A DNA stretch of 64,000 nucleotides from an uncultured Candidatus Saccharibacteria bacterium (lineage in GTDB: Bacteria > Patescibacteriota > JAQUNI01). Below, one piece after another: positions 1 through 64,000 of the stretch. The stretch spans positions 120,438 through 184,437 of the forward strand of contig CAZKRD010000002.1 in NCBI GenBank assembly GCA_964555185.1. The letters are read 5' to 3'. The notes under the pieces are model-generated. The model was not told where the DNA came from. It made no database searches and saw nothing but the letters and a program-made list of their open reading frames with translations. Numbering within the stretch: the stretch's first letter is position 1; each line of letters opens with the position of its first letter. The position numbers and the translations under genes are program-made.

Positions 1-433
1 CATAATAATAGAGTGGTTTTTTTCCTATCCTATCCCTTATTAAAAAAATTTTACCCCTTTTTTTATCATAAATACAAAAAGCAAACATGCCATTTATTTT
101 TTCGAGCAACCTGTCAATCCCCCATTCTTCATAGCCATGAATTAGTATTTCCGTATCAGTGTTAGATCTAAAGTTGTGTTTTTGATAGAGTTCTTTTTTT
201 AAGGTTTGGTAATTATAAATTTCTCCATTACACACTATCCAGATATCTCCGTTCTCATTAGACATAGGCTGATTTCCAGCTTCAGACAGATCTATAATGC
301 TTAATCTTTTGAATCCTAACCTTATTTCATTTTCTTCATATTTTCCTTGATCATCAGGCCCTCTGTGCGCAATAGATTCTAGGTTTTTTTCTATGTTTAA
401 GTTTTGTCCAATAATACCGAATATACCACACAT
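1..433 (-). CDS. Asparagine synthetase/class-II glutamine amidotransferase, N-terminal part; the gene runs off the left edge of the window
   Basis: Minus-strand translation from the ATG at 433..431 gives MCGIFGIIGQ...RDRIGKKPLYYY. The catalytic N-terminal Cys and the amidotransferase-domain motifs match AsnB. There is no stop before position 1. The ORF track omits it because it is truncated. Confidence 0.6.
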   Translation of the reverse strand, partial: MCGIFGIIGQNLNIEKNLESIAHRGPDDQGKYEENEIRLGFKRLSIIDLSEAGNQPMSNENGDIWIVCNGEIYNYQTLKKELYQKHNFRSNTDTEILIHGYEEWGIDRLLEKINGMFAFCIYDKKRGKIFLIRDRIGKKPLYYY

Positions 434-629
434 AATTTTATATTTCTGACGCCGTGCCCCTCCATCAAGGAAATTTTTAAGAGTAAAATGTTTTTTGCCT
501 CTAAAAGCCACTAAACCGCATTTCTAATATATGCATGTATCACCTTTGGGAAAAATCTAGATTTTTCTATAATGATTATTGGCATTACATAACATACATT
601 TTTTCATATATTTATTCTCAGAGAGAAGA

Positions 630-2204
630 TTAATATTGTATTCTCAACCCTTTAAGGTAGCTTTGGACATACAATTTTGCTCTACTGATCACGAGGTGGG
701 GATTTTTTCCAATTGAATTGATCGCCCATAATACTTTTTCATTTAACGGTATTTTCTTTAGCGCAAGATGGTTAAGTTCTTGTAAAACGTTTTCTAAGTA
801 ACTAAAGGGCACAGTGTCACTGAAGGAGCGAATTACATTATCTCCATTATACATAAAAAAATTCTCAAATCTTTCTTGGTTACCAATAATGTTATGCTTT
901 TTGCAAAGATTCCATACTGCCGTTCCTGGATAAGGAACGGTAAGATAAACTTGAAAGAAATCTATCTTTTTAAGATTGGTTAAAATAAATTTTTTAGTTT
1001 CTTCGATCTCCGCTTTTGTCTCTGTTATAGAGCCGATCATGAAATTGCCAAATATATTTAATCCGGCCTTTCTAGTTGTTTCAATAGCCTTCTGATTTTG
1101 GGCTACCGAAACGGTTGGTCCTTTAAGAAACTTAAGCACTCGATCAGAACCGCTCTCAAAGCCAAATTCCAATTGTCTACAACCTGCTTGTTTCATTTTT
1201 CTTAGGAGAGGGAGCGCGTTTTTGTCAAGAAAATTTACTCTTACCTGACAGGACCAGATCATTTTTTTGTGATAACCTTTTTGGATCATCGCATTACAAA
1301 GTTTTATAACGCGGTCTCTATTGGCAATAAATAAATCATCATGAAAAAAGAGGGCTTTTACACTAAGATCATTAATTAATTCATCTATTTCTTTCATTAC
1401 ATAGGGAATGGAATGGGTCCTATATTTTTTTGCGATAATGTTGCTCGCGCAAAATTTGCATTGATAAGGGCAGCCTCGTGAAGTCAGAATACTTGTGCTT
1501 CGCCGAGCAGGAAGACCCCTGATCAATTGGCGAGGCGCTAAGTAATATTCGAGGTTAAAAAGTTTACGATCGGGGGGCGGAATTTTGTCTATATCCAAAA
1601 TAAGTTCTCGCTCGAGAGTTTTAATAATTCTACCATTCTTGGTTCGAAAAGCCAGCCCCTTTATTCTTTTTAAGCTGTCCGTGTTTAATTTGCCATCTTT
1701 TTTGAGCCAGGCTGTACATAGTTCGTTGATTGTTTCTTCAGCTTCGCCCAACAGGATAACATCTATTTTGGGATAATCGCGAAGTGTGCGTTCTGGTAAA
1801 ATTGATGCATGAATACCTCCGACAATAATTAAGACATCTTTTCTTATTTTTCTCATTTTACGTACTAGCGCGCCCGTTCTGACAATTTGGGGTGTGGTCG
1901 AGCTTATACCAACAATATCTGGTTTTTTCCGAAAAAAAATCTCCAAAATAGAATCCCCTGCGTTTTCATCTGCTAAACTGATATTAATATTACCCGGGTT
2001 ATATTTTTTCAGATATGATGAGATATAGCCAATCCCGAAAGATATATATTGATGTCTGCCTCTTACCGGAATTACCAATAATAGTTTTAATTTTTTTTTC
2101 ATGGAACAGAAATTCAATTTAGTCTTTCGGAGTAATGAAGAGCTCGGGGAAGGTTTTTTTTGGAAAATGAGTTTTATGAACTCTCTTGGATTTTTGGAAT
2201 GCAT
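630..2204 (-). CDS. Class B (cobalamin-binding) radical SAM enzyme
   Basis: 524 aa. The N-terminal B12-binding-like domain includes ...VGISSTTPQ...IIVGGIHAS.... The radical SAM motif is SRGCPYQCKFCAS (CxxxCxxC). Confidence 0.75.
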   Translation of the reverse strand: MHSKNPREFIKLIFQKKPSPSSSLLRKTKLNFCSMKKKLKLLLVIPVRGRHQYISFGIGYISSYLKKYNPGNINISLADENAGDSILEIFFRKKPDIVGISSTTPQIVRTGALVRKMRKIRKDVLIIVGGIHASILPERTLRDYPKIDVILLGEAEETINELCTAWLKKDGKLNTDSLKRIKGLAFRTKNGRIIKTLERELILDIDKIPPPDRKLFNLEYYLAPRQLIRGLPARRSTSILTSRGCPYQCKFCASNIIAKKYRTHSIPYVMKEIDELINDLSVKALFFHDDLFIANRDRVIKLCNAMIQKGYHKKMIWSCQVRVNFLDKNALPLLRKMKQAGCRQLEFGFESGSDRVLKFLKGPTVSVAQNQKAIETTRKAGLNIFGNFMIGSITETKAEIEETKKFILTNLKKIDFFQVYLTVPYPGTAVWNLCKKHNIIGNQERFENFFMYNGDNVIRSFSDTVPFSYLENVLQELNHLALKKIPLNEKVLWAINSIGKNPHLVISRAKLYVQSYLKGLRIQY

Positions 2205-2234
2205 ATTAGTTTTAACATTTTTAAGTGGCGAGAA

Positions 2235-3455
2235 TCAGGAAATTTTACAAATATCCTTAGAATCCTTACTCATAGCTTTTGATAACATATTAACCCACCT
2301 TGAATCCCCCAATACTTTAAAAGTATGTAATGTATTGGGTTTAATCACAAAAATATCTCCTTTTTTTACAATAAAATCTTTTTTTAAATTAGTATTTATA
2401 TCTAGTAAGGACACCTTAATCCTGCCATCTATAATATAGAAGCCCTCTTTAGTCTTTTTATGGTAATGGTTTCCCCTTGTGCATCCTTTTAGAGACTCAA
2501 TATAATTTATTTCTTCCCACTTTTCACCTTGCATAATTCCTGTCAATTTGCCTCGACCATCAGTAAAAGAAAAATAAGGGCTGATTAAATTTCCAAAAAG
2601 ATAATGTAACGATTTTTTTACGCTGGGACAAGAATCTCCTAATATCTGCCTGCTATATCCAGTATTCAATGAACTATCTTGAGCAATTGACCCATCTAAT
2701 GGTTGCCTGCATCTCTTAATTAATGATTTGTCTTTTCCCATTACTTTAGCTACCTGAACAGCAAAATTATAACGAGAGATTTTTTTCTTGCCCGCGATAT
2801 GGATAATGCCTCTATAATCTTTATTAATTAATTTTTCTATTGAGTCAGTAAGATAGTCAATATAGGTTGGTGTATAAAAGACATCATCAAAAATATCCAC
2901 TGTTTTGTTTTGTTTCAGGCAGTCTAATAAAAAATTAAAAAAGTTTCCGCCTCTTCCGTATACATTAGCGGTGCGACAAATGATATAATTTTTCAATTCA
3001 TCTTGAATATCCTTTTCCGACATGGCTTTTGTTTTGCCATAATAAGTTTTAGGATTTGTTGTCTCACTTTCTTTGTAATTGCCTTTTTTTCCGTCAAAAA
3101 TATAGTCAGATGACATAAAAACCAGCTTTATATTGGGATTAACTTTTGCTATTGCCTTAATAAAATTTTTTGTGCCGTCAATATTAACTCTTTGGGCATT
3201 TTTTTGATCTTTTTCGCATTGAGCTAAACTACTAATGCCAGCTGCGTGGATTATTATCTTAGGATGAACTTTTTTAACAATATCCAATACTGCTTTGATG
3301 CTGGTAATGTCTAATTTATAGGTCTTTTCTTTTTTAGATTGATTTAAAGTTGAAGCATAAATATCATAATTATTATCATTCTGCAGCTTTTGTCTTAAGT
3401 TGGATCCAATGTAACCATCAGCTCCGGTAATTAATATTGTTTTTTTGTTTTCCAT
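2235..3455 (-). CDS. Fused NAD-dependent sugar epimerase/reductase (N-terminal) and cupin (C-terminal) domains; a sugar-nucleotide modifying enzyme
   Basis: The N-terminus has the Rossmann motif ILITGADGYIGSNL and an RmlD/epimerase-like fold, including YGKTK. The C-terminal ~130 aa look like an RmlC/FdtA-type cupin (HYHKKTKEGFYIIDGRIKV...). Confidence 0.55.
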   Translation of the reverse strand: MENKKTILITGADGYIGSNLRQKLQNDNNYDIYASTLNQSKKEKTYKLDITSIKAVLDIVKKVHPKIIIHAAGISSLAQCEKDQKNAQRVNIDGTKNFIKAIAKVNPNIKLVFMSSDYIFDGKKGNYKESETTNPKTYYGKTKAMSEKDIQDELKNYIICRTANVYGRGGNFFNFLLDCLKQNKTVDIFDDVFYTPTYIDYLTDSIEKLINKDYRGIIHIAGKKKISRYNFAVQVAKVMGKDKSLIKRCRQPLDGSIAQDSSLNTGYSRQILGDSCPSVKKSLHYLFGNLISPYFSFTDGRGKLTGIMQGEKWEEINYIESLKGCTRGNHYHKKTKEGFYIIDGRIKVSLLDINTNLKKDFIVKKGDIFVIKPNTLHTFKVLGDSRWVNMLSKAMSKDSKDICKIS

Positions 3456-3469
3456 AATTTATAAAGTTT

Positions 3470-4903
3470 TTATTTATTATTAGGTTTAGACATTTTAATA
3501 GAATAAGCTAATATTTTTTTAGTTGCTGTCAACAAGCCCTCTCTTTTGATTTCGCTTGTTATAAAAAAACCTAATGTCTTTGGCTTTTTGAACAATACAT
3601 GTCTATACCACATCTTCCAGCCCAAATGAAACATTTCCTCAATTTTATTTGCTGGATAATCCAGATATGAGACCGCGCTTTTTCCAGTTGCATCAAAATA
3701 ACCAGGATCTTCAGAGATTAGCCATCCGTTTGTCTTCGCCTTTTTGTAAAATGTCGTACCAGGATAGGGTGTGGCAATAGCTATTTGGACAAGATCAGGA
3801 TTTGCGGCAATAACATCTTGTAACATCTGGTAATCCTTCTTCCACGTTGATTTACACAAACCGACCATCAAATTGACATAAGATTTCATCCCTAATTTTT
3901 TACATTGCTTAATAATTTCTAAAAGCCTTTCTCTTTTCAAGGGCTTTGGAATTGCCTTCAAAACATCTTGATCTAAATGTTCTAAGCCATATTTGTAAGT
4001 CACACATCCCGCCCTGGCCAGAAGTTCCAATGTTTCGTCATCCACTAAGCCGTCACCCATACATAGCCACTTCACTTTTAGTTTTCTGTTCATTATTTCT
4101 CCACAGATCCCATCTATATGTTTTTTGCTAGAGACCATATTATCGTCATCAAAATAAATTTCGTCAAATTTATATTTTTTTTGTAAATATTCCATCTCAT
4201 CCACTACGCTCTTGGCACTCCTCATACGGTAGACGTGTTTTCCGTAAAAGGATTCTACATTGCAGAAGCTGCACTTAAGACGGCAGCCCCTTGATGAAAC
4301 CATAATAATATTTCTGCCGTAGCAAGAAGGCTCATTATAATATTCAATCGGGGTATCATCTCTTTCGGGGAAAGGCAACAAATCTAAATCCGTAACTAAA
4401 TCAGGTTTATCATATTTTCTTTTTTGTGCGCTGATGAAATTCTTAGGGAGAATTTTACGATCAGATTTAAAAAATTCCAAAAGAGAAAATTCGTATTCAC
4501 CAACAATAGAATAATCAACCCGTGTTTTTTTTAAACACTCAAAAGGGTAATTTGTCGCGTAATTACCCACAGCTATTTTTTTAATATTTTTATCAACTGA
4601 ATCAAGTAACCTTTTATCATCTTCTACGCTAATCCATGTTGGTTCACAGACAATATGAGTTGGTTTAATTTTTTCTATAAAATCAATTGTTTTCTCAAAA
4701 CTCCATTTCATAGCCACTGCATCTTTGAAAACAGCATCAAGTCCATTCCTTTTTAATAAAGATGTTGTATATCCCATAAACCACGGATAGGGATAATATC
4801 TTAAAACGGCAGATCCCTCTTTGGTGGTGTTATACCATCTTGATCCGGACTTTAATACTAAACCCGGTAAATTAAGTATGAGTATTTTGTGCATTTGAAT
4901 CAA
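3470..4903 (-). CDS. Class B (cobalamin-binding) radical SAM enzyme
   Basis: 477 aa. The motif SSRGCRLKCSFCNV is a CxxxCxxC. An N-terminal B12-binding-like region is present. Its architecture matches the 630..2204 protein. Confidence 0.75.
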   Translation of the reverse strand: MIQMHKILILNLPGLVLKSGSRWYNTTKEGSAVLRYYPYPWFMGYTTSLLKRNGLDAVFKDAVAMKWSFEKTIDFIEKIKPTHIVCEPTWISVEDDKRLLDSVDKNIKKIAVGNYATNYPFECLKKTRVDYSIVGEYEFSLLEFFKSDRKILPKNFISAQKRKYDKPDLVTDLDLLPFPERDDTPIEYYNEPSCYGRNIIMVSSRGCRLKCSFCNVESFYGKHVYRMRSAKSVVDEMEYLQKKYKFDEIYFDDDNMVSSKKHIDGICGEIMNRKLKVKWLCMGDGLVDDETLELLARAGCVTYKYGLEHLDQDVLKAIPKPLKRERLLEIIKQCKKLGMKSYVNLMVGLCKSTWKKDYQMLQDVIAANPDLVQIAIATPYPGTTFYKKAKTNGWLISEDPGYFDATGKSAVSYLDYPANKIEEMFHLGWKMWYRHVLFKKPKTLGFFITSEIKREGLLTATKKILAYSIKMSKPNNK

Positions 4904-4919
4904 TTTTTTAGAAAACTAA

Positions 4920-6137
4920 TTATATAATGCAATCGGACAGATTTTTAGTAAGTAATTTATTAATATCTATGGTTTTGACAAACTCTTTGATATTAGCTTG
5001 ATACTCCTTCTGGAGATTTTCATCCAAAATAAATCTTTTTATTACCTTGATGATTTCATCTTTTTTATTATTAACCGCCAAGCAAACTCTCTTCTTACCT
5101 AATTCTTGAACAATGGCTGGAACCTTGGAAGCAATAGTTGGTATTCCAAAGCTTAAATAATATTTCACCTTGGCTGGTTCAGTGTATTTCATAAAATTTT
5201 CTTCATCTTTGTACAAAGCTACTCCTAAAATATTATTCACCATAAGTTTTGTGAATTTTTTTCCCTCTTCCACAAATCCATGAAAAATAATATTTTTTTC
5301 TAAACCTAATTTTTTTGCCAATTTTTTAAAATACTCTTCGTCCGGGCCACTGCCAATCAAGTTTAATTTGATTTTTTTAAATTCTTTTGCGAGTTCAAGA
5401 ACCACACTAAATAATAGATCAAGTAGATGATATCTATTTATGACGCCGCAATACACCAAAGAGAACTTATTATTCTCATTAATCGGCTTAGAAATAAATT
5501 TTTTCACATCTATCCCTAGAGGAATAATTTGATAGTCATGTTTACGGCGATCAAAATACCCGTATTTTTCTCTACCAATTATATGGCCTAGGGTGGTAAA
5601 CCAGATTGAATCGCTATTATTTAAACAAAATTGATCAATAATATAAAACACCCTATTTAAATATCTATATATACCCGCTGGTGGTAAAGGAAAAAAATCC
5701 ATTACGCGATAGATAACAAAATCAACTTTCCCTAACTTTTTTAGGATTAATCCACACAAGGTGCAAAAATAGTTGACCCCCATAAAGATCCTCTTCTTCC
5801 GCCTTGGCCTTTTCCGCAATAGAATAAGTGCTTGAGATAAATAAATAAGATAATTTAACGGTAGAAACAAAAAATACAAAAATTTATTATCAAAAACAGG
5901 TATTGAAAAGATAACTCTCTCGGATACCTTTGATTTATCTCTATAATGAATTAACGAAGAATGCATTCCCCCTTTACTATGGGGAAATTTCCATTTAAGG
6001 TAGGTAAAGTCAGCAAAATTATTAATAAAGTAACTGACATAGTTTTCTAACCCAACCGGCACAAATGAACAAAATAATAGACTGTTTTTTTTGTCCATAG
6101 TATTGCTTTTTATATTTCCAGCTTTTCCAAAGAACAT
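4920..6137 (-). CDS. Glycosyltransferase, family 1 (GT4-like)
   Basis: 405 aa. The C-terminal GT1 signature is ...LVYCGVINRYHLLDLL...IGSGPDEEY...FHGFVEE.... Confidence 0.55.
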   Translation of the reverse strand: MFFGKAGNIKSNTMDKKNSLLFCSFVPVGLENYVSYFINNFADFTYLKWKFPHSKGGMHSSLIHYRDKSKVSERVIFSIPVFDNKFLYFLFLPLNYLIYLSQALILLRKRPRRKKRIFMGVNYFCTLCGLILKKLGKVDFVIYRVMDFFPLPPAGIYRYLNRVFYIIDQFCLNNSDSIWFTTLGHIIGREKYGYFDRRKHDYQIIPLGIDVKKFISKPINENNKFSLVYCGVINRYHLLDLLFSVVLELAKEFKKIKLNLIGSGPDEEYFKKLAKKLGLEKNIIFHGFVEEGKKFTKLMVNNILGVALYKDEENFMKYTEPAKVKYYLSFGIPTIASKVPAIVQELGKKRVCLAVNNKKDEIIKVIKRFILDENLQKEYQANIKEFVKTIDINKLLTKNLSDCII

Positions 6138-6309
6138 TCTAATTTAAATTCTTGCGTGGGAATAAAGCAATTTAGGTTGTTTAAGAATTTCATTAACTAT
6201 TAAACTGCTTCATTTCCTTTATATTAACCTAGGGGTAATTTTTTGTCCAACGCTTCTACTAAAAAGTACCTACACTTTTTAAGTGATTTTTTAAATAGTG
6301 AACATTTTC

Positions 6310-6975
6310 TCATCGATTTTTTAGATGACTATTATATCTGGTAAGATGACCCTGACTTCCCTTTTTATAACATAAAAGCTTTCCTGAACTTGGCTTGGGG
6401 ACGCAGATATTGGGTTTAGCTAGTTTTTTGTATTTTAAGAAAAAAAGAAGACCGGCACTCAAGGTGGGAATGAAAATCAAATTACTAACAATGCTATTTT
6501 TTAAGAAAGGTAAAGCCATGATATAACATTGAGTTAGCCCTGAAATTGTATGAGGATACATATTCCAGAGAAGCCAGACGCCAAAATTAGTATAAAGATA
6601 AAAAAACACAGAAGCTCCCATTCCCATTCCGGTCAAGCTTAAAATAAATTTATAATTGTACCCTCGTTTTTTTCGGATCAGCCAACCCAAAAAACCGATG
6701 ACTGCCCAGGCCGACCACGTAAAGAGCAGGATGGGATCATTGCCGATGTACATATCAGAGAGTGCGATCATCGTGAGAGGGACGATAAAAGTGTAAAGAC
6801 CACCCAAAAGCGACCCAGCCAAGAGAGTGCAGACGGTGATTGTTTCGATATTAGGAATGTCCTTTAAGAGAATCCGGCCTCCAGCGCCTAAAACAATCAA
6901 AAAGACAGCAAGTTTCATTTTTGTTTTGTTTAGATTTTTTGTTTCCATATTTTTTTCAAAAGGAACTCTCTTCAA
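6310..6975 (-). CDS. ECF-transporter S-component-like membrane protein; possibly a CbrT-type cobalamin substrate-capture component
   Basis: 221 aa, about 6 predicted TM helices, with the size and topology of ECF S-components. It overlaps the downstream DUF4430 gene by 20 nt. Confidence 0.4.
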   Translation of the reverse strand: MKRVPFEKNMETKNLNKTKMKLAVFLIVLGAGGRILLKDIPNIETITVCTLLAGSLLGGLYTFIVPLTMIALSDMYIGNDPILLFTWSAWAVIGFLGWLIRKKRGYNYKFILSLTGMGMGASVFFYLYTNFGVWLLWNMYPHTISGLTQCYIMALPFLKNSIVSNLIFIPTLSAGLLFFLKYKKLAKPNICVPKPSSGKLLCYKKGSQGHLTRYNSHLKNR

Positions 6976-7393
6976 ATTTAAATTCTATTTTGTCTCCGGG
7001 TGAAACTTTTTGTTCAGAAACCCCCACCGGCGCCATTTCGGAATTAAAATAGTAGAGCCAGTATTTGTTTTGCTCTCCGTTTTTGATACCGTCAATTGCC
7101 TCAACTAAAACACCAAAATCGTATTCTTTAATCTCGAGAGTAATCTTATTTTGACCTGCTAATTCTAAAAGGAGCGCATAAACAGTTTTTTCTTCGCTAA
7201 AGTATAGATCAAAACTTTTAGTTTTGTTATTGCCGAAGTCGATCGTAAAATTGATTTTTTCTTTTTCTTCAGTTTTTGGGATAGGTTCGGTTTTGGGTTC
7301 TTGGCTATTGGTGTCTTGTTCCGGACAGCCAGCTCCGGTGATGATCATTAAGGAGAGAAGCAAGGGGATTAAGAGAATAGTTTTTTTACACAT
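6956..7393 (-). CDS. DUF4430-family lipoprotein (transcobalamin-like fold; putative B12-binding)
   Basis: Signal peptide plus lipobox (ITGAGC). The C-terminal KYWLYYFNSE...VSPGDKIEFKF resembles the DUF4430 consensus (W.YYVNG...DGD.I.W.Y). Confidence 0.5.
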   Translation of the reverse strand: MCKKTILLIPLLLSLMIITGAGCPEQDTNSQEPKTEPIPKTEEKEKINFTIDFGNNKTKSFDLYFSEEKTVYALLLELAGQNKITLEIKEYDFGVLVEAIDGIKNGEQNKYWLYYFNSEMAPVGVSEQKVSPGDKIEFKFEESSF

Positions 7394-7432
7394 AAGTTGT
7401 TTTGAGTTTTAATTCAATAGTATATTCTACAA

Positions 7433-8266
7433 TTAAATCTGAAATAAATCAAATATTTTTTCCGAAAAAAAGAAGTTATCTTTTTTTAAAACGAAATTGT
7501 TATGGTGAGCCAGGATAGAGAACGGTGAGCGGTCTAAGAGAGGGGTCAGTCGTCGCAAGAGAGGATAAAGCCGATTAGTGATTCTAGGGGGATATTCAGG
7601 AATTAAGTTCGATTTCCAGCTTTGAACTATACTTAAGCCGTGTTTTTTAAAAAGAAGTTTAATCTCTGTGTCACCAAAAAGAACATTGTGTTTAGGAAAG
7701 CCCAAAGCAGCGGACAGGTACTCAAGATAAGCCAGTCGTCTTGGGGTTTTAAAGATAAACAATAGTCCATTGTCTTTTAATACTCTTTTTAGTTCGGTTA
7801 AGACCCCATTTAATTCCTCGGGTGGTTCCACGTGTTCAATGACGGCGTAGGCGGTAATCAGATCAAAGTGTTTATCCGGAAAAGGAATCTCCCGGTCATT
7901 GAAATGGCTAAAATTGATTCCGAATGTTTTGTGGAATTTTTCCCAGATTAGTTTTTGTTGAATCAGGGTGTCGCTAAAATTCGGATCTCTCTGGCTTTTG
8001 TTGTTTTTTGTGTCAATTGCTTGGATTTCTACTCCATTAATCAGTTGGGAGAGAATGATTGCGAAAATTCCTGATCCAGTGCCAAAGTCTAGGATCTTAA
8101 AGCCATTTTTTAGATATTTTGCGGTAAATCTCGCGTCCGAATAGACAGAATCCATATAGAGCCTGCCGGAGAGCATGTATTCAATAGATGTTAAATAAGA
8201 CCACTGATTTTTTTTGTTGTTGGCTTGGCTGACAACATTAAATATTTTTTGAGTGGTTGGCCTCAT
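7433..8266 (-). CDS. Class I SAM-dependent methyltransferase
   Basis: Motif I ILDFGTGSGIFAI. Acidic motif II is present. 277 aa. Confidence 0.65.
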   Translation of the reverse strand: MRPTTQKIFNVVSQANNKKNQWSYLTSIEYMLSGRLYMDSVYSDARFTAKYLKNGFKILDFGTGSGIFAIILSQLINGVEIQAIDTKNNKSQRDPNFSDTLIQQKLIWEKFHKTFGINFSHFNDREIPFPDKHFDLITAYAVIEHVEPPEELNGVLTELKRVLKDNGLLFIFKTPRRLAYLEYLSAALGFPKHNVLFGDTEIKLLFKKHGLSIVQSWKSNLIPEYPPRITNRLYPLLRRLTPLLDRSPFSILAHHNNFVLKKDNFFFSEKIFDLFQI

Positions 8267-8299
8267 TTGATTAAATTAAAACTGGGGCCTCTGCAAAAT

Positions 8300-9238
8300 C
8301 TAAGATTTTGCGGGGTTTATTTTAGGATGATATTTTTTAATCTTTGGCAGGATTTTGATTCCGGCAGCAAACCCCTTAAGATAAGGTCTAATTCGGTTCA
8401 ATTGAGCGTAACGGATAAAGATCAGACAGTAGGAACAAAGGAAGAGCGGGTTGAAGAGCAAGAGGAAAATCAGGAAGTTAGGCAGGGGCGCAAATTTTTT
8501 CATAAAGATTATTCGGTTGCGGGCAAAATAGTAGATCCGGTAGGCCGTGCTTCTGACCATCACATTTTCAGCGAGATCGGTAGGGATCGCGATATCGTGA
8601 TAGACTAAAGCTTCCGGACAAAACAGTACTTTGTAGCCATTGAGTTTTATTCTCATGCTCCAATCCGCTTCCCCGTAGCTCATTACGTAGCGAGGATCCA
8701 TCATTCCTATTTTTCCGATTATCTCTCTTTTTACCAGCCAGACATTAGGCGCATGGTCAGTTTCTTTTACTCTATTGTATTGTCCCCTGTCAATTTCGTT
8801 GAGGCCAATGTATTTTGTTCGGCTGGTTAAAAGGTTTACTTTGTTTCCGGCAAACCAGATCCGATTTGGCTCTTTCAAATAATACATTTTAGGGGCGACT
8901 AAGCCCGCTTGACTGTTGTTTTGAGCGAGCTCAACAAGTTTTTTTAAGAAGTTTGGATCAAAAACATTATCACTGTCAACAAAGCAAAGTAGATCACCGA
9001 CCGCCTGCTTGATTCCTTCGTTTCTAGCGATTACCGCTCCCCCATTAGTTTTCCGTTTTATTAATTTGGTTTGGGGAAACAATCTCTCGATCATCGCATT
9101 TGTTTTATCGGTTGAAGCATTGTCCACTATGATAATTTCAAAAGGGCCGTAACTGGCGCGGAGCAATGAATTTAGGCACCGCTTAAGTTTTGCTTGGCGG
9201 TTGTAGGTCGGGATAATAATTGAGACCAGCGGATCCAT
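8300..9238 (-). CDS. Glycosyltransferase family 2, with C-terminal TM segments
   Basis: N-terminal SIIIPTYNR, DNASTD, and the DxD region VDSDN. Confidence 0.7.
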   Translation of the reverse strand: MDPLVSIIIPTYNRQAKLKRCLNSLLRASYGPFEIIIVDNASTDKTNAMIERLFPQTKLIKRKTNGGAVIARNEGIKQAVGDLLCFVDSDNVFDPNFLKKLVELAQNNSQAGLVAPKMYYLKEPNRIWFAGNKVNLLTSRTKYIGLNEIDRGQYNRVKETDHAPNVWLVKREIIGKIGMMDPRYVMSYGEADWSMRIKLNGYKVLFCPEALVYHDIAIPTDLAENVMVRSTAYRIYYFARNRIIFMKKFAPLPNFLIFLLLFNPLFLCSYCLIFIRYAQLNRIRPYLKGFAAGIKILPKIKKYHPKINPAKS

Positions 9239-9241
9239 ATT

Positions 9242-11113
9242 CTAGTTGAAAAATTTAAGATACCAAAGCAGGTAGATATAAATAGCCCAGATTTTCATCG
9301 CGTGGTCTTCCCTTCCTTGGCAGTGTTCTCTGATAAGGCGAGTGAGGTAACTTTTATTTATTTCCTCCGGACAGCTTTTATGGATAAGTCCCAGTATTTC
9401 CGGGGCAAGATCAGAGATCCATTTTGCCAGAGGCAGGCCGAAACCTTTTTTGAAGCGATAAATTATTTCTTTGGGCAGATACTTTTGGGCAATTTTTTTT
9501 AAAATGTATTTTGTTTCCCGGCCCCGCACCTTATATTCAAAAGGAATTTGGGCGGCGTATTCAATCACTTCCTTATCCAAGAAAGGAGAGCGGACTTCTA
9601 AGGAATGGGCCATGCTCTGGCGGTCTACTTTGTGAAGATACATATCGGCAAGCATTAATTTAGTGTCTAAGTAGATCATTTGGTCATTAGCTTTATCTTG
9701 TTGATGGTCGCGGAGCAGGAAATCAACATCTTCTCTAAAGAGTTTGTTGTCTATTTTTTGAGCTGGAAGCAGATCATTCTTTACTTCTTGGGGCGTAAAG
9801 GGGCTGACCCAAAATTGGTTGCGGTAGCGAGGAGGGTAAGGAAGACAAGCAATAAACCTTTTCGTTTTGTAATTGAATATTTTATTTTTTGGTTTTAACG
9901 GGAGCAAGGTTGTAAGTTTAGCAGCAAGGTTGTTTTTGATCACCCGAGGGAGCAGATCATACCAGGCCGCGTAGCGATGGATATAATATTTAGGATAGCC
10001 GCCAAAGGCCTCGTCTCCCCCATCGCCGCTTAGGGCGACACTGACTTTTGTCTTGGTAAATTTTGATAAGAGGTAAGTGGGCAGGATAGAGGGTTCGGCT
10101 AAGGGCTCGTCCATTTTTTCTAATATTTCAGAAAGGATGTCAAGCACTTCTGTGACCTTGAATATTTTCAGGTGGTGATCGGTATTATATCTGCGGGCAA
10201 CTATTTGGGCAAAGTTTGATTCGTTGAATTCTTTTTCTTCGAAACCAATCGAGAAGGTCTTAAGTTTCTTGCCTTTTAAAAACTTCGACATCATCGCGAC
10301 CACGAGGCTGCTGTCTAATCCCCCGCTTAAGAAAACGCCCAAGGGTACGTCGCTTACTAATCTTTTCTCCACCGCTGCTGAAATTTTTCGCTCCAGATTA
10401 AAAACAAGTTCCTTTTCCGGAGACTTCGTTTTTGGGGTGAACTTAAGATTCCAGTATCTTTTAACCTCCAGTTTCAGATTGCGAAGATTCAATTTTAAAT
10501 AGAAGCCAGGGGGTAGGCTTTTAACATTTTTAAAAAGAGTCTGGGGAGCGGGCGTGTAGCCAAAAGAGAAATATTTGATCATTCCCCTTTCACTTATTTT
10601 TTTGGGGAAGCGAGGGAAGAGGAGGATGGATTTGATTTCCGAGGCAAAGACAAATTCTTTGTTTTGAAAATAGTAATAGAGGGGTTTCTTCCCTAATCTG
10701 TCCCGGGCAATCAGGATCTCCCGGGCGCGCTTGTCATAAATGCAAAAAGCAAACATTCCCGAGATCTGCTCTAAGAGTTTTTCTTTAGATTCTTCATAGA
10801 GATGGACTAGAACCTCGGTATCTGTCTTAGTCGAAAACAGGTGGCCTCTGCTTTCCAATTTTTTTCTTAATTTAGCAAAATCATAGATCTCTCCGTTAAA
10901 GACAACCGCGATGCTTTTATCTTCGTTATAGATCGGTTGATTGCCGCCCGCAAGGTCAATGATTGATAACCGGCGGATCCCGATTGCAAAGTTGCGATCA
11001 AAGAATTCCCCCTTCGCATCCGGGCCGCGGTGTTTGATCGCCTCCTCCATTTTAGCAAGGATTTCGATTGGCCTCCTGATTCTTTGTGAATAGAATCCTG
11101 TTATTCCGCACAT
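9242..11113 (-). CDS. asnB: Asparagine synthetase (glutamine-hydrolysing)-family amidotransferase, as found in O-antigen/uronamide loci
   Basis: MCGITGFY with the catalytic Cys2. SGGLDSS PP-loop. 623 aa. Confidence 0.8.
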   Translation of the reverse strand: MCGITGFYSQRIRRPIEILAKMEEAIKHRGPDAKGEFFDRNFAIGIRRLSIIDLAGGNQPIYNEDKSIAVVFNGEIYDFAKLRKKLESRGHLFSTKTDTEVLVHLYEESKEKLLEQISGMFAFCIYDKRAREILIARDRLGKKPLYYYFQNKEFVFASEIKSILLFPRFPKKISERGMIKYFSFGYTPAPQTLFKNVKSLPPGFYLKLNLRNLKLEVKRYWNLKFTPKTKSPEKELVFNLERKISAAVEKRLVSDVPLGVFLSGGLDSSLVVAMMSKFLKGKKLKTFSIGFEEKEFNESNFAQIVARRYNTDHHLKIFKVTEVLDILSEILEKMDEPLAEPSILPTYLLSKFTKTKVSVALSGDGGDEAFGGYPKYYIHRYAAWYDLLPRVIKNNLAAKLTTLLPLKPKNKIFNYKTKRFIACLPYPPRYRNQFWVSPFTPQEVKNDLLPAQKIDNKLFREDVDFLLRDHQQDKANDQMIYLDTKLMLADMYLHKVDRQSMAHSLEVRSPFLDKEVIEYAAQIPFEYKVRGRETKYILKKIAQKYLPKEIIYRFKKGFGLPLAKWISDLAPEILGLIHKSCPEEINKSYLTRLIREHCQGREDHAMKIWAIYIYLLWYLKFFN

Positions 11114-11130
11114 AGCTTTAGTTCGATTTC

Positions 11131-11817
11131 TTAAATTTTTTTAAATTTTGCGAAGATAATCGCAAAACCTTTGCTTTTTTGGTATTCTTTATTTAACAGT
11201 TTTAGGATTTTGTTTTCAAAAAACAATTTTCTGCCAAAAAACCACTTGGCAAGATAGAGGTTATTTACTGCTAAAATTTCCCAGAAACGTCCACGCAGGC
11301 GCATATCTTGAAGCGCAAAACCGTTTTTGCGGGCCAAAGACTTTATTTCTCGTGTTGAGTAGTGACGGTGGCCAGAAAGCCACCAGGCCGGGTCAAAGGT
11401 GTTTGCTAAAAAGGATTGGTTTTGGGTCGATAAATAAAAAGACCCTTTTGGCCTTAGGACCCGACGAATTTCAGAGAACATCTTATTTTCTTTATTTTTT
11501 GGTATATGTTCAATCACTTCCCAGCTGACCACGGTGTCAAAATAATTTTGAGGGAAAGGGAGTTTGACAGCGCTCCCTGTTTTAAAGAAAACATTGTTTC
11601 TTTTAACGTTTCGGTTTGCGATCTCCAAGTTCTTTTTGGTAAGCTCTAGGCCAATGATTTTTCTGGATTCTTTCTGGGAGGCATACAATTCAAACCAGCC
11701 AAAGCCGCAGCCGATGTCCAGGATGATTTTGTTCTTGATGTCATTGTCTGCGACAAAACTTGCCGAGTATTTGGTGCGGCCGGCAAGGTTGCGAGCTGAT
11801 CCGATATTGATGTCCAT
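11131..11817 (-). CDS. Class I SAM-dependent methyltransferase
   Basis: ILDIGCGFGWFE motif I. VVSWEVIEHI. 228 aa. Confidence 0.65.
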   Translation of the reverse strand: MDINIGSARNLAGRTKYSASFVADNDIKNKIILDIGCGFGWFELYASQKESRKIIGLELTKKNLEIANRNVKRNNVFFKTGSAVKLPFPQNYFDTVVSWEVIEHIPKNKENKMFSEIRRVLRPKGSFYLSTQNQSFLANTFDPAWWLSGHRHYSTREIKSLARKNGFALQDMRLRGRFWEILAVNNLYLAKWFFGRKLFFENKILKLLNKEYQKSKGFAIIFAKFKKI

Positions 11818-11833
11818 TGTTTTTTGGTTTTAA

Positions 11834-12862
11834 TCACCAGTTTTTACGGTCCATCATCCTGGTTTTGTGGAAAACCAGCATTTCCAGAGAACGACTGGCG
11901 TAGATAAATAGAGTAATTAAACAGGCGATTGGATGGAAAAACCAAGCAGAATTTGGTTTTTTAGAGTAACCCCTGATTGCTTGCAGGCAGGTGGGAAAGA
12001 CAAGAGAGGAATAAAGGCAAAATTTGAATATCTTAGAGAGGCTTTTTTTGCTGGCCCAAGGGTAGACTCTTTTGTCGTTACCCTTGTTTTTGAAGTGCAG
12101 GAAATCAAGAATCCTTCTGGTTTGTTTACGGCAAAAGGTTTTTAAGTTCGGCGCATAAAGGTGATAAATACCCACATCTACTTTAGCAAAAGATTTGTGC
12201 TGGTTTACTGCCAGATCATAAGTGGCGTCAATATCAAAAAAGTAATCCTCTTTTGCATATTTTTCTACAGCTTTCTTCCTTACTAAAAAGCCGTTTGCTC
12301 CAATGGTGGGAAACTCGTCCCCGAGAGCTGCAACCTTAAGATATCTATCTTTTTTCTTTTGGCTTACTTTAATCCCGGTCCATTTGCCGGTTAGATAGTT
12401 GAAGCGATCATAATTTCCCAGAAACATACAGAGGGGGTCGTTTGCGCCGATTAACGAGCAGTACTGGTTGATTAGGCCCTCTTTTTTTCGGGTGTCATAT
12501 CTTAATGGCTCTGATCCTGTGATTTCTGGGTCGCGGAAGGGCCTGGTCATTTTAAGAAGCCAGTCCGGCCTGGGCAGAATATTGTCCGAGTCAATAAGCA
12601 GGATTAATTCGTTTTTCGCATTGTCAATCCCGGTTGCTTTTCCAGCTTCAGAAGTTTTAAGCGGGTTTTTGATTATCCGGGCGCGGAAACTTTTGGCAAT
12701 TTCTAAAGTGCTGTCAGTTGACCCTCCGTCTACAATAATAATCTCGATTAAATCCGGGGGGTAATCTTGTTTTTGGACAGAAGACAAAGACTCGCGCAAG
12801 GTGCGCGATGCGTTGAGGGTTGGCATAACCACGGATATTGAGGGGAGGTTTTTTAGCCGCAT
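11834..12862 (-). CDS. Glycosyltransferase family 2
   Basis: SVVMPTLN, IVDGGSTD, and DSDN (DxD). Confidence 0.7.
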   Translation of the reverse strand: MRLKNLPSISVVMPTLNASRTLRESLSSVQKQDYPPDLIEIIIVDGGSTDSTLEIAKSFRARIIKNPLKTSEAGKATGIDNAKNELILLIDSDNILPRPDWLLKMTRPFRDPEITGSEPLRYDTRKKEGLINQYCSLIGANDPLCMFLGNYDRFNYLTGKWTGIKVSQKKKDRYLKVAALGDEFPTIGANGFLVRKKAVEKYAKEDYFFDIDATYDLAVNQHKSFAKVDVGIYHLYAPNLKTFCRKQTRRILDFLHFKNKGNDKRVYPWASKKSLSKIFKFCLYSSLVFPTCLQAIRGYSKKPNSAWFFHPIACLITLFIYASRSLEMLVFHKTRMMDRKNW

Positions 12863-12904
12863 TTTACTCTTTAAGATAAAAAAAGAAGAGGACTTGAAGA
12901 GGAC

Positions 12905-13720
12905 TTAGAGAAAGGCGTCCTCTAGAGCGCGGGGGCAGGGGCAGGTTCGCCGCCCAGGGATAGATTCAATCATTTTAAGGATTAGTTTTTTAACCCTTTG
13001 CTCATTCTTTTTGAAAACCCGCAAAACCTCCTCCGCGGTTACGGGCTTTATATTTTGATACCCAGCAAGCCCTGTATCGTAATCCGTGATCAGAGCGACA
13101 TTAAGATAACAGATGGAAAGCTCACGTGCCAGAATTACTTCTGGGTAGGCGGTCATATTAATTACCTCCCAAGCCTGATCCTGAAACCATCTGCTTTCTG
13201 ATTTTGTCGAAAACCTGGGACCGGCAATCACCACGATCGTTCCTTTCTGATGATGGGGGATTTTTAGATTCTCGCAGGCTTTGTTTGCCACTTTCCGTAA
13301 GACTGGACAGTAAGGGTCGGCAGCGGAGATGTGGGCTGTTTGCGGGCCGTCAAAGAAAGTGTCAACTCGATTTTTGGTACGGTCAACAAATTGGTCGCAG
13401 ATCACAAAATCACCAGGTTTTACTTTCGGGTTCAGACTCCCACAAGCGCAGGGAGCAATAATTTGTTTCACGCCCAGTTTTTTCATCGCCCAAAGATTAG
13501 CGCGATAAGGGATTTTGTGGGGCGGTAGGGTATGGTTTTTACCGTGCCGCGGCAGGAAGGCAAGCCTTTTTCCTTTGTATTCGCCCAAGGTAATTTTGTC
13601 TGACGGCTTGCCATAGGGAGTGTCTACTTCTATTTTTTGCGGTTTTTGGAGCAGACTGTATAGTCCTGAACCGCCGAAGATACCGATATTAGCTTTGGCT
13701 TTTTTTGGTTTTGCAGACAT
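12905..13720 (-). CDS. mtnP: S-methyl-5'-thioadenosine phosphorylase (also cleaves 5'-deoxyadenosine)
   Basis: IGIFGGSGLY, full-length PNP/MTAP family, and ...HGKNHTLPPHKIPYRAN...VINMTAYPE.... Confidence 0.8.
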   Translation of the reverse strand: MSAKPKKAKANIGIFGGSGLYSLLQKPQKIEVDTPYGKPSDKITLGEYKGKRLAFLPRHGKNHTLPPHKIPYRANLWAMKKLGVKQIIAPCACGSLNPKVKPGDFVICDQFVDRTKNRVDTFFDGPQTAHISAADPYCPVLRKVANKACENLKIPHHQKGTIVVIAGPRFSTKSESRWFQDQAWEVINMTAYPEVILARELSICYLNVALITDYDTGLAGYQNIKPVTAEEVLRVFKKNEQRVKKLILKMIESIPGRRTCPCPRALEDAFL

Positions 13721-13827
13721 ACTGGCTATTTAATGTCAAATTTCAAAATCCAAATGACCAAAATTTGGCATTTGACATTTAGATTTGATTTGACATTTAT
13801 CATTTGAAATTTGAAATTTATTAACGG

Positions 13828-14346
13828 TTAGCTTTCAAATTTCAACAAAACGTGTTTTTTGTATCCTTTAATCTTCTTATATCCTTTTAGACTTAGCAAT
13901 TCTCCTAGGAGCGCAATGCCGATAATTTTAGCACCAAGTCTTTTAATAATTTTGATTGTTGCCTTGAGAGTATTCCCGGTCGCGAGAACATCATCAACAA
14001 TCAAAACCCTCTCCTCTGGTTTAATCGTGTCTTGGTGCATTTCCAAAACATCTTTGGCGTATTCATAGCTGTATTGTTCGCGAAGACACTTAAAAGGCAG
14101 TTTTCCTTTTTTGCGGACAATCGAGATGCCGGTTTTGAGTTTGTAGGCCACACCAGAAGCAAGTAGGAATCCTCGCGCATCAATGCCAACCACTTTTTGA
14201 ATTTTGGAATACTGAAAAGGCCTGGCCAGAGCGTTGATTGTATAGTGATAAACTCGAGCGTCTTCTAAGAGTGGCGTAATGTCTTTGAAACTTATTCCTT
14301 TCTTGGGAAAATCAGGGATTACCCTGATATATTTTTCTAGATTCAT
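13828..14346 (-). CDS. apt: Adenine phosphoribosyltransferase
   Basis: IPDFPKKGISFKDITPLL. PRPP-binding loop VLIVDDVLATGNT. I moved the start to the internal Met (MNLEKYI...) that matches the canonical APT N-terminus. The track ORF begins 13 codons upstream. Confidence 0.75.
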   Translation of the reverse strand: MNLEKYIRVIPDFPKKGISFKDITPLLEDARVYHYTINALARPFQYSKIQKVVGIDARGFLLASGVAYKLKTGISIVRKKGKLPFKCLREQYSYEYAKDVLEMHQDTIKPEERVLIVDDVLATGNTLKATIKIIKRLGAKIIGIALLGELLSLKGYKKIKGYKKHVLLKFES

Positions 14347-14431
14347 AATCTGTAAATTAGAAATGACTAATGCCCAAAATCCCAATTGGTAATTTTAGAT
14401 TTAATGAGAAGTTTCGTTAAGATCCTATATT

Positions 14432-14857
14432 TTACCCTGTATCTCTAAAGACATCAAATTTTTTGTAGGCTCGAAAGATTAAGAAGTAGGAAAGGGTTTT
14501 AAGGTGGTTCCCGATATCATCAAGGATAAGATGAAGGGTTAGACCAGAAGATAATCCAATTAGGATAGGGTTCCATTCTTTGTAATAGGTCAGAAGCCAG
14601 AGCAGTAATAGTAGTTCATAAGAATGAAGAGGAACATATGCCTTGTGGTTTTTTCGGCGCATGTAATTTTCAGTCAAGAAAAAGTCTTTGAGATTGAAAT
14701 ATCTGTCAGGCCGTGAGATCAAGAAATCAAGGATGTGGTCAAGATCAATAAAGATGCCGGAAAGAATCACTGCTAAACTCGCTGCTGTTGATTTTAGGAA
14801 ATAGTAGATTACGAGAGCTAAGACTACTGAAGAAAGGATATGGGTTCTTGGCTTCAT
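14432..14857 (-). CDS. Membrane-bound metal-dependent hydrolase (DUF457/YdjM-like)
   Basis: 141 aa, 3-4 TM helices. IFIDLDHILD... motif. Confidence 0.45.
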   Translation of the reverse strand: MKPRTHILSSVVLALVIYYFLKSTAASLAVILSGIFIDLDHILDFLISRPDRYFNLKDFFLTENYMRRKNHKAYVPLHSYELLLLLWLLTYYKEWNPILIGLSSGLTLHLILDDIGNHLKTLSYFLIFRAYKKFDVFRDTG

Positions 14858-14866
14858 TATTTTGTT

Positions 14867-16342
14867 TTAGGTTTTTGTTTTTTTAAAGTCAATAAGATGG
14901 CCAATGACGGCTTTCGCTCCCCGGCCAAAGTATCTAAGATCGTCAAGATTACGGATTGAGATCACTTGGCGGAAGATAAATTCGGGATCAAAGGCTACCC
15001 TATAGGTTTTTTGGACTAATTCTTGCAGTTTTTCCTCTGAGATTGGACTTTTCATAATCGCTTCACGCATATCGTAGCGATTCCAGTCCAAGGTCTTAAG
15101 CCAGCCCCGCTCTTTGCATTCTGAAAAAAGCGGGGTGCCTGGATAAGGAATCACGATTGTTGCCTGCAGGGTTTTGGCATACCCTTTGCGTAAGAGGTAA
15201 CAGCCCAATTTCATAGTTGCGCGTGCGTCTTCCTCTTTTTCCCAAGAGTAACCGAACATAATGGTTAAGTGAGGAGAGAGTCCGGCTTTAGCCGCCCTTC
15301 GGCAAGACTTTATAATTTTCTCGACGGTCATATTTTTATTGATTCTATCTAAGGTTTTCTGGCTGGCCGATTCCAAACCAAAGAGCAGAAAACGGAAGCC
15401 CGCTTCTCTCATTAATTGATAGCCTTTGCTATCCACAGCGTCAAACCGTAGATTACAATCCAAGACCATTTTTTGATTGTAACCCTTTTTGATCATCCCT
15501 TGACAGAAGCTTTGAAGCCATTTTCCTGTTGGTAGAGTGCCGGAGTCTTCCATAATTTCTCGGACACCTAAATTAATTAATCTGCCCACTTCTTCTACGG
15601 CCAATTCCGGACTTCTTGTTCTGTGAGTCCCTGGTGGAAAAAGAATGTGATTCCAGGAACAGAAAGTACACTTGCCCCACCAGCAGTCGCGGCCGCTCAT
15701 CATATAAGTACCGGGCGTGCGTGAGAAATTGCCATTCTGATAAGCATAGAGTTGCCATTTGGTCAGTTCGCGGTCAATAAAAGGGAGAGAGTCAAGGTTG
15801 TGATTTAATTGAAAAGGGCCTGTGTTTTTAATCTTTCCGTTTTCGCGAAACCAAAAGCCAGGTTTAAGCTCCTTCCCTTTCGAAAGATGATTAGCAAGAT
15901 TTAAGAGCATAAAGTCATAGTCGCCGCCGGTTAGGATATAGTCAACAGAAGAGTTCTCCAAGGATTCTTTAGGTAAAGATGTAACATGGTCACCCATCAG
16001 GGTAATTTCCAATTTCCAATTTCCAATTTCCAAATTTTTCTTTTTCAATTCGTCAATTATTTTCCAGTGATGCTTTACGGTTGGAGTTTTGGTTTCAATC
16101 GCGACGAGATCGGGTTTTTCTTTCAATATCCTTTTTTTCCATTCAGGGTAACTTAATTTTTCCGCGATACCGTCATCCCAAAAAATACCATACCCTTCTT
16201 TTTTTAACAGAGTAGCGGCATAGGCCGGCACCATTGGATAGATATAGGTGCAGGAGGAAAAAGTCTGATATTGCCGGTTTTGGCCGATCATCGGCGTCCC
16301 TTGTATTTTCGGCAGGGGTGGATAAGATATCGCAATTTTCAT
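14867..16342 (-). CDS. Class B (cobalamin-binding) radical SAM enzyme with atypical Cys spacing
   Basis: 491 aa. B12-binding-like N-terminus. The cluster motif is SGRDCWWGKCTFCSW, a CX4CX2C rather than CX3CX2C. It contains an in-frame (AATTTCC)x4 heptanucleotide repeat. Confidence 0.65.
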   Translation of the reverse strand: MKIAISYPPLPKIQGTPMIGQNRQYQTFSSCTYIYPMVPAYAATLLKKEGYGIFWDDGIAEKLSYPEWKKRILKEKPDLVAIETKTPTVKHHWKIIDELKKKNLEIGNWKLEITLMGDHVTSLPKESLENSSVDYILTGGDYDFMLLNLANHLSKGKELKPGFWFRENGKIKNTGPFQLNHNLDSLPFIDRELTKWQLYAYQNGNFSRTPGTYMMSGRDCWWGKCTFCSWNHILFPPGTHRTRSPELAVEEVGRLINLGVREIMEDSGTLPTGKWLQSFCQGMIKKGYNQKMVLDCNLRFDAVDSKGYQLMREAGFRFLLFGLESASQKTLDRINKNMTVEKIIKSCRRAAKAGLSPHLTIMFGYSWEKEEDARATMKLGCYLLRKGYAKTLQATIVIPYPGTPLFSECKERGWLKTLDWNRYDMREAIMKSPISEEKLQELVQKTYRVAFDPEFIFRQVISIRNLDDLRYFGRGAKAVIGHLIDFKKTKT

Positions 16343-17334
16343 TGATTTATTTCTCTCAAAGCGCTTTTTAGTTTTTTAGTGAAGATCAATCCTTGCAGGA
16401 AGCGCGCGCCATAGACAAGGTGGGTTAAGAAAACATATGGTATCGTTAACAAACCCACGGCTGGATTTTTTTCTTGGATCGTAGTAGCGATTACAGAGAT
16501 TAAGATTCCGAGACCATAGATTAGCCACAAGATCATTAAGAAATAGGAAAATAGAGAGTGCGGAGAGAGTGAGATCAAAACTAAACTTAGAAGCAGAAAG
16601 ATTAAGAAAAAGCTAGGGAGAAAATAGGAGATTTTCAATGAAGTTTCTGGAAATTTTTTGGCAAAAAAACCGCGGTGCAGACCATAACCCCCGATTTGTT
16701 TTAAATGGGCAAAGAGATTTTTGCGGCGGTGGTGGTAGGTTACCACCTTTGGATCGTAAACGATCTTACCGCCTTTTTTTATTATATTAAGACAGAGTTC
16801 AGTGTCTTCCCCGGGCCAGTATTTGGTTTTAAATCCTCTTAATTCTTCAAATTTTTTCTTGCGGATAAAAAAATTCACTGAAGGCCAGTCATAGATCATC
16901 TTTTTTTTCTTTCCGGGCAAATAGCGATCGCGAGCAGGGCCTGAAACCATAAAAGCGGAAAGACAAGCGCCAGAAGTTTTTTGGAGGATGCTGTCAGAAG
17001 GCGGAGTGATTGCTGGCCCGCCTAAGGCCGTGACTCTGCTGTTCTCGAAGTTTTTAGAGGCTCGGGAGAGCCAATCACGTTTTGGATAAGCATCGTCATC
17101 CAAAAAAGCCAGAATTTTTCCTCGAGTATGTTTTAGGGCGAAATTTCTTTTTTCTGCCGGCCCGATTTTTTCGGTTGGAATGATTTTTGTTTTCGGGAAT
17201 CCGTCTTTGGATTTTTTGTCTGGAAAGATCAGAATTTCAAAATTTTGATAATCAAGATTCAAGATATGGCGAATCGATTCGTGGATATAATCATTAATTT
17301 TAACAACCGGGATGATAATCGAGAACTTATACAT
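16339..17334 (-). CDS. Glycosyltransferase family 2 with a C-terminal membrane domain
   Basis: SIIIPV.., DDDAY (DxD), and hydrophobic C-terminal helices. Its stop overlaps the start of the upstream radical SAM gene in an ATGA arrangement. Confidence 0.65.
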   Translation of the reverse strand: MYKFSIIIPVVKINDYIHESIRHILNLDYQNFEILIFPDKKSKDGFPKTKIIPTEKIGPAEKRNFALKHTRGKILAFLDDDAYPKRDWLSRASKNFENSRVTALGGPAITPPSDSILQKTSGACLSAFMVSGPARDRYLPGKKKKMIYDWPSVNFFIRKKKFEELRGFKTKYWPGEDTELCLNIIKKGGKIVYDPKVVTYHHRRKNLFAHLKQIGGYGLHRGFFAKKFPETSLKISYFLPSFFLIFLLLSLVLISLSPHSLFSYFLMILWLIYGLGILISVIATTIQEKNPAVGLLTIPYVFLTHLVYGARFLQGLIFTKKLKSALREINQ

Positions 17335-17458
17335 TTAGTTCAAAGTTTAAAGTTCAAAATTCAAAGTTTAGTTCAAAATTCAAAGTTTTTAGTTTCACAA
17401 CTTTAAACTTTTGACTGTAATTTTTAACTTTTCACTTTGTACTTTGAACTGTTGAATT

Positions 17459-18409
17459 TCAGCGAGTCTGTGGCTGTTGAAAGTATTTAATTGTCCTTTT
17501 CAAGCCTTGATCTAATCCTACCTTTGGTTCCCATTTCAGTTTCTTGCGGGCCAGGGTGATGTCTGGTTTTCTCTTGGTCGGATCGTCTTGGGGTAGGGGC
17601 AAAAATTTAATTTTAGAGCGCGAACCCGTTAGTTTAATAATTTTCTTTGCCAGATCAATGATTTTGGTTTCTTTGGGATTGCCGAGATTAAAGGGTCCAA
17701 CTTCATCGCTTTGCATCATTTTAATAAGACCAGAGACTAAATCGTCAACATAAGAAAAGGAGCGGGTTTGCTCTCCTTTACCATAGACAGTCAGGGGTTC
17801 TCCTTTTAAAGCCTGATTAACAAAATTAGGGATTACCCGTCCGTCATTTACCCGCATCCGAGGACCATAGGTATTAAAGATCCGAACCATCTTAGCCTTT
17901 ACTTTATACTTGCGGATATAATTCATAACCAGACTTTCGGCAAAACGTTTGCCCTCATCATAACAGGAACGGAGGCCCAAGGTATTGACATAGCCTCGGT
18001 AGCTTTCTTTTTGAGGGTGGACTTGAGGGTCGCCGTAAATCTCGGAAGTAGAAGCGTGGAGCACGGTCGCCTGGTGTTCCATTGAGAGATCCAATATGTG
18101 GTTTAGACCTTCTGAACAGACCTTTAGGATTTTAATCGGATAGCGTGGGAAATCAACAGGCGAAGCTGGACAGGCTAGATTATAGATTTGGCCTATTTTA
18201 TCGGGCAGGGGCGGAATCCCTTCGGTGATGTTATGATCAATAAAAATAAAGTTGGGATTAGAAAGTAAACCCTCGATATTTTGATAAGACCCTGTTAGGA
18301 GATTGTCCACGCAGATTATTCTATTGTTTTTGATCAATTTGCGGACTAAGTGCGAGCCAATAAAACCCGCGCCGCCAGTAATCAGGATTGTTTTTTTAGA
18401 TTTAGGCAT
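17459..18409 (-). CDS. UDP-glucuronate decarboxylase (UDP-xylose synthase)-type SDR
   Basis: ILITGGAGFIGSHL, YDEGKR, 316 aa. This architecture is typical of UXS/ArnA-C. Confidence 0.7.
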   Translation of the reverse strand: MPKSKKTILITGGAGFIGSHLVRKLIKNNRIICVDNLLTGSYQNIEGLLSNPNFIFIDHNITEGIPPLPDKIGQIYNLACPASPVDFPRYPIKILKVCSEGLNHILDLSMEHQATVLHASTSEIYGDPQVHPQKESYRGYVNTLGLRSCYDEGKRFAESLVMNYIRKYKVKAKMVRIFNTYGPRMRVNDGRVIPNFVNQALKGEPLTVYGKGEQTRSFSYVDDLVSGLIKMMQSDEVGPFNLGNPKETKIIDLAKKIIKLTGSRSKIKFLPLPQDDPTKRKPDITLARKKLKWEPKVGLDQGLKRTIKYFQQPQTR

Positions 18410-18420
18410 AATGTTAAGAT

Positions 18421-19182
18421 TTAAGATTTATTATATTTTCTTATCATCTTTTCCCGTATTGCTTTAGGTTTATCATAAAACTTCAAAATTTTCAAGCGAT
18501 AGAAGACTGCTAAGGTATCGCGCAAAGATTTGTTTATCGAGCTCAATTTTATTGAACTGTGGCCAAAGTCCATTTTGAGATTTACTGGAATCTCCATAAT
18601 CTTATAGCGATAGTGGTGCGCTAGCGCCAAAAGCTCAATATCAAAGGCATAGGCTTTGACCAGGACCCTGGGGAAGATCCTAGAGAGCGCCTCTCTTTCA
18701 AAAAGTTTTAGCCCTACCTGACTGTCCTTGACCTTCATTTGGAAAAGAAGCTTAATTAGAGCTTGTGCTGATCGACTTAAAAACCGACGGCTAAGAGGGT
18801 AGATCACTTGAGAGTCAGGGTGCCTTTTTGAACCAATAATAACTGGTGTTTTATATTTCTGATAATATTCAAGGATTTCTTTGATATGAATAGGGTCAAA
18901 CTCCAAGCCAGCATCAAAGAAAATAATCAGATCACCTTGTGTTTGAGCAAATCCATACTTTAGGGCATAGCCCTTCCCTCTATTTTGAGGATAACCCAAG
19001 ATTTTGGTCTGGCTGCTGCGGTAATCCGAGGCCACCTTGAAGGTGTTGTCCTCCTTTCCATCGCAGATCACGATAATTTCCCAAAAATAAGGGAGGGTTT
19101 TTAGCAGGTTTTGCACCGCCTCAATGGTTTGGGCGATTTTACCCTCTTCGTTATAGGCAGGGATTAGGATTGAGACTTTCAT
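18421..19182 (-). CDS. Glycosyltransferase family 2 (polyprenol-phosphate sugar transferase-like)
   Basis: SILIPAYNEE, CDGKEDNT, DAG motif. 253 aa. Confidence 0.65.
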   Translation of the reverse strand: MKVSILIPAYNEEGKIAQTIEAVQNLLKTLPYFWEIIVICDGKEDNTFKVASDYRSSQTKILGYPQNRGKGYALKYGFAQTQGDLIIFFDAGLEFDPIHIKEILEYYQKYKTPVIIGSKRHPDSQVIYPLSRRFLSRSAQALIKLLFQMKVKDSQVGLKLFEREALSRIFPRVLVKAYAFDIELLALAHHYRYKIMEIPVNLKMDFGHSSIKLSSINKSLRDTLAVFYRLKILKFYDKPKAIREKMIRKYNKS

Positions 19183-20446
19183 TGCGGTTTTTTTTGTTTT
19201 GATAAAGATAAAAGACCATCAAGCCAATAAATAACAAGCCCATAGAGATTAGAACATTCAAGACAATTTGTTTGATCGAGTTATGATAGAACAGAATGAG
19301 AGTAATTTCTAAGACAGTGGCGCAGACCAGGATGTAGATGAATTTGAATTTGTGAATAGAAAGATAGTAATTTAAAAAGACATTGTTTAAAGCCAAGAAA
19401 AACATAGCCAGCCCAACGAGGCCAACCAAATGCGCTATCGACAAATAGGCAGAGCCAAAGAATACGCGCACCAGGATTTTGGGGAAGAGGAAGTAGATTA
19501 AAACCCCGGTCCCGCAGACCAAAGCCACGATTTTTAAGGATTGAGCGAGGAGGTGTTTATGCTCCTCGCCCTTTTTATATTTTTCGGCAACCATCGGAAA
19601 CATCGTCGCAACAATTGCGCCAATTACAAAGAAAATAATCTGGCCGAGTTTAGAGAGAGCAGAATATAGGCCCGCGTCTGTTTCTGTAAAAAAATGTTTG
19701 GCCATAATAATATCAATATTATAGAGCAAGGTAAAGCAAAAAAGTGAAATTAGAACCGGCAGGGCGTAAAGCAGGATTTTTTTGGTCTGCACATTCTTTT
19801 TTGCTCGAAAACGGAAGAGAAACCAGAGGGGCTTAAAAGCCAAGACGAAGACAGCGATACTGGCTGCTAGCATAGCAATTAGCGCGCCATAAACCCTAAA
19901 ACCCAAAAGCAGGAGTATAACCACCAAGGTAGTTTTAATTATCGGCATTACGATCATATTCCAGGCCAAAGACTTAAATTTTTGCAAGCCCCGCAAAACC
20001 CCTTGGACTACTGGGATTAGAAAGGAAAGAAAAACAATTACACCCAATAGAATGATCAATTTTGGCGAAGGGATTTTTAAGAAGCGAGCAAGAGAGGGAG
20101 AGAAGAAACAGAGAATAAAAAAGACAGCGAGGCCAATTAAGGTTAAGTTTTTTAAAAGGTATTTGATCAGATAATGGAGCTCGCCGTATTTTTTGCTGAC
20201 CTTGACATTACTGGCCAGTTTGACGCTGATCATCGAGATCACCCCTGTGGGTACGGCGAGAATGATGTTTAATGAGAGAAGAGAGGCCAAGATGCCATAG
20301 TCACCAGGGCCCAAGATCCGTCCGCTGATCAGATGAAACAAATAATTGCCAATACTTACTGCCATTGATCCTATGAAAAGTATAGAGCTGTTTTTAATCA
20401 GCTTATTAGATTTTAATTTAGAAATTGTGTTTTCTAGAAGAAGCAT
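19151..20446 (-). CDS. Wzx-like polysaccharide flippase (MOP superfamily)
   Basis: 431 aa with about 12 predicted TM helices, located in the glycan locus. Confidence 0.55.
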   Translation of the reverse strand: MLLLENTISKLKSNKLIKNSSILFIGSMAVSIGNYLFHLISGRILGPGDYGILASLLSLNIILAVPTGVISMISVKLASNVKVSKKYGELHYLIKYLLKNLTLIGLAVFFILCFFSPSLARFLKIPSPKLIILLGVIVFLSFLIPVVQGVLRGLQKFKSLAWNMIVMPIIKTTLVVILLLLGFRVYGALIAMLAASIAVFVLAFKPLWFLFRFRAKKNVQTKKILLYALPVLISLFCFTLLYNIDIIMAKHFFTETDAGLYSALSKLGQIIFFVIGAIVATMFPMVAEKYKKGEEHKHLLAQSLKIVALVCGTGVLIYFLFPKILVRVFFGSAYLSIAHLVGLVGLAMFFLALNNVFLNYYLSIHKFKFIYILVCATVLEITLILFYHNSIKQIVLNVLISMGLLFIGLMVFYLYQNKKNRNESLNPNPCL

Positions 20447-20458
20447 TTTTAATTCTGT

Positions 20459-21400
20459 TTATTGTTTTTTATTTCTTATTTTTTTAAACCACCCAACTGT
20501 TTCTTTGATTCCCTTTTCTAGGCGGGTTTGCGCCCCCCAATCTAACTCTTTTTGGGCCAAGCTGGAGTCTAGACTTATTTTATCTAGATCACCAGGTCGG
20601 GCTCTAGATAGTTTTGGTTTGATTTTGGTTTTCAATTCTTGATTAATCAGTTCAAAGATTTTCGCGGTTTCAGTTGCCCGGCCCGTACCGATGTTATAGG
20701 CCTTGTTTTTATCAGATGACATTGCTTTCAGATTAGCTCTAACAACGTCATTAACAAAAACATAATCCCTTTTGTTTTTGCCAAAAGCAAAGAGGGCCGG
20801 GGTTTCTCCATTTAGCAATTTATTAATGAAAATAGCAACCACCCCTGCTTCACCCAAAGGGTTTTGATAGGGGCCATAGACATTGGCATAACGCAGGGTG
20901 ATGTAAGGGAATTTATAAAGCTTATAGTAGATCTCAAGGTATTTTTCGGTCGCGTATTTAGAAGCGCCATAACAGGACAGAGGATTGATTGGGTAGGATT
21001 CTTTAACCGGGATTTTGTTGACCTCGCCATAGAGCGCTCCACCAGTGGAGCTGTAAATGAATTTTTTAATTTTGGCTTTATTTGCTTCGCCGATCAAATT
21101 TAAGGAGCCCAAAATGTTTATTTTAGCGTCCAGAATTGGTTTCTGGACAGATTTTCGGACATCAATCTGGGCAGCCAGGTGGAAGATATAGTCAATCTTG
21201 TGTTTTTGAAAAAGCGGTCCGAGATTGCTGTTGATTGTTTTCTTGGCGAAGATGAAGTTTTGATTGCGAGGAGGAAGGTTAGCAAGGGAACCAGTAGAAA
21301 GGTCGTCAATCACAATCACCTTGTGTTTTAATGCAAGCAGTTTTTTGACTAGATTAGAGCCGATAAAACCGGCTCCGCCAGTAACGAGAGAAGTGTTCAT
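20459..21400 (-). CDS. NAD-dependent sugar-nucleotide epimerase/dehydratase (GalE-like)
   Basis: VTGGAGFIGSNL, YGASK (YxxxK), 313 aa. Confidence 0.7.
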   Translation of the reverse strand: MNTSLVTGGAGFIGSNLVKKLLALKHKVIVIDDLSTGSLANLPPRNQNFIFAKKTINSNLGPLFQKHKIDYIFHLAAQIDVRKSVQKPILDAKINILGSLNLIGEANKAKIKKFIYSSTGGALYGEVNKIPVKESYPINPLSCYGASKYATEKYLEIYYKLYKFPYITLRYANVYGPYQNPLGEAGVVAIFINKLLNGETPALFAFGKNKRDYVFVNDVVRANLKAMSSDKNKAYNIGTGRATETAKIFELINQELKTKIKPKLSRARPGDLDKISLDSSLAQKELDWGAQTRLEKGIKETVGWFKKIRNKKQ

Positions 21401-21642
21401 TTTGTTTTTTATTTAATTACTTGGGGCCCCCGGAAAATTGAAAATTTTCTGGGGTAAAATTTGGGGCCTCCCAGCTCGAATCAAAGATTTGAGCTGGGGT
21501 ATATTTTTTAATATCAAAATATTCTCCTAAAAAGGAGCTTGTTCTTATCTTACCTTATTTTAGTATTTCAAAGGGCCAAGGTCAACCCTAGTTTGACTTT
21601 GTGGTTTTTTTTGATTAGAATAAGAGAAGAAAAGTAAAAAAT

Positions 21643-22113
21643 ATGAAAAGGTGCTTGATAATTTTTTTGTTTATTTTGATTCTTTTTTCAGGCTGTAAAC
21701 TGCCTCCCCGGCCCTGGGTCAATAAACGGCCAGCTAGCCCTGAAGGAGTGGTCAATGAGTTTTATGAGTTGTATTTTGATTGTCTTCAAAACGAACAGGT
21801 CACAATGCTGGACACCTGTTTAGAGACTCAAATTGGGCGGCCTTATTTTACCAAACAAAGCAGGGAAAAGGTCGCGAAAGTGGTTTCTAACGAACGCGAG
21901 TCTGATTATGATCCCCTGCTCTGCGCCCGCAATATCCCTACTGGTAGTTATAGTGTGGGGATTGCTTCTATTTCCGGGAATTTGGCTGATTTGGTTGTAA
22001 CTTTTAAGTATAGTCAGGAAGAACACAAGGTTCCAATTAAACTTATTCAGAAAAAAGAGATTTGGAACATAGATGATATTGACTGCTCGGCGTTTTTCAA
22101 ACCAAACAATTAG
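21643..22113 (+). CDS. Hypothetical lipoprotein
   Basis: Signal peptide with lipobox LFSGC. I recognise no conserved domain. Confidence 0.4.
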   Translation: MKRCLIIFLFILILFSGCKLPPRPWVNKRPASPEGVVNEFYELYFDCLQNEQVTMLDTCLETQIGRPYFTKQSREKVAKVVSNERESDYDPLLCARNIPTGSYSVGIASISGNLADLVVTFKYSQEEHKVPIKLIQKKEIWNIDDIDCSAFFKPNN

Positions 22114-22124
22114 AAAAATTCAAA

Positions 22125-22970
22125 ATGTTTTCTTCAAAACTTCGTAAAATATTTCGTTTGGGTTTTATCGCGGTTTTTGTTTTAATTTTTCTTTTTGTTG
22201 TTTATCAACACACCAACCCTTTTGGCCGGCCGCGGGTTTATGATTATTCGCTGTCGCGAAAAATAAACCGTTTTATCTCTCCTTTGAGGCCAAAGGAACG
22301 CCTCTCCCGGCACTATAAAGATCAAGCTTCCGATTGGGTTAAGGATCTGAAAGGCCCCTTGATTTATTTTGATCTCGGTCCGGTTTCTGCTGATCAGAAG
22401 TTGACTTTGACCATAAAATACAAAGCCGAAGTTTCTGAAATTAGGTTTGGTGAAGTGCTGTCAGCAGGCAAGGATTTAGATTACAGGGCCCACCCTTTCT
22501 ATAATGCTTTTCTCCAGGACTTGGACTGGGAATATGTTGAGAAAGAAGGTGTGTTTTTGTATCAAAAAGAGAAAATTTTTCCGTCTGTAGACGAGTATTT
22601 AACTAATGTTCCAGAAGACAAGGTTAATGCTGTTTATTTTTTTTCCGACCGCCGGATTAAGAATGCTGAAACCTTAACTCATTTTGAGAATCCCTTGGAA
22701 GAGATAGATTATATTGTTACTATTTATAAAAAGGCTCTTTTGGGCGAAGACGGATGGCTCGAAAACACTTATCAATTTGATATGGCCAATGCTTTTATGC
22801 GGGAAGATATGCTTGCTTACCTTTTTAGTATTCCGGAACTTGAAGGCTTAATTATTGCTTCCAACACGGTGATTCCCAAAGTAACGATCAGTCACATTCA
22901 GGTTATTGTTGAGGAGCCGCCGTCCAAATACTGGGTGCGGGCAAAAAAGTTATTCGGAGTAGACCAATAG
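22125..22970 (+). CDS. Hypothetical N-terminally membrane-anchored protein
   Basis: One N-terminal TM helix and a 250-aa soluble region with no recognisable motifs. It is tightly spaced after the previous gene. Confidence 0.4.
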   Translation: MFSSKLRKIFRLGFIAVFVLIFLFVVYQHTNPFGRPRVYDYSLSRKINRFISPLRPKERLSRHYKDQASDWVKDLKGPLIYFDLGPVSADQKLTLTIKYKAEVSEIRFGEVLSAGKDLDYRAHPFYNAFLQDLDWEYVEKEGVFLYQKEKIFPSVDEYLTNVPEDKVNAVYFFSDRRIKNAETLTHFENPLEEIDYIVTIYKKALLGEDGWLENTYQFDMANAFMREDMLAYLFSIPELEGLIIASNTVIPKVTISHIQVIVEEPPSKYWVRAKKLFGVDQ

Positions 22971-23003
22971 TTTTTATCAAATTCAAAATTTCACCGATTC
23001 TAG

Positions 23004-23252
23004 GTGATCACCCGGAATTGGTGGCATGATTCAAAAGGCATGATTCCAAATTCCCAATTTAAAAGAAAACTTTTTTATCAAATAATTTATGATCTATTCA
23101 TCATCGCTTTTGTGTTTTATCTGATTTTTATTTGGATTGATCGCGCTTTTAAAGATTATATCAGTCAGTATTTTAATCTTAATATTGTTTTGGTGATTGT
23201 TTTTGTCGCCGGCTTTTTGACCGTGATCCACAGAGCTAAAAAGAAAAAATAA
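23004..23252 (+). CDS. Small membrane protein, 2 TM
   Basis: 82 aa with two hydrophobic helices. Confidence 0.3.
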   Translation: MITRNWWHDSKGMIPNSQFKRKLFYQIIYDLFIIAFVFYLIFIWIDRAFKDYISQYFNLNIVLVIVFVAGFLTVIHRAKKKK

Positions 23253-23299
23253 AAAGCTTCAAATAAAAAATAAAGGCCTTTTCATTAAACCTTTATTTT

Positions 23300-23710
23300 T
23301 TATACAGAGGGTTCACCGTATATATTCTTTATTTGGAGAAAAAATTGTTTATTATTTTTTATTTTCTGGGCACGGGCCTCTAAGGGGCAGATGTAAATTT
23401 TTTCTGGCCCCAGGATATCTCTAACCGTGTTTTGAGCGTTTATTTTAATCCTGTTTCTTTTAAGCAGACTTACAGCTGGCTTGGTAGAAACCAAAGTGAT
23501 TACTTGGGAAATTATTTTTGCATAGACAATCAGTTTGGCGGAGGCTAGGCCCACAACCTTATCGTATAGAGTACATCCGTCAAGACGGCCCTTGTATTTA
23601 TTAACACAATCAATAAGTGGTTTTAAATATGGTTGCTTGGAATGATAGATGATTTCCCCATTTTTAATTAAGAGCAGAGAATATTTTTTAAAACAATCAT
23701 AGTCTGGCAT
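23300..23710 (-). CDS. DUF1893 (TM1506-like) family protein
   Basis: IKNGEIIY...LIVYAKI...CPLEARAQ resembles TM1506-family proteins, which have a cytidine-deaminase-like fold and unknown function. Confidence 0.4.
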   Translation of the reverse strand: MPDYDCFKKYSLLLIKNGEIIYHSKQPYLKPLIDCVNKYKGRLDGCTLYDKVVGLASAKLIVYAKIISQVITLVSTKPAVSLLKRNRIKINAQNTVRDILGPEKIYICPLEARAQKIKNNKQFFLQIKNIYGEPSV

Positions 23711-23725
23711 TTTAAGGGATTCCTT

Positions 23726-24268
23726 TTATTTTTTTGAAAGAAGGCCCGAGAGGCATAAATAATGCGCCCCTATCCCCCAAATAATGTTAGAGGCGGCCAG
23801 TGATAAGATTAACCCGATAATGAATCTCATCTCAAGATGGACCAGATAATAGTCAGTAATAATCAGCCAAGGCAGCTGCAGACAGTAAGCAAATAAAACA
23901 GCCAGGAGCAGAGGTAGTTTTAATCGCACAAACAAGCCGACAAAGAAGCCGAGAATAACATTGCCGACCAAGAGATAGGGATTGCTCATTATGATAGCAG
24001 AGTAGATTGAGCCAACAAGTCCTGACAGGGCTCCGCCCTTGGGTCCGTAAATTGCGGCTGCAATAAAAATCGCTAGTTGGAAAAAATGAATTTTAAAACC
24101 CCAAGGGGTAGAGAGATTGAAAAGACCCAATAAATTAGGCAGGACAATTAGAGACAAAAATAGAATCAAATTTTTTCGATTCCATTTAATATCAAAAGAG
24201 ATTTGAGAGCGGGCCCCACACAAAAGCGAAACTTTTGTGGGGTTCACTTTAATATATTCCGCGTTCAT
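23726..24268 (-). CDS. Small polytopic membrane protein (ECF S-component-like)
   Basis: 180 aa, 5-6 TM helices, glycine-rich helix GPKGGALSGLVGSIYSAI. Confidence 0.35.
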   Translation of the reverse strand: MNAEYIKVNPTKVSLLCGARSQISFDIKWNRKNLILFLSLIVLPNLLGLFNLSTPWGFKIHFFQLAIFIAAAIYGPKGGALSGLVGSIYSAIIMSNPYLLVGNVILGFFVGLFVRLKLPLLLAVLFAYCLQLPWLIITDYYLVHLEMRFIIGLILSLAASNIIWGIGAHYLCLSGLLSKK

Positions 24269-24271
24269 TTG

Positions 24272-24994
24272 TTACTTTAAATATATATGCTTATAGGTTC
24301 TTACTTTTTTTTGCAATTCTTTTTTTTCTTTTTCAACACTATTAATCTCTTTTGTGCCGGTACAGGCTGGATAACGGGAACAGCCGTAGAATGTACTGGA
24401 TCCGCCGCGCGAGGAGCGTTTTTTCATCATTGCTCCGCAGACAGGGCAGGTTACTTCCTCGATAAAATATAGGACCTTAGCGCTCCACATATCCGCCATA
24501 TGGAGGAGGACAGCCAAGGGTTTTATATTTTTGACAAAGTCCTTGAAATTGCTCCAGCCCCCTTCGGCATAGAGCAGGGCGTTAAGTTCGTTATCAGAGA
24601 GACCAATTCCAGAGCGGGCAAGTTCATTTAAGGTCCAGACTTCGGCAGGCAGATCAATGTCTTCCCAGCGCCAGCTATTTTTAGGATCTTCTTTGTAGGT
24701 GACAATTTTGGCAAAATCATGCAGATAGGCGGCTACGATCATTTCTTCTTTGGTAAAGTTAGGTTTCTGATAACTTATGTTATTATAGGGCAAGAATTTA
24801 GCCAGCCGGATCATCGTTTCCAAGACCTCGGTTGTATGCAAAAGGAGTCCGCCCGTGAAGTTATGATGATAGTTTTGAGCCGCGGGCGCGCGGTCAAAAT
24901 CCTTTTTATATTCTTGGGCGAATTTGGCGAGTTTGGTTTTAGCAAGGTGGGCGTATAGATCGAGCATAATTATTACATTGTCCCATTGCTTCAT
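24272..24994 (-). CDS. HD-domain phosphohydrolase fused to a C-terminal topoisomerase-type C4 zinc ribbon
   Basis: H...HD motifs (HHNFTGGLLLHT, YLHDFAK). The C-terminal CPVCGAMM...YGCSRYPACTGT matches the zf-C4 topoisomerase ribbon. Confidence 0.5.
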   Translation of the reverse strand: MKQWDNVIIMLDLYAHLAKTKLAKFAQEYKKDFDRAPAAQNYHHNFTGGLLLHTTEVLETMIRLAKFLPYNNISYQKPNFTKEEMIVAAYLHDFAKIVTYKEDPKNSWRWEDIDLPAEVWTLNELARSGIGLSDNELNALLYAEGGWSNFKDFVKNIKPLAVLLHMADMWSAKVLYFIEEVTCPVCGAMMKKRSSRGGSSTFYGCSRYPACTGTKEINSVEKEKKELQKKVRTYKHIYLK

Positions 24995-25016
24995 TGTTGT
25001 TTTTAAAACAATGAGC

Positions 25017-25367
25017 CTAACAGGTTAAATGGAGACAAGCGACTATGTTTTTATTTTGAGAGGAAAGCTTATTATAAATTTTGACTGCTTTTTTTGTATT
25101 AGAGATAATAACCTTGTCTATTTTTTGTTCGAGTTTATCGGTTAAGATCGGGTCTAGCTGCATTACATTATAATAGCCCGTACCGATGATTAGAATTTCT
25201 GGTTTGATTTCTAAAATTTCTGCAAAATTTTCTAAAACAGGGCGATGGTGATCAGTACAATACCAGACCCTTGTTTTTTCGGGGGAAACAATAAGATCAC
25301 CTTTGGTGTAAGTTTCACCGTTTACAGTAATCTTTCCGAATTGGTAGTCTTCGATAATTCCTCCCAT
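25017..25367 (-). CDS. Mth938-like (DUF498) domain protein
   Basis: 116 aa. ...PEILIIGTGYYNVMQLDP... resembles the Mth938 fold family. Confidence 0.35.
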   Translation of the reverse strand: MGGIIEDYQFGKITVNGETYTKGDLIVSPEKTRVWYCTDHHRPVLENFAEILEIKPEILIIGTGYYNVMQLDPILTDKLEQKIDKVIISNTKKAVKIYNKLSSQNKNIVACLHLTC

Positions 25368-25412
25368 TTTAAATTGTTACAGCATTGACCGATCGGTCAG
25401 TTTTGTAACGTT

Positions 25413-25892
25413 TTATTTTTTAAACAAGATTCCTCCTAAGGGATGGTAGGTAAAGACAATAAAACAAACCAGGAAAATTAAGAAGAGGAGAGTGATGATG
25501 AGAATAGAGATGCAATTGGGTTGAACCTTAGCAAGATAGTATTCTAAAATTTGGGCGATGATTATAGCCAGAGCCACGCTCAAAGCGCTCAAGGTGAAGC
25601 CTTGAGGGAAAATAAGCATAAAGATTACAACCAGGATCGGGACGGCTACAATCGCGGCAAGTTTGCCAAAAAAGATATTGTCTTGTTCGCCAAATTTGGG
25701 GATCAGGAATTCAATCAAGCCATAGATCAGCACAGCCCAGAAGGCAATTTTGGCAATTTCAAAAATGCTGCCATTATTTGCGCAGAATAATTTAGTTCCG
25801 CCGCAGTAGCGCAGAAAGGAGACCAGAAAGAGGATAATAATCACAGCGAGGATTTTGTAAAGGAGCAGTTTCTTCCGAGATAGTTTTTTCAT
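25413..25892 (-). CDS. Small polytopic membrane protein
   Basis: 159 aa, 4-5 TM helices. Confidence 0.35.
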   Translation of the reverse strand: MKKLSRKKLLLYKILAVIIILFLVSFLRYCGGTKLFCANNGSIFEIAKIAFWAVLIYGLIEFLIPKFGEQDNIFFGKLAAIVAVPILVVIFMLIFPQGFTLSALSVALAIIIAQILEYYLAKVQPNCISILIITLLFLIFLVCFIVFTYHPLGGILFKK

Positions 25893-26012
25893 CTTGATTT
25901 GCCCTACCCTCCATTTTTAGGGGATTAACATTCTTTAGTTCTTGTTTAATATCTTATTTATATTTTAGCAAATATTTAATTGGAAGACAATTTTTTGACA
26001 AAACTTAGAAGA

Positions 26013-27308
26013 TTATCTCCCAATCCCGACATAATTAAACCCCATTCTTTTAAGCTCTTTTGGTTTTAGAATGTTGCGGGCGTCTATGATGTTTGGTTTA
26101 CGCATAAGACTTTTTATTTTTTTGAGATTTATTTTTTTAAATTCAGGCCAAGGGGTGGCAATCACAAGAGCATCAGCCCCTTTCGAGCAAGTATAGGGAT
26201 TTTGAGAATAGCGGATTCTACTGCCTAAGATCTTTTTAGCGTTTGAAGCAGCTATTGGATCATAGGCTTGAATTTTCGCTTTGCGCTTTAAGAGGAGGTT
26301 GATAATATCAATTGCCGGGGATTCGCGCACATCATCGGTATTTTCTTTGAAGGAGAGTCCCCAGACGGCAATTTTTTTATTTTGGAGTCTGCCGGCAAGG
26401 GCGTTTTTGATTTTGCTGACCACAATTTCCCGTTGGTGTTTGTTAATTTGCATCGCAGCGTCAATTAATCTAAACCAGTAGCCCCCGGCTTGGGCAAAGT
26501 AATAGAGGGCAGAAACATCTTTCGGAAAACAGGAGCCGCCATAGCCCGGGCCTGCCTGCAGGAATTTTTCACCGATCCGAGAGTCTAAACCAATACCCTT
26601 GGCTACCATTTCCACATCAGCGTCATAGTTGTCGCAGAGATTCGCGATTTCGTTGATAAAGGATATTTTGAGGGCCAAAAAGGAGTTAGCGGCGTATTTA
26701 ATCATTTCTGCTGATTCTAGATTGGTGATTACGATCGGCGCCTTGAATTTCTTGTAGAGTTCTTTCATTATTTTGATCGCGGGGCTTTTCTGATTTTCAA
26801 AGCCTAGGACGATCCGGTCAGGGTGGAGAAAATCATTAATCGCTGTGCCCTCTCTTTGAAATTCAGGGTTAGAGACAACATCAAATCTGCCTTTATAGTT
26901 TTTGCGGATTTCTTTACGGACTAATTTACCCGTACCCACCGGCACGGTGCTTTTATCTACAATTACTTTGTAGTCTTTAAGGTTTTTTCCTAAATCATGA
27001 GCGACCCTTAAGACGTATTTTAAGTCCGCTTTTCCGTTTTGGTCTTGAGGCGTGCCTACGGCAATAAACACAACTTCCGCATCCTTGATTCCTTGGACAA
27101 GCGAGGTAGTGAAAGAGATTCTTTTTGCTTTCAGGTTTCTCCTTAACATTTCCGGCAGGCACTCTTCATAGATAGTAGGGATGCCTTTTTTCAGTTTGGC
27201 GATTTTATTCTTATCCAGATCAACACAGGATACCCTGTGGCCTAAATTGGCAAAACAGACACCTACACCAAGACCGACATAACCGGTACCAATGATTGCT
27301 AACTTCAT
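26013..27308 (-). CDS. ugd: UDP-glucose 6-dehydrogenase
   Basis: MKLAIIGTGYVGL, catalytic GGSCFPKD, 431 aa. Confidence 0.8.
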   Translation of the reverse strand: MKLAIIGTGYVGLGVGVCFANLGHRVSCVDLDKNKIAKLKKGIPTIYEECLPEMLRRNLKAKRISFTTSLVQGIKDAEVVFIAVGTPQDQNGKADLKYVLRVAHDLGKNLKDYKVIVDKSTVPVGTGKLVRKEIRKNYKGRFDVVSNPEFQREGTAINDFLHPDRIVLGFENQKSPAIKIMKELYKKFKAPIVITNLESAEMIKYAANSFLALKISFINEIANLCDNYDADVEMVAKGIGLDSRIGEKFLQAGPGYGGSCFPKDVSALYYFAQAGGYWFRLIDAAMQINKHQREIVVSKIKNALAGRLQNKKIAVWGLSFKENTDDVRESPAIDIINLLLKRKAKIQAYDPIAASNAKKILGSRIRYSQNPYTCSKGADALVIATPWPEFKKINLKKIKSLMRKPNIIDARNILKPKELKRMGFNYVGIGR

Positions 27309-27470
27309 TTTTTTAGGGATATAATTTTTAATTTCTAATTTTTAATTCTTAATCAATGTTTAATTTTTAATGATTTAATTTTTAAACAAGATAAGTTAGA
27401 AACAATAGAATGTTTAAAAATTAAAGCATTAAAAATTGATTAAAAACTAAAAATTAAGAATTAAAAATTG

Positions 27471-28367
27471 TCATTTCGCTCCATGTAATTCCCGATTTCT
27501 GACTAGAGTACTCGCTCGATACAGGGTTTCGGTGATTCCGGCGTCAGTCCACCAGCCGCGGAGGACTTCATATTCCATTAATCCTTTCTTAATATAGTGA
27601 TTATTCACATCAGTAATTTCTAATTCTCCTCTCTCGGAAGGTTTTAAGGTTTTAATTATATCATAAACCCGGCTGTCATACATATAAATACCAGTTACTG
27701 CTAGGTTGGATTTTGGATTTTTTGGTTTCTCCTCAATGCCAACTACTTTACCGTCTTTGATTTCGGCAACGCCGAAGCGCTCTGCGTCAGGCACTTCTTT
27801 CAGGAAGATTCGGGCGCCGCCCTTTTGTTCTTGGAATTTTCGGACCGCTTCCCCAATATTATCTTCAAAGATATTATCTCCCAAAATCACGACAACTTTC
27901 TGGTTATCTGCGAAATTTTTAGTCAAACCTAAAGCTTCGGCAATCCCGCCCGATCCTTGTTGATAGCCGTATTGGAGTTCTTTTAATCCAAATTCCTTGC
28001 CATTACCTAAGAGACGTAAAAAGTCGCCCGGATTATTGCCGCCAGTTACGATCATCACTTTCGAAATTCCTGCTTGGCTTAAAGTTTCCAAGGGGTAATA
28101 AATCATTGGCTTGGTGTAGATCGGCAGAAGGTGTTTGTTGGTCACCTTAGTTGCCGGCAAAAGCCGGGTGCCTGTTCCGCCAGCTAAAATAATCCCTTTG
28201 ATCTCTTGGCCAGCCTCTTCTTTGCGCGATTCCTCTGAACGTAAACGATCGTATTCGGCCATTCCCATCACCACGGTTTTTTCGCCATCATCCCCAATGA
28301 TGATGTGGGTCTTGTTCGTTTTTTTCGTAAGACCCGCGATTTTTCGTGAATTTTTTTTATTAAGCAT
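27471..28367 (-). CDS. rmlA: Glucose-1-phosphate thymidylyltransferase-family sugar nucleotidyltransferase (short form)
   Basis: GIILAGGTGTRLLP nucleotide-binding motif, followed by a ~240-aa catalytic core. The ~55-aa N-terminal extension in the track ORF may be a mis-set start. Confidence 0.7.
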   Translation of the reverse strand: MLNKKNSRKIAGLTKKTNKTHIIIGDDGEKTVVMGMAEYDRLRSEESRKEEAGQEIKGIILAGGTGTRLLPATKVTNKHLLPIYTKPMIYYPLETLSQAGISKVMIVTGGNNPGDFLRLLGNGKEFGLKELQYGYQQGSGGIAEALGLTKNFADNQKVVVILGDNIFEDNIGEAVRKFQEQKGGARIFLKEVPDAERFGVAEIKDGKVVGIEEKPKNPKSNLAVTGIYMYDSRVYDIIKTLKPSERGELEITDVNNHYIKKGLMEYEVLRGWWTDAGITETLYRASTLVRNRELHGAK

Positions 28368-28409
28368 GCATTAAAAGGAGTTTAAAAATTAAAAATTAAG
28401 AATTAAAAA

Positions 28410-29804
28410 TTAGTTTAGGTACTCTTCTAACGCTTCTTCCCATCTCCGCAGTTTCGGCAGCTTGGTATTGATTAAAACCGAACACAAGGGCCGCTTTGCT
28501 TTTGTCTCGTATTCCCGGCTGCTGATTGGCTTTATTTTAACCGGAATGTTTTTCAAAGCGAAAATTTTGCGCGCGAACTGATACCAATTAGTTTTTCCTT
28601 GGTTTGTGACGTGATAAATGCCAAAGGGCTTGTTTTGTTCAATAAGCTGTTTTGTCTCTCGAGCTAAATCACGGGCAAAGGTAGGCTTCCCCCACTGGTC
28701 ATTGACGACCTTCAGTTTAACATTGCTTTTTGATAATTGCAACATTTTTTTAACAAAATTTTCTCCTCTCTTGCCAAACATCCAAGAGCTGCGGATTAGG
28801 TAGTATTGATCAGTATTGCGCCGCAAGAGCGCCTCGCCCAAGAACTTTGATTTTCCATAGACATTGATTGGGTTGGGCTGGGCGGTTTCTTTATAACCCT
28901 TGCGATTTTTACCGTCAAAGACATAATCCGTGGAGTAGTGGACTAAAGTTGCGTTTATTCTTTTGGCAATTTGCGCTAAATACCCTACCGCTTTACCATT
29001 TATCCGCAAAACCTGCTTTTGGTTTGATTCGGCCCTTTCTACGTTAGTATAGGCAGCAGCGTTGATAATGATTGCTGGTTTAAGTTCCAGGATTCTTTGC
29101 TGTAGTTTTTTCTTGTTGGTAATATTTAATTTTTTCTTGTCCCAGGCGGTTAGCCTGTAGTTTTGAAATTCTTTTTTTAAGCACGAGCCAAGCATGCCTC
29201 GGGCGCCCAAGATCAAGACTTTTTTTTGAAAATTTGCAAGCAGTTTGTTGCGCGCCCGCACCAAGTCAGGATGGAGCCCCCTCTCTTTTTTGATAATCTG
29301 TTTCATATTTTCATCAAAAGCATTAAGCAGGGCTTGGTCTAGAGATTTGGAAGCTATTTTCAGGATGATTTTTGAGCCAGCCCAAATTTTGGGAGTGGGC
29401 GCGATAATATCCGAGAGATAAATAATTTTATCCAGGAAACTCATACAGGGTTTAGGCACGCAGTGCCTCTCAATTGCTTGGAGGATTTCTTTGTCGTGAA
29501 TGCCAAACTTTTTTCTAGAAAGGGATGCGCCGACAGGCGCATGGAGAAGGCTTGGATGGTTTTTGGTAAAGGAATCAATTTTGATCCGAAATTTGCAAGC
29601 GAGTTTCAAAAGTCTTTCTGAATTTAAATCACGCGCCATATCATGGATCAGGCCGGCAAGACGGACTTTTTCTAGGTTGATCCCTTTGTGGATCCGGGCC
29701 AATTTCTCCGCTGTTTTTACTACTTCCAAACTATGAAAAAATCTATCCCTCGATAGATTCCGCTGCAGGTAAGATTTGATTCTTTCTAGGTTTAAATCAT
29801 TCAT
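28410..29804 (-). CDS. rmlD: Fusion of a YqeK-type HD hydrolase (N-terminal) with dTDP-4-dehydrorhamnose reductase (C-terminal)
   Basis: N-terminal ~190 aa: HSLEVVKTAEKLA...AGLIHDMAR...IERH (YqeK/HD family). C-terminal: VLILGARGMLGS...YSTDYVFDG...NVYGKSK...DQWGKPT (RmlD). Confidence 0.7.
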   Translation of the reverse strand: MNDLNLERIKSYLQRNLSRDRFFHSLEVVKTAEKLARIHKGINLEKVRLAGLIHDMARDLNSERLLKLACKFRIKIDSFTKNHPSLLHAPVGASLSRKKFGIHDKEILQAIERHCVPKPCMSFLDKIIYLSDIIAPTPKIWAGSKIILKIASKSLDQALLNAFDENMKQIIKKERGLHPDLVRARNKLLANFQKKVLILGARGMLGSCLKKEFQNYRLTAWDKKKLNITNKKKLQQRILELKPAIIINAAAYTNVERAESNQKQVLRINGKAVGYLAQIAKRINATLVHYSTDYVFDGKNRKGYKETAQPNPINVYGKSKFLGEALLRRNTDQYYLIRSSWMFGKRGENFVKKMLQLSKSNVKLKVVNDQWGKPTFARDLARETKQLIEQNKPFGIYHVTNQGKTNWYQFARKIFALKNIPVKIKPISSREYETKAKRPLCSVLINTKLPKLRRWEEALEEYLN

Positions 29805-29837
29805 AAGATAAATCGATTTTGGTTAGGATAAGGGGAG

Positions 29838-29997
29838 ATTAATTTTCAATTTTCAAATCCCAATTTTCAATCAAATCCCAATTTTCAAATAGATTTAATT
29901 TTCAAACCTGCGAAAATGGTTTTGTTTGAAAATTTATTCATTGGTTATTGAAAATTGATTAGTAAATTGGTACTTGAAAATTGAAAATTAACTACTC
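29838..29997. repeat. MITE-like AT-rich intergenic repeat, copy A (inverted relative to copies B and C)
   Basis: The reverse complement begins GAGTAGTTAATTTTCAATTTTCAAGTACCAAT..., which is identical to the start of copy B. Internally it consists of AATTTTCAA/TTGAAAATT words. Confidence 0.7.
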
Positions 29998-30992
29998 TAT
30001 TTATGCTTATATTGCTTTCGATAGTATTTAAGATATTCTCCCGACTTGATCTTCTTCCACCACCATTCATTCTCTTTGTACCATTCTATGGTTTGCCGCA
30101 TCGCTTCTCCAAATTGATATTGCGGCTGCCAGCCCAGTTTCTGAACCTTAGTAGAATCCAGGGCGTAACGGCGATCATGACCCGGCCGGTCGGAAACCCG
30201 CTTAATCATTTCTTTGCCTTTGCCCAAAGTCTTCAAGATTAGATTGGTGATGTAAAGATTGGTTTTTGGATTATCACCGCCAATATTATAAATCTCCCCT
30301 ATTTTGCCTTTGTGGAGAACAAGATCTAAGGCAGAGCAGTTATCTAAAACATAAATCCAATCACGGACATTTTTGCCATCACCGTAAAGCGGCACCTTTT
30401 TTCCTTCAATGAGATTGGTGACGAAAAGAGGGATTAGTTTTTCCGGGTATTGATAAGGCCCAAAATTATTAGAGCTTCTCGTGATCAAAACCGGCAAACC
30501 AAATGTGCGGTGATAAGCGCGGACCATCAAATCCCCTCCTGTTTTGGAAGCAGAATAGGGATTGTTGGGAGCAAGCTCGGTTTTTTCAGTTGCTTTTCCG
30601 CGAGCCAGACTGCCGTAAACTTCATCCGTGCTTACCTGTAAATATTTCTTAATTTTGAATTCTTTTACTGCTTCCAATAAGTTTTTCGTGCCCAAGATGT
30701 CTGTGCGAATAAAGTCATCCGCGCCCATAATTGAGCGATCCACATGGGTTTCTGCAGCGAAGTTTACAATCATATTCACATTGCGAGCCGCTTGTTTCAC
30801 TGTTTTCCAATCCGCGATATCTCCTTTGACAAATTTATAGCGCGGGGTTTTGATCCCCCGTAGATTGTCTAGATTGCCGCAGTAAGTCAGTTTGTCTAAA
30901 TTAACCACGCGGTAGCGCGGGTATTTTTTTAAAATATAGCGGATGAAGTTGGAACCGATAAAACCCGCGCCGCCGGTTACGAGTAATTTCAT
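29997..30992 (-). CDS. rmlB: dTDP-glucose 4,6-dehydratase
   Basis: LVTGGAGFIGSNF, YSASK, 331 aa, classic RmlB. Confidence 0.85.
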   Translation of the reverse strand: MKLLVTGGAGFIGSNFIRYILKKYPRYRVVNLDKLTYCGNLDNLRGIKTPRYKFVKGDIADWKTVKQAARNVNMIVNFAAETHVDRSIMGADDFIRTDILGTKNLLEAVKEFKIKKYLQVSTDEVYGSLARGKATEKTELAPNNPYSASKTGGDLMVRAYHRTFGLPVLITRSSNNFGPYQYPEKLIPLFVTNLIEGKKVPLYGDGKNVRDWIYVLDNCSALDLVLHKGKIGEIYNIGGDNPKTNLYITNLILKTLGKGKEMIKRVSDRPGHDRRYALDSTKVQKLGWQPQYQFGEAMRQTIEWYKENEWWWKKIKSGEYLKYYRKQYKHK

Positions 30993-31546
30993 AATATTTT
31001 TTTGTGGAGACAGTATTTATAAAGGAGGGCTAGAGTTGGTGAACCGATAATCTTATTTTCGATAATCATTTTTTGGATCTCTTTAAGACTAAATTTTTTT
31101 ACTTCCGAGATTTCAGAAGGATCGGGAATTTTATCAATTTTTTTTAAGTCTTGAGCAAGATAAATATAGGAATATTGCGGCAAGACAGTTCCTGATACAT
31201 AGGAGATGCCAATTTTGGTCCACTTTTGAGCAGAAAGGCAAGCTTCTTCCTCGAGTTCCCTTTTGGCGGCATTCAGATAGGTTTCTCTTTTTGAATCTTT
31301 GTGTCCCATGGGCAATTCCCAGGTATATTCCCCCAAAGTGTAGCGATACTGACGGACAAGCCAGAGTTTTCCATTTCTGTCTTCAGGGATGATTGCGACA
31401 AAGGGATCTTTTTTAATATAGTAATAGTTTGTTTTGCGTCCTAAAGGGTTCAACACCTGGTCCTTGTAAAGATCAAGATAAGCGCAGTGGTAGATCCGGC
31501 GAGAGGAAATTTTTTGCCAAGGCTGTTTTTGATGGATTTTCGGCAT
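30989..31546 (-). CDS. NUDIX hydrolase (sugar-nucleotide/ADP-ribose pyrophosphatase-like)
   Basis: NUDIX box ...GHKDSKRETYLNAAKRELEEEA... Its stop overlaps the rmlB start by 4 nt. Confidence 0.6.
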   Translation of the reverse strand: MPKIHQKQPWQKISSRRIYHCAYLDLYKDQVLNPLGRKTNYYYIKKDPFVAIIPEDRNGKLWLVRQYRYTLGEYTWELPMGHKDSKRETYLNAAKRELEEEACLSAQKWTKIGISYVSGTVLPQYSYIYLAQDLKKIDKIPDPSEISEVKKFSLKEIQKMIIENKIIGSPTLALLYKYCLHKKIL

Positions 31547-31603
31547 TGTTAATTTTGATTAACTATATCTTAGTTTAACAAGAGAGGAATTTTTCGACAA
31601 GAA

Positions 31604-31778
31604 GAGTAGTTAATTTTCAATTTTCAAGTACCAATGTACTAATCAATTTTCAATTTACAAGTACCAATTTTCAATCAATTTTCAATAACCAATGACTAAA
31701 TGTTCAAACTGTTTGAAAATTAAATCATTGAACCTTAGGATTTGATTGAAAATTGAGATTTGTAAATTGAAAATTAAT
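31604..31778. repeat. MITE-like AT-rich intergenic repeat, copy B
   Basis: About 125 bp are ~95% identical to copy C and form an inverted match to copy A. It lies between the rmlC stop and the NUDIX start. Confidence 0.7.
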
Positions 31779-31784
31779 ATCCTC

Positions 31785-32240
31785 TTATCCCATCTTAATC
31801 CCCCAACCATACGGAACCAGTTCAGTATCATAAGGCAGGCGGTATTCATCTGGTTTCTCTGGATTGTAGGGATGGGTTGGCGTATTGATGATTAGAGCTT
31901 CTTCTTCGGACACGCATTTCCAGCCGTGATAAACCTGTTTTGGGATTTGAATTAAACTCGGATTGTGCTCGCCGATAAAAAATTCATTGATTTCTCCCAA
32001 AGTCCGGGATCCGATCCTGCCGTCATAGAGGACAAGCTTGATCATGCCGCGCAGGCAGCAAATAGAATCGGTTTGGACTTTATGCAGATGCCAAGCCTTA
32101 ACCACGGAAGGGTAAGTGGTCGTTAAATAGACTTGACCGAATTTCTCGAAGATTTCATCATCAGAGCGCAGGATCTCCATCACCCGGCCCCGTTCGTCAG
32201 GATGAATTTTAAGTTTTTTAGTTTTGACGCCGGAAATCAT
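31785..32240 (-). CDS. rmlC: dTDP-4-dehydrorhamnose 3,5-epimerase-family cupin (short form)
   Basis: 151 aa. ...AWHLHKVQTDSICCLRGMIKLVLYD... is an RmlC-like cupin core. Confidence 0.6.
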   Translation of the reverse strand: MISGVKTKKLKIHPDERGRVMEILRSDDEIFEKFGQVYLTTTYPSVVKAWHLHKVQTDSICCLRGMIKLVLYDGRIGSRTLGEINEFFIGEHNPSLIQIPKQVYHGWKCVSEEEALIINTPTHPYNPEKPDEYRLPYDTELVPYGWGIKMG

Positions 32241-33411
32241 GATATTTAAAAGATTTAAGAAGGGCTTTAGGATTTTTCGTTTCCACCCCGCCTTTTTTTA
32301 GAAGTAAAGTCTGGTAGAGCCTTATTGTCTGATTTGCAACTTTATTCCAATTATAGAACTTGCGGACTCTTTCGCGAGCCAGCCGCCCCATTTTGAGAAC
32401 CAGTTCGGGGTGGTCATTTAGAAATTCCAGTCCCTTTTTAAGGCTCGCTACACTCCTTGACTTAAAGCTATAACCCGCTTCGCCCATCGCTTCTTTGTTT
32501 TCCGGAATATCTGAAACTAAAACACAACGGCCAAAACCCAAGGCCTCAAGCAGACTTAAAGACAGGCCCTCTGCTTTTGATGGTAGCACATAAAGGTAAG
32601 CATTGGAAAATAATTCGAGGAGGGTTTCCCCTTGCTGACTGCCGGTAAAGATAATATTAGGATTGCCTTTTGCTGTTTTTTTAAGATAATTTTCATAGGC
32701 TCGATTGCCAAGATTGCTGCCGCCAACAATAACCAGTTTCTTGTTCGTATTTAATTTTTGGAAAGCATTGATTAAATAGTGAATCCCTTTGCGCGGAACC
32801 AGCCGCGAAACAGTTAGGAAATAATTGTTTTCAGAGAGTCCCCATTTTTTGATTAGTTTTGCCCGCTTGGAACGAGCAAGTGCGGCTCCGTTGGGGATAT
32901 AATAGATTTGACTTTTGGCCGGATTATTTTTTCGGCAGTATTGGTAAAGAATTCTGGAAACAACAATTGTCGCGTCAGGAAGTAAAACCACGGTTTTTTC
33001 AGCCAGAGTTAAAAAGAAGCGAGCGAGGATTCCCCATTTTTGATCAAAACAGTCGCGGCACTGAAAAGTTGTGATTGTGACTGCTTTCCTCTTTAGGATC
33101 CGAGGAATAAAAGCAAGCAGAGAAGGGCCCACCGAATGGATATGGACAACATCCACTCTTTTAAACAAAACATGAATAAGAGAGAAAAAAGTATGGGTAA
33201 TCGTGTCTAAATTCTTTGTGGGAATCGAAGGGGTATAGATTATATCGATTCCTTTGTATTTTTTTCTTTTGCTTTTGGTGTATTTATGCCGAGAGTAAAC
33301 AAAAATTCTGTGTCCTCTTTGGACCAGTTTTTTGGCTAATTCTTCAACATGCCGCTCTACTCCGCCTTCGCGGCAGGGAATCCCTTTTGCTCCAATTATC
33401 GCTATTTTCAT
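32218..33411 (-). CDS. Glycosyltransferase family 1
   Basis: C-terminal GT-B motif ...VLPSKAEGLSLSLLEALGFGRCVLVSD.... Confidence 0.7.
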   Translation of the reverse strand: MKIAIIGAKGIPCREGGVERHVEELAKKLVQRGHRIFVYSRHKYTKSKRKKYKGIDIIYTPSIPTKNLDTITHTFFSLIHVLFKRVDVVHIHSVGPSLLAFIPRILKRKAVTITTFQCRDCFDQKWGILARFFLTLAEKTVVLLPDATIVVSRILYQYCRKNNPAKSQIYYIPNGAALARSKRAKLIKKWGLSENNYFLTVSRLVPRKGIHYLINAFQKLNTNKKLVIVGGSNLGNRAYENYLKKTAKGNPNIIFTGSQQGETLLELFSNAYLYVLPSKAEGLSLSLLEALGFGRCVLVSDIPENKEAMGEAGYSFKSRSVASLKKGLEFLNDHPELVLKMGRLARERVRKFYNWNKVANQTIRLYQTLLLKKGGVETKNPKALLKSFKYHDFRRQN

Positions 33412-33550
33412 TGGCTTTTAAGCAGTGTTTAAATAAGTTGATATTATAGAACTATAATTAATAAAAGTCAAGAAAAGGTGTCATTGCGGGCGACTCCACA
33501 CCTTTTTTGAAAAAAGGCGTGGAAGAGCGCGGCAATCTCGTGAAATACAA

Positions 33551-34765
33551 TCAAATTATTAATAGTTTTTTATAGACTTTCGTTAATTTTTTATAATAAG
33601 CTTCTGGGTCGTATTTTTTAATTTCTGCCTTTGCTCTTTGCCCTATTTTTTGGGTCAATTTTGGATTGTGAAAGAGGTATTGGATTTTTTTTCTTAATTC
33701 ATCTCGATTTTCAAAAAGCAGACCGTCTTTCCCTTGTTCAATCAGTTCAGGCAGAGCTCCTCTCGCGCTTGCGACTACGGTTTTTCCTAAATTGAATGCC
33801 TCTAGAACAGCAAGGCCAAAAGTTTCTTCGCTCATGCTGGGTACAACCACAAAACAAGAATTCGCAATCAGTTTTTTTAATTCTTTTTCGTTTTTAAAAC
33901 CCAAAAATTCTACATTAGAAATATTTTTCTGGGCAACCGTCTTGATTAACCTATTTTTGTCTGGACCTTTGCCCGCTATTTTGAATTTAATCCAAGGGAG
34001 CTCTAAAGCTGTCGAAATTAAAAGATCCAGTCCCTTTTCCGAGGCAAGCCGGCCAAAATAGAGAACATAATCTTTTTTTCTATTTTGGGCCGCTATTTTT
34101 GCTGGCTTTATAAAATGCGGCAGGACAATTAATTTGTTTTCTGACATTCCCCAGGCAGTTAGTTTGTTTTTTACAAATTGACTGGGACAGATAAAAATAT
34201 CGACATATTTCTGATAAAAACAAAAAGTTTTGTGGAGATACATCTCGAGTGAACTTAGAAGGGAGGCAAAATAAGAATCTTTGACGCATTTATTTAAAAA
34301 GCATTGATAGTATTTATGTTGTTTGCATTTCTCGCAAACCTGACCTTTGTTAAATAATTTGTAATTTGGACAAATCAATTTGTAGTCATGGACAGTCATC
34401 ACAATCGGAATATTATTCTTTTTTAAAATTCCTAAAATAGAGGGTGAAATCTGATGATAGATATTGTGGATATGAGCAATGCCTGGTTTTTCTTTTTTGA
34501 TTAATTTTTTAATTTTTTTGCGTGCTTCTAGAGAATAAAGGATTCGGGCTGCGTTTTTTAGAGCTTTTAGAGAGAATCTAACTCTTTTTAAATTCATTTC
34601 ACTGACAAAATATTCTTGATAGGCAGATGAAATATTTTTTTTACCTTCCATTGCAAAAGGAATCACAGTGTGGCCGCGCGCTTCTAGTAATTCTGTTAAA
34701 TCAAAATAATGACGGTCTGATCCGCCCTGGATGTGATGGAATTTATTGATATTCAAGATGATCAT
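33551..34765 (-). CDS. Glycosyltransferase family 1
   Basis: ...VVVPSMSEETFGLAVLEAFNLGKTVVAS... (EX7E-like). Confidence 0.7.
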   Translation of the reverse strand: MIILNINKFHHIQGGSDRHYFDLTELLEARGHTVIPFAMEGKKNISSAYQEYFVSEMNLKRVRFSLKALKNAARILYSLEARKKIKKLIKKEKPGIAHIHNIYHQISPSILGILKKNNIPIVMTVHDYKLICPNYKLFNKGQVCEKCKQHKYYQCFLNKCVKDSYFASLLSSLEMYLHKTFCFYQKYVDIFICPSQFVKNKLTAWGMSENKLIVLPHFIKPAKIAAQNRKKDYVLYFGRLASEKGLDLLISTALELPWIKFKIAGKGPDKNRLIKTVAQKNISNVEFLGFKNEKELKKLIANSCFVVVPSMSEETFGLAVLEAFNLGKTVVASARGALPELIEQGKDGLLFENRDELRKKIQYLFHNPKLTQKIGQRAKAEIKKYDPEAYYKKLTKVYKKLLII

Positions 34766-34774
34766 ATTTTAAAA

Positions 34775-35662
34775 CTATGTTTTCCTGTATTTTAAATAAA
34801 GCTTGGTTCCGCTCAAGAATTTAATCAAATGGAAGCTAAGATTATGTTTGGGGTAATGTTTTTTCCAAAAGTAAAGCAAGCTTTTTCTTTCATGAAGTTT
34901 TGGGATAAAAGAGTTTCTCGAGGAGGCTTTGTGTTTATGAATCACTTGGGTTTTGCCCCAAAAGATAATCTTAAATCCTGCTTTCTTTACTCTTTTGCAG
35001 AAATCAATGTCTTCGAGATACATAAAATATCTAGGATCAAAGAGGCCAACTTTGTCAAAGACAGATCTGCGGATGAAAGGACAGGTTCCAGAGAGCCATT
35101 TTACTTCTCTCATCTGATAGAATTTTTTCCGAGTTAAAATATTGGGCATAATGATTCTGCCCCAAGGAAGGATCTTGTAAAGCAGTGTAGCCTGCAAGAT
35201 CTCAGATAAAAGAGAAGGGTAATTGCCAAAATTAGTTTGCAGTTTTCCGCCCGGGTAAACAAGGCGCGGTGAAAGGATAGCGACATCAGGATTTTGATCT
35301 AAGAATTTCAAAGTGCGTAGTAAAGATTTATTCACAAAAGCATCTGTATTGAGAAGCAAAACATATTCACCGCGCGCTTTCCGAATTCCTTGGTTGACAG
35401 CTCGAGCAAAGCCACGATTTTTTTTGTTAACAATTAACTTTACTTTAGGGAAATGTTTTTTAATAAGTAGAACAGACTCATCTTCTGAATTGTTATCAAT
35501 TAAAATAATCTCGTGTTTTATTTCAGAAAATGAAGAATAGACCCTTTCTAAACACTTTAGAGTTAATCTAGCTGTATTGTAACTTGGGATGATGACAGAA
35601 AGTTGCATTATTTTTTTGCTAAGAATCTGTTTTGGACTAAAAGCAGTCCCACAATATACCAA
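34775..35662 (-). CDS. Glycosyltransferase family 2
   Basis: SVIIPSYN, IDNNSEDES, and DxD in LLNTDAF. Confidence 0.7.
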   Translation of the reverse strand: MVYCGTAFSPKQILSKKIMQLSVIIPSYNTARLTLKCLERVYSSFSEIKHEIILIDNNSEDESVLLIKKHFPKVKLIVNKKNRGFARAVNQGIRKARGEYVLLLNTDAFVNKSLLRTLKFLDQNPDVAILSPRLVYPGGKLQTNFGNYPSLLSEILQATLLYKILPWGRIIMPNILTRKKFYQMREVKWLSGTCPFIRRSVFDKVGLFDPRYFMYLEDIDFCKRVKKAGFKIIFWGKTQVIHKHKASSRNSFIPKLHERKSLLYFWKKHYPKHNLSFHLIKFLSGTKLYLKYRKT

Positions 35663-36969
35663 AAGATAATTCCGTAATAGAGTCCGACTAGTGTGACCTC
35701 TAAAAGAGCATTGATTAAAACTATGATCATGGTTGAGACAAAGCCAAGGTACAGAATTTTATCGTTTTGCTCTTTGGCCAAGGCTTTCATCTTTTTAAGT
35801 TCACGGTAAATTTGACGGATAATCAGGATTAAAATTGCTAAACCAATAAGACCGAGTTCTAAAACTATTTGCAAAAAGAAATTATTGCTTTCACTCTCGA
35901 TAGACCAGGGTAAAAGATTTTTATACTCCAATTTTAAATTGCCAACCCCATATCCTAAAATGGGTTTTTGAAAGAAGAGCTTGAAGGCCACTTTGCCTTC
36001 GGTTATTCTAAAGTTTGTATTTGGATCACTAGCTGTATTATAGATTCTTTCTAAAAGTTTTCTGCTATAAGAAGCAAGGGGGAAAGCAATGAGGAGCAGA
36101 ATAACAATTAAGATAACAAGAGCTAAAAGTTTTTGAATCTTTTGTTTGGTGAAGAAATAGGAAAGACCAGAGAGTGCGGCAATAATTTCTCCTTTGCCTA
36201 AAGTGAGAGCAGAAGCAGTAAATCCTAAAACTATTTGTAAAGAAAGAATAATCTTTAACCATATTTTTTTAGTGTTGAGGGCAAGTGCATAGGTTAAAGG
36301 CAAGGTTAGAATAATCACAGCCGCGATGTAAACCCATCTGCCCACTGGGGTTATGATCCATTCTCGAGCAATAGTATAGTTTCCATTAAATCCACCTAAA
36401 GAAGCAACCTTGGAAATTAGTTGAATTGAAACCAAGAATCCAGTTAAAGGCAGACTGTAAAGAGCAATTTTAAGATCTTTTTTGGTTCTAACGAGGTTAA
36501 TAATTAAGAACAGAATAGCAAGGTGAAAAAGTAAAGCACGAATTGCGATCAAAGCTCGAGAAAGGTTATGAGCCCAGCCCAAAGATAAGACAGCAAGAGC
36601 AAGATAAAGGATTAAGATCACAAGAAGAAAAGGAAACTTTATTTCTCTAATTTTTCTGCGGGTCAGGATTTGTAAAACAAAGAGAACAGAGATTAGAATG
36701 ATTAAAATTTCTCCCAAAGTAATCTCATAATACCAATCCCTAATTCTTAAAGTGGTCACCTGGCCAAAAATAATTGTTGGCAGGATTAAGGCCAAGATTA
36801 AGGCCGGTTTTTTCAAATAAAGAAAAATAGAAAGTAAAAAACCAGCAAGTATAGCTAAAAGTAACAGCAGAGCCTGCCATTCCCCGCTTTGGTAATAACA
36901 AAACAGAGGCATAAAGATACCAAAGAAGAGAATTAAAAGAGACAAGATGATTATTTTTTTAGTTCTCAT
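35608..36969 (-). CDS. O-antigen ligase/polymerase-like polytopic membrane protein (Wzy/WaaL family)
   Basis: 453 aa, 10 or more TM helices, with a larger periplasmic loop near the C-terminal third. It sits in the glycan locus. Confidence 0.5.
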   Translation of the reverse strand: MRTKKIIILSLLILFFGIFMPLFCYYQSGEWQALLLLLAILAGFLLSIFLYLKKPALILALILPTIIFGQVTTLRIRDWYYEITLGEILIILISVLFVLQILTRRKIREIKFPFLLVILILYLALAVLSLGWAHNLSRALIAIRALLFHLAILFLIINLVRTKKDLKIALYSLPLTGFLVSIQLISKVASLGGFNGNYTIAREWIITPVGRWVYIAAVIILTLPLTYALALNTKKIWLKIILSLQIVLGFTASALTLGKGEIIAALSGLSYFFTKQKIQKLLALVILIVILLLIAFPLASYSRKLLERIYNTASDPNTNFRITEGKVAFKLFFQKPILGYGVGNLKLEYKNLLPWSIESESNNFFLQIVLELGLIGLAILILIIRQIYRELKKMKALAKEQNDKILYLGFVSTMIIVLINALLEVTLVGLYYGIIFWYIVGLLLVQNRFLAKK

Positions 36970-37021
36970 AGACGTTAGACTATACTATATTTTATTAGTA
37001 TTGTCAATCAAAATTAAAAGT

Positions 37022-37076
37022 TAAAAAAAGGACAAAGAGAAGCAAGGTATTTCTTGTTTTTTGCTTTCTTTGTCCC
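37022..37076 (-). terminator. Rho-independent terminator for the 37094..38311 gene
   Basis: The 16-bp stem GGACAAAGAGAAGCAA / TTGCTTTCTTTGTCC is followed on the minus strand by CTTTTTTTAAC. Confidence 0.6.
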
Positions 37077-37093
37077 GTAGGACTCGTGGCGAG

Positions 37094-38311
37094 TTACTGA
37101 GTTATTACTCTACCGTTCTTTATTTCCAGATCCAGGTAGTAGGATCCGTCAGCGTTCTGGCCGACCAGTACACTCGAAACATCTTCTGGTGTGAAGATCA
37201 GCCAGTTGCTGGTCTGATCCAGTGGATCAAAGGGAATGTTGGGATTTCTGGCTACGACATTGGCCCGCGTGGTGATGTTGTAGGCGATGTTACTTGCCTG
37301 GACTTTGTAAACACCACCGACTTTTACCATAGGAACCGTGGCCAACCACTCATCGAAATCTCCGGTCATATATAGAACTTCGCCAGTCCTAGGTCCACCA
37401 TACTTGAGGCGAGCCGGATTGATTACGATATCCTGATCATTATTTTCAATCCGGATCAGCCATTCACCATCTGGCGGCTCGACAGGCGGATCGACATACG
37501 GATCTCCGCCACCGATGTTGATATTTACCTGAACGTTACACGATCCTCCGTTCAGATAGTTGCCGCTATTATCCAGGGATCCATCAAAGTCATAGACCGG
37601 GTAAGCAATTGCGCTTCCGGGATCGGTTTCAACCAGGTAACAGGCGGTTGTCCCATTTACCATCGCTCCAATAGTTCTTCTTGAGCCTGCCTGAAAGTGA
37701 AAGCGCATCGTTCGACCTGGCGGATACTTAGTTCCAAATATCCATTTTCCAGTAGATTCATATGACATCTTAACTAACAATCCACCAGTTGCCTGTGACC
37801 ACAGGTACATTTGCGATCCGGATGTGCCTTCGATGGCATATGTTACTTTTCGTAATGGTTTCTCTGGAGCGAGCTGGTGAATGGACCCATTCGGCTTGAA
37901 CATCAAGAGAAACTTTCCCTCGTCCGTATAATTAGCCAGCGAGGTTCCATTTACCATCACATCGAAGAAGGGATAGTCATGGTACACCTTGAGATACCCT
38001 TCTTTACCGGAATAGAAAGTTAGACTTACGTTTGCTAGATCTCCTGGGCTTGCGAATTCTTTCAGGGTGCTCCCATCGGCAAAAATGTCACTTTCCAGAC
38101 AAATTTGGGTAGAACCAGTAGTGCCCGGGGCGAGCGTGTTGCTGTTCGGTACTGCAGCATCTGCCCAGGGTAACGAGACATTGGCGGCGATAGTTCCGGA
38201 CTCGAACAGATTGTTACCTGTGAGACTTGCTAACGGACTGCGAGCTTCTTCGCAACCAACCAGAGCCAGCAGAATAAATATTGTTATGCTTGAGAAAATT
38301 AATTTTCTCAT
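37094..38311 (-). CDS. Secreted lipoprotein of unknown function, encoded in a GC-rich island
   Basis: Signal peptide with lipobox LALVGC. 405 aa, rich in Gly, Asn and Thr. Third-codon-position GC is clearly above that of neighbouring genes. Confidence 0.45.
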   Translation of the reverse strand: MRKLIFSSITIFILLALVGCEEARSPLASLTGNNLFESGTIAANVSLPWADAAVPNSNTLAPGTTGSTQICLESDIFADGSTLKEFASPGDLANVSLTFYSGKEGYLKVYHDYPFFDVMVNGTSLANYTDEGKFLLMFKPNGSIHQLAPEKPLRKVTYAIEGTSGSQMYLWSQATGGLLVKMSYESTGKWIFGTKYPPGRTMRFHFQAGSRRTIGAMVNGTTACYLVETDPGSAIAYPVYDFDGSLDNSGNYLNGGSCNVQVNINIGGGDPYVDPPVEPPDGEWLIRIENNDQDIVINPARLKYGGPRTGEVLYMTGDFDEWLATVPMVKVGGVYKVQASNIAYNITTRANVVARNPNIPFDPLDQTSNWLIFTPEDVSSVLVGQNADGSYYLDLEIKNGRVITQ

Positions 38312-38337
38312 TTTTCGTTCACTCCTTCTTTATCATT

Positions 38338-38374
38338 GTCATTGCTTCGCTTGTTGTCACTCGCTCGCAATGAC
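38338..38374. repeat. Short inverted-repeat element GTCATTGCTTCG...TCACTCGCT...CGCAATGAC, copy 1
   Basis: It shares the terminal 9-bp inverted repeats and an internal TCACTCGCT with the element at 55040..55095. Confidence 0.5.
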
Positions 38375-38387
38375 AGATCGACATGTT

Positions 38388-38603
38388 TCAGCAGGGGTCT
38401 TCTTCAGCTTCCAGCTTTTCCAGTATTCTTATTTGATTATCTTCCAGGCGGTTCGAAGCTCTCTTCAAATACTGAAGATCAGCCTCGAGATTGCTCGATT
38501 TTCCTCCTCCAAAGCAACAGTAGACTCCGCATCCGGAGAACAGAAGCAAAGCGATTAAGATCAAGCAGATTGCTGCAATTCTCGTTTTCATTACCAACAA
38601 CAC
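38388..38603 (-). CDS. Small lipoprotein with a coiled-coil tail
   Basis: Signal peptide plus lipobox LLFSGC. 71 aa. Confidence 0.3.
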   Translation of the reverse strand: MLLVMKTRIAAICLILIALLLFSGCGVYCCFGGGKSSNLEADLQYLKRASNRLEDNQIRILEKLEAEEDPC

Positions 38604-39403
38604 CTCCTTTCCAGTTTCTGTGACGGGATATAAGCCATTTTGACCAAGATCCGATTTTCATCCTGGTCAACATCAATCCTTCCAGTCTGCAAGTTTTTCT
38701 CTTTGTGCCTCACCCGCGCCCAAGAAACCTCTACGAAACTATTCTTTCGCATCAGTTTCAGATAAAGTCCTGCTTGGGGCCGGTAGGTCCCCTTATAATT
38801 CCGGTTATGATAGTGAACCCAGATAAACTGCGGTCCAATTTCAACAACCTTGTGGGGAGTCAATCCTATTCGCACAACAGCTTCATTATAGACGCTGTCA
38901 AGTCTCAAACCCCTTAATCTTCCAAGATCAGAGGTTGAATAGGCAGCTTCTACAACTACTGGTTTTTGCCTAAAACCCATTTGAGCAGCGAAACGATTTG
39001 AACTGAAGTCCAGGTTATGTTTCGTCTTAACCTCATCCCAGATAAGGATATGAAACCATTTCCAGTAAGAAAAGGCTTCTAGATTAAGATTGTAACCTAG
39101 CAGTTCTTCGCCCTTTCCTTCTTGCAGGCTCTGGGCGCTCCAATACTCATAATCGATTCTTTGCCACATCACTCCGCCATCCAGATTAAGTCTGAGTGGG
39201 ATTTTCCATGGTCGCTTTGTAGCAATACCTATGGCCACGGTGTCCTCGTTGAGGAAATTGTGGGCTACCCCAATCTCCAGCTGCGCTAGATCAGTGAGAG
39301 GAATAGCAACACCTATATTACAAGCAGCTTCATTTTCTTCTGCCTGCGTCGTTAGTCCAGTTAACAAGAACATTATTGCTGTAATAATCAAACATTTTCT
39401 CAT
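38591..39403 (-). CDS. Secreted beta-rich protein, possibly a beta-barrel, in the GC-rich island
   Basis: Signal peptide. Alternating hydrophobic dyads (LEIGVAHNF, VVVEAAYST, LYLKLMRK, ILVKMAYIP). C-terminal aromatic residue (W). Confidence 0.35.
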   Translation of the reverse strand: MRKCLIITAIMFLLTGLTTQAEENEAACNIGVAIPLTDLAQLEIGVAHNFLNEDTVAIGIATKRPWKIPLRLNLDGGVMWQRIDYEYWSAQSLQEGKGEELLGYNLNLEAFSYWKWFHILIWDEVKTKHNLDFSSNRFAAQMGFRQKPVVVEAAYSTSDLGRLRGLRLDSVYNEAVVRIGLTPHKVVEIGPQFIWVHYHNRNYKGTYRPQAGLYLKLMRKNSFVEVSWARVRHKEKNLQTGRIDVDQDENRILVKMAYIPSQKLERRCCW

Positions 39404-39613
39404 CCTTTACCTCCGTTTCGTTGATTTTAGATATCTTAAACTGTTAACTCGCCATTATATATAATTACCCTCACCTTTTGAGAGAACCACCTGCTTTGGT
39501 ACGCATCCCTCTCTAGAAAATTTTCGAAATTCGTTTTCTAGAAAGCGGGACAAGTGATTCCCCAAAAAGTGAAGGCAATTATTTTTTTGGAAAAGAACGA
39601 AATATATTAAAAC

Positions 39614-40372
39614 TTATCGATTGATGATTTTAAGCCCTCCGATATAACCGCCAGAGTTATTGTTAACCTCTTCCTCTTGAAGATTCTTTTCTGGCTCTGG
39701 CGCTATTTCCTTTTTTTCTTTGTAGGTTTCTTTCTTTGGACGTTTCTTTTTTTTCTTTTCAGGCTTTCCCATATTCCAGGCAATGTAAATAGCCGAAATT
39801 ACTAAACCGACAAAAAAGCTTAAAATAGTATTTAAAAGCAGATTGGGCTTGACTGGTCTTTCAGAAACCAAAGGGGTATCAATCACTAAAACATTAACTT
39901 GATCACCAAGATTGTAATACTTTTTGCCTTTATCAGAGAAAACATAGATAATCGCATTAGCAATCTTTCTGGTTTCTTTTTCTGAAGGGTGATAGACACT
40001 AATTTCAATAATACTTGTGTCCGTAGTGACTCGAGAATCAACCATATTTGCCCATTTTTTTCTCAAATCCTTTTCTTTGGTTGGAAAATAGGCTTTATCA
40101 ATAGGGAATCCTGAATTTAGGACATCTTTTTGAAAGGCGCTGCTTTTAATTATTTTTGCAAGCAGAACAGCCAGTCTTTCTGCTGATTGACTGGCTTGGT
40201 ACATATCTAAATTAAAGGTTGCTTTTTGGCTAACTAGAATACTGGCTTTGGCTCTGTAAAGCGGTTCGCGAAGAAAGCTGGTGATTAAGCTGATTGCCAT
40301 TACAACCAGGACAATAATCACAATTGCTCTGTAATCGTAGCGGATTTTTCCAAGATATTGTTTGAAATTCAT
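39614..40372 (-). CDS. Wzz-like polysaccharide chain-length determinant (PCP family)
   Basis: The N-terminal and C-terminal TM helices flank a ~150-aa periplasmic region. The tail is Lys-rich. Confidence 0.5.
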   Translation of the reverse strand: MNFKQYLGKIRYDYRAIVIIVLVVMAISLITSFLREPLYRAKASILVSQKATFNLDMYQASQSAERLAVLLAKIIKSSAFQKDVLNSGFPIDKAYFPTKEKDLRKKWANMVDSRVTTDTSIIEISVYHPSEKETRKIANAIIYVFSDKGKKYYNLGDQVNVLVIDTPLVSERPVKPNLLLNTILSFFVGLVISAIYIAWNMGKPEKKKKKRPKKETYKEKKEIAPEPEKNLQEEEVNNNSGGYIGGLKIINR

Positions 40373-40501
40373 GGGTTTTTTAACAAAGAGATTATTCTAA
40401 GACATAATAAAAAATCTGTCAAGGTTTTGACAGGATTGTTTAATCAAAGGATTAGAGGGTTAACGGATTATCCAATCTTTTGTTAATCCGTAAGCCGTTA
40501 A

Positions 40502-41776
40502 TTAATTGTCTTTCATTTTTCCCAAAGTAACTTTAATTTCTAAAGTTTTTTTGTTTCTTAGAACCGTCAATATAACTTCATCATTTGGTTTATATTTTTG
40601 GAGCAAACCCACAAGAGAATGATTTTCGTTTATTTCATATTCATTGATTTTGGTAATGATATCAAGCTCTTTTAATCCAGCTTTCTGGGCGGGCGAGCCG
40701 GGCACGATCGGCAGAAGATCAGGATCACCAGTATAAATCAAGATTCCGTTATTTGTTGCTAACTGATTTAGGGAGGCAAATTCCGGGGTGATTGGGATAT
40801 AACGGATGCCGATAAGGGGCCGGATGATTTTGCCTTCGCGGATCACGCTTTCAATCACAGTTTTAACATTGTCAATCGGGATTGCGAATCCGACGAGTTG
40901 ACCATTAGCGTCAATCGCCGTGTTAATGCCAATTACTTGACCACTTAGGTTAATCAGCGGTCCGCCGGAATTACCGGGATTGATCGCGGCATCGGTCTGG
41001 ATGACGTCCTCTAGGCTTTCGGTTTGAAATAATCCATTGCCGGCTTTTATTGAGCGGCTGATTCCAGAAACCACGCCGGCGGTTACTGTGTTTTGGTATT
41101 CGCCTAAGGTGTTGCCGATCGCGATCACTCTTTGTCCTACTTCTAAATCAGTAGAGTTGCCTAAATCCACGACAGGCAAGTTTTCAGCCTCGATTTTAAT
41201 AATTGCGAAATCATTAGAGGGATCGCGCGCGATTACTTTTGCTTTGTAGCTTTTTCCTTCTTGGGTGATTACAGTGTAAGTGGCTTGTTCTTCTGCAACA
41301 ACATGTTTGTTGGTAGCGATTAATCCATCATTAGTGATGATAAAACCGGTGCCGCCCGTTTTTTGCTGGTAGATATTGCCGAAAAAGCCGCGGAAGTCCC
41401 TTTCGCTTACGATATTGACCACGGCGGGCGAAATTTTTTTGACCGCTTGAATAATGCCGGATTCTTCGGTAACCGTGATTTTTTCACTTTTTTCAATCAC
41501 CACTGGCTGGTCTGTCTGCAAAAAGCTTATTTTTTCCAAAGCGGGAATAGTGGAAAGGCGGGGCAGAATAAATCTATCCATCGCAATATTAGAGAAAGCC
41601 CCCGCAATAAAAGCAATAATCAGAATGAGCAAAAAGAAGCTTGCGCGGGAAAGACAGAATCCACTTTTAGTTTTTGGAATTTTTGTTCTGCCTGAAACCG
41701 CAGGTAGTCTCATTTGAGTGGAATGAGCTCCGGTTTGAATAGATTTTATTTGGATATCTTTGAGATTATCGCGCAT
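40502..41776 (-). CDS. htrA: HtrA/DegP-family serine protease with a PDZ domain
   Basis: Catalytic GNSGGPL. The Ser-His-Asp trypsin fold is followed by a C-terminal PDZ domain. An N-terminal TM anchor is present. Confidence 0.8.
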   Translation of the reverse strand: MRDNLKDIQIKSIQTGAHSTQMRLPAVSGRTKIPKTKSGFCLSRASFFLLILIIAFIAGAFSNIAMDRFILPRLSTIPALEKISFLQTDQPVVIEKSEKITVTEESGIIQAVKKISPAVVNIVSERDFRGFFGNIYQQKTGGTGFIITNDGLIATNKHVVAEEQATYTVITQEGKSYKAKVIARDPSNDFAIIKIEAENLPVVDLGNSTDLEVGQRVIAIGNTLGEYQNTVTAGVVSGISRSIKAGNGLFQTESLEDVIQTDAAINPGNSGGPLINLSGQVIGINTAIDANGQLVGFAIPIDNVKTVIESVIREGKIIRPLIGIRYIPITPEFASLNQLATNNGILIYTGDPDLLPIVPGSPAQKAGLKELDIITKINEYEINENHSLVGLLQKYKPNDEVILTVLRNKKTLEIKVTLGKMKDN

Positions 41777-41861
41777 ATTTTTGAATTAGAATTGTCTAAT
41801 CGGCAGACTAGAAATTCTGATAATTTGTTAACCCGTTAATTCGCAAAATTCGTTAATCGAT

Positions 41862-42671
41862 TCACTGCGGCTTCCACTGGGCTGTTGCGAGCACCGATGT
41901 GATTACGATCACAGCAATACTGAAATAGACCTTGATCAATTTTCTGGTCAGAGCTTCCCGTGAATAGTGTTCTAGGATACCTAAGATGATGTAAAAACTG
42001 GCCATCAGGACAATGCTGTTTGCAATATAATTGGTCGGCCAAAAGCTCAATGACCAGAAGATTTGGGCGAGACCCAAAGAAATCACATTGGCATAGACCA
42101 AAGCTCTTCTTGGTGGAAATATTTCACTAAGGAATTGCCAGGCAAGCAGAAAGATGATTACTACAGCGACAATCAGCGTCTGCCAAATCGCGAAAGAAAG
42201 GAGATAGATTATACCAAAAAGACTGCTTAAAGCAAAAAAAGCAGTTAGGAGGATTAGGGCTTGATTGACGGTTAGAATAATTCTTCTTCTTTTGTCTTGT
42301 TCTGATTTCAAGATTACCTGCTTTTTGCTTTCAGCATGATAATGGCTCAAAACAGAGATATTATTCAAAACAATAGCCAAAACAATACTGATCCCAAAAA
42401 GAAAGATGTGCTGGGTTAAGCTTTTTTGGGCGAGGACAAAAAGAGAGAGACTGGCTAATGTATAAAGAGTTGGCAGAATCAGGTAGGAGAGCTTTTTTAA
42501 TTTTTTGGTCTGCCAAAATCCACTCAAATAAAGAGAGGATAAAATCACGACCGCGATTAAAATAATAAAAAGCCACCAGAATAGTTCTGGCTTCTGGATT
42601 ATCGTTTCCATTATAGCGAACATAGCGAGAACAGGAATCGCAATCGCGGTTTTGGAGAGAAAAGCGCTCAT
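41862..42671 (-). CDS. Polytopic membrane protein of unknown function
   Basis: 269 aa with about 8 TM helices. Its start overlaps the valS stop by 4 nt. Confidence 0.4.
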   Translation of the reverse strand: MSAFLSKTAIAIPVLAMFAIMETIIQKPELFWWLFIILIAVVILSSLYLSGFWQTKKLKKLSYLILPTLYTLASLSLFVLAQKSLTQHIFLFGISIVLAIVLNNISVLSHYHAESKKQVILKSEQDKRRRIILTVNQALILLTAFFALSSLFGIIYLLSFAIWQTLIVAVVIIFLLAWQFLSEIFPPRRALVYANVISLGLAQIFWSLSFWPTNYIANSIVLMASFYIILGILEHYSREALTRKLIKVYFSIAVIVITSVLATAQWKPQ

Positions 42672-45001
42672 AACTCAATATTTTTAGTTAAAAATTCCAC
42701 AATTTTTTTTTGTTCTTCTGGCAGATTAAGTTTTACTTTTCTTTTTTCTGTCCGGATTCTGGTTACGGCTTCCTGAATTCTGTTAAATTCTTTTTCTACT
42801 TTTAGATTGCGGTATTCTTTTTGGAATTCTGGCCAAGGGCTGACAATTAAATCCGTCTTTTCCAGTTTTTGGTATACCTCTTCAGTGATAAAAGGAATAA
42901 AGGGGTGGAGCATCCTTAAGCTGTCTTTCAGGACTGTTCTTAAAACAAAATTTACTTTTTTGGACTCTTTTTTTGTTACAGAATTGGACGATCGTCCAGA
43001 TTTGTAACGTTTGCTTTTTTGCTGGTTGTAAATTCTCTGTTTTGCGATTTCTAAATACCAATCACAGAGTTCATTCCAGAAAAAGCGGTAGAGTCTTCTT
43101 GCCGCGCGGGCAACCTGATAGGTTTCTAAGGAATCACTAACTTTTTTGATTGTATAATGCAGGCGAGAAAGAATCCACTGATCGCTTGGGTGGCTTGAAG
43201 GTTTTTTTGGTTTTTGTGCCGGTTTTGTGTTGTGAATAACAAATTTAGACGCATTATGGACTTTGGTTGTGAAGTTGCGGCCGGCTTTAATCGCGTCTTC
43301 CATTGCCTGTTTGCTCATTGCGATATCGCGGCCCGGGTAGGCCATTCGGGCAAGGGCGAAGCGCAAGGAGTCGGCAGAATATTTTTGAATCATCAATAAA
43401 GGATCCACGCCGTTGTTTAGCGATTTGCTCATCTTGCGCCCTTGTTCGTCGCGGAGCGTGCCATGGATAAAGACCGTTTTAAAAGGCGCTCTCTTTCCGA
43501 ATTTGATTCCCAAGATAATCATTCGGCAGATCCAAAGATAAAGAATACCCGGGGCAGTGATCATCAGGTCAGAGGGGTAATATTTTTTAAGATCAGCGCT
43601 TTTGCGGTCAGGCCAGCCCAAGGCTGAAAGAGGCCAGAGGCCTGATGAAAACCAGGTATCTAAAACATCGGTTTCTTGTTTGATTTTGCTCCCGCCGCAT
43701 TTTGGGCATTTTTTTGGTTTTTTAGCACTCACAATCGGCGGGCATTTTTTCTCTTTGCAATAATAGACTGGCATTGGATGGCCCCAGACAAGCTGGCGGG
43801 AGATGCACCAGTCATGGATATTGGAAAGCCAGAGAAGAGCTTGTTTCCCATACCTTTCCGGTAGGAATTTAACATCGCCTTTTTTGATTGCTGTAATTGC
43901 AGGTTTTGATAACCCTTTCATTTTTACAAACCATTGTTTCGAGATTTGGGGTTCAATAATACTCTTACAACGTTCACAAAAAGCAACCGAATGTTTAATC
44001 TCTTCTGTCTTTTTAAGGTAGCCTTGTTTTTGAAGATCATTAATCACAATCTGCCGTGCTTGATTGACAGATAGACCATTGTATTTCTCTGGCACATTGA
44101 TCATTTTGCCATCGCGATTAATCACTAGAGGTTTTTCCAAGTTATGGCGCTCTCCAATTTCATAGTCAGTTAGATCATGAGCAGGTGTTACCTTAACCGC
44201 CCCTGTGCCGAATTTAGGATCAACCACTTGGTCTGTCACAATCGGGATTTTGCGGTTAACTAGAGGCAGAGTCACTTTTTCGCCAACCAGATCTTTGTAA
44301 CGTTTATCATCTGGATGGACAGCTACAGCTGTATCTCCTAGCATAGTCTCTGGTCTTGTGGTCGCGACTGTAATTTTTTGATCCTCGTTTAAGGGATAGT
44401 CAATATAGTAGAGTTTGCCCTTTTGTTCTTTGTATTCTAATTCTAAGTCTGTGATCGCGGTGTTGCATTTGGGGCACCAGTGGACAATGTAGCGGCCGCG
44501 ATAAATCAGTTTGTCACGGTAAAGGCGGATAAATTCTTCCTGCACTGCCTTGCATGGACCGGGATCCAAAGTAAAGGTTTTGCGGGACCAGTCAGCTGAC
44601 TCGCCCAAGGCTTTTGATTGCTCTAGAATCTTTTTTTCATAAATCCGCGCCCACTTCCAAATGTATTTTAGAAATTCCTTCCGCCCCAGATCCTCATGTG
44701 TTTTACTCTCTTCTTTTTGGAGTTTTTTCTCCATTGTTCCCTGCATTTGAATACCGGCATGGTCAACACCGGGCAGCCACAGGGTGTCAAAACCCTGCAT
44801 TCTTTTGGCGCGAATTAAGATATCCGTGATCGTGTGCTGCAGAGCATGGCCTAGATGGAGTTCGCCGGTTAGGTTTGGCGGCGGCATAATCATCACAAAA
44901 GGCTTTTTTTTGGATCGGTTATTGGCGCGAAAATAATTTTTTCGGTGCCAATAATCATACCACCTTTTTTCAGTTTTAGAAGGATTATATTTTTTATCCA
45001 T
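42668..45001 (-). CDS. valS: Valyl-tRNA synthetase
   Basis: HIGH-like PPPNLTGELHLGHA, KMSKS, 777 aa with an editing domain. Confidence 0.9.
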   Translation of the reverse strand: MDKKYNPSKTEKRWYDYWHRKNYFRANNRSKKKPFVMIMPPPNLTGELHLGHALQHTITDILIRAKRMQGFDTLWLPGVDHAGIQMQGTMEKKLQKEESKTHEDLGRKEFLKYIWKWARIYEKKILEQSKALGESADWSRKTFTLDPGPCKAVQEEFIRLYRDKLIYRGRYIVHWCPKCNTAITDLELEYKEQKGKLYYIDYPLNEDQKITVATTRPETMLGDTAVAVHPDDKRYKDLVGEKVTLPLVNRKIPIVTDQVVDPKFGTGAVKVTPAHDLTDYEIGERHNLEKPLVINRDGKMINVPEKYNGLSVNQARQIVINDLQKQGYLKKTEEIKHSVAFCERCKSIIEPQISKQWFVKMKGLSKPAITAIKKGDVKFLPERYGKQALLWLSNIHDWCISRQLVWGHPMPVYYCKEKKCPPIVSAKKPKKCPKCGGSKIKQETDVLDTWFSSGLWPLSALGWPDRKSADLKKYYPSDLMITAPGILYLWICRMIILGIKFGKRAPFKTVFIHGTLRDEQGRKMSKSLNNGVDPLLMIQKYSADSLRFALARMAYPGRDIAMSKQAMEDAIKAGRNFTTKVHNASKFVIHNTKPAQKPKKPSSHPSDQWILSRLHYTIKKVSDSLETYQVARAARRLYRFFWNELCDWYLEIAKQRIYNQQKSKRYKSGRSSNSVTKKESKKVNFVLRTVLKDSLRMLHPFIPFITEEVYQKLEKTDLIVSPWPEFQKEYRNLKVEKEFNRIQEAVTRIRTEKRKVKLNLPEEQKKIVEFLTKNIEL

Positions 45002-45123
45002 GGTTTGATTGTGATATTATTATTCTAGTCCAGATACAATGAGTTGGCAAGCTCAAAAATTTGGTTTATTTGGGTTTTTGAGGTAGAATTGTATAGAGTC
45101 AATTTTTTATTTTTTAATTTTTA

Positions 45124-46281
45124 TTGAAATCTATGGCTAAGAAATTAAAAGTCGGCGTTCTTTTTGGCGGTAAATCAGCAGAACACGAGGTCTCCTTGGT
45201 TTCCGCCCAGTCAGTGATTGAAAATTTGAATAAAAATAAATACGAAGTGATTCCGATTGGAATCACTCGGGAAGGCAAATGGATTTCTGCTGGCAAGCCC
45301 CTGGAATATTTGAAAAAAGGTCGAAAGAATAAAATCCGTAAAAATGCTCTACCGGGCGTTAGAAAAAATAACGTAGGGGCGCGCCGTGGCGCGCCCGCTT
45401 CAGAGCTTGCCACAACAGCGCGCGTGAAAAATTACCCAAAAATAGACGTTATTTTCCCGGTGCTTCATGGTACTTATGGTGAAGACGGTACGGTTCAAGG
45501 GTTTTTAGAGCTTGCTGATATCCCCTATGTCGGAGCTGGTGTTTTAGGATCGGCGTTGGGCATGGATAAGGTGATTCAAAAGAAGCTTTTCAAAGCGCAT
45601 AATTTGCCCGTGGTTCCCTGTTTAGCTTTTGCCCGTAAACAGATTTTAGAACGCCTGGATCCGGAGGTGGTAAAAAAGATTGAAAGAGAGTTAGGCTATC
45701 CTTGTTTTACTAAGCCGGCGAACCTCGGTTCTTCAGTGGGTATTTTTAAAGCGCATACGAGAAGAGAGCTCCAATATATGATTAAAAAATCCGCGCGCTT
45801 TGACCGCAAAATCATTGTGGAAAAGGCCGTACCCAACGCGCGCGAGATTGAGGTTGCGGTTTTAGGCAATGGCGATCCAGGGGTTTCGGTCTGCGGCGAG
45901 ATTATTTCCTCTAACGAGTTCTATGATTATGATGCCAAGTATGTTGACGGTAAGAGTAAAGCGATTATTCCGGCCAAAATTTCAAAAAGAGTAAGTAACA
46001 AGATTCGCGAGATCGCAAAAAAAGCTTTTTTGGCCTTGGATTGCGCTGGCATGTCCCGAGTGGATTTTTTGGTGGACGGTAAAACCAATAAGATTTATCT
46101 AAGCGAACTGAACACGATCCCTGGTTTTACTTCAATCTCAATGTATCCCAAACTCTGGCAGGCGTCCGGTCTTTCCTATCCTCGTCTTTTGGATCAACTG
46201 ATCCGGCTTGCCATGGCTCGTCACTGCGATAAACAAAAAACCGAAACCATGGTACAATTAAAAAAGGATTGGTATCGGTGA
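45124..46281 (+). CDS. ddl: D-alanine--D-alanine ligase
   Basis: MKSMAKKLKVGVLFGGKSAEHEVSL, ATP-grasp motifs, ...ELNTIPGFT.... The N-domain loop carries a GC-only palindromic insertion. Confidence 0.85.
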   Translation: MKSMAKKLKVGVLFGGKSAEHEVSLVSAQSVIENLNKNKYEVIPIGITREGKWISAGKPLEYLKKGRKNKIRKNALPGVRKNNVGARRGAPASELATTARVKNYPKIDVIFPVLHGTYGEDGTVQGFLELADIPYVGAGVLGSALGMDKVIQKKLFKAHNLPVVPCLAFARKQILERLDPEVVKKIERELGYPCFTKPANLGSSVGIFKAHTRRELQYMIKKSARFDRKIIVEKAVPNAREIEVAVLGNGDPGVSVCGEIISSNEFYDYDAKYVDGKSKAIIPAKISKRVSNKIREIAKKAFLALDCAGMSRVDFLVDGKTNKIYLSELNTIPGFTSISMYPKLWQASGLSYPRLLDQLIRLAMARHCDKQKTETMVQLKKDWYR

Positions 46282-46720
46282 TGAATTATGAATAATGCCA
46301 CCAATTCCGGGTGGTCACCTAGAATCGGTGAAATTTTGAATTTTGAGTTTTGAATAAATCAAAATAAAATATGGGCGTTATTAGCCATCGAGAAATAGGT
46401 ATGGTCAGAAGGTATGCAAGCACAAGCAATTAGCACAAAACGAAGTTCAAATTTGCCTCTTAGAGGAAGCTGAAAGACAATTAGAAATATTTGTTAAATA
46501 TGCCACGGATTATTTTAACAAGCGACATAGTTCTTTTGGGGCTGAAATTATTAGTAAACACAAAGAGATTTTAGAGATTATTCAAGAGGTTTTGAAAAAT
46601 AAAAAAAGAAAGCTATCAACAAAGACGGTAAGATCAAGAGACCGCACGGGGATTTTTAAGCTAATTACAGATTGGAGCAGCCAGCAGCGGGCTTTCGAGA
46701 TAGCAGCTTGAATTTTTGGG

Positions 46721-46978
46721 TTATTTGACTCCTTGAATTTCCTGCAACCTGAAGCTGTTCCCTTTTATTTTTTTGATTTCAATTTTTGCTTTTTGGGCTG
46801 GGGTGTTTTGAGAAAGGAGGCTTAGATTAAATTTCAAATTATCCGAAGACAGCGCTTCGCTGTGCTCTTCAATTTCGCCAAGTTCTAGTTTGATTTTGGT
46901 GATTTTTTTTAAATGATTTTTACGGCCGTATTCCAAAACTTGCTTTAGGATTCGGCCAGCAGCGTGTAAGTCGTGCAT
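46721..46978 (-). CDS. hypA: HypA-like hydrogenase nickel-insertion protein, N-terminal domain only, lacking the Zn-binding Cys motifs
   Basis: MHDLHAAGRILKQVLEYGRKNHLKKITKIKLELGEI resembles the HypA N-terminus. The 85-aa product contains no cysteines. Confidence 0.45.
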   Translation of the reverse strand: MHDLHAAGRILKQVLEYGRKNHLKKITKIKLELGEIEEHSEALSSDNLKFNLSLLSQNTPAQKAKIEIKKIKGNSFRLQEIQGVK

Positions 46979-47010
46979 AAGTTATGAATTATGAATCATG
47001 AATTTTGCAT

Positions 47011-48267
47011 TTAATGTACGGCGCAGGTAATGCAAAGGTCATAGGCGCGGATCAGCATTTTGATCGCTTGTTTCTGTTTTTTAAGATGGCTTTTTTCTGC
47101 TAAGAATCCCTCCAGATCGTATTCAAGGTTAAGTAAGAATTGGGCAGTCGGGGTAATGATATTGCAGTCGCGGATTTTGCCGCGAGCATCAATCCGGTAA
47201 TAATGAAAGAGGAGGCCGCGAGGCGCTTCATTCACTGCCAGTCCTTCCCCTGCTTTCAGCTTGTATTTTTTGTCTGCCTTATTTTTGATTTTTAAAGATT
47301 GAAGCAACTTTTTAGTCTGTTCAATGCAGTGGATAATTTCAATCATCTGGGCCAGAAGATTATAAAAAATATTGTAACAGGGCAGTTCAAACTGCGCCCT
47401 GCTTACTGCCCGCCGCGCTTCTGGATTTAGTTTTTTGTAACTCAAATTAATCCGGGCCAGGGCGCCGACAAGATAAGCATCCTCTTTGAGTTTGACTTTT
47501 TTGACTGGGTCCTCTTCCATCTCCTGAATTTCGGAAGCGGCTTTTAAGAATGCTTTAGCTGTATATTTTTTGTTTTTTGATGTTTTAATTCTGCCTTGAT
47601 CCAGAGCATATTCGCTTAGATCGTCCAGGCCCACGAAGGTGGTGAGCCGGGCAAACTGGGGAAAGGTTAGGTTGTTTAAGAAATCAAAGAGCTGGTTTGC
47701 TGTTTCCAAATTGCTTTCAATTTGATCCAGGATTTTTTGAAGATCAGATTTTTTAGGCAGGACCCGAAAGCCGCCAATTGTGGTTGTGGTCGGGTGGATG
47801 TCGCGGCCGCCAATTAGATTCAGGATCAAGTTGCCAAAGTCGCGGATCTCGATTGCGGCTCGGGCGATTTTTGGATTGATTTTTGCTAGGGTCAGGTCGC
47901 TTTTCAGATTGAAAAAATCCCCCAAAGCTAAGAAGTAGATGTGGGTCATATGGCTTTGGATTTGCTGGCCTAAAAGCATTAGTTTGCGCAGGATGATAGT
48001 CTGCTCGCTTGGCCGGACGGCCAATGCCGCCTCCAAGGCTTTAATTGAGGTTAGGTTGTGGACAGTCGGACAAATGCCGCAAATCCGAGAGGTGATCCAA
48101 GGCGCTTCTGTCCATGGACGACCCAAAAGCAAGCCTTCAATAAACCGCGCTCCTTCCTTGACTTCAATCCGCGCTTTTTTTATCCGACCCGCTTCTAAAT
48201 TTCCAACAAAACCGGCATGACCCTCGATCTTATTTATTTCGTTTATTTTAATTGTTACCTTTTCCAT
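47011..48267 (-). CDS. [NiFe] hydrogenase large subunit (group 3b sulfhydrogenase alpha-like)
   Basis: N-terminal RICGICPTVH and C-terminal DLCITCAVH, the Ni-Fe ligating CxxC pairs. 418 aa. Confidence 0.8.
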   Translation of the reverse strand: MEKVTIKINEINKIEGHAGFVGNLEAGRIKKARIEVKEGARFIEGLLLGRPWTEAPWITSRICGICPTVHNLTSIKALEAALAVRPSEQTIILRKLMLLGQQIQSHMTHIYFLALGDFFNLKSDLTLAKINPKIARAAIEIRDFGNLILNLIGGRDIHPTTTTIGGFRVLPKKSDLQKILDQIESNLETANQLFDFLNNLTFPQFARLTTFVGLDDLSEYALDQGRIKTSKNKKYTAKAFLKAASEIQEMEEDPVKKVKLKEDAYLVGALARINLSYKKLNPEARRAVSRAQFELPCYNIFYNLLAQMIEIIHCIEQTKKLLQSLKIKNKADKKYKLKAGEGLAVNEAPRGLLFHYYRIDARGKIRDCNIITPTAQFLLNLEYDLEGFLAEKSHLKKQKQAIKMLIRAYDLCITCAVH

Positions 48268-48332
48268 TTTTGGTTTTGCTGAAAATAAAAATTAAATAAA
48301 AATTAAAAAATAAAAATTACGGATTGTAAAAA

Positions 48333-49061
48333 TCATTTTCTGTTCCCAAAAATTTCCAGTATCCTCTGATATTCTTTGATCCCTACCATTTTTTTCATTT
48401 TTTCTAAATTTGGTTCGTCTATTAATCCGCGGCATCCAGTGCAGCCAAGTCCGCCGCGGAGACAGACAGCCCCGCACCCGCCCCGGATGATCGGTCCAAG
48501 ACAGGTTTTTCCAGCGAGAAGCAGACAAGAGTACTGCTTGATTTGACATTCATAACAGACGGGCCGATTAGGAAGATAAGGTTTTTGACCATAGGCCAGC
48601 TGTTTTAAAACCTCCAAAATTTCTTTGCCTTCCGGCGGGCAGCCGGGGATTACAAAGTCAACTGCTGTATAAGCGGAAAGCGGTTTTATTTTCAGATTAT
48701 CAATTCTTTTGCTTTGGGGGTAAACATATTTTGCGATTTCGCTTTTTTTGCCGTAATTTTTTATTGCCTGAACACTGCCCAAATGGGCGCAAGCGCCCAA
48801 GGCGATTAAGGTTTTGCTTTTCGCCCGGAGATTTTCTAGTTTCTCCTTTTCTTCTTTGCGGACTACATTGCCTTCTATAATTGTGATGTCGATTTTTAAA
48901 TCCTTTTTCATCTCTTCATCTTCAATCAGGTGAAAATCGATCAACTCGAATTCGTCTAAAACTTCAAAAAGTTCCTGGCCCAGATCCAAGGCAGTAAAAA
49001 GACAGCCATTGCAGGAAGTAAGAGAGGTGATGATTAAAGATTTTTTTGTTTTGTTTTTCAT
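48333..49061 (-). CDS. [NiFe] hydrogenase small subunit (sulfhydrogenase delta-like)
   Basis: ...ITSLTSCNGC..., GACAHLG, GCPP, CYEC, and multiple Fe-S Cys clusters. Confidence 0.75.
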   Translation of the reverse strand: MKNKTKKSLIITSLTSCNGCLFTALDLGQELFEVLDEFELIDFHLIEDEEMKKDLKIDITIIEGNVVRKEEKEKLENLRAKSKTLIALGACAHLGSVQAIKNYGKKSEIAKYVYPQSKRIDNLKIKPLSAYTAVDFVIPGCPPEGKEILEVLKQLAYGQKPYLPNRPVCYECQIKQYSCLLLAGKTCLGPIIRGGCGAVCLRGGLGCTGCRGLIDEPNLEKMKKMVGIKEYQRILEIFGNRK

Positions 49062-49070
49062 TGTTGGCGC

Positions 49071-49856
49071 TTACTTCGAGAACGGTATTTTTTTGTTTTG
49101 ATCTAAATTTAATTTGAAATTTTTTTCTAGGATTTTTCCTGCCCCCGGGTTTTTGCTTTCGGCAATGATTGAGGAAAGCAAATCAAACCGGTAAAGTCCG
49201 GGCTTGCCAAAGTCAATTGTCTCCTTGTTTTGTTTAGAAACCTTAGTGAGGTATTCAATTTGTTTTTGCTTGCTTTCTAATTTTTGAGCAAGCAAGACAA
49301 GCCTTTGGTTTGCGCTTGAATCTATGATTACGCCGAAGTGATGGAAAACATTCTGATTTTTTTTGATTTCCAGATCTCTCGGGACAAAGGCGTTTTTGAA
49401 GATTATTTTTTTTGTCTGAAAGCCGTATTCTAAATCCGCCAAAGTATTGTTGCTTACGGTCCGCAAGTTGGTTGTCTTGCAGACGGTTAAAATATGAGCA
49501 AGGGCATAAGCCGGAGAATAAACCTTTTCAATTTCATTTTCGGACAGAGCGATCTGGTGGTCAATAGCAAAGCAGTCTAAGATATCTTGATCGCGGAGCA
49601 AGGTTTTCCCGTGTTTCTCGGCATAAAAACTGATTGTATTCGGGAAGGCGGTCAGGATGTGCTTTGAAAGAGTAGAGAGTTTAACCGGCGACTGCTTGAT
49701 GAATTTTTTAAGATCGGTTGTGTTAACACAAAAAGGATGCAGGAAGAGCTTGCTTACAGTCTTCACTGCTCTTTCGGTTAGCTTTATTTTCTCAAAATTA
49801 GGCAGGGTTTTTTTTCTGTTTTCATTTAGCTTTTGGATAAGGTCTTCTTTGACCAT
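49071..49856 (-). CDS. Hypothetical protein inserted in the hydrogenase gene cluster
   Basis: 261 aa with no recognisable motifs. Confidence 0.3.
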   Translation of the reverse strand: MVKEDLIQKLNENRKKTLPNFEKIKLTERAVKTVSKLFLHPFCVNTTDLKKFIKQSPVKLSTLSKHILTAFPNTISFYAEKHGKTLLRDQDILDCFAIDHQIALSENEIEKVYSPAYALAHILTVCKTTNLRTVSNNTLADLEYGFQTKKIIFKNAFVPRDLEIKKNQNVFHHFGVIIDSSANQRLVLLAQKLESKQKQIEYLTKVSKQNKETIDFGKPGLYRFDLLSSIIAESKNPGAGKILEKNFKLNLDQNKKIPFSK

Positions 49857-50728
49857 AGTCTGTGTTGAAAAATGACAAGATAGACACCTAAAGAGAGAAG
49901 GATAATCCCCAAGATTTTTAAAGGTAGTATTGTCTGGTCGATAAAGACCAAAGAGAGCAGGGCGGTAAGCGGGGCGCCTAGTGATAGGATCGCGGTCGCG
50001 GTGAAGGCAGGAATGTATTTTAAGCCGTTATAAAACGTGATGACATAAGCAAACAGAATTATACTGCTGATCACAATCCAAATGTATTGCCCTAGAGAGT
50101 CACCTGGGATCATATTAGATAATCCTTGTTTTGCGATTAAGAAAATCAGGATGAAAATTGTGCCAAAAAACATTCTGCCCCAGGCCACGGTAAAAGCGGA
50201 AAGATTTTTCAAGAGCTTTTTAGAGAGCGCGATTTCAAAAGCCCACATCATTGTCGCGATTAAAATTAGAAAGTCTCCTCGGTTGAAGGCCTCTGGTCTG
50301 TATTGGAAATAACAGATACTGCCAGAGAGGATAACAAGCGCGGCAATCAGTTCGTATTTATTTATTTTTTTCTTTAGGAAAATCCAGGAGATCGGAATCA
50401 GCCAAACAAAGAGGGTTTTATGGAACAAGCTGGCTTGAGCCGCCGAGGTGATGGCCAAACCCTTAAAAAACAGCAAGAAAGGGATTGAGCCGCCGATCAG
50501 GCCAACCAGAATCAGTGTCAGCCAGTTTTTGTTTGTTAGGGATTTGAATTCTTTGAGACGGTAGATCAAAAGAATGGCGGTTGTTAGCAGGAGCGCGACA
50601 ATCAGGTTTTTAGCAAAGGTGAAGAAGTAAGGGTCAAGACCTTTTACTCCCCATTTGTTCAAGAAGATCGCAAAGCCGGAAATGACGGCGGCGGTTAAGA
50701 CTAATAGAATACCTTTGGTGGATTTCAT
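49826..50728 (-). CDS. EamA/DMT-family transporter
   Basis: 10 TM helices, two EamA-like halves, 300 aa. Confidence 0.65.
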   Translation of the reverse strand: MKSTKGILLVLTAAVISGFAIFLNKWGVKGLDPYFFTFAKNLIVALLLTTAILLIYRLKEFKSLTNKNWLTLILVGLIGGSIPFLLFFKGLAITSAAQASLFHKTLFVWLIPISWIFLKKKINKYELIAALVILSGSICYFQYRPEAFNRGDFLILIATMMWAFEIALSKKLLKNLSAFTVAWGRMFFGTIFILIFLIAKQGLSNMIPGDSLGQYIWIVISSIILFAYVITFYNGLKYIPAFTATAILSLGAPLTALLSLVFIDQTILPLKILGIILLSLGVYLVIFQHRLWSKKTLSKS

Positions 50729-50805
50729 AATTTTTTAATTTCAAATTTCAAAATCTAAATGTCAAATCAAACTCAAAGTTCAAAATCAAAAAGATTGCAA
50801 ATTTG

Positions 50806-51021
50806 TCATTTGGATTCGGCTTGGTATTTTAAGTGTTTTATTAACCGAAATATATTTCGAGCTTGTTTAGTGGATAGTTTGCCAATAATTAGACTGTTTT
50901 GCTTCAAGATCCAATCTCCTTTTTTAACTGAAACCAAAGAAGAATCAAGGGTGTCTCCTTGTTCTGATTTTGCTTGATTTCCTTTTATTTGAGTTATTTT
51001 TTGAGGTAAAGCAAAACACAT
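50806..51021 (-). CDS. Small hypothetical protein
   Basis: 71 aa, Lys-rich. It abuts the repeat copy C. Could be spurious. Confidence 0.2.
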   Translation of the reverse strand: MCFALPQKITQIKGNQAKSEQGDTLDSSLVSVKKGDWILKQNSLIIGKLSTKQARNIFRLIKHLKYQAESK

Positions 51022-51023
51022 GT

Positions 51024-51230
51024 TAGTTAATTTTCAATTTTCAAGTACCAATGTACTAATCAATTTTCAATTTTCAAGTACCAATTTTCAATCAATTTTC
51101 AATAACCAATAACTAAATGTTCAAACTGTTTGAAAATTAAATCTATTTGAACCTTCGTCCCGAGCTCAGGTCGAGGGAAATTATGATTTGATTGAACATT
51201 GGTCCTTGTAAATTGGTAATTCAAACAATA
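51024..51230. repeat. MITE-like AT-rich intergenic repeat, copy C, carrying a nested GC-rich hairpin insertion
   Basis: It shares ~125 bp with copy B. The element is interrupted at 51152..51180 by CGTCCCGAGCTCAGGTCGAGGGAAATTA and resumes with GATTTGATTGAA.... Confidence 0.7.
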
Positions 51231-51242
51231 TTTTCAACCTTG

Positions 51243-52052
51243 TCAGATGACATCAGGGATATTTTTAATTTTTTCCCAAGCAAACACCGGTCCGTCTTGG
51301 CATACATATTTTCCATTGACCAGGACGCAGTGCTGACAGACGCCAATCCCGCAGTGGATCCGGCGCTCCAAGGACAGATAGATGTTTTTGTCTTTGAATT
51401 TTAATTTTTTTAACCTCTCCAAAACAAATTTATACATAACAGGCGGGCCAACCACGAAAGCAAGGGCTTGTTTTAGAGTTTTATGTTTATCGAATAAAGT
51501 GGTGATTACGCCTACATTGCCGCGCCAACGGGGCTGGCACTGGTCCAAGGTGACTCGGACATCAATTTTGTTTTTGCGCCAGGCCGGAAACTCTTTTTCA
51601 AAGATACGATATTCCTCGCATCGGGTTCCATAAAAAAGTTGTACTTGCCGGTAAGCCCGCCTTTTGCTGATGATGCTTTTTATTACTGAACGGAGAGGAG
51701 CAAGACCAATGCCGCCAGCCACAATCAGGAGATTCTTTTGAGAGATTTTTTCCAAAGGAAAACCATGGCCATAGGGTCCGCGGGCGCCGATTAGATCTCC
51801 TTTTTTTAATTTGAAAAGCGAATCAGTTAAAACCCCTTTCTCTTGGACCGTGATTTGGAATTGTTTGGAATCGTATTGGCTGGAACAAAAAGCAAAGGGA
51901 GCTTCTCCCACTCCAGGCAAAGAGATTTCTGAAAACTGGCCTGCTGTAAAATGGATTTTTTTCTCTGGTTTGATTGTGAAGACTTTTACATTAGGAGCGT
52001 CGCAATAGACGTTTAATATTTTTGCTTTTTGCGGGATGAGGTCGTTTTTCAT
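51243..52052 (-). CDS. Sulfhydrogenase gamma-like subunit (FAD/NAD(P)-binding oxidoreductase with a 2Fe-2S site)
   Basis: Ferredoxin-reductase-type fold. C-terminal CGIGVCQHCV cluster. Confidence 0.75.
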   Translation of the reverse strand: MKNDLIPQKAKILNVYCDAPNVKVFTIKPEKKIHFTAGQFSEISLPGVGEAPFAFCSSQYDSKQFQITVQEKGVLTDSLFKLKKGDLIGARGPYGHGFPLEKISQKNLLIVAGGIGLAPLRSVIKSIISKRRAYRQVQLFYGTRCEEYRIFEKEFPAWRKNKIDVRVTLDQCQPRWRGNVGVITTLFDKHKTLKQALAFVVGPPVMYKFVLERLKKLKFKDKNIYLSLERRIHCGIGVCQHCVLVNGKYVCQDGPVFAWEKIKNIPDVI

Positions 52053-53005
52053 TTCGAGAATTTTTTTATTTTTTCTAGGTTTTTTTGGATATTAATCCCG
52101 ACCGGACAAACCTCGTTGCATCTTCCGCATTGGACGCAGCCAACAAATCCATATTCTTCGGGCATCCGGACAAACTTGTGGTCGTACCAATTGTAGATCC
52201 TTTCTTCAATATTCTTTAAGAATTTGTGCCCGCCCGCAACCTCGGAAAATTCTGAATAAAAGCAGTTTCCCCATTCGCGTTTAACTTTTCCTTCAGTGTC
52301 TGTTTTCAAATCGTAGCAATAACAGGTAGGACAGACCATGGTGCACTTGCCGCAGGCAAGGCATCTTTTGGCTAAATCTTTCCAAATCTTGGCGCCGCGC
52401 GACTTTTTCATTTTTTCTTTGATCTCAAGCCAATAAGCAGAATCTCCGCGGTTTAAGCGAAGCGGGCCTTGATATTCAATATGCTGATAGTCTTCTTGCT
52501 TAAAGTTTTCTAAGATTCTTTGGCCGTCCTCCGAGCCGGTGAATAAGCGATAGGTATTGTCTTGATTTCGATCAATATAAATATCAAATTTTAAATGCCG
52601 TAGGATTTTTTCCTCAAAGTTTTTGTAAGAGAGATTTTGATCAGGGATCGGTGACTTGCCGATAATAATTGTGTTACGTAAACTAGCTTGGAAATAAGGG
52701 TCGCGAGCAAAGATGATCGCGTATTGGGTTAGAGCTTCTAGATCAAACAAAGGAATGCCAAAGATTACCCTTTTTTTTATTGGCGGTTTTTGGGATTCAA
52801 ATTTTTTATTTTGGTATTGGTACAAGACTCTAGAGGGCGGCAAAAATAATTTCCGCAAAGGATAAAAAGATTTTTCGTCTTCTTCAATCTGATCTCCCGA
52901 ATTAATTTTCACAAAATCAACCAGTTCGCCCATTCTTTTGCGCGCCCAAACCTCAAAGCGCAGACAAAGCCAGTCAATAAGATTGTGATAAATAACAGAG
53001 TCCAT
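52049..53005 (-). CDS. Sulfhydrogenase beta-like subunit (4Fe-4S ferredoxin domains)
   Basis: CLACGKCTMVCPTC and CVQCGRCNEVCP motifs. It overlaps the gamma subunit gene by 4 nt. Confidence 0.7.
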   Translation of the reverse strand: MDSVIYHNLIDWLCLRFEVWARKRMGELVDFVKINSGDQIEEDEKSFYPLRKLFLPPSRVLYQYQNKKFESQKPPIKKRVIFGIPLFDLEALTQYAIIFARDPYFQASLRNTIIIGKSPIPDQNLSYKNFEEKILRHLKFDIYIDRNQDNTYRLFTGSEDGQRILENFKQEDYQHIEYQGPLRLNRGDSAYWLEIKEKMKKSRGAKIWKDLAKRCLACGKCTMVCPTCYCYDLKTDTEGKVKREWGNCFYSEFSEVAGGHKFLKNIEERIYNWYDHKFVRMPEEYGFVGCVQCGRCNEVCPVGINIQKNLEKIKKFSK

Positions 53006-53152
53006 GGGGAAATTGTTCTAATTATTTTAATTATTCTAATTGACCTAAACAAACCCCAATGACCAAATCCTAATGACCTAAATGTTTGAATGGTTTTTTA
53101 AAGATTGGGATTTCTGACATTGTTTAGAATCATTAGAACAATTAGAATAATT

Positions 53153-54064
53153 CTATTTCTCTTTTGCCAAATAGTTAAAAGCCGAGATTGCCGCTTTTGC
53201 TCCCTCGCCGGCCGCGATCACGATCTGCTCATAAGCGACATCTGTAATGTCGCCGCAGGCAAAAATTCCTTCTGTACTCGTGCAGCAGAATTTGTCTATT
53301 TTTATTTTGTTATCTTGATCTAATTGAACCAGATTTTTAACAATTTGCGAGTTTGGAATGCTGCCAATTTCAACAAAGACCCCTTCCAATTTTATTTTTT
53401 TCGCTTTTCCGGTCTTGTTATCTTTTATTTTCATCCCCGCTACTAAACTTTGACCAAAGATTTCAGTGATTTGAGTCTGGGTTAAAATCTCAATTTTTGC
53501 TAAAGATTTAACTCGCTCAAGCAGTAGAGGGTCGCCTTTACAGATTGGGCCGGCTTCAATGAGATAAATTTTATTTGCGACCTTGTCCATTTGAATCGCG
53601 GTTTCCAGGCCGGAGTTTCCACTTCCTACCACGGCAACAGTTTTTCCAGCAAATAGGGGTCCATCACAGGTAGCGCAGTAAGTAACGCCTTTGTTTTTGA
53701 ATTTTGACTCTCCTGGCACAGAGAGTCTCCGTGGCTTTTTGCCCATTGCCAGGATGATTGTACTTCCTTTAAAGGTTCCCTTTTCAGTCTTCACCTGAAA
53801 ATCTGAAGGTTCAGCTTTTGTTATTTTGGTCGCCTGATCTTTTTTGATCTCTACGGCGAACTTTTCCAGATGTTTGGTGAGTTTTTGAGCCAGTCCGACT
53901 CCGGTTTCAGAACTAAGCGCGGGGTAATTTTCGACTTCCCATGTCTCCAAAACTTGTCCTCCAAGATTAGGGCTTAGGAGCAGGATTTTTAGTTTTTTGC
54001 GGGCCGCATAGATGCCTGCCGTGATTCCGGCCGGCCCCCCGCCAATAATGATTGTGTCGTACAT
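53153..54064 (-). CDS. trxB: Thioredoxin-disulfide reductase
   Basis: IIGGGPAG, redox-active CATCDG, GSGNSG NADPH site, 303 aa. Confidence 0.8.
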   Translation of the reverse strand: MYDTIIIGGGPAGITAGIYAARKKLKILLLSPNLGGQVLETWEVENYPALSSETGVGLAQKLTKHLEKFAVEIKKDQATKITKAEPSDFQVKTEKGTFKGSTIILAMGKKPRRLSVPGESKFKNKGVTYCATCDGPLFAGKTVAVVGSGNSGLETAIQMDKVANKIYLIEAGPICKGDPLLLERVKSLAKIEILTQTQITEIFGQSLVAGMKIKDNKTGKAKKIKLEGVFVEIGSIPNSQIVKNLVQLDQDNKIKIDKFCCTSTEGIFACGDITDVAYEQIVIAAGEGAKAAISAFNYLAKEK

Positions 54065-54157
54065 AACTTTAATGCAAAAATCAAAATGTAATTCAGAATG
54101 TAAAAATAATTTTGCATTTTACATTTTCATTTTGACCTTTGCATTTTGATTTTTGCA

Positions 54158-54985
54158 TTATTTCTGGCATTTTGAACAAAAGTGGGCTGATCTATTATTG
54201 ATTTTGATCCGTTTAATCGTTGTTTTGCATTTTTTACAAGGGTCTCCTGTCCGGTGATAGACCCTAAGGTGCAGTTGGTGCTTTCCCTTCTTGCCATAAG
54301 CTTCGCGGTACCACTGATCAGAAGTGCCGTGGTGCTTGATCGCCTCGCGCAATACTTTTTTGATTGCTCGATAGAGACTTTGTAATTTTGCAGGCGGGAT
54401 TTTACCAGTCGGGGTTTCGGGATGGATCTTGGCCAGAAACAGCGCTTCGTCAGAATAGATATTGCCGATCCCGCTTATTTTAGCTTGATCAAGAAGCAGG
54501 GTTTTGATTTTTGCGGTTTTCCCTTTGAGGATTTCTTTGAATTTTTGAAAGGTGAATTTAGGCTCCAGAGGATCAGGCCCTAGTTTTTGAATCTTGCCGA
54601 AATCTTTTTCTAACTCCTTTTTAGGGAGAAGCCAGATTTGGCCGAATTTGCGCAGATCATTAAAACGTAGTTCGCAAAGTTTCCCTAAAGAGAACTTAGC
54701 ATGATTATATTTATCCGGCAGATCAGAGGGCTTTCGGATAAAGAGCTGACCGGTCAGCCGTAAATGAATGGCGAGGATTAGTCCGCCTGATAATTCCAAG
54801 AGGATAATTTTTCCCTTTCTTCTAACCTTAATGATTTTTTGATTCTGAATTGTTTGTTGAAATTTTTTCAAGCTATGCCCGACCAGCATTTTGGGCGTGT
54901 CTGAAGAAAAGGCGGTAATCGTTTTGCCGCGGATCCCTCTTTGGAGTTGTCTTACGATGGTTTCGACTTCAGGGAGTTCAGGCAT
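54158..54985 (-). CDS. mutM: Formamidopyrimidine-DNA glycosylase
   Basis: MPELPEVE N-terminus (catalytic Pro2) and C-terminal zinc finger CKKCKTTIKRI...SAHFCSKCQ. I moved the start to this Met. The track ORF is 25 codons longer. Confidence 0.75.
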   Translation of the reverse strand: MPELPEVETIVRQLQRGIRGKTITAFSSDTPKMLVGHSLKKFQQTIQNQKIIKVRRKGKIILLELSGGLILAIHLRLTGQLFIRKPSDLPDKYNHAKFSLGKLCELRFNDLRKFGQIWLLPKKELEKDFGKIQKLGPDPLEPKFTFQKFKEILKGKTAKIKTLLLDQAKISGIGNIYSDEALFLAKIHPETPTGKIPPAKLQSLYRAIKKVLREAIKHHGTSDQWYREAYGKKGKHQLHLRVYHRTGDPCKKCKTTIKRIKINNRSAHFCSKCQK

Positions 54986-55039
54986 AATATCAGTTAAAAG
55001 TGCAAAGTGAAAAGTTACAGCGCGAGCTGTCATTGCTTC

Positions 55040-55095
55040 GTCGCCTCTCGCTCGTTTCACTCGCTTGAGACTCCTCGCAATGACAAATTGAAATT
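55040..55095. repeat. Short inverted-repeat element GTCATTGCTTCG...TCACTCGCT...CGCAATGAC, copy 2
   Basis: The terminal inverted repeats GTCATTGC/GCAATGAC and the internal motifs are shared with 38338..38374. It lies ~55 bp upstream of the fpg start. Confidence 0.5.
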
Positions 55096-55151
55096 TGTCA
55101 CCTTGAACTTTGCCTGCCTGCCGAAGCCTTGGCGTAGGCAGGAATTTTGAA

Positions 55152-56606
55152 CTAATTTTGCCCGATCATTACCGCGATCGGCTGGAGGCGGGCGATTTTT
55201 TTAGTGATTTTACGTTCGACCAGAGCATCAATCACCAGCTCAATATCTTTATAGGCCATCGGCGCTTCGTCCAAGACCTCAAGGACAGATCTAAAGTTGG
55301 TTAAGATATTACCCAGTTTTTTTTCAAACTCTTGGGGCTTGACTTCTCTTTTTGCCTGTGTGCGGGAGAGCCTTCTTCCCGCGCCGTGATTGACAGAATA
55401 GAAAGTCTCTTGAGCATTTTCGCCGGCAACCAGGATGTAAGAAGGGGTGGCCATTGAACCAGGGACAAGCGCGGGGTGGCCGGTTTCTTGATAGATTTTT
55501 GGATTTTGAGGGTGATTTGCCGGCAGAGCCCTAGTTGCTCCTTTGCGGTGGATTAAATACTCTCTGCCCGAAGAGTCTTTTTCAAATTTGGCAATGTTAT
55601 GAGCAACATCGTAGAGCAGTTCCATACCTAAAGCTTCAGGGTCTTTACCGAACATTTCGGCAAAGGCATCTCTGACATCGTGCATAATTAAGTGGCGGTT
55701 ACAGAAAGCATAATTAACCGCTGCTGCCATTGCTTTGAAATAGTTTTGACCCGCTTCGGATCGAATCGGTACGGCAGCTAAGCCCTTGGTCGGGATATAG
55801 AGACCTTGTTTTTGAGCTTCTTCAAACAACGTCTGCATATAATCATGGCCGATTTGATGACCAAAGCCGCGGGAACCACAGTGAATCATTACGCAAATAT
55901 TGTTTTGGGAAAGACCAAAGGTTGAAGCCGCTTTTTCATTATATATTTTTTCGATTACTTGAATATCAATGAAATGATTGCCGCCGCCTAAAGTACTTAA
56001 TTGATTTTCACCTCGCCTTTGCGCCCGGTCAGAAACAGCGCCTAAATCCGCGCCTGCCATGATTCCCCTCTCCTCACAATGTTCAATATCAGAAGGTTGA
56101 CCATAGCCTTTTTGGACCAAAAGAGGTACACCTTTTTTTACAACATCAGCTAAGCTAATGTCTCGTAGTTTGCCCCTTACCCCAGATTTACCTGTGCCCA
56201 GAGGGATCCGTTTTTCAATCTTACGCATTAGCTTTCTTAATTTCGGCTTGTCTATTTTTTTATTCTTTCCTTGGAATTTTGAAAGCGGGATCCCTGTTTT
56301 GACAAGTCTCACCCCGCAATTAATATCATAACCAACCGCGCCTGCTGAAATTAATCCTTTTTCAGGATCCATTGCCATCACCCCGCCAATCGGCAAGCCA
56401 AAACCAACGTGGATATCAGGGAGGCCGATTACGGGCTCAATTACGCCCTGAAGAGAAGCGGCAGCGGCCAGTTGATCTAAAGACTCGTCTTCCTCCAGCT
56501 CCTCTTTTAGTTCGTTATTTAAATATAAAACCGCGTCAACCAGCATTTGGCCGTGTTTTTTAATCCGGAAGCGATTTTTGCCGTCAGGCAAAAGATTGTA
56601 TCGCAT
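55152..56606 (-). CDS. rtcB: RNA-splicing ligase RtcB
   Basis: ...GYDINCGVR..., NHAGAGR-like (VNHGAGRR), HNIA. I set the start at MRYNLLPDG, two nt after the ferredoxin stop. Confidence 0.85.
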   Translation of the reverse strand: MRYNLLPDGKNRFRIKKHGQMLVDAVLYLNNELKEELEEDESLDQLAAAASLQGVIEPVIGLPDIHVGFGLPIGGVMAMDPEKGLISAGAVGYDINCGVRLVKTGIPLSKFQGKNKKIDKPKLRKLMRKIEKRIPLGTGKSGVRGKLRDISLADVVKKGVPLLVQKGYGQPSDIEHCEERGIMAGADLGAVSDRAQRRGENQLSTLGGGNHFIDIQVIEKIYNEKAASTFGLSQNNICVMIHCGSRGFGHQIGHDYMQTLFEEAQKQGLYIPTKGLAAVPIRSEAGQNYFKAMAAAVNYAFCNRHLIMHDVRDAFAEMFGKDPEALGMELLYDVAHNIAKFEKDSSGREYLIHRKGATRALPANHPQNPKIYQETGHPALVPGSMATPSYILVAGENAQETFYSVNHGAGRRLSRTQAKREVKPQEFEKKLGNILTNFRSVLEVLDEAPMAYKDIELVIDALVERKITKKIARLQPIAVMIGQN

Positions 56607-56608
56607 AT

Positions 56609-56797
56609 TTACTTTTTGATTTTGATTGCTTCTACCGGGCAGGCTTGGGCCGCGTCCTGGACATCGCACCCTTCTGCTCCTTCTGGCTTTAACACCTTTG
56701 CTTTGTAGGTATCCTGGTTTAGTTTAAAAACTTGAGGGCACATTGTCTCGCAAGTATTACAGCCAATACATTTTTCTTGATCAATGGTTATTTTCAC
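56609..56797 (-). CDS. Small 4Fe-4S ferredoxin
   Basis: CIGCNTCETMCP ... CP. 62 aa. Confidence 0.65.
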   Translation of the reverse strand: MKITIDQEKCIGCNTCETMCPQVFKLNQDTYKAKVLKPEGAEGCDVQDAAQACPVEAIKIKK

Positions 56798-56873
56798 ATT
56801 TTTATTTTATAAATCAAACAATAGCAAAAAACTTTTTCGAAATTTAAAACTCGAAGTTTTTTAAATTTAAGAA

Positions 56874-57029
56874 TTATTTACAGCAACAGGTTGTTTTGTA
56901 GCAGTCACACTTTGGCGGACAGGTACAGTTTTCGACAGTTTCTCCGCAATCGCAGGGACACATCTGGGAGCTTTTTTTATTCTTTTTTTTATCCGAAAGA
57001 GACTTGGGGTTGCAGATTCTGCAGGACAT
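56874..57029 (-). CDS. Cysteine-rich small protein (metallothionein-like)
   Basis: MSCRICNPK...CPCDCGETVENCTCPPKCDCYKTTCCCK has about 13 Cys in 51 aa. The longer track ORF begins in an (AATTTCC)n intergenic repeat. Confidence 0.35.
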   Translation of the reverse strand: MSCRICNPKSLSDKKKNKKSSQMCPCDCGETVENCTCPPKCDCYKTTCCCK

Positions 57030-57145
57030 AGTAGCATTTTTTAATTTCCAATTTCCAATTCTCAATTTCCAATGAATTTTTAATGTTTAAATTTTCAATA
57101 ACAATAAAATGTTTAAAAATTCATTCATTAAAAATTGAATCAAAA

Positions 57146-57391
57146 TTAAGAATTAAGAATTAATTTATCGATTTTCTCCCGATCAAATCCTAAAATAACT
57201 TCTTCTTTCTTGCCTTTTTCAATAAGGGTTACGGGTACGCCCATTTGGCCTGATTTCTGGATCATTTCTTCTGCCGCCTTCTGATCTGCGGCAATATTAA
57301 TCTCTTGAAATTCGATTTTATTTTGCTTCAAGTACTCTTTTAACAGAACGCAGTGGGGACAGACAGGCGTGGAGTAAATTTTAATTGTCAT
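57146..57391 (-). CDS. Glutaredoxin/NrdH-like redoxin
   Basis: CPHC active site in a thioredoxin fold. 81 aa. Confidence 0.7.
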   Translation of the reverse strand: MTIKIYSTPVCPHCVLLKEYLKQNKIEFQEINIAADQKAAEEMIQKSGQMGVPVTLIEKGKKEEVILGFDREKIDKLILNS

Positions 57392-57601
57392 ATCGTTCTT
57401 GGTTTTCTAGTTTAACCAATATTATTATAGCATATTAATTATAATTGTAAATAAAAATAAGAGATGGCATATGCTCGTTTATTTATCCTTAGCGAGGAGT
57501 ATAAAGCGTTTACATATGCCATCTCTGGAGACTACGAGAGCGATCTTGACGATCTCGGATTTAGTCTCTGTTAGTCAAGGATTGTATAGGATTTTCGATT
57601 A

Positions 57602-58687
57602 TTAAAACAATTCTCGCGCTAAATCCCAGTAAGCATCATTCCCCTCTTCTTTTTGCCAAGACCACCATTCTACGCCCCAGAGATAAACTTCGGTAAAACC
57701 GCATTGCTTGCTGTAATCTATAATTTCCTGAAATTTTTCCGGGGTCATTGTTTTGGCGATGATTTCGGGGGCTAAGGTTTTAATATCTCCGTGGACCCAG
57801 GGTTCAGCCTGTTGTTCTGAAACAATCACGGGTTTATTGCCGAAAAGAAGGCGCATCAAAGCAACCTTGCGCTGATAAAAAATCGCCGGGATGCGATATT
57901 TCATATAGCCCAAAACCCGGTTATAGACATATTTATATAAAGAAGTGCCAAGGATATCAGCGCGGCGGAATTCGCCGACCCACAAAGAAAGCTCGCCTGA
58001 TGAAGTGAGCATAATCGGTCGGTTATCTAAGGCCCGTACTAATTCGATTTCTGAATCAAAAAATTCCTTGTCTAATTTTGGACAGTTGCCAAAAGAGTGG
58101 AAAAAGAAAGGTTCATTCTCTACTTGCCAGATTTTAATTCCTTCTTTATCTCTATATCGTTCAACAGTTTTTTGAATGATTTCTAAAAGTTCAGTTTGCC
58201 TTTTTTCTTCTTCCAGATTTTTTGCCCATTCTGGGATATGGCATTCGGGCCAGCGCGGCAGTTTTTGGCCCAGAGCCAGAATGATTTCCGCGTTCGCTTT
58301 CTCTGCTTCTTCAATCTGCCAGTCCAATTCAGAAAAATCATAGTTATCTTTTTCTGTCTCGATTAAATCCCAGTAAGCAACTAATCTAAGTTTTTTTACT
58401 TTAAGATCGTGGAGGATCTCCCGGAAGACTTGTTGGGGATCCTGATCATAACCGCGCACGCTTTTAGTAGAAAAAGTAACACCGTACTCAACCTGTTCTG
58501 TTTGTTTTGGAATCCCAATTACAAAATAACCAAAACCCAGAGCCAAGAAACTGAATATTGTTGAGAGAGTTATTATTAAGCAAATTTTTAGGTAACCAAA
58601 AAACAGAATTTTGCATTTTGAATTTTCATTTTGATTTTCCCTCGACCTGAGGCTCAGGACTCGAAGGTTGATTTTTGATTTTTGCAT
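57602..58687 (-). CDS. Membrane-anchored glycoside hydrolase, clan GH-A ((beta/alpha)8)
   Basis: The catalytic acid/base motif WQVENEP. One N-terminal TM helix. The first ~25 codons are encoded by a GC-hairpin repeat and CAAAATG words. The start overlaps the EamA stop (TAATG). Confidence 0.5.
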   Translation of the reverse strand: MQKSKINLRVLSLRSRENQNENSKCKILFFGYLKICLIITLSTIFSFLALGFGYFVIGIPKQTEQVEYGVTFSTKSVRGYDQDPQQVFREILHDLKVKKLRLVAYWDLIETEKDNYDFSELDWQIEEAEKANAEIILALGQKLPRWPECHIPEWAKNLEEEKRQTELLEIIQKTVERYRDKEGIKIWQVENEPFFFHSFGNCPKLDKEFFDSEIELVRALDNRPIMLTSSGELSLWVGEFRRADILGTSLYKYVYNRVLGYMKYRIPAIFYQRKVALMRLLFGNKPVIVSEQQAEPWVHGDIKTLAPEIIAKTMTPEKFQEIIDYSKQCGFTEVYLWGVEWWSWQKEEGNDAYWDLARELF

Positions 58688-59580
58688 TATTTGAAGGCCA
58701 GAATCGCTAATCCCAAAGTAATCAGAACCACGGCAATTACTTTTTGCGCGCGGTGGGTTTTAAATTCCTCGGCAAATAATTTAGGCAGTTTTCTTGCTAA
58801 GATTAGAGCAATCAGGATCAAAAAGACGTATTGAATTCCTTGAAGGGCGTTGACGATGGTTACTGATGACGAGAAAATCGCGTAATTCAACATTATAAAA
58901 GAAAGGGCAGCGACTGCGCGTACGCCCAAGTAGCCCACTCCTACTTTCAAGCCCACTTTTTTTGGCGCTTCTTTGATTTGTTTGCGAAAGTGAGGCAAAG
59001 CAAAAATAGCAAGGGCGGCAATAATACTGCCGATCCTGGTCCAGATAAAGCCAGCCCAAAAAGTTCCATTAGTATAGACAAATTTTGTCAAAACAAAAGA
59101 GGCGGCAAAAAAGAAAGCGGCTAAAATGCCCCAGAAGATTCCTTTGCCCGAGAAGATATTATGGCGCCGCCGCTCGGAAGTAATCAAGATGCCGCCTAAG
59201 ATTAATAGGTAAAAAGCAATAAATTGGTTGCCGCTTAACTTTTCTCCCAAAAAAGAATAACTTAAAACAAAAGTAAAGATTGGGATCATTGTGCCGACAA
59301 GCGGGATAACTCGGGAAGTAGGATTTTTTTCAATCGCAAGGTAAAAGAAGACCAAAGCAATCGTAAACAGAATCCCTGCTAAAAGAGCGGTGATAATTGT
59401 TTTGATTTGGGGAGTGGCGGTTGCCAGTGGAATCAGCAAGAGAACAAAAATACTCAAGATTCCATTGTAGAAAGCATAGACCACTGGCGCTTTTACCTCG
59501 CGGGACAAAATATATTTGTCCGCGATAAAAACTAAAGCGGCAAGCAGGTGGGCACAGATGATAAAGAAAAGCCAAGACAT
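58687..59580 (-). CDS. EamA/DMT-family transporter
   Basis: 10 TM helices, 297 aa. Confidence 0.6.
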   Translation of the reverse strand: MSWLFFIICAHLLAALVFIADKYILSREVKAPVVYAFYNGILSIFVLLLIPLATATPQIKTIITALLAGILFTIALVFFYLAIEKNPTSRVIPLVGTMIPIFTFVLSYSFLGEKLSGNQFIAFYLLILGGILITSERRRHNIFSGKGIFWGILAAFFFAASFVLTKFVYTNGTFWAGFIWTRIGSIIAALAIFALPHFRKQIKEAPKKVGLKVGVGYLGVRAVAALSFIMLNYAIFSSSVTIVNALQGIQYVFLILIALILARKLPKLFAEEFKTHRAQKVIAVVLITLGLAILAFK

Positions 59581-59673
59581 GAATTTAAATCAAAAGTCAA
59601 AATGCAAAAATCAAAATGAAAATGTAAAATGTAAAATTTCCTGACGTAAATTATTATTTGGAATTTGTAATTT

Positions 59674-60900
59674 TTATTCGGAATTTATTTGGAATTTGTA
59701 ATTTGTAATTTGGAATTTTTCAATAATCTCCTTATATCTATAAGCCGATTCTCTGGGGGTTCTTTTTTGGGTTTTGTAGTCAATATCCACAAGTCCAAAG
59801 CGCGGAGCAAAGCCGTATGCCCATTCAAAGTTATCGAGTAGTGACCAATGGAAATAACCGTGAACTGGAACATTTTGAGCAAGAGCGCGGCTGATCGCCT
59901 CAATATGTTGTGTTATAAATCGGGGCCGCAGACTATCTTGTTTATCCGCTATTCCATTTTCCGTGATATAGATCGGCAGATTGTATTTTTTTAATTTGAG
60001 GAGAGTTTGATATAGACCTTCCGGATAAATTTCCCAGCCAAGATCAGAAACATTTTGACTTTCGTTCTCGGTTTGATAAAAGGGGCGGTGGAGTGTTGTC
60101 CGGATAAAATCGCGATAGTAATAATTTACTCCCAGGAAGTCGTGATAACCTTTAGTTTTTTTGTAAAACAGATGATTCCAGAATTTGTCAGCCAAGCGGC
60201 AGGCAATTTTATCGAAAAAAGATTTGGCCGGTTCAAAGTAAATAAAGTTTTTAGCAATGCCGACTTGAGCTTCAGGCAGGAGGGCGTGGATTTTGAGGTA
60301 AGCTTTTTTGTGGGATTTGACTAGATTTTTCAATGCCCTTTTAAATTTATGGAAGCTTTTTTCTCCTGGCGGCCATTTCCCCTGCAGATAACCAAATCCA
60401 GCATAGACATTAGGTTCATTAATCGTAATCCAGAGATCAACATAGTCAGAGAATCTTTTGACTGCGGTTTCAACAAAGCGCGTGAAGTAATATCTGCTTT
60501 TGCGGTTTAAAAATCCTCCTTTTTGAGAGAACCAGAGAGGCAGAGTAAAGTGATGCAGAGTAAGCATAACCCTCAAGTCCCGTTCCCGCAGGGCCTTTAA
60601 AACAGCAATGTAGTGATTTATTTCTTTTTCAGAAAATTTTCCTTCTTCTGGTTCAATCCTGCTCCATTCTAAAGACAGCCGATGCGTGTTGTGGCCTAGA
60701 CTTTTTGCCAAATCAAAATCCTCTCGGAATAAATTATAATGGTTGCAGGCTTCCCCTGAAGATTCTAGATTTTTGTGAGTCTGTTCCCATTCCCACCAGT
60801 CATTGTTGCGGTTATTCCCTTCAACTTGATGAGCGGAAGTCGCCGCGCCCCAGAGGAAATTTGAAGGAAAGTTTTTTAATTTTTCTAACATATTGTTCAA
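59674..60900 (-). CDS. Glycoside hydrolase family 1 beta-glucosidase
   Basis: FLWGAATSAHQVEG, TINEP (acid/base), ITENG (nucleophile). 408 aa. Confidence 0.85.
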   Translation of the reverse strand: MNNMLEKLKNFPSNFLWGAATSAHQVEGNNRNNDWWEWEQTHKNLESSGEACNHYNLFREDFDLAKSLGHNTHRLSLEWSRIEPEEGKFSEKEINHYIAVLKALRERDLRVMLTLHHFTLPLWFSQKGGFLNRKSRYYFTRFVETAVKRFSDYVDLWITINEPNVYAGFGYLQGKWPPGEKSFHKFKRALKNLVKSHKKAYLKIHALLPEAQVGIAKNFIYFEPAKSFFDKIACRLADKFWNHLFYKKTKGYHDFLGVNYYYRDFIRTTLHRPFYQTENESQNVSDLGWEIYPEGLYQTLLKLKKYNLPIYITENGIADKQDSLRPRFITQHIEAISRALAQNVPVHGYFHWSLLDNFEWAYGFAPRFGLVDIDYKTQKRTPRESAYRYKEIIEKFQITNYKFQINSE

Positions 60901-61050
60901 AATCTTTAATTTTTAATTTGTAATTTTTATTTAATTTCCCTCGACCTAAGGACTTCGGCTGAGCTCAGTCGAACGCCCTCGGGACGAAGGTTTATTTTTT
61001 ATTGTTTAGAAATTAAGAATTGCAAATTCAACAAAAATTAAAAATTACCC

Positions 61051-61233
61051 TTAGATTCCCCTAAATAACCCCCCTAAGATTAAAAGTAATGGTGCGCCTA
61101 ACAGCGCATAGATCCCAACCTCATAATCAACTTCCAAAAGAGGCAGAGAAACAACTGTTCCAGAAATACCAACAATCAACAGTCCCAAGGCGGCAATTAA
61201 AGTAATTAAACGAGGAGGGCTGATGAAATTCAT
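61051..61233 (-). CDS. Small membrane protein
   Basis: 60 aa, 2 TM. Its stop overlaps the next start by 4 nt. Confidence 0.25.
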   Translation of the reverse strand: MNFISPPRLITLIAALGLLIVGISGTVVSLPLLEVDYEVGIYALLGAPLLLILGGLFRGI

Positions 61234-61430
61234 ATGATTTTCAGAATTGAACTAATAAAAAGAAGGATTGTAGAAATGATTAAAGTCCAAATCACTGTCC
61301 AATCAGGGAGAGGCAGCCAAAAATAGGCAATAAGAGCAAAGAGCCACAAACCAATGCCGATAATTAGGGTTGGCGTACGCGGCGGATTCAATCTTTTTTT
61401 GAAAAAAGAATAGAGTTGATTAATTTTCAT
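61230..61430 (-). CDS. Small membrane protein
   Basis: 66 aa, 2 TM. It overlaps the NUDIX gene stop by 4 nt. Confidence 0.25.
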   Translation of the reverse strand: MKINQLYSFFKKRLNPPRTPTLIIGIGLWLFALIAYFWLPLPDWTVIWTLIISTILLFISSILKII

Positions 61431-61909
61431 TTTGTAATATCTATTTTGTGTTTCAATATTTTCTCACCTTTTGAGTCGAAAACAAATTCGGCTTTCAGAT
61501 TTTTACCAGCAAGTACCTTGGGCAGCCAGAGAGAATCATCAATCCACATTTTAGCATAAGGAATTTTACTAATTGGCACCCATTGGGGCTTCATCTCTTC
61601 TGACTCTTTAGGTTTCCCCTGCCATTTATCAATCAAAAATACATGGCACTCTTGATTCCAGTTTTGATCTTCAGGGGCATCATAAAATAGGAATTTTAGC
61701 ACAGCTCGCTGTTTGTAGGCCAAGGGTTTTACACCAATTTCCTCCTTTATCTCACGGATCATGGCTTCATCGATACTTTCTCTTTTGCCTTCTTCTATTT
61801 TACCACCACAACCATTCCATTTTCCGGCTCCAAATCCCCTTTTCTTCATTGCTAAGAGAATCTGATTTTCACGGATTAAGAAAGCGAGTGTTGTTTTTTG
61901 CAATTTCAT
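61427..61909 (-). CDS. NUDIX hydrolase (MutT-like)
   Basis: NUDIX box GGKIEEGKRESIDEAMIREIKEEIGV. Confidence 0.7.
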   Translation of the reverse strand: MKLQKTTLAFLIRENQILLAMKKRGFGAGKWNGCGGKIEEGKRESIDEAMIREIKEEIGVKPLAYKQRAVLKFLFYDAPEDQNWNQECHVFLIDKWQGKPKESEEMKPQWVPISKIPYAKMWIDDSLWLPKVLAGKNLKAEFVFDSKGEKILKHKIDITK

Positions 61910-61920
61910 GTTGTGTTGAT

Positions 61921-62937
61921 TTACTTTGCAAATTTAATAAAATATTCTTTAGGTTTTAGTTCGCTTAAAATAAGCGATCCCCAATTCTTGTCAGTGTCTG
62001 ATAATCTTTTAATCCCTTCCTTATCTTCGTATAGGGGATCGACAACCCGTGATTTGCAGAAAAGAGAGCTTCCATTCTTTTCAGGGTCATTCATAGGCTC
62101 AATTTTGTTATTCATCCTATCATTAAGAAGCTTCAATCTTTTGTCCTGACTCAAATGAGGCGTGATTTTTTTCAAGACTTCCTGGTCTGTTTTATACAAA
62201 TCTACTTTTTTTATATATTTTTTTTCGAGCGCGTGCTTTAAATAATCCCCAACAGTTTTAAACATTACAGCAGTAGAGAATGCGGCATAGTAAGAGGTAT
62301 TCATTTGGTAGAAAATTTTGGCGAATTCTTTACCGCTTTTAAAATTTCTGAAAACCCATTGTTGATTCTCGACTCGCAAATTATCCAAAAAATAATCTAT
62401 TCGAATTTTGCCTGCTATTTTATAGAAAAAAGCGTCTCTTAACAGATAATCAATTCGGTCAGCACAGAGATCAGGTAAGAGTTTTTCTTTTAAGGGGAAA
62501 TTGGTATCGTCTAAGATATAATCAAGATCAATTTTGTTTTTTTTCAAAATTTTTGCGACTTGAGAGTTCTTGATAAACTCCGGCATCAGGTCGTCTTGGT
62601 GTGATTGGTTTTTCTGGGACTCTTGAGAACCCAAGACAAAATCAATGCAATGCGAAAAACAAGAATGCGAAATATCGTGAATCAAACCCGCGATTTGTTC
62701 AAGTGGCGGCGCGCCAAAATTTTTTAATAAAATATAAACCCCCATGGAATGTTCAAACCGGTTGTGTTTTAGGGGATCAAAGGCAAGATCGCGAAGATTG
62801 GAAAGTTCATAGTATAAATCACCATAGCCGATTTGGTTGATTCCTTTTAGTCTTTGCAGTTCCGGGGTTTTAATAAGATCCAAAATAATCCTTTTTTTGA
62901 TTTCTATCTTTCCATAAATAGAATCTTGGTAGATCAT
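61921..62937 (-). CDS. HD-domain metal-dependent phosphohydrolase
   Basis: ...FEHSMGV...AGLIHDISH... Confidence 0.6.
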   Translation of the reverse strand: MIYQDSIYGKIEIKKRIILDLIKTPELQRLKGINQIGYGDLYYELSNLRDLAFDPLKHNRFEHSMGVYILLKNFGAPPLEQIAGLIHDISHSCFSHCIDFVLGSQESQKNQSHQDDLMPEFIKNSQVAKILKKNKIDLDYILDDTNFPLKEKLLPDLCADRIDYLLRDAFFYKIAGKIRIDYFLDNLRVENQQWVFRNFKSGKEFAKIFYQMNTSYYAAFSTAVMFKTVGDYLKHALEKKYIKKVDLYKTDQEVLKKITPHLSQDKRLKLLNDRMNNKIEPMNDPEKNGSSLFCKSRVVDPLYEDKEGIKRLSDTDKNWGSLILSELKPKEYFIKFAK

Positions 62938-63509
62938 AACACATTAACATTAAACTTTTCTAAGCTCTGAACAAGAGAGCTTAGGGGTAGGCCGACAACA
63001 TTAGAATAGTCTCCTTCAATTTTTTGAATTAAGAGTTGGCCAAGCCCCTGAATACCGTAAGCGCCAGCTTTATCTAAGGGTTGGTCGGTTTTGATATAAT
63101 TTTTGATCTCTTGAGGTTTTAGCTTGCGGAAATAGACTTTGGTCTCGATTGCTTTAGATAAGTTTTTTTTGGTTTTAGTGTCAATGATTGTATAGCCAGT
63201 GATTACAGAATGAACCCTTCCGCTCATTTTAGAAAGCATGGCAAAAGCGTGTTTTCTTGAGCGCGGTTTGCCCAAGATTTTATTCTGGAAAGCAATCAAA
63301 GTATCTGCCGCGATCACAATTGCGTCTTTTTTGTTTTTAGCAACAGCGCGAGCTTTGCCTTGGGACATTGTTACGGCTAGCTTTTTAGGCGTTAATTTTT
63401 TTGTTAAATCTTCTTCATAATCACTTTCTTCAGTAACAAAAGGCAAACTTAAAATTTTAAACAATTCCCTCCGTCTTGGTGATCTAGAACCTAAAATTAT
63501 TTTACGCAT
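62934..63509 (-). CDS. maf: Maf-family nucleoside triphosphate pyrophosphatase
   Basis: ILGSRSPRRRELF...IAADTLI... Maf signature. 191 aa. Confidence 0.8.
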   Translation of the reverse strand: MRKIILGSRSPRRRELFKILSLPFVTEESDYEEDLTKKLTPKKLAVTMSQGKARAVAKNKKDAIVIAADTLIAFQNKILGKPRSRKHAFAMLSKMSGRVHSVITGYTIIDTKTKKNLSKAIETKVYFRKLKPQEIKNYIKTDQPLDKAGAYGIQGLGQLLIQKIEGDYSNVVGLPLSSLVQSLEKFNVNVL

Positions 63510-63680
63510 AATGATAATTTGTCTATTTTATTATACCAAATTTAACTATTTATGGGAAAGAAATTTGATTAAAAAATGATTCCATGTTTTAATATAGTTT
63601 CTGAAAGTTCTTTGTTAATTGCTTTGTTTTTTTTGAATTTCTTGGGTTCTTTTGAACATTAGAGGAAGGGAAAGTGAGCT

Positions 63681-64000
63681 ATGCGCACATTGATTAAAGC
63701 AGAATTAGTTATCATTGCAATGGTTGCTGGGGGATTCCTCATGAACATGAATTGTATTATAGGAATACAAGAGACTTCAGAGGAACTGGATCTTATCTTA
63801 GCTTTCCAAAGTGGAGTGGTTATCATTTTGATCAGTATCTCGATATCCATTTTGATTTTTTGCAAAATGAAAGATCTGATATATATTCGCGAAGTAGGCA
63901 GTGTAGTATCTGGTTGTTTAGCATTATTGGTTGTCACTCTCTTTGCGGGCAAGTATCAATTACAGCCGCCATATAGGCTGTGGGCAACCATTGGTGGAAT
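63681..64000 (+). CDS. Hydrophobic membrane protein, N-terminal part (the gene runs off the right edge of the window)
   Basis: An ATG at 63681 is preceded by AGGAAGGGAAAG. The reading frame stays open to the window end, encoding MRTLIKAELVIIAMVAGG...ILISISISILIF.... It is not in the ORF track because it has no stop codon in the window. Confidence 0.35.
   Translation, partial: MRTLIKAELVIIAMVAGGFLMNMNCIIGIQETSEELDLILAFQSGVVIILISISISILIFCKMKDLIYIREVGSVVSGCLALLVVTLFAGKYQLQPPYRLWATIGG

Follow-up and report, generated by a model that had tools for sequence, protein, structure and literature searches.

A YqeK-type HD hydrolase domain fused to the dTDP-4-dehydrorhamnose reductase RmlD in an rml operon of CPR bacteria

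The window analysed in this work, a 64-kb stretch of DNA from an uncultured Candidatus Saccharibacteria bacterium, includes a gene whose product appears to combine a YqeK-type HD phosphohydrolase with the dTDP-4-dehydrorhamnose reductase RmlD. The locus therefore raises the question of whether the two domains are truly encoded as one protein and, if so, what a nucleotide-hydrolysing domain would do when attached to an enzyme of the dTDP-rhamnose pathway. The gene and its parts are located in the window as follows.

28410..29804, minus strand: whole fusion gene, 464 codons plus stop, a single ATG-to-stop reading frame in the ORF list
29247..29768, minus strand: YqeK-type HD phosphohydrolase domain, residues 13-186, assigned by TIGR00488, the match to 3CCG and the structural model
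29223..29246, minus strand: domain junction KLLANFQK, residues 187-194, which has no flexible linker and holds most of the A8 run at 29220-29227
28413..29222, minus strand: RmlD (dTDP-4-dehydrorhamnose reductase) domain, residues 195-464, assigned by TIGR01214, motifs and the structural model

Pfam places HD (PF01966) at residues 21-135 (E 6e-14) and RmlD_sub_bind (PF04321) at residues 195-463 (E 1e-88) of the protein. The NCBIfam equivalog for YqeK, TIGR00488, is matched with 120.3 bits (cut-off 70.15) over profile positions 1-172 of 173 (residues 13-186), and TIGR01214 for RmlD with 299.8 bits (cut-off 224.05) over profile positions 1-283 of 285 (residues 195-464). Among PDB sequences, the HD half matches 3CCG with E 1e-32. 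The N-terminal ~190 aa thus represent a full-length, significant homologue of YqeK and the C-terminal half a canonical RmlD, as the original prediction had it; the two RmlD motifs that it quoted, YSTDYVFDG and YGKSK, lie at residues 290-298 and 316-320, respectively.

An AlphaFold2 (AF2) model of the whole protein, built from 15 fusion sequences, has a mean pLDDT of 96 and a pTM of 0.93, a value that may overstate rigidity. In this model the HD half superimposes on 3CCG with a TM-score of 0.93 (rmsd 1.3 Å); an earlier, lower-confidence model gave 0.85-0.87 against 8JJA, 8WMY and 2OGI. The RmlD half superimposes on 1VL0 (TM 0.94, rmsd 1.1 Å), 3SC6 (0.93, 1.5 Å) and GacA 4WPG (0.90, 1.5 Å). Helix 179-192 continues into strand 195-199, with a pLDDT of 98 at the junction, and the model implies that the protein is a fixed two-domain body. 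An HD module on RmlD was found in no solved structure and, among the best 150 of 1.84e9 sequence representatives, in no other cluster.

The possibility of an artefact had to be addressed because the domain boundary falls on the A8 homopolymer (29220-29227). Loss of a single base would yield two separate genes: with A7, the HD frame closes in a TGA that overlaps a TTG that could start RmlD, an arrangement typical of two-gene overlaps. Even so, it is extremely improbable that two genes were merged by a +1 sequencing or assembly error in A8, or that they are split or joined by slippage there. Records in NCBI, ENA and Logan contain a protein identical to that of the window, encoded on a 355-kb contig, and 14 further protein clusters from independent samples, 61-91% identical, are collinear over the junction, so that 15 independent clusters (JGI, ENA, Logan and NCBI) agree. 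Alignment of the 15 fusion sequences revealed zero indels at the junction. Furthermore, the junction DNA of loci L002 (65% identity; GAG AGA AAA GTT) and L005 (69%; AGT AAA CGG ATA) is in frame with no homopolymer. Together with the collinear homologues, these junctions ruled out a frameshift artefact, which the original prediction had named as the finding that would refute it. Programmed slippage and separate translation of RmlD were ruled out as well. Locus L001 also has A8 at the junction, but its -1 frame has no immediate stop, indicating that a slippage product is not conserved; and L002 lacks any in-frame start codon between the end of HD and the GxxGxxG motif that would allow RmlD to be made on its own.

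All 15 fusion proteins match both TIGR00488 and TIGR01214 (E <= 1e-10), and both halves are under purifying selection, with dN/dS of 0.20 for HD and 0.12 for RmlD. The gene is hence confirmed as a genuine fusion of a YqeK hydrolase to RmlD, which is rare and undescribed and represents a new combination of known parts.

The fusion gene lies among the other genes for dTDP-rhamnose synthesis, all on the minus strand.

27471..28367, minus strand: rmlA, glucose-1-phosphate thymidylyltransferase, 42 nt downstream of the fusion gene (TIGR01207 254 bits over residues 57-291, below the equivalog cut-off of 360)
29997..30992, minus strand: rmlB, dTDP-glucose 4,6-dehydratase, directly upstream of the fusion gene (TIGR01181 464 bits, cut-off 365)
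30989..31546, minus strand: Nudix hydrolase, NudE-like (PF00293 E 5e-14; best NCBIfam match NudE, 52.8 bits, below cut-off)
31785..32240, minus strand: RmlC-like cupin, 151 aa (PF00908 E 5e-13; TIGR01221 31 bits, cut-off 156)
32218..33411, minus strand: GT4 glycosyltransferase (NF046071 109 bits, below cut-off; best named relative the rhamnosyltransferase Cps2T)

Thus, rmlA, rmlB, rmlC and rmlD are all present in the neighbourhood, RmlB being above its cut-off and RmlA and RmlC recognisable below theirs. The rmlA product has a conserved 56-aa N-terminal extension, and rmlA is syntenic in L001, L002, L005 and L089. The RmlC-like cupin is presumed from its sequence to be the dTDP-4-dehydrorhamnose 3,5-epimerase. 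Because its best named relative is Cps2T, the GT4 glycosyltransferase is a likely consumer of dTDP-rhamnose. The stop of the Nudix gene overlaps the start of rmlB by 4 nt, and this gene is syntenic in all fusion loci.

In this setting the RmlD half would reduce dTDP-4-dehydro-L-rhamnose to dTDP-L-rhamnose with NAD(P)H. G200/G203/G206 (GxxGxxG), T292, Y316 and K320 are invariant in 15/15 fusions; the glycines form the Rossmann motif, and the other three are the SDR catalytic Thr/Tyr/Lys (STDYVF ... YxxxK). The RmlD half agrees with canonical RmlD (TIGR01214; 1VL0, 3SC6, GacA 4WPG, 1KBZ) in sequence, motifs and fold, and lies in a complete setting of rmlA/B/C/D with a rhamnosyltransferase-like glycosyltransferase. 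Unlike canonical RmlD, it lacks a start codon for itself and is preceded by a 194-residue hydrolase module, and in the clade as sampled RmlD can be produced only within the fusion.

In each of the five independent loci, the coding sequence of the HD domain lies between rmlB and rmlA, and the order of the rml genes is syntenic throughout. Since the related clusters L014 and L006 have the order RmlC-Nudix-RmlB-RmlD, including the Nudix gene and lacking HD, the comparison of gene orders shows that an operon of the order RmlC-Nudix-RmlB-RmlD-RmlA existed first and that the HD module entered it between rmlB and rmlD. The fusion architecture was found in one 50%-identity cluster only among the best 150 of 1.84e9 representatives (down to about 262 bits). 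The members of this cluster are Parcubacteria/Doudnabacteria MAGs, thus ultra-small bacteria of the CPR/Patescibacteria, in which the protein is annotated only as RmlD. The view that the architecture is non-standard therefore holds, and literature searches for an HD-RmlD fusion found none described. There was no independent recurrence among the same 150 best representatives, although a very distant fusion with a score under about 262 bits may have escaped, and an unfused yqeK next to rmlD was found neither in the other 80 genome loci nor in the window. The first 600 rows of a scan of GTDB species representatives were all stand-alone RmlD genes, a sample that carries no information on absence. 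Two candidates for further N-terminal fusions, L025 (tblastn query residues 63-463) and L021 (145-463), proved to be ordinary RmlD genes of 286-287 aa with unrelated genes upstream. Judged from these sequences, the fusion arose once, in one narrow clade. With a single origin in a narrow clade, there is no recurrence that would support functional coupling, a point against a pathway-coupled reading.

The HD halves are 50-92% identical across the clade and <= 45% identical to any stand-alone relative found. They form a monophyletic group on a long stem (0.12, as compared with a median internal branch of 0.023). The nearest relatives considered were 67 stand-alone YqeKs from a word-limited HD search, a list from which the fusion proteins themselves are absent and which is hence not exhaustive. 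The closest of them occur in NadD-YqeK-LytR/RsfS contexts. Stand-alone yqeK genes do lie beside nadD, as had been stated for this family, for example in the order NadD-YqeK-LytR in L087, and these gene contexts suggest that the donor of the HD module was a non-CPR, Firmicutes-like lineage.

With stand-alone YqeK (COG1713/TIGR00488; 3CCG, 2O08, 2OGI, 8JJA, 8WMY) the HD half shares the full-length HD fold, six metal ligands and R18; it differs in being joined to RmlD in an rml operon and not located beside nadD and rsfS. The binuclear-metal ligands of GtYqeK are H21, H50, D51, H83, H109 and D127 (PMC13627108, PMC11857287), and the metal ligands H24, H54, D55, H88, H114 and D132 of the fusion are conserved in 15/15 proteins. 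The roles of substrate-contact residues used for mapping were those reported for YqeK, where T175 hydrogen-bonds the buried adenine, R133 binds phosphate, and F135 and F163 sandwich the distal base (PMC13627108). The phosphate contact R18 corresponds to R21 of the fusion, which is kept in 14/15. The contacts R133 and T175, on the other hand, are replaced. R133, an arginine in 67/67 stand-alone YqeKs, becomes K139 in 15/15 fusions together with a one-residue insertion, whereby the charge is retained and the geometry altered. T175, which is T or S in 67/67 stand-alone proteins as well as in 2O08 and 3CCG, becomes L181 in 15/15. The distal-base aromatics are kept only in part and loosely: the position of F135 is W in 11 of the 15 fusions and non-aromatic in four, and that of F163 is H, Y, Q, N, S or E. 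The loop around the F135 position is six residues shorter in P0011, P0012 and P0014, and the region of residues 131-150 is variable among fusions and the least confident part of the AF2 model.

The position of K54, which forms the phosphate-binding triad with R18 and R133, is R58 in the fusion, and R is also found there in 32/67 stand-alone YqeKs. This fact, the conservative nature of the R to K replacement, the acceptance of any distal base by the canonical enzyme and the status of the HD half as still a YqeK equivalog speak against a pathway-coupled reading.

The conservation of the metal site points to a catalytically competent HD half, probably an active nucleotide-pyrophosphate hydrolase, and the replaced contacts to a specificity shifted away from that of canonical YqeK. 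The HD half would hydrolyse a nucleotide-polyphosphate conjugate at a phosphoanhydride bond, the canonical YqeK reaction being Np4N to 2 NDP. The preferred explanation, to which a probability of about 0.45 is assigned, is that the protein is a bifunctional enzyme in which an active hydrolase of shifted specificity serves the dTDP-sugar pathway by analogy with the NadD-YqeK proofreading fusion. The HD module, placed once between rmlB and rmlD, would have been joined to RmlD with no linker, and its substrate pocket then remodelled by exchange of the adenine-bonding Thr for an invariant Leu and of the phosphate-binding Arg for Lys with a one-residue insertion. As a housecleaning or proofreading hydrolase for the thymidylyltransferase and dTDP-sugar pathway, it may act on mis-made or dead-end conjugates, such as Np4dT or a wrong NDP-X from a promiscuous RmlA reaction, and would return nucleoside di- or monophosphates. 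The original prediction had offered recycling of dTDP or dTMP, action on a nucleotide-sugar by-product and regulation as possibilities; the altered substrate contacts and the NadD-YqeK precedent make the second of these plausible. A narrower version, that the module was re-specialised via L181, K139 and the remodelled distal loop into a proofreading or salvage hydrolase for Np4dT or wrong NDP-hexoses that forms a rigid unit with RmlD, is rather unlikely.

To our knowledge, proofreading is so far the sole experimental explanation for the linkage of YqeK with NadD. In the NadD-YqeK protein of mycoplasmas (PRK07152; JCVI-Syn3A_0380), a YqeK domain is likewise attached covalently to an enzyme of a nucleotide-conjugate pathway, and the HD half of the RmlD fusion scores 100.7 bits against its YqeK part (profile positions 185-353 of PRK07152). 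In NadD-YqeK, the YqeK domain hydrolyses wrong-nucleotide NaAD analogues produced by its partner (bioRxiv 10.1101/2021.12.01.470718). In further support of a pathway-coupled role, YqeK shows promiscuity for Ap4N, and a crystal structure of YqeK with bound dTMP is available (8JKP). The two proteins differ in the position of this domain, which is N-terminal in the RmlD fusion and C-terminal in NadD-YqeK, and in the partner, which is a nucleotidyltransferase in NadD-YqeK, whereas here it is the reductase RmlD and RmlA is encoded by a separate gene. Attachment of HD to the reductase and not to RmlA, the supposed source of by-products, is an observation against a pathway-coupled reading. A further parallel is provided by the colanic-acid cluster, which encodes the Nudix GDP-mannose hydrolase Gmm/WcaH. 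It likewise has a nucleotide-pyrophosphate hydrolase inside a sugar-nucleotide operon, and the operon in the window also has a Nudix gene; in contrast to Gmm/WcaH, the hydrolase of the fusion is a member of the HD/YqeK family, shares one polypeptide with an enzyme of the pathway and occurs alongside the Nudix protein.

Nearly as likely as a pathway-coupled role is that the same bifunctional protein carries the general Ap4N hydrolase or Np4-decapping enzyme of the cell, the fusion being a neutral accident of genome compaction that gives only co-expression and has no link to dTDP-rhamnose. The HD half exceeds the cut-off of the YqeK equivalog with a full-length match, its metal centre and R18 are intact, and its predicted fold can be superimposed on the solved structures of Ap4A hydrolases. 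Every cell with aminoacyl-tRNA synthetases produces Ap4N and requires a hydrolase (PMC13627108). The fusion occurred only once, and the usual neighbours of yqeK (nadD, lytR and rsfS) also have no obvious substrate link to it. Against this explanation stands the replacement of two contacts that are invariant in the 67 stand-alone proteins. The new residues in turn do not vary within the clade, which is the signature of a new constraint and not of drift. The variable and partly deleted distal-base loop, the long stem of the fusion clade, the precise insertion into an existing rml operon and the linkerless junction, predicted with confidence to be packed, also argue against this explanation.

It is improbable that the HD half is no longer mainly an enzyme and has become a dimerisation or scaffold module, or a nucleotide-sensing regulator of RmlD. 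YqeK forms homodimers when it stands alone, the model packs the HD half rigidly against RmlD, and the variable substrate loop (about residues 131-150), modelled with the least confidence, would fit such a role. However, a scaffold does not need an intact binuclear metal site, whereas the six ligands, R21 and K139 show little or no variation in domains that are only 50-92% identical, and the omega of 0.20 for HD also indicates constraint. No support for a regulatory role of the HD half, which had been put forward as one option, was found in this analysis.

YqeK is mainly viewed as the enzyme that hydrolyses the "alarmone" Ap4A in Gram-positive bacteria and decaps RNA. The RmlD fusion is a second case, independent of NadD-YqeK, in which YqeK is joined to a pathway of nucleotide conjugates, and here precisely the nucleotide-reading residues have changed throughout the clade. 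It offers a concrete and cheap test case for YqeK domains as pathway-attached metabolite-repair modules and for the residues that set base specificity. If the HD half is a plain Ap4N hydrolase, the protein would be merely another lineage-specific gene fusion. If the module has been re-specialised, it would, together with NadD-YqeK, show YqeK domains to be error-correction modules that plug into nucleotidyltransferase pathways in general, beyond their role as alarmone hydrolases. The finding also corrects the public annotation of the fusion proteins, which are labelled only "dTDP-4-dehydrorhamnose reductase". CPR bacteria depend on nucleotide salvage, and the finding adds to the picture of how the synthesis of cell-surface sugars is organised in these organisms.

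The HD-RmlD gene of the window lies in an rml operon, of which the following features are considered here.

28410..29804, minus strand: HD-RmlD fusion ORF, a single ATG-to-stop ORF of 464 aa.
28200-28367 (gene 27471-28367), minus strand: 56-aa N-terminal extension of RmlA (residues 1-56), preceding the thymidylyltransferase profile.
30989-31546, minus strand: NudE-like Nudix hydrolase, between rmlC and rmlB, the latter of which it overlaps by 4 nt.
31785-32240, minus strand: RmlC candidate of 151 aa, scoring 31 bits where the rmlC equivalog cut-off is 156; Pfam dTDP_sugar_isom E 5e-13.

In the fusion protein, Pfam places an HD domain at residues 21-135 (E 6e-14) and an RmlD substrate-binding domain at residues 195-463 (E 1e-88). 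The NCBIfam equivalog model for symmetrical bis(5'-nucleosyl)-tetraphosphatase YqeK (TIGR00488) matches residues 13-186 with 120.3 bits (cut-off 70.15), covering profile positions 1-172 of 173, a more specific assignment than that of Pfam. TIGR01214 (rmlD) matches residues 195-464 with 299.8 bits (cut-off 224). Sequence searches further matched the HD half to the solved YqeK structures 3CCG (E 1e-32), 2O08, 8JJA, 8WMY and 2OGI. Thus, the original prediction of a YqeK-type HD domain joined to a C-terminal RmlD is borne out by Pfam, NCBIfam and PDB sequence matches, and both assignments are significant. The GxxGxxG glycines (G200, G203 and G206), T292 of STDYVF, and Y316 and K320 of YGKSK are invariant in the 15 fusion sequences. 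Apart from the fusion, the window encodes a single PF04321-type protein, at 2238-3458; it is CapF-like and not an RmlD, and the fusion protein is therefore the RmlD of the cluster. This 407-aa protein (minus strand) combines an RmlD-type SDR (PF04321, 187 bits) with a C-terminal cupin (PF14667/Cupin_2), an architecture like that of the CapF/WbjC reductase-epimerases, and is a second sugar-nucleotide fusion enzyme encoded in the window.

A homopolymer of eight A (A8; ttt caa aaa aaa gtc ttg atc) sits at the domain boundary, at window 29220-29227. One A fewer (A7) would bring the HD frame to a TGA stop that overlaps a TTG of the RmlD frame, an arrangement resembling two translationally coupled genes, and a sequencing or assembly artefact therefore needed a real test. 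A search of 5.8e9 proteins found 14 further clusters with HD and RmlD (460-493 aa, 61-91% identical, 100% covered) from JGI, ENA, Logan and NCBI, followed from rank 15 onward by stand-alone RmlDs of ~275 aa. All 15 sequences are collinear over the junction RNKLLENFxKK[IV]L[IL]LG without an indel, and the junctions of the fusion loci L002 (65% identical; GAG AGA AAA GTT) and L005 (69%; AGT AAA CGG ATA) are in frame and free of a homopolymer. A frameshift-merged gene pair, raised at the outset as a possible artefact, is ruled out by these data. Programmed slippage and a separate RmlD were likewise rejected. L001, a fusion locus that also has the A8 run, has no immediate stop in the -1 frame, hence a slippage product is not conserved; no in-frame start codon was found between the HD end and GxxGxxG in L002, hence RmlD is not separately translatable there. 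In the comparison of the window with L001, the HD half has a dN/dS of 0.20 and the RmlD half one of 0.12; similar values were obtained for RmlB, at 0.08, and for the Nudix gene, at 0.18. Collinear homologues, homopolymer-free junctions and dN/dS together settle the question: the fusion is real and inherited, with both halves under selection, and an artefact is extremely improbable. The A8 run is missing at 65-69% identity; since a 1-nt deletion would restore two overlapping genes in the window lineage, the site is a potential hotspot of phase variation or sequencing error.

An identical protein is on record in NCBI, ENA and Logan (355-kb contig), and the named relatives are from Parcubacteria bacterium LiPW_72, a Patescibacteria bacterium and a Candidatus Doudnabacteria bacterium; public annotation of all of these is dTDP-4-dehydrorhamnose reductase only. 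In a filter-free HMM search of 1.84e9 50%-identity representatives with the 15-sequence profile, exactly one of the best 150 matches, the fusion protein P0014 (866 bits), covered positions 1-464. Ranks 2-150 (386-262 bits) matched in the RmlD part only, and the few longer proteins among them have additional C-terminal, not N-terminal, domains. Among these best 150 matches, the HD-RmlD architecture thus fills a single 50%-identity cluster, in keeping with its earlier description as non-standard.

The gene order Wzy - GT2 - GT4 - GT4 - RmlC (151 aa) - Nudix - RmlB - [HD-RmlD] - RmlA - UDP-glucose dehydrogenase is kept in five independent loci. The fusion-less relatives L014 (a Patescibacteria MAG) and L006 have RmlC - Nudix - RmlB - RmlD with nothing between. 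No yqeK gene was found near a stand-alone rmlD in the 80 genome loci examined, and the 64-kb window has no second one. The nearest stand-alone YqeKs share only 35-45% identity with the HD half, come from Firmicutes where named, and lie in a NadD-YqeK-LytR/CpsA/Psr-RsfS context. The 15 fusion HD domains form a monophyletic group in a neighbour-joining tree; their stem measures 0.12, compared with a median of 0.023 for internal branches. The simplest history suggested by these sequences is that a yqeK-like gene was captured once, between rmlB and rmlD, became fused to rmlD and later diverged. In the loci of the closest stand-alone YqeKs (L086 685-2541, L087 5389-7838 and L088 5247-7132), a LytR-CpsA-Psr gene (cell-wall glycopolymer ligase) directly follows yqeK, and in L086 and L088 is itself followed by RsfS; beyond the fusion clade, yqeK is thus repeatedly linked to cell-envelope glycopolymer genes.

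RmlB scores above its equivalog cut-off, and RmlA and the short RmlC-like cupin are recognisable with scores under theirs; the latter is probably a divergent minimal epimerase. Its gene shares 23 nt with the GT4 gene upstream. The best named relative of the adjacent GT4 is the rhamnosyltransferase Cps2T. The Nudix gene keeps its place in the gene order of all fusion loci and occurs in the HD-less clusters L014 and L006 as well; with this gene beside the HD half, the operon is predicted to encode two nucleotide-pyrophosphate hydrolases. The RmlA extension, whose motif KTHIII..G...VVM...EY.RL is kept in L001, L002 and L005, matches Phd/YefM antitoxin only weakly and below threshold (E 0.039) and is possibly another unusual fusion in the operon.

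The motif CAATTTTCAA occurs in 15 copies (1.2 expected; shuffles ≤4), all in three clusters at 29839-29991, 31607-31780 and 51035-51102. Two of these are the rmlB/fusion gene and rmlC/nudix spacers, where the copies make up long imperfect palindromes with arms of 28 nt (93% complementary) and 68 nt (78% complementary). In L002, rmlB overlaps the fusion gene and there is no spacer, which argues for an intergenic, lineage-specific REP/MITE-like insertion. GC is ~0.40 over most of the window and 0.32-0.35 at 1-6000 and 34001-36000; no tRNA or tmRNA genes were detected over the 64 kb.

The AlphaFold2 model of the whole chain (85-sequence alignment) has a mean pLDDT of 96 and a pTM of 0.93. Its last HD helix (179-192) runs straight into Rossmann strand beta-1 (195-199) with pLDDT 98, and only the substrate loop (residues 131-150) is softer. 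In Foldseek searches of the PDB, the RmlD half matched 1VL0 (TM 0.94, rmsd 1.1 Å), 3SC6 and GacA (4WPG), and the HD half 3CCG (TM 0.93, rmsd 1.3 Å); no solved chain covered both halves (maximum query-normalised TM 0.57). The high pTM of the two-domain chain would imply that the modelled domains have a defined arrangement.

The 15 fusion HD domains were compared with 67 stand-alone YqeKs, 2O08 and 3CCG, using residue roles established crystallographically for GtYqeK in complex with ADP and an Ap4A analogue (PMC13627108) and for S. pyogenes YqeK (PMC11857287). The metal ligands H21, H50, D51, H83, H109 and D127 correspond to H24, H54, D55, H88, H114 and D132 of the window protein and are kept in 15/15. 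The phosphate-binding R18 (R21 in the fusion) is kept in 14/15; the K54 position is R58, arginine also in half of the stand-alones. R133, which with R18 is essential for Ap4A binding (PMC13627108), is arginine in 67/67 stand-alones and K139 in 15/15 fusions, with a one-residue insertion (PTPK versus PG-R). T175, whose hydroxyl hydrogen-bonds the buried adenine (PMC13627108), is T or S in every stand-alone and Leu181 in every fusion. F135 and F163, which stack on the distal base and are jointly essential (PMC13627108), are only loosely kept, with W at the former in 11/15 and H, Y, Q or N at the latter. The fusion proteins P0011, P0012 and P0014 have a loop six residues shorter immediately ahead of the K139/W141 positions. 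Thus, the catalytic metal centre is intact, whereas the nucleotide-reading residues seem to have been replaced and the replacements fixed. This combination across the clade indicates a new constraint rather than decay.

YqeK proteins are Mn-dependent homodimers. They split Ap4N symmetrically and decap Np4-RNA, with one nucleoside buried and specifically read and the other loosely stacked (PMC13627108). YqeK can bind dTMP (PDB 8JKP), and the NadD-fused YqeK of JCVI-Syn3A hydrolyses its partner's wrong-nucleotide NaAD analogues and 8-oxo-GTP (bioRxiv 10.1101/2021.12.01.470718). The protein described here is conserved and linkerless, is encoded within a complete rml operon, keeps its binuclear site intact and has remodelled substrate contacts. 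We favour, with a probability of about 0.45, an active phosphoanhydride hydrolase with a substrate preference moved away from adenine-anchored Ap4N; given its insertion site, it would serve the dTDP-sugar pathway by clearing mis-made or dead-end nucleotide conjugates and giving back NDP or NMP. CPR bacteria depend on nucleotide salvage, and such a return would therefore be valuable to them.

A serious competitor to this reading is that the HD half is the cell's ordinary Ap4N hydrolase, accidentally fused: it passes the YqeK equivalog model, to be set beside the substitutions at R133 and T175. A mainly structural or regulatory role would accommodate the rigid packing against the RmlD half predicted by the model, and is unlikely alongside six invariant metal ligands.

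Both domains belong to well-known families. No description of their combination was found in the searchable literature; it has been overlooked by current annotation and is confined to one narrow CPR clade. If the HD half is a standard Ap4N hydrolase, this is an ordinary lineage-specific fusion. Whether YqeK domains serve as proofreading modules attached to a pathway, and which residues determine YqeK base specificity, can be cleanly tested with this protein.

Follow-up and report, generated by a model that had tools for sequence, protein, structure and literature searches.

The question raised by this locus is what kind of repeat stands on both sides of the NUDIX-rmlB gene pair, and whether the two copies act together with the genes between them. 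The window (the whole stretch of 64,000 nucleotides analysed here) contains three copies, A, B and C, which a sequence-only reading had described as a MITE-like element, with A and B forming an inverted pair that brackets a gene cassette. We consider it rather probable (about 70%) that A, B and C, together with a fourth and more diverged copy, are ORF-less members of a widespread palindromic intergenic family, the full-length relatives of which carry an S23p gene. The features are listed in Table 1.

Table 1. Repeat copies, neighbouring genes and other heptamer hairpins in the 64-kb window
Feature	Position	Strand	Remarks
Copy A	29838..29997	-	profile HMM E=4.8e-20 on minus strand
Copy B	31604..31778	+	profile HMM E=3.3e-22
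Copy C	51024..51230	+	profile HMM E=1.1e-19
Fourth, more diverged member	57043..57165	+	AATTTCC-flavoured heptamers; full-length nhmmer E=2e-8; hairpin
rmlB	29997-30992	-	stop at 29997-29999; ancestral pair with NUDIX, outside element
NUDIX gene	30989-31546	-	start at 31546; ancestral pair with rmlB, outside element
Conserved block TTGTCG-17 nt-TAAACT	31572..31600	-	weak sigma-70-like, 8/12; between B and NUDIX start
71-aa HypC-like ORF	50806..51021	-	ATG 2 nt from TAGTT end of copy C; L160 ortholog annotated PF01455 (weak)
Heptamer hairpin, rmlA-UGDH spacer	27322..27469	+	same architecture; marginal HMM score only
Heptamer-repeat hairpin	13729..13819	.	AATTTCA/TGAAATT flavour
Similar heptamer hairpins or half-elements	16004-16033, 17335-17450, 28382-28412, 48282-48319, 50734-50791, 54073-54157, 58606-58694, 59587-59718, 60901-61047

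The homology of the three copies was confirmed both by alignment and by one profile HMM, the 62 source elements of which lie outside the window (a few of them on contigs of the window's own sample). The model matches A, B and C in full length (model positions 1–118), and it has zero matches in the shuffled window. B (31607–31726) and C (51024–51143) are 98% identical over 120 nt. The reverse complement of A aligns with B from end to end with a local score of 191, compared to only 96 in the direct orientation; the 33-nt terminus AGAGTAGTTAATTTTCAATTTTCAAGTACCAAT is identical in A and B, and their far ends match at ∼90%. The similarity is not one of mere low complexity, as the unique termini are conserved. 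The 24-mer AATTTTCAATTTNCAAGTACCAAT is present in exact form in A, B and C; with up to three mismatches, it occurs nine times in the window and never in 100 shuffles. In these points, and in the positions of the genes around A and B, the sequence-only reading was correct.

The copies are 149–207 bp in size. As had been proposed, they are non-coding (the largest ORF content is only 17 codons), multi-copy and palindromic in nature: all three are long imperfect palindromes of AATTTTC/GAAAATT heptamers. The units are degenerate, with 61–75% matches in TRF, and the two arms, of unit AATTTTC, are complementary to each other. The core hairpin of A (residing at 29841–29989) is of the CAAACAAAACCATTTTCGCAGGTTTG loop type, and it is joined to the rmlB stop codon through the subfamily extension AGTAGTT. 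The core of B is located at 31645–31775, and one 33-nt duplicate of the left terminus lies just before it, at 31612–31644. Copy C contains the same 33-nt terminal duplication at 51029–51061, followed by its core at 51062–51221; a GC-rich palindrome is nested inside C at ∼51148–51178. The A/B/C subfamily is present on at least 12 contigs of the SDBT01 assembly, which comes from the window's own sample. A is 98.7% identical to L102:1850–2004, where the flanks are different, and another contig ends in a sequence that is 100% identical to the left part of C. Some of this near-identity could be explained by gene conversion between pre-existing hairpins.

Folding predicted ∼65-bp imperfect hairpins for A and B, with z-values of -7.3 and -7.5, respectively; the folding of C is weaker (z=-2.9). 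The whole element is an imperfect palindrome, the outer helices of which are 92% paired across 42 members. RNAalifold gave no consensus structure on the MAFFT alignment because the heptamer registers shift; therefore, we projected the fold of one member onto the alignment and counted the pairs. In the projected fold, 85.5% of the cells are paired, compared to 26–57% when the partner was slid, and double changes were observed at 17 pairs, compared to 9.5 in shuffles. The two strands did not differ (p=0.2) when tested for the asymmetry that an RNA-level hairpin would show; since the RNA folding has no strand preference, selection may act on the DNA rather than on the RNA. Scanning of the arms identified no intrinsic terminators. 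TTGAAA-17-GAAAAT promoter matches in the arms are no commoner than in shuffles, and the idea of an outward promoter is thus left as a remark. Rfam produced no match in the window at the gathering score and no family at E≤1; on copy B, it returned just sub-threshold plant miRNA-hairpin noise.

In the window, B sits between the rmlC stop (31785–31787) and the conserved promoter-like block in front of the NUDIX gene. This block is a putative promoter, sub-threshold in the promoter scan; it is kept in L146 and L152, which places B upstream of it. Copy C fills the spacer between hydG and the hypC-like ORF. The hairpin in the rmlA-UGDH spacer carries C>T changes in the left arm and G>A changes in the right one (AATTTTT/AAAAATT). 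This element is old, and every relative examined has kept it in this spacer. About ten further heptamer hairpins occupy other spacers of the window, and a period-7 signal was detected in ∼12 of the 25 spacers of at least 60 nt in length. Heptamer hairpins make up much of the intergenic DNA in this genome.

Beyond the window, the exact 24-nt terminus was found at 27 GTDB loci of 20 MAGs and on more than 116 metagenome contigs, nearly all of Patescibacteria/CPR; seeded with this single 24-mer, the collection gives a biased view of the left arm. The terminus always borders one 100–145-nt hairpin, and the upstream flanks are unrelated. A, B and C form a local subfamily within a very large family of ∼130-base hairpin repeats, which is spread across many CPR phyla. 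The left arm is of the form AATTTTC AATTTTC AAGTACC AATTTTC AATG..., and the complementary arm is of the form ...CATTGAAAATTG..GAAAATT. Protein ORFs are located within 400 nt of every window copy and of each of the 149 collected elements. In 23 of 38 cases, the distance between the upstream stop codon and the start of the element is -2 to +6 nt, and in 19 of 39 cases, the next ATG follows the end of the element after 0–9 nt. Both orientations relative to the flanking genes occur (27 ++ and 22 --), and in either one the elements span the stop-to-start gap exactly, leaving no room for a Shine-Dalgarno sequence. Over the flanks of 95 elements, the only bias is a weak one, towards T at position -1 (57%) and A at position +1 (51%). 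We also observed decayed copies and half-elements, as well as insertions nested inside elements. A scan of viral contigs for the 24-mer gave zero matches, and hence no evidence for a phage vector. We found no description of a heptamer-hairpin family in CPR in the open-access literature, and the family is apparently undescribed so far.

About 10% of the members are longer, 420–500 nt in size, and contain one ORF of PF05635/TIGR02436 ("23S rRNA IVS protein", S23p) between the arms. The enclosed ORF matches PF05635 (1.5e-14), TIGR02436 (2e-19) and PDB 2RLD. In the full-length form, it is a 120-aa four-helix-bundle gene; its ATG lies within the last heptamers of the left arm, and its TGA stop is the first heptamer of the right arm. 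S23p similarity was detected in 16 of the 149 elements, in intact, stop-containing, insertion-bearing and C-terminal-remnant forms. The association also holds in the opposite direction: all three S23p genes retrieved by protein alone are flanked by the same arms. Internal-deletion intermediates connect the full-length S23p elements to the short forms, and in our reading the short forms, window copies included, derive from S23p-bearing elements by internal deletion. The dN/dS of S23p is ∼0.02–0.1, with dS being saturated. The right arms are 82% identical, compared to 39% at the third positions of conserved four-fold codons. These values indicate that both S23p and the arms are subject to strong purifying selection, and the arms are far more conserved than the synonymous sites of S23p. 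No S23p gene was identified by tblastn in the window or in the 9.5 kb past its end, so any master copy in this genome is hypothetical; L114, which comes from the same metagenome as the window, carries an S23p gene.

Comparison with relatives showed that the elements come and go at individual sites. B is absent in L146 (a 96% relative) and in L147, whereas its site is occupied in L152 by one element that is co-oriented with B (alignment A1, HMM strand). A, which is absent in an 89% relative, has an ortholog in L146 and none in L149; L147 misses both A and B. L146 contains one extra element in the HD-RmlD/rmlA spacer, and the spacer of copy C holds a family member also in L160. Turnover is rapid between 93–96% relatives. 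The order of NUDIX and rmlB is the same in L146, L147, L149 and L152, with or without the elements; because the gene pair is in place in every relative that lacks one or both of them, the A/B bracket is coincidental. The gene pair is constant while A and B vary, and therefore A and B go back to two separate events, which took place at different times on the two sides of an ancestral pair. A, which is common to L146 while B is not, is the older one. As the B site is occupied in the more distant L152, either L146 and L147 have lost the element or it was gained twice, separately.

How far, then, could the short hairpins be explained by their hosts alone? They could be host-selected cis-elements, serving as binding or processing sites (e.g. 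of S23p, RNase III or a translation factor) that insulate or couple genes and are homogenised by gene conversion. The selection on the arms and the exact stop-to-start fit without Shine-Dalgarno space are what such sites would show, and elements are kept at orthologous spacers (A in L146, the spacer of C in L160, and rmlA-UGDH in all relatives); a role as regulator sites has also been proposed for start-codon heptamer repeats of Beggiatoaceae (PMC4679880). However, the fast turnover, the decayed, halved and nested copies, the equal frequency of both orientations and the lack of elements in essential operons of relatives all argue against it, and we regard this explanation as unlikely. A cis-element role would be compatible with mobility.

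An ordinary MITE, i.e. a deletion derivative of an IS that is moved in trans by an unseen transposase recognising the terminal inverted repeats, is improbable. The sequence-only reading had favoured a MITE, and part of it stands: the copies are small, non-coding and multi-copy, they have terminal inverted repeats, and they show presence/absence polymorphism. In addition, the weak T...A preference of the flanks could reflect a TA target as in Correia/ERIC-type elements. The expected target-site duplications, however, were detected neither at the empty/filled pairs nor statistically on the 95 flanks, at a resolution of a few nt set by flank divergence; the element boundaries are uncertain by a few nt as well. 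The cognate transposase did not appear either: there is none in the 64-kb window, and the longer same-arm relatives encode the PF05635 protein (16 of 16 with S23p, 0 of 16 with a transposase). Different from a decaying MITE, the arms are conserved across phyla despite saturated synonymous sites. The element is thus palindromic, MITE-like and IVS-like, and the searches for a target-site duplication, a transposase and an Rfam family were all negative.

The possibility that the copies arose in place, by heptamer slippage beside stop codons and subsequent palindrome formation, with a likeness in word content only, is very improbable. In its favour, hairpins in different spacers are of different heptamer flavours, and several relatives have short runs of AATTTTT after the HD-RmlD stop codon. 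However, the copies have features in common that are not repetitive (AAGTACC, the loop of A, the 33-nt duplication and the apex CAATGACTAAATGTTCAAAC); together with 98–99% identity in unrelated flanks and the absence of matches in shuffles, these contradict an origin in place of A, B and C. Some of the other heptamer runs could still have arisen in this way. That A and B work together as a pair, so that NUDIX-rmlB would be a composite mobile or invertible cassette as the sequence-only reading had suggested, is hardly credible: they are inverted with 33 identical nt at their gene-facing ends, and a 1664-bp Logan contig terminates in both repeats, but contig ends inside repeats are the expected assembler product at identical 33-mers, the gene pair keeps its place and orientation in L146, L147 (without either element), L149 and L152 minus one or both elements, and the two copies differ in age.

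If A, B, C and the fourth copy are ORF-less members of the S23p-linked family, the elements would be copied into new AT-rich spacers without a classical transposase, leaving no obvious duplication, and S23p may take part in the copying. Once inserted, the element would be co-transcribed with its operon and extruded as one ∼65-bp hairpin, which would leave the stop and start codons on its two sides next to each other and, by analogy to 23S rRNA IVS hairpins, would probably be cut by RNase III. The inverted A/B pair would have no function as a unit. A broader model, which we put forward as tentative and rather unlikely, takes the S23p gene and the heptamer arms as one self-contained module, a free-living form of the 23S rRNA IVS. 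A ring-shaped S23p oligomer would bind the heptamer arrays, the ORF-less hairpins, which occur in their hundreds at gene boundaries, would serve as its scattered targets, spread would be S23p-dependent and transposase-free, and the module would control the processing or translational coupling of CPR operon mRNAs. If true, it could also explain the patchy heptamer repeats in cyanobacteria, Bacteroidetes and Beggiatoaceae.

For over 30 years, neither the role of S23p nor the source of rRNA intervening sequences has been settled. The S23p family is now placed inside one conserved heptamer hairpin outside rRNA, in many CPR phyla, with evidence of selection on the protein and the arms and with many gene-less derivatives, the presence of which varies among closely related genomes. 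What used to be an oddity of a few pathogens thereby becomes amenable to tests of S23p-heptamer binding, RNase III cutting and copying without a transposase. The elements also matter in practice; they form a large share of the intergenic DNA in such genomes, break short-read assemblies, and occupy positions where ribosome-binding sites are expected.

Among known systems, the 23S rRNA IVS of Coxiella, Leptospira and others is the one that shares the S23p gene. Like the CPR elements, it has a long terminal-inverted-repeat stem, a loop with a PF05635 ORF, heptamers upstream of the ATG, ORF decay, ORF-less forms, and a sporadic distribution that suggests mobility (PMC4990558). In Coxiella, the tandem heptamers lie just upstream of the ATG of the S23p ORF, and the stem is cut by RNase III (PMC4990558). 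An inverted-repeat stem with an optional S23p ORF after heptamers is likewise found at the level of the CPR family, the window copies being ORF-less. Different from the IVS, which is inserted in helix 25/45 of 23S rRNA, the CPR elements are located between protein-coding genes and reach many copies per genome. The heptamer is GACAGAT in the Coxiella IVS and AATTTTC in the CPR elements, and S23p, which is decaying in Coxiella, is under strong purifying selection in the CPR elements. The four-helix bundle of S23p is related to DGR Avd.

Neisseria Correia/NEMIS, enterobacterial ERIC/RU-1 and pneumococcal RUP/BOX elements are 100–170-bp imperfect intergenic palindromes. They are co-transcribed with the flanking genes, vary in presence between strains and can affect mRNA processing; they are genus-restricted, long-hairpin MITEs with TA duplications and no known transposase. 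Compared to them, the CPR family extends over many phyla, is built of heptamers, has no detectable duplication, and has full-length relatives that encode a non-IS protein. REP/BIME and REPIN sequences are also palindromic, intergenic and multi-copy, and are located at the 3' ends of genes. However, REPs have GC-rich stems of 20–40 nt with GTAG/CGTC heads and are moved by an HUH (RAYT) enzyme, whereas the CPR elements have AT-rich, heptameric arms of ∼60 nt, and no RAYT gene was seen. Cyanobacterial STRR and the TAACTGA repeats of Beggiatoaceae, Cyanobacteria and Bacteroidetes share the period of 7, the intergenic position, often a few nt before a start codon without Shine-Dalgarno sequence, and the patchy phylogeny (PMC4679880). 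PMC4679880 makes no link of TAACTGA to S23p and does not contain the terms 'intervening', 'four helix' or 'S23'. These repeats are near-perfect direct arrays of one unit, with one inverted case reported (PMC4679880), whereas the CPR elements consist of degenerate heptamers in two complementary arms with defined unique termini.

Copies A, B and C of the hairpin element were located by sequence inspection at the positions that the sequence-only reading had assigned to them. The repeat finder puts B and C at 98% identity over 120 nt (31607-31726 versus 51024-51143). A is the reverse complement of B; the two align end to end, with a local score of 191 versus 96 in direct orientation. One 33-nt terminus (AGAGTAGTTAATTTTCAATTTTCAAGTACCAAT) is identical in A and B, and their far ends match at ~90%. 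The feature is real and was correctly observed. Beyond that first description, the left terminus (33 nt) is duplicated in both B and C, and one GC-rich palindrome is nested inside C. Imperfect hairpins of ~65 bp were predicted for A (z=-7.3) and B (z=-7.5); the fold of C is weaker (z=-2.9), due to the insertion in C. One arm is built of the heptamers AATTTTC AATTTTC AAGTACC AATG..., the other arm of their complements. With up to 3 mismatches, the left-terminal 24-mer AATTTTCAATTTNCAAGTACCAAT occurs 9 times in the window, compared to 0 in 100 shuffles.

Positions of repeats and genes in the window, and state of the intergenic sites in relatives
Feature	Position	Strand	Remarks
Copy A	29838-29997		inverted
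Copy B	31604-31778
Copy C	51024-51230
Fourth copy	57043-57165		profile HMM E=2e-8
Hairpin of A-C-like architecture	27322-27469		but C>T in left arm, G>A in right arm
GC-rich palindromes	51148-51178, 58639-58668, 60938-60992		each nested in heptamer hairpin
63-nt inverted repeat	22979-23041, 46281-46343		92% complementary
48-nt palindrome	25374-25421, 42973-43020		83% identity
rmlC	31785-32240	minus
NUDIX	30989-31546	minus
rmlB	29997-30992	minus
HD-RmlD fusion	28410-29804	minus	464 aa, N-terminal HD phosphohydrolase domain
Class I tRNA synthetase ORF	42668-45001
Group 3b-type [NiFe] hydrogenase cluster	47011-53005
rmlC-NUDIX site			window B; L146 empty, 68-nt spacer; L147 empty, 38 nt; L152 family member oriented as B; covered in L146, L147, L152
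rmlB-HD-RmlD site			window A; L146 decayed ortholog with nested GC hairpin; L149 empty, 18 nt; L147 different GC-rich hairpins; L152 genes overlap
HD-RmlD-rmlA site			window 42 nt; L146 275 nt with A-type element; L149 33 nt; L147 small hairpin of other heptamer flavour; L152 no element
hydG-hypC site			window C; L160 family member; only L160 covers site among relatives

Short members from outside the window (62 in all, a few of which came from the same sample as the window) were used to train a profile HMM. Along its full length, the model matched A, B and C (E=5e-20, 3e-22 and 1e-19, respectively), each better on one strand, and gave marginal scores for five further hairpins; the shuffled window gave no matches. 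About 12 of the 25 window spacers of at least 60 nt carry a period-7 signal, and TRF and the repeat finder identified further heptamer-hairpin flavours (AATTTTT, AATTTCC, AATTTCA, ATTTTGC and AGTTCAA). The small GC-rich palindromic repeat, CCCTCGACCTNAG...CGAAGG, occurs 3 times in the window versus 0.1 expected. Comparable nested GC hairpins break up family members in six stretches fetched from other genomes or metagenome contigs (L006, L011, L021, L026, L146 and L157), indicating that elements insert into elements. The 63-nt inverted repeat (...TTCACCGATTCTAGGTGATCACCCGGAATTGGTGGCATGATTC...) is no kin of the heptamer family; each copy lies at the 3' end of a plus-strand gene, of which there are few. 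The 48-nt palindrome with a T-run (TTGTTACAG..GATCG..TTTGTAACGTTT) has one intergenic copy and one in the anticodon-binding region of the tRNA synthetase ORF.

The exact 24-mer was found in 27 stretches from 20 species-representative MAGs. As in the taxonomy of the records, they belong to Roizman-, Gottesman-, Kuenen-, Falkow-, Yanofsky-, Wildermuth-, Nealson- and Peribacteria, Moraniibacteriota, Paceibacterota, Saccharibacteria, Parcubacteria group and Patescibacteria group, together with one Gammaproteobacteria, two Bdellovibrionales and two unclassified "bacterium" MAGs. The GC content of the hosts spans 27% to 56%. Among the matches listed, more than 116 JGI metagenome contigs also contain the 24-mer; the viral contigs scanned gave 0 matches. 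In every case the 24-mer bounds a heptamer hairpin on its outer side; upstream of it the sequences are unrelated. The length distribution of the elements peaks at 100-145 nt and again at ~420-500 nt; nested GC-rich hairpins stretch the first peak into a tail reaching ~270 nt. When the hairpin was projected onto the alignment of 42 members, standard pairs filled 85.5% of the cells, compared to 26-57% with the partner slid by 1-3 columns; both sides changed at 17 pairs versus 9.5±1.5 in shuffles. Rfam holds no family matching the element, and no description of the heptamer-hairpin family in CPR bacteria was found in the open-access full-text literature; an earlier description may exist elsewhere.

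In three longer members (L017, L020 and L022), an ORF continues from the left arm, and its stop codon opens the right arm. The intact 121-aa ORF of L022 matches S23p, the "23S rRNA intervening-sequence (IVS) protein" (Pfam PF05635, 1.5e-14; NCBIfam TIGR02436 "four helix bundle protein", 2e-19; PDB 2RLD). S23p ORFs or fragments are present in 16 of the 149 collected elements, in intact form, with a stop codon, with an insertion or as the last 41 codons only (L023 and L043). In B and the other short forms, the ATG region (CCAATGACTAAATGTTCAAAC versus CCAATGAATCAATTTACAAAC) is retained and fused to the first units of the right arm; these forms are thus read as internal-deletion derivatives. When S23p genes were retrieved solely through protein similarity, all three were bracketed by arms of this kind, with the TGA within TTGAAAATT; the link between arms and S23p is therefore independent of the search route. 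At least 7887 matches at E<=1e-20 make this a very large protein subfamily, and the named matches are CPR lineages. Directly downstream of the intact L022 element, a second divergent ORF (4730-5000) carries an S23p-like N-terminal motif (...SFMDLEIYQQALAASV...), which would give tandem four-helix-bundle genes.

Pairwise, the S23p copies have dN of 0.02-0.3 and saturated dS; omega is about 0.02-0.1 where computable. The right arms average 82% identity, compared to 39% at third positions of conserved four-fold codons in adjacent ORFs. The arms are therefore constrained in sequence, and recent transfer alone does not explain their conservation across phyla. The RNA folding energies of the two element strands do not differ, so DNA may be the level under constraint, or else RNA in both orientations.

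Between co-directional genes, the elements lie in either orientation (27 versus 22). In 23 of 38 cases the start falls within -2 to +6 nt of the preceding stop codon, whose TAA often provides the first AA, and in 19 of 39 the end lies 0-9 nt ahead of the next ATG. This tight fit leaves no room for a Shine-Dalgarno sequence; a folded transcript would bring the stop and start codons together at the hairpin base. The gene map around A and B agrees with the earlier one. A directly follows the rmlB stop codon; B lies between the rmlC stop and the block TTGTCG-17-TAAACT, which relatives conserve. C fills the hydG-hypC spacer (hydB-hydG-[C]-hypC-EamA-261 aa-hydD-hydA; the hypC-like ORF is 71 aa). C was said to split the hydrogenase operon; it does lie inside the cluster, but so do two unrelated genes, one EamA transporter and one 261-aa ORF without Pfam match, in an arrangement identical in the relative L160. 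About 55 of the 59 ORFs of at least 100 aa (window 630-63509) are on the minus strand, and most of the first 41 kb is taken up by a single long region for polysaccharide synthesis, which includes three radical-SAM genes.

Near-identical copies occur at unrelated sites. L081, from another assembly, is 100% identical to window 49323-51150, with its end inside C, and represents the same organism. In the same metagenome, copies with unrelated flanks are 98.7% identical to A over 155 nt (L102) and 94.7% identical to B (L085), and L114 carries three short copies plus one intact S23p gene; SDBT01001224.1 ends in a stretch that matches 123 nt of C at 100%, also with unrelated flanks. The best named matches to window proteins are Patescibacteria (RtcB 68%, rmlB 64-68% identity), so the window probably comes from a CPR bacterium. 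Syntenic loci of closer relatives were obtained via homologues of rmlB (amino acid identity: L146 96%, L149 89%, L147 83%, L152 79%) and RtcB (L160, 93%). As listed in the table, whole elements were gained or lost between genomes with 93-96% identical proteins; B was either lost in two lineages or gained in two, which leaves its direction ambiguous. L147 carries other repeat types in the same spacers, one GC-rich hairpin pair (CCCCGTTAG...CTAACGGGG) and one small GGTAATT/AATTACT heptamer hairpin (7030-7140 and 8538-8615), indicating that intergenic sites are reused by different small elements. The HD-RmlD fusion is conserved in L146, L147, L149 and L152, all the fetched relatives. No target-site duplication is visible at any empty/filled junction of the relatives, and the only biases in the flanks of 95 elements are at position -1, which is T in 57%, and at position +1, which is A in 51%. 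The window and the next 9.5 kb of the scaffold contain no transposase, reverse transcriptase or S23p gene.

The suggestion that A and B bracket a mobile or invertible cassette does not hold on present evidence: NUDIX-rmlB has an unchanged position and orientation in every relative, where B, A or both are missing, so A and B arose separately and differ in age. One 1664-bp Logan contig ending in both repeats is the expected assembler product at identical 33-mers.

The short forms are built and behave much like long-hairpin MITEs of the Correia/ERIC type. The MITE reading stands for form and turnover; different from a MITE, neither a target duplication nor a transposase-bearing parent was found for the elements. 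A-C are better described as the ORF-less form of one S23p-associated, IVS-like heptamer-hairpin family, widespread in CPR bacteria; how this family spreads and how it affects flanking genes is inferred. Heptamer direct repeats beside start codons were described in Beggiatoaceae, cyanobacteria and Bacteroidetes, with only one inverted case and no S23p in that paper (PMC4679880). Among described systems, the nearest is the 23S rRNA IVS that carries S23p. The Coxiella form has one terminal inverted-repeat stem, is excised by RNase III, shows ORF decay and carries tandem GACAGAT heptamers directly upstream of the S23p ATG; a mobile origin is a long-standing suspicion (PMC4990558). The heptamer-hairpin family has the same parts, but lies between protein-coding genes and in many copies.

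Follow-up and report, generated by a model that had tools for sequence, protein, structure and literature searches.

Why should a bacterial surface-glycan locus carry, between its chain-length determinant and its polymerase or ligase gene, a compact set of genes for exported proteins that resemble nothing curated, and are these genes native to their host? The question is raised by the window, by which we mean the whole 64,000-nucleotide stretch of DNA analysed, in which an earlier note had described a horizontally acquired, GC-rich island encoding two lipoproteins and a beta-barrel-like secreted protein. We consider it most likely, with a confidence somewhat above even that attaches to the explanation as a whole, that this Wzx/Wzy-type locus of a Parcubacteria-like (CPR) host holds a cassette for a Sec-exported all-beta protein and two lipoproteins, which would form a surface complex that handles or binds glycan. 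The same joint estimate covers two further parts of the explanation: that the cassette is a self-contained three-gene operon with its own terminator, an upstream structured region and translational coupling of genes 1 and 2, and that it is long-resident, lineage-specific, fast-evolving and, among close relatives, co-inherited with its flanks.

Genes and signals of the cassette

The three genes lie on the minus strand as originally listed (37094-38311, 405 aa; 38388-38591 or 38603, 67 or 71 aa; 38591-39403, 270 aa) and form an operon (Table 1). Only the start of the small gene needs revision: the open reading frame is sound, but the GTG at 38603 is a less likely start than the ATG at 38591, which yields 67 residues and overlaps the stop codon of the upstream gene 1 by 1 nt. 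Gene 1 is itself preceded by a GGAGG ribosome-binding site. All three genes are under purifying selection when compared with their L005 orthologues, with dN/dS of 0.076, 0.37 and 0.15 for the 405-aa, 67-aa and 270-aa genes, in that order (gene 2 spans 0.26-0.37), and none of the three products has a match in Pfam, in NCBIfam or among the phage protein families of PHROG. The flanking genes are glycan genes, as had been proposed, with a Wzy_C match (PF04932, 53 bits) on one side and a Wzz match (PF02706, 27.5 bits) on the other.

The export signals ascribed to all three proteins are present. In the 270-aa protein the N-terminal signal peptide ends in a site of the AxA type (TQA↓EE, the position of cleavage being approximate), while the two lipoboxes read LFSG↓C in the 67-aa protein and LVG↓C in the 405-aa protein, lipoboxes being judged by eye against the pattern [LVI][ASTVI][GAS]C with an invariant Cys. 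These signals are kept in all homologues; the lipobox Cys is invariant across alignment A7 and is found both in the close homologues of the 67-aa protein and in the middle lipoproteins of distant relatives.

The terminator that the island was said to end in is also there, with a 16-bp stem followed by T7 (-18.9 kcal/mol, z = -3.2); it is kept in four lineages, and its stem has changed in a compensatory way in L005, L092 and L094. Beyond it lies a promoter of the Wzy_C gene, also kept in L005 and L092, which marks the cassette as a separate transcription unit. At the opposite end stands a long hairpin that occurs once in the window, shows ~95% conservation in both L005 and L007, including 2 compensatory pairs, and has no match in Rfam, a search that gave nothing credible elsewhere in the region; it might serve as a 5' leader, as a processing site or as an operator palindrome. 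The GTCATTGC element, once thought to bracket the island upstream, does not do so, since its inverted pair lies within the island, in the gap that separates the 67-aa gene from the 405-aa gene. Other copies of the element occur in the window at 55029-55084 and 33480, and in L005 a copy of the palindrome stands upstream of gene 1 instead.

Table 1. Features of the cassette and its borders, with positions in the window.
Feature	Position	Strand	Evidence or remarks
Wzz/CpsC-type chain-length determinant, upstream flank	39614..40372	-	AT-rich, GC3 0.33
Long hairpin, ~108 nt, between wzz stop (39614) and start of the 270-aa gene	39455..39575	-	MFE -49.8 kcal/mol, z = -7.7
Gene 1, 270-aa secreted beta-rich protein, orphan family	38591..39403	-	SPase I-type signal peptide, dN/dS 0.15
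Gene 2, 67-aa lipoprotein, lipobox LFSG↓C	38388..38591	-	gene calls; 69-70-aa homologues in L005 and L007
Palindromic element (hairpin) GTCATTGC...GCAATGAC, gap between genes 2 and 3	38338..38374	.	-20 kcal/mol, z = -3.4
Gene 3, N-terminal part, residues 1-271 of the 405-aa lipoprotein, lipobox LVG↓C	37499..38311	-	blastp, alignment A7
Gene 3, C-terminal domain, residues ~278-405, after a Pro-rich linker	37097..37480	-	hhalign 97.5% probability, E 6e-12
Rho-independent terminator closing the three-gene operon	37022..37076	-	GC-containing hairpin directly followed by a U-run
Sigma-70-like promoter for the downstream Wzy_C gene	36979..37007	-	TTGACA-17-TATAGT, 11/12 matches
Wzy_C-family polymerase or ligase, downstream flank	35608..36969	-	AT-rich, GC3 0.33

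Relatives and divergence

The cassette occupies the same slot, in the order wzz, cassette, Wzy_C gene, in every known relative (L005/L006, L007, L091-L093, L094 and L095), that is, in all four related lineages found and even in relatives at 25% identity. The slot belongs to a syntenic block of ~14 genes that the window and the contigs carrying homologue P0006 have in common, at 55-69% protein identity. Within the 90%-identity cluster of P0006, one protein bears the annotation 'Parcubacteria group bacterium LiPW_72', and because of this label and the synteny the host is probably a CPR bacterium, Parcubacteria-like. A ValRS scan matched mixed phyla, at just 45-48%, and places the host no more closely. 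The cassette is rare, since an exhaustive search of 1.84 billion proteins gave four clusters for the 270-aa family; a metagenome search with alignment A8 returned just the L092 contig again.

How strongly the cassette differs between relatives, compared with its flanks, depends on the range considered. Against L092/L093 its proteins are 25-31% identical while all 10 flanking proteins are 53-69% identical, its architecture differs (67 + 405 aa in the window, 244 + 280 aa in L092/L093), and the first cassette gene of L092/L093 exceeds by +0.115 the GC3 that its amino-acid content would account for. Capsule and O-antigen loci exchange their variable centres by recombination, and it is conceivable, although we regard it as unlikely, that the cassette is ancestral to the locus and that one lineage long ago swapped in a very divergent allele in the same slot. 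However, surface proteins commonly evolve fast without any transfer, no recombination breakpoints were identified, and compared with L005 the cassette (69-78% protein identity) has diverged about as fast as its flanks (80-88%), with DNA identity of 76-79% running continuously over the borders of the island. Long residence with fast evolution is the reading that we carry forward.

Lipoprotein domains and the possible function of a proposed complex

The two lipoproteins are best understood from their distant relatives. Residues 1-271 of the gene 3 product correspond to the entire third lipoprotein, of 278-281 aa, in those relatives (blastp E 1e-34, 1e-33 and 3e-16) and have no Pfam or PDB homologue. 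By contrast, the C-terminal domain of gene 3 is homologous to the C-terminal domain of the relatives' middle lipoprotein (Table 1). The gene 2 product matches L092_244 at its N-terminus and is evidently, as judged from this alignment, the remnant N-terminal part of that 222-244-aa middle lipoprotein; it has a short helical, coiled-coil-like segment, with a weak match to CT398_CC, and a conserved C-terminal Pro-Cys. One domain has therefore been translocated: it left the middle lipoprotein and now stands at the C-terminal end of the third. The domain set of the cassette was preserved through this gene rearrangement, and since the domain moved between lipoproteins while the total set was kept, we argue that the proteins work as a unit.

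The moved domain weakly resembles a carbohydrate-binding module, a likeness that we treat as a lead only. It carries the motif Y-x-TGDFDEW, and its sole matches, all below threshold, are to SusF (4fe9, E 0.15), AMPK1_CBM (E 0.04-0.07; 13.8 bits against a Pfam gathering cut-off of 26.8) and CBM_48 (E 0.09). SusE/SusF and proteins with CBM48/AMPK-beta modules are comparable in being lipid-anchored surface proteins with beta-sandwich modules and in the C-terminal-domain motif Y-x-[VT]-GD-[FE]-x-x-W, but the matches fall far below curated thresholds and the cassette sits in a biosynthetic locus rather than a polysaccharide-utilisation locus. The resemblance to carbohydrate-binding modules depends for the most part on a single motif. 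A second internal CBM-like motif in the 405-aa lipoprotein was dropped, as hhalign finds no paralogy between its C-terminal domain and its N-terminal part, and a match of alignment A8 to the PDB 'Bagel' designer propellers (E 2e-9) is an artefact in which one 35-residue segment aligns with eight identical repeats, each at E > 250. AlphaFold2 models of the 405-aa protein (pLDDT 35.3, from an alignment of 2 sequences) and of the 270-aa protein (pLDDT 29.9, from 3 sequences) are unusable.

An appealing scenario has both lipoproteins tethered to the outside of the cell membrane, where they would form one surface complex with the secreted beta protein. Such a complex might bind, organise or anchor the polysaccharide made by the locus or, as an adhesin, bind the glycan of a partner cell. 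Complex formation, glycan binding and cellular role are what we infer here, and glycan handling appears most likely because the moved domain is weakly like starch/glycogen-binding beta-sandwich modules. CPR bacteria live attached to other cells and have poorly understood envelopes; a conserved, surface-exposed and possibly glycan-binding complex whose genes adjoin that of the polymerase would therefore be a concrete candidate for a part in assembling the envelope or in attaching to a host. In any case, a CPR lineage keeps three exported protein families, uncharacterised and fast-evolving, at one fixed place in its surface-glycan locus.

Among known systems, Wza/OPX, Wzi and GfcB-C-D/YjbF-G-H likewise comprise exported proteins, including lipoproteins and a beta-rich component, in a Wzy-type locus beside the chain-length regulator, with polymer handling outside the cytoplasmic membrane a plausible role. 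They differ from the cassette in protein sizes and domain set, and the host of the cassette is probably a monoderm CPR bacterium; no Pfam or NCBIfam match to OPX/Wza, Wzi or GfcB/C/D (YjbF/G/H) was obtained at E <= 1 with the window proteins or at E <= 10 with the members of alignments A3, A4 and A8. The 67-aa product recalls Braun-type Lpp in being a lipoprotein of very small size, with a mature part predicted to be largely helix or coiled coil, but it has neither homology to Lpp nor a C-terminal Lys and is evidently what is left of a larger lipoprotein with two domains.

The 270-aa protein is the least tractable of the three. Its family has no match in Pfam, NCBIfam, PDB or PHROG, and hhalign finds no paralogy between it and the lipoprotein. 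Its members, although just 20-26% identical, have 24 invariant columns, mostly E, R, Y, Q and W (E53, E109, E188, E225, E235, R167, R251, Y85, Y155, Y198, Y214, Q192 and W88), a composition that suits an active or binding site better than a structural barrel. Perhaps, then, the protein is a secreted glycan-processing enzyme, such as a jelly-roll-type lyase or hydrolase, that trims the polymer of the locus with the lipoproteins as binding or tethering partners. Polysaccharide loci often include an enzyme of this kind. We nevertheless think it decidedly improbable, since alignments of the family compared with Pfam and PDB profiles gave no GH, PL or CE match at E <= 10.

The barrel-like traits first noted for this protein fare unevenly. 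Beta-type hydrophobic periodicity is real and above chance (z = 2.7 in the window's protein, 2.7-4.3 across the family), but the terminal Trp is not conserved: the family ends in W, Y, R, K, R or F, preceded by polar or basic tails. A membrane-embedded barrel, be it an outer-membrane-type porin or a polysaccharide export channel, with two accessory lipoproteins would by analogy be comparable to OPX/Wza-Wzi or GfcBCD. The 270-aa protein resembles OmpA, OmpX and OmpW in having a signal peptide, in its length (~250 residues), in its many aromatic residues and in its strong beta periodicity; some 12 amphipathic segments are visible by eye over these ~250 residues, the last predicted strand ends G-F or A-Y, and export components are often encoded between wzz and wzy, where gene 1 sits. 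However, the family lacks a conserved C-terminal aromatic beta-signal, its content of charged residues (K+R 11-16%) is higher and that of Gly (5-8%) lower than in OmpA and OmpX control sequences, and the periodicity is equally compatible with soluble beta-sandwiches. Moreover, the family resembles no outer-membrane protein family and no solved structure at E <= 10, a related lineage is labelled Parcubacteria, and CPR bacteria are treated as monoderm (bioRxiv 10.1101/2021.05.31.446380). An outer-membrane barrel is thus unsupported, and we would give a barrel with accessory lipoproteins very little weight. Slightly less still would go to its boldest form, in which a true membrane-embedded barrel in a CPR/Parcubacteria-type cell makes up, with the two lipoproteins, a previously unknown polysaccharide export or anchoring device; this would put a barrel in a clade regarded as devoid of an outer membrane and of BAM, and would imply a cryptic outer layer or a BAM-independent barrel.

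We think it just as improbable that the exported proteins are acceptor substrates and that the Wzy_C-family protein is a PglL-like O-oligosaccharyltransferase glycosylating the lipoproteins. The Wzy_C protein does match TIGR03097 'putative O-glycosylation ligase' (E 1e-9, far below the family cut-off), the middle lipoprotein of L092 carries a long Ala/Ser/Thr low-complexity linker, and a monoderm would lack lipid A as a ligase acceptor, but the window's proteins have just a short Pro-rich linker and an ordinary Wzy polymerase is equally consistent with Wzy_C. A complex that handles or binds glycan remains the preferred function.

Base composition and the question of acquisition

The cassette is indeed GC-rich, but less so than claimed: 45.7% against a window mean of 39.3%, rather than ~50% against ~38%, which makes it the highest-GC 2.4-kb stretch of the window at just z = 2.2 in windowed GC. 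Third codon positions, described as GC-rich, are not, with GC3 of 0.48, 0.47 and 0.435 for the three genes against a gene mean of 0.417 (sd 0.057) in the window, many core genes of which lie at 0.45-0.53. Under the window's own codon preferences, amino-acid content predicts a GC of 0.461, 0.438 and 0.444, against an observed 0.478, 0.449 and 0.441, and the deviation of GC3 (observed minus expected) has z = +0.67, +0.92 and -0.18. The GC excess is predicted by amino-acid composition and codon usage is native.

The idea that a foreign, higher-GC island with a surface or adhesion role was recently acquired is accordingly largely refuted and in our estimate highly improbable: the GC peak, the orphan status of the proteins and the bounding terminator and long hairpin are outweighed by the native codon usage, the slot common to every related lineage found, the continuous divergence from L005, and the lack of an integrase among the neighbours and of a tRNA in the window. 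What survives of the "acquired surface or adhesion module" is an exported, surface-located protein module in a glycan locus; the claim of horizontal transfer was an ordinary one and is largely wrong. No homologues turned up in higher-GC taxa, where the search was exhaustive for the 270-aa family only; this family has no relative in viral contigs or in GTDB genomes, and the 405-aa protein has none in plasmids. Nor is a chimeric or mis-binned segment supported, as three other sequencing runs (SRR8482195, SRR8482192 and SRR8482191) yield contigs with 100% identity over positions 35000-41800 of the window.

The island stands out in GC because Lys/Ile-poor, Gly/Asp/Thr-rich exported soluble proteins are encoded beside unusually AT-rich membrane and glycosyltransferase genes. 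Lys makes up 4.7% of residues in the island and 10.6-10.9% in flanking and core genes, and it is the neighbouring glycan genes that are the AT-rich outliers. Caution is therefore warranted in reading a GC step as a sign of transfer, since it can come purely from the amino-acid make-up of exported proteins beside AT-rich glycan genes. In L005, L092 and L094 too the cassette exceeds its flanks in GC; in L095, the fourth of the related lineages, it does not.

A cassette probably long resident in a glycan locus

Between wzz and the Wzy_C gene lie three minus-strand open reading frames, all real, as the earlier note held, encoding a 270-aa secreted protein (gene 1) and lipoproteins of 67 aa (gene 2) and 405 aa (gene 3). 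With moderate confidence we favor the scenario that this cassette, a transcription unit of its own within a Wzy-type glycan locus, encodes a long-resident, lineage-specific and fast-evolving surface complex in a bacterium that probably belongs to the CPR. In such a complex a secreted beta protein would join the two lipoproteins, and the whole would most likely bind, organize or anchor glycan or mediate attachment.

The evidence favors neither an assembly artefact nor a recent arrival. The window is part of a scaffold of 355,555 bp from marine metagenome sample SAMN10404973, and the earlier concern about a chimeric segment is answered by contigs from three other sequencing runs, which reproduce positions 35000-41800, cassette included, at 100% identity. 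A word-indexed search returned two relatives of the 270-aa protein and one of the 405-aa protein. For the 270-aa family, 1.84 billion representative proteins were scanned exhaustively with HMMER, giving four clusters in all; no member was found in GTDB representative genomes. Around all four clusters the gene order is Wzz, 270-284-aa secreted protein, lipoprotein, second lipoprotein, Wzy_C, GT2, GT4, GT4, and longer related contigs also keep the surrounding block of NiFe-hydrogenase, HypA, Ddl, ValRS, DUF5656 and HtrA. DNA identity to the closely related contig L005 is 76-79%, unbroken across both borders. No tRNA or integrase was found adjacent to the cassette, no relatives of the 270-aa family in viral contigs or of the 405-aa protein in plasmids, and no PHROGs match for any of the three proteins. 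Thus, with codon usage that is also native (see below), the horizontal acquisition proposed from composition is not supported.

The cassette evolves far faster than its surroundings in long-range comparison: between the window and the distant contigs L092/L093 identity is 25% for the 270-aa protein and 31% for the lipoprotein, versus 53-69% for ten flanking proteins. At close range the rates are more alike. An old allelic replacement within the slot could also have produced the long-range divergence, and we regard it as unlikely. The dN/dS values of genes 1, 2 and 3 (0.15, 0.26-0.37 and 0.076) indicate purifying selection on all three.

The host is probably a CPR bacterium related to the carrier of P0006, a distant homologue of the 270-aa protein; the assignment is based on one database label, that of GenBank TSC52988.1, "Parcubacteria group bacterium LiPW_72", a member of the 90%-identity cluster of P0006. 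The window and the P0006-bearing contigs show a synteny of ~14 genes. Protein identities across these contigs are 69% for ValRS, 68% for HtrA and Ddl, 69% for the NiFe hydrogenase, 60% for Wzz, 55% for Wzy_C and 62-64% for the glycosyltransferases. A ValRS scan of GTDB gave just 45-48% matches, from mixed phyla. The group-3-like hydrogenase (Oxidored_q6 and NiFeSe_Hases) with HypA and the DUF5656 membrane protein lie within a conserved block adjoining ValRS and HtrA, consistent with the CPR-type genes that the Parcubacteria-labelled relative carries.

Base composition

The interval 37077-39470 has 45.7% GC against a window mean of 39.3% and is the top 2.4-kb stretch of the window (z = 2.2 over the mean of all such stretches); the excess reported earlier is therefore real, but its size (~50% against ~38%) was overstated. 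GC is 0.476, 0.444 and 0.439 for genes 1 to 3, of which gene 1 alone is the highest-GC gene of the window. Third positions were described as GC-rich, but GC3 (0.48, 0.47-0.49, 0.435) falls within the normal spread of window genes (mean 0.417, sd 0.057), many housekeeping genes reaching 0.45-0.53. When expected GC was computed from amino-acid sequence and the window's synonymous codon preferences, with the island left out, the predictions (0.461, 0.438, 0.444) topped the window distribution (mean 0.403, sd 0.023) and compared with 0.478, 0.449 and 0.441 observed in this analysis, leaving residual GC3 deviations of z = +0.67, +0.92 and -0.18. Lys makes up 4.7% of residues in the cassette proteins, compared with 10.6-10.9% for flanking and core genes; Ile is likewise scarce, and Gly, Asp and Thr are abundant.

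The true codon-usage outliers are AT-rich genes, not the cassette, and the visual "island" is largely contrast with such neighbors. The outliers encode radical-SAM enzymes, an epimerase, GT4, GT2, Wzy_C and Wzz; their GC3 is 0.26-0.35 and deviates from expectation by z = -1.2 to -2.6. Should horizontal exchange have touched the locus at all, these glycan genes would be likelier to have been involved than the flagged island. The cassette also exceeds its flanks in GC in L005, L092 and L094; in L095, where Wzz is the sole flank available, it does not. The gene 1 homologue of the Parcubacteria-labelled relative (L092 5004-5828, L093 10001-10825) has a GC3 excess of +0.115 over local codon-usage expectation that the window copy lacks; bias linked to expression or a distinct history of this allele could account for it.

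Operon layout and DNA elements

Features of the cassette and its surroundings (window coordinates unless a contig is named)
Feature	Location	Strand	Remarks
Near-perfect hairpin, ~108 nt	39455-39575	-	between wzz and gene 1; -49.8 kcal/mol, z = -7.7
GTCATTGC...GCAATGAC palindrome	38338-38374		between genes 2 and 3
GTCATTGC(GAG)...GCAATGAC copies	38338-38374, 55029-55084, 33480-33487; L005 1770-1780, 7771-7781
Terminator	37022-37076		after gene 3; compensatory stem changes, conserved in four lineages
Sigma-70-type promoter	36979-37007	-	near-consensus TTGACA-N17-TATAGT, directly after terminator, for Wzy_C gene
AT-rich outliers	33551-36969, 39614-40372		neighboring glycan genes; z -1.2 to -1.8
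AT-rich outliers	630-6137		glycan-pathway genes; z -1.6 to -2.6
DUF5656 membrane protein	41862-42671
NiFe hydrogenase and HypA	46.9-49.1 kb

Gene callers and homologues place the start of gene 2 at the ATG at 38591, sharing one base with the stop of gene 1. The long hairpin is ~95% conserved in L005 and L007, a second close contig, versus ~77-81% identity for nearby coding DNA, with two compensatory pairs and an internal palindrome, TCTAGAAAA-N13-TTTTCTAGA. Single-copy in the window and unmatched in Rfam, it could be a structured leader, processing site or operator. The Rho-independent terminator was correctly identified, and the promoter sequence behind it is kept across lineages (L005, L092), an order implying that the Wzy_C and GT genes are transcribed apart from the cassette. 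The element said to bracket the cassette upstream is instead internal. It recurs in intergenic gaps (five core matches versus 1.3 expected), and its site shifts between relatives (in L005 it precedes gene 1), which suggests a small hairpin of mobile or REP-like type.

The predicted products

The export signals noted earlier hold: every member of the 270-aa family carries an SPase I-type signal peptide, and the lipobox Cys is invariant in both lipoprotein families. The three proteins have no Pfam, NCBIfam or PHROGs matches, nor do the family profiles match solved structures; AlphaFold2 models, with pLDDT 29.9 (270 aa) and 35.3 (405 aa), are of unusable quality. As proposed from the sequence, beta-type periodicity in the 270-aa family exceeds shuffles (z = 2.7-4.3), while alpha periodicity falls under them, which argues that the family is very probably all-beta. 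Its 24 invariant columns, in which E, R, Y, Q and W predominate, could equally belong to a binding site or to an enzyme, of which we rate the enzyme as improbable. An outer-membrane beta-barrel is unlikely, because the terminal Trp once read as its sign is variable (W, Y, R, K, R, F) on polar, basic tails, the family carries more charge and less Gly than OmpA/OmpX control sequences, it matches no outer-membrane protein family, and comparative envelope studies treat CPR bacteria as monoderm (bioRxiv 10.1101/2021.05.31.446380).

For the proposed surface complex, the lipoproteins are informative. In distant relatives the middle one has 222-244 aa and the third 278-281 aa; in the window lineage the middle one has shrunk to a lipobox and helical segment of 67 aa. 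Residues 1-271 of the 405-aa protein correspond to the entire distant third lipoprotein (E 1e-34), and residues ~278-405 share homology with the C-terminal domain of the middle lipoprotein in distant relatives (hhalign 97.5%, E 6e-12). Since the domain inventory was kept while the tether moved, it is suggested that the products act together. The translocated domain bears a Y-x-TGDFDEW motif, and its sole database matches, to the starch-binding surface lipoprotein SusF (E 0.15), to AMPK1_CBM (E 0.04-0.07) and to CBM_48 (E 0.09), all fall below threshold; they agree in direction and offer a lead rather than a classification. In three close lineages (window, L005, L007) the C-terminus of the 270-aa protein is Cys-Cys-x or Cys-x (window 38594-38602), and the small lipoprotein has extra Cys residues just past the lipidated one and a Pro-Cys end (window 38391-38399). 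These residues, missing from distant relatives, may form a lineage-specific disulfide tether linking the two proteins.

Follow-up and report, generated by a model that had tools for sequence, protein, structure and literature searches.

Copies of a dispersed palindromic repeat, very probably a CGTC-tagged REP, differ between close relatives in a Patescibacteria lineage

Palindromic repeats between genes of a polysaccharide-synthesis region

We analysed a stretch of 64,000 nucleotides (the window) of a 355 kb metagenome scaffold. The window is mostly a polysaccharide-synthesis cluster, with three radical-SAM genes. Nearly all of its genes are on the minus strand, yet the plus-strand GC skew is positive over most of its length, contrary to the way in which skew normally follows gene strand.

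Two short palindromes lie on the minus strand, which is also the strand of their flanking genes. Copy A (38337..38375) is located between a 71-aa ORF, whose stop codon at 38388 is 12 nt away, and a gene for a 405-aa lipoprotein (ATG 38311), and reads TGTC-ATTGC-GA-GCGAGTGACAACAAGC-GAA-GCAAT-GACA. Copy B (55028..55085), located between rtcB (stop 55152) and fpg (ATG 54985), has the same ends around a longer central hairpin and reads TGTC-ATTGC-GA-GGAGTCTCAAGCGAGTGAAACGAGCGAGAGGCGAC-GAA-GCAAT-GACA. Both are singlets, and each is flanked by two co-directional genes and is thus also downstream of one gene. The shared ends are longer than the arms suggest and asymmetric on the minus strand (GTCATTGCGAG...CGAAGCAATGAC, likewise given as TGTCATTGCGAG...CGAAGCAATGACA), and the arms are 21 nt apart in one of the two copies and 40 nt apart in the other. 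A search with GTCATTGC-N(10-40)-GCAATGAC returned two matches in the window and none in 100 dinucleotide-preserving shuffles; the resemblance between A and B is far above chance.

Both of these sequences had been noticed in a first-pass annotation, and the strings that it quoted are present in the window exactly as written, the first at 38338-38374 as reported and the second at 55029-55084 rather than at 55040-55095, which is 11 too high. The terminal inverted repeats that it described as 9 bp long are exact over 8 nt and in each copy reach 9 bp only when the flanking T/A is included (TGTCATTGC/GCAATGACA), while the internal TCACTCGCT that it considered common to the two was indeed found in both. 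Their GC-richness was also confirmed (51% and 55%, compared to 39% for the window). As to position, the annotation had placed both copies 27-55 bp upstream of a start codon; they do lie upstream of one, at measured distances of 26 nt (ATG 38311) and 43 nt, not 55 (fpg). The emphasis on this upstream position was misleading, as the element follows the ends of the upstream genes at least as well.

Using a wider pattern, we found a diverged copy C on the plus strand (33479..33539), which reads TGTC-ATTGC-GGG..CCACACCTTTTTTGAAAAAAGGCGTGG..CGCG-GCAAT-CTC. This copy lies 11 nt past the stop codon of the upstream of two glycosyltransferase genes (33551-34765, minus) and before the next one (32218-33411), and it is antisense to both. 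Its GCAATCTCGTG tail is shared with a copy in a related genome (L135:1138-1171). The ATTGC...GCAAT stem and the TGTC tag are present in all three window copies; the tail is GAC in two of them, the singlets A and B, where it pairs with the tag, and CTC in one. A fourth copy, TGTCATTGCGAGCGACCCCGAGTTTATTGAGGGGGAGCGAAGCAATCTC, is located between convergent genes ~0.5 kb past the window end (~64510-64558 in window-equivalent coordinates; L140:8952-9000). Four copies are thus found in ~84 kb of the scaffold, and 4/4 are intergenic. Open reading frames run over the plus strand of two of the repeats (38336-38623 and 55007-55150), with peptides containing '...SLARNDR...' and '...ETPRNDK...', respectively. 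These 'LARNDR' and 'PRNDK' peptides are spurious: they are translation artefacts of the repeat, not genes.

Turnover of the repeat between close relatives

Next, we compared these sites to those of related genomes, which were found by homologue search and contig look-ups. The nearest named homologues of Fpg are from Patescibacteria. A metagenome scan for Fpg relatives recovered only proteins that were 30-38% identical, which were of no use for scoring presence or absence. At the rtcB-fpg site, copy B of the window is absent from the relative L129 (Fpg 93% identical), where the difference amounts to an indel of ~59 nt, and the neighbouring CCTGCC... hairpin is retained. At the site between the 71-aa ORF and the lipoprotein gene, L134/L135 (lipoprotein 77% identical) are without copy A. 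The opposite was observed in the next intergenic region further up, between a wzz-like gene and a 270-aa gene, which is empty in the window and carries TGTCATTGCGAGGAGCCCGAAGGGCGACGAAGCAATCTCG in L134/L135. Indel junctions in the relatives are blurred by divergence, and no target-site duplication was visible at the three polymorphic sites, where the junctions have diverged. No parent insertion sequence with the same ends was seen, although terminal inverted ends themselves are present. Given these three differences, recent gain or loss of the element has taken place at dispersed sites within this lineage of Patescibacteria.

Two further features of these intergenic regions are worth recording. 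Where the relatives carry the repeat between the wzz-like gene and the 270-aa gene, the window reads ATAATGGCGAG (39404-39470, minus), matching ATAATG[TCATT]GCGAG of the relatives, and this could be a decayed remnant, a footprint, or a chance match. In the same interval, a non-coding block of ~95 nt (39477-39571, minus) is almost identical in L134/L135, even though the lipoprotein encoded nearby is just 77% identical. This block, which is single-copy in the window, folds as one long hairpin (-43.7 kcal/mol; z -5.4) and had only weak, miRNA-precursor-like noise matches in Rfam. As a candidate, it may serve the polysaccharide cluster either as a regulatory RNA or as a palindrome to which a protein binds.

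The second hairpin that the first-pass annotation had reported near the 55-kb copy is likewise real. This GC-rich hairpin, CCTGCCTGCCGAAGCCTTGGCGTAGGCAGG (55113-55142; 67% GC), lies 9 nt past the rtcB stop codon and is retained with few substitutions in L129. Since L129 is without the repeat at this site, the hairpin is an element separate from it, possibly a stem-loop of the rtcB 3' end or a member of another repeat family.

Unit structure, distribution and family of the repeat

To describe the repeat beyond this lineage, we scanned one genome per bacterial and archaeal species (596 Gb) for the core TCATTGCGAG-N(5-35)-CGAAGCAATG. The core was found at at least 120 loci in many phyla, compared to a chance expectation of ~34 matches in 596 Gb by our own arithmetic under a uniform-composition model. 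Among the matches listed, hosts include Alphaproteobacteria (Bradyrhizobium, Sphingomonadales, Methylobacterium), Hymenobacter and other Bacteroidota, Chloroflexota (Anaerolineae, Dehalococcoidia), Acidobacteria, Planctomycetota, Nitrospinota, Nitrospirota, Armatimonadota, Gemmatimonadales, Fibrobacterota, Desulfobacterota-type lineages, Melainabacteria and Campylobacteraceae, with Nealsonbacteria and Doudnabacteria as the Patescibacteria hosts; two core matches were in viral contigs. One replicon, pSA1 of Novosphingobium resinovorum (1.76 Mb), carries the core in at least 40 places, and in it a whole pair, including its spacer, recurs ~20 times. On pNL2 of N. aromaticivorans, an annotated pair with exactly this core lies between two co-directional genes. 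A BLAST search for empty sites in related Novosphingobium plasmids found no close relatives, and a full-text literature search for the literal sequence returned unrelated primer matches only. Of the roles that the first-pass annotation had proposed, that of a 'tiny mobile repeat' is the one supported, with the core present in at least 120 genomes of many phyla and at least 40 times in one Novosphingobium replicon, and with presence or absence differing at three sites between close relatives.

The unit can be written as (C/T)GTC - ATTGC - GA - [G...variable hairpin...C] - GAA - GCAAT - tail, with CCA, CTC and GAC as the tails observed. A relaxed search of the 120 loci gave 205 candidates, some of them over-long or spurious, and 203 were counted after a length limit. 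The ATTGC...GCAAT stem of the window copies was also found in these. The tag, at positions left free in the search, was CGTC in 113 copies and TGTC in 68 (181/203; 89%). Tails were GAC in 90 copies, a count inflated by the scan pattern, which demanded GCAATG, followed by CCA (30) and CTC (17); without GAC, CCA is the commonest and CTC the next. A perfect stem of 5-9 bp leads into a GA/GAA internal loop and then into a centre that can be as short as a 3-nt loop or as long as a 30-nt hairpin. The commonest form is the 25-mer TCATTGC-GA-GCGNAGC-GAA-GCAATGA, and a C-GNA-G apex was found in 102/203 copies, while the apices of copies A and B are other than GCGNAGC. In longer forms the centre is replaced by hairpins that differ in sequence and length, and arm spacing across other genomes varies from 9 to ~40 nt. 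These central hairpins fold with a mean of -3.9 kcal/mol, compared to -2.2 for chimeras and -2.1 for shuffles. The GAG/CGAA part is non-palindromic and is conserved on one strand only.

In an alignment of 109 distinct copies, the stem bases were fixed by the search pattern and their invariance is not independent evidence. At positions that the pattern left free, the G before TCATT was conserved in >90% of copies and was preceded by a pyrimidine in 100/109. The base after GAC was a purine in 95/109 and pairs with that pyrimidine (CG 50, TA 25, TG 11). The covariation seen here need not mean that pairing is selected for, as it may stem from tag variants particular to certain lineages.

Copies often occur as pairs. 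In 35 pairs less than 100 nt apart, the tags pointed outward in 28 and inward in 5, and 2 were direct. Most of the tags-outward pairs (21/28) were heterodimers of units of unequal length, typically a 30-mer and a 24-mer, and a homodimer was found in Novosphingobium. Inner ends within pairs read GCAATCCAG or GCAATCTC, not GCAATGAC. Gene context in other genomes was taken from crude ORF calls, by which 79 intergenic copies were distributed between convergent (31), tandem (36; 21 sense and 15 antisense) and divergent (12) genes. The distance to the upstream stop codon was often <50 nt, with copies lying mostly just past gene ends. A different arrangement was seen in a Lentimicrobiaceae MAG (L050:6254-7261), where six REP-like units on alternating strands, 80-290 nt apart, span ~1 kb. 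This cluster contains two kinds of unit, with cores of ~42 and ~59 nt, and is array-like, unlike the usual singlets and pairs.

The family is thus multi-copy and intergenic, lies mostly just past gene ends, often forms inverted pairs with the tags outward, and is present in many phyla. These are characteristics of the CGTC-tagged superfamily of REPs, comprising families CGTC-1 to -4 (Di Nocera, De Gregorio & Rocco, 2013, BMC Genomics 14:522; PMC3733652). As described in that survey, its members have a CGTC tag, often TGTC or CCTC, stems that start with AT and are 8-9 bp long, loops of 4-5 nt with other lengths in some hosts, and a short unpaired tail that is mostly CCA. Inverted dimers with tags outward predominate and direct (head-to-tail) dimers are negligible, with heterodimers in CGTC-2/-3 and homodimers in N. 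aromaticivorans. The repeats are dispersed and intergenic, mainly with convergent or unidirectional genes on either side and close to their 3' ends, in five host phyla, and the survey reports no transposase gene flanked by CGTC repeats (PMC3733652). The tag, the AT-starting stem, the CCA tail, the inverted dimers and the intergenic 3'-end position as described there were all found in the present repeat, and no transposase was found next to the copies examined. The repeat also differs in some respects from that description: its stem is broken by the GA/GAA loop and has a variable centre, so that stem and loop lengths fit loosely, and the window copies are singlets rather than the predominant inverted dimers. 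To read 8-9 stem positions in the 24-mer, one has to include the GA/GAA mismatches. Compared to the host phyla listed in the survey, Patescibacteria, Chloroflexota, Acidobacteriota, Planctomycetota and others are additional.

We are therefore confident, short of certainty, that copies A, B and C are units of a dispersed REP family within the CGTC-tagged superfamily. Within it, the present repeat is likely CGTC-2 of N. aromaticivorans, a likeness drawn from the written description in the survey and not from a consensus; N. aromaticivorans, listed there as a CGTC-2 host, carries the same core. CGTC-3, as back-translated from the 'VIAGLDPAIH' of the same survey (PMC3733652), has CGTC-ATTGC...GCAAT-CCA in common with it. 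This is a known repeat class newly seen in Patescibacteria; it does not act as a dedicated control site of the fpg and lipoprotein genes. The CGTC core is now found in many more phyla than first listed, Patescibacteria among them, and for annotation of the window a false lead is removed, since its hairpins are not a shared fpg/lipoprotein regulator site. The repeat also offers a practical marker of strain-level variation in these populations.

Other known systems resemble the repeat in part. The Neisseria dRS3 / REPIN element (ATTCCCGCGCAGGCGGGAATC), placed in CGTC-1 by Di Nocera et al. (PMC3733652), has the same CGTC-ATT...AAT-CC head and tail and also forms inverted doublets, but its stem (TCCCGC) is perfect and without GA mismatches where the present repeat has TGCGAG. 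The E. coli REP/BIME elements and Pseudomonas REPINs are, like the present repeat, short imperfect palindromes of 20-40 nt that occur as singlets and inverted doublets at gene 3' ends and vary in presence between relatives. GTAG-tagged REPs carry a GT[AG]G tag and are confined to a genus or family, whereas the present repeat carries YGTC and has a core that is nearly identical across phyla; the GT[AG]G tetranucleotide 5' of the hairpin foot, a trait of REPIN-RAYT systems, was not found, its place being taken by YGTC. The apex GCGNAGC of the commonest form is also that of the DNA mini-hairpins d(GCGNAGC)/d(GCGNNAGC) (Hirao and colleagues; PMC13037366), with sheared G.A pairs as a common building block, although those hairpins are a structural motif of phage origins, ssi signals and N4 promoters and not a dispersed repeat family. 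We also considered kink-turns, loop E, the hammerhead core, integron attC sites and dif, which do not fit in the strand lengths of their internal loops or in their conserved sequences.

A proposed mechanism and competing explanations

We propose that the working form of the repeat would be a hairpin of the tagged strand in single-stranded DNA, in which short G-C clamps could stack with tandem G.A mismatches and with a GNA triloop. Three properties point to this form: the conservation of GA/GAA is strand-specific and independent of the direction of transcription, variable arm spacing is tolerated, and half of the copies have a GCGNAGC apex, which is far more stable as DNA than as RNA (PMC13037366). 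Folding with the DNA parameters of ViennaRNA gave almost equal energies for both strands; we suspect that these parameters do not credit sheared G.A pairs or GNA loops, so that this calculation does not tell the two strands apart.

An enzyme supplied in trans would then copy or remove the unit. A RAYT-type HUH/Y1 transposase would be the favoured candidate, with the YGTC tag as a putative counterpart of GTAG. The E. coli and Pseudomonas repeats are mobilised by such enzymes (RAYT/TnpA-REP), for which the presumed substrate is a single-stranded DNA hairpin, as proposed here. We favour this type of enzyme because the Neisseria element ATTCCCGCGCAGGCGGGAATC, whose head and tail match those of the present repeat, relies on a Group 2 RAYT and decays once the RAYT is inactivated (bioRxiv 10.1101/2021.07.10.451892), which makes dRS3 the one CGTC-type repeat known to need a RAYT. 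Copies A and B, as perfect palindromes with GAC tails, look like collapsed inverted pairs that may have kept both of their terminal tags: if a tags-outward pair lost the stretch between its two GCAAT repeats, exactly YGTC...GCAAT-GACR would result.

We searched for a mobilising enzyme near the repeats. Pfam searches found no RAYT (HUH/Y1, PF01797) or other transposase in the 64 kb window, nor was any transposase found in the ~10 kb scaffold flank on one side or on a short contig on the other. Using phmmer with E. coli RayT as a query, we obtained no matches among all ORFs of at least 70 aa in ~1 Mb of repeat-bearing loci and the window. Genes enclosed by two inverted copies at two of these loci (L044, L080) encode no transposase-like protein. 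To our knowledge, no mobilising enzyme has been known for CGTC-tagged REPs since their description in 2013. A bolder version of our proposal is that a single REP family, with a ~20-nt core almost unchanged from Alphaproteobacteria to Patescibacteria, turns over without RAYT and is moved or generated by an enzyme new to REPs. We regard this as a speculative, rather improbable extension. The enzyme would then be a conserved host DNA-processing protein or an unrecognised recombinase, HUH-type or other. If turnover were indeed RAYT-less, the small genomes of Patescibacteria would allow the enzyme to be identified via simple phyletic profiling. Genomes of ~1 Mb, which hold few candidate enzymes, are in any case well suited to a search for whatever moves CGTC repeats.

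Any effects on the host at these loci would, under the mobile-repeat interpretation, be by-products. A stable stem-loop in the polycistronic mRNAs of rtcB/fpg and the lipoprotein operon may slow 3'-5' decay, and translation termination might be perturbed where the stem starts 11-12 nt past a stop codon (copies A and C). E. coli REPs at 11-12 nt past the stop codon can affect translation or termination.

The distance of A and C from the upstream stop codons would also suit an explanation in which the repeat is a cis-acting RNA element selected at these loci, a stem-loop between cistrons whose task would be to stabilise the message upstream of it, to limit read-through, or to govern how fpg and the lipoprotein gene are translated. 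In favour of this, the orientation of A and B is sense, both lie inside apparent operons, their RNA folds better in sense than in antisense (-18.9 vs -13.8 and -27.1 vs -18.7 kcal/mol; z ~-3.2), and PMC3733652 considers REPs as a class to exert their action in transcripts. However, the repeat is absent from the same intergenic regions of close relatives, copy C is antisense to its genes, and tandem copies across genomes show no preference for orientation (21 sense vs 15 antisense). Selection for RNA pairing would also be expected to leave a strand bias in wobble pairs, which we did not observe: G.T pairs numbered 11/203 on the tagged strand vs 15/196 on the complement, and by position the counts were TG 11 vs CA 7 at the first flanking pair and 15 vs 13 at the next. 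The genes neighbouring the copies are unrelated. No intrinsic terminator (a GC-rich hairpin followed by a T/U tract) was found at A or B on the gene strand, and Rfam 15 gave no gathering-score match in the whole window, with only noise (E 0.2-9) around A and B. The better folding of the sense RNA is accounted for by purine-rich mismatches and G.U pairs, and may matter as a by-product. We consider it unlikely that an RNA function explains why the repeat exists, and the 'structured RNA leader' of the first-pass annotation is not supported in that sense either, given the antisense copy C and the lack of an orientation preference elsewhere, of a wobble-pair strand bias, and of an Rfam match.

Alternatively, the repeat could be an immobile landing pad or recombination site, kept because it is recognised by site-specific elements (IS110/IS1111-type insertion sequences, phage integrases) or by a DNA-processing enzyme of the host, with copies arising via local duplication or gene conversion. 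REPs are documented as insertion targets (PMC3733652), no transposase has been tied to CGTC repeats except in Neisseria, and conservation of the core across phyla would suit recognition by a conserved host factor. Nevertheless, no insertion sequence or integrase adjoins any copy examined, and the three sites that differ between relatives need dispersed gain or loss, not local duplication. We therefore give this explanation only a slim chance. Finally, an operator was also among the first-pass proposals. In the form of a palindrome to which a dimeric regulator binds as duplex DNA, so as to control fpg together with the lipoprotein gene, it would suit inverted arms that are perfect over 8-9 bp and precede two start codons by 26-43 nt, but it is scarcely credible given an arm spacing of 21 vs 40 nt here and 9 to ~40 nt in other genomes, a non-palindromic GAG/CGAA conserved on one strand only, sites missing in close relatives, the same sequence beside unrelated genes in many phyla, and promoter-like matches near the copies at chance level only.

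The repeat is not the only palindromic sequence in the window. Long AT-rich inverted repeats with arms of 18-68 nt are found in many intergenic regions (13738-13819, 17337-17416, 27330-27469, 31642-31778, 53020-53152, 54070-54160 and 57050-57161), and several have AATTTCYAATT-type words in common. Either a second family of palindromes, rich in AT, or a set of terminators that work in both directions may be represented here.
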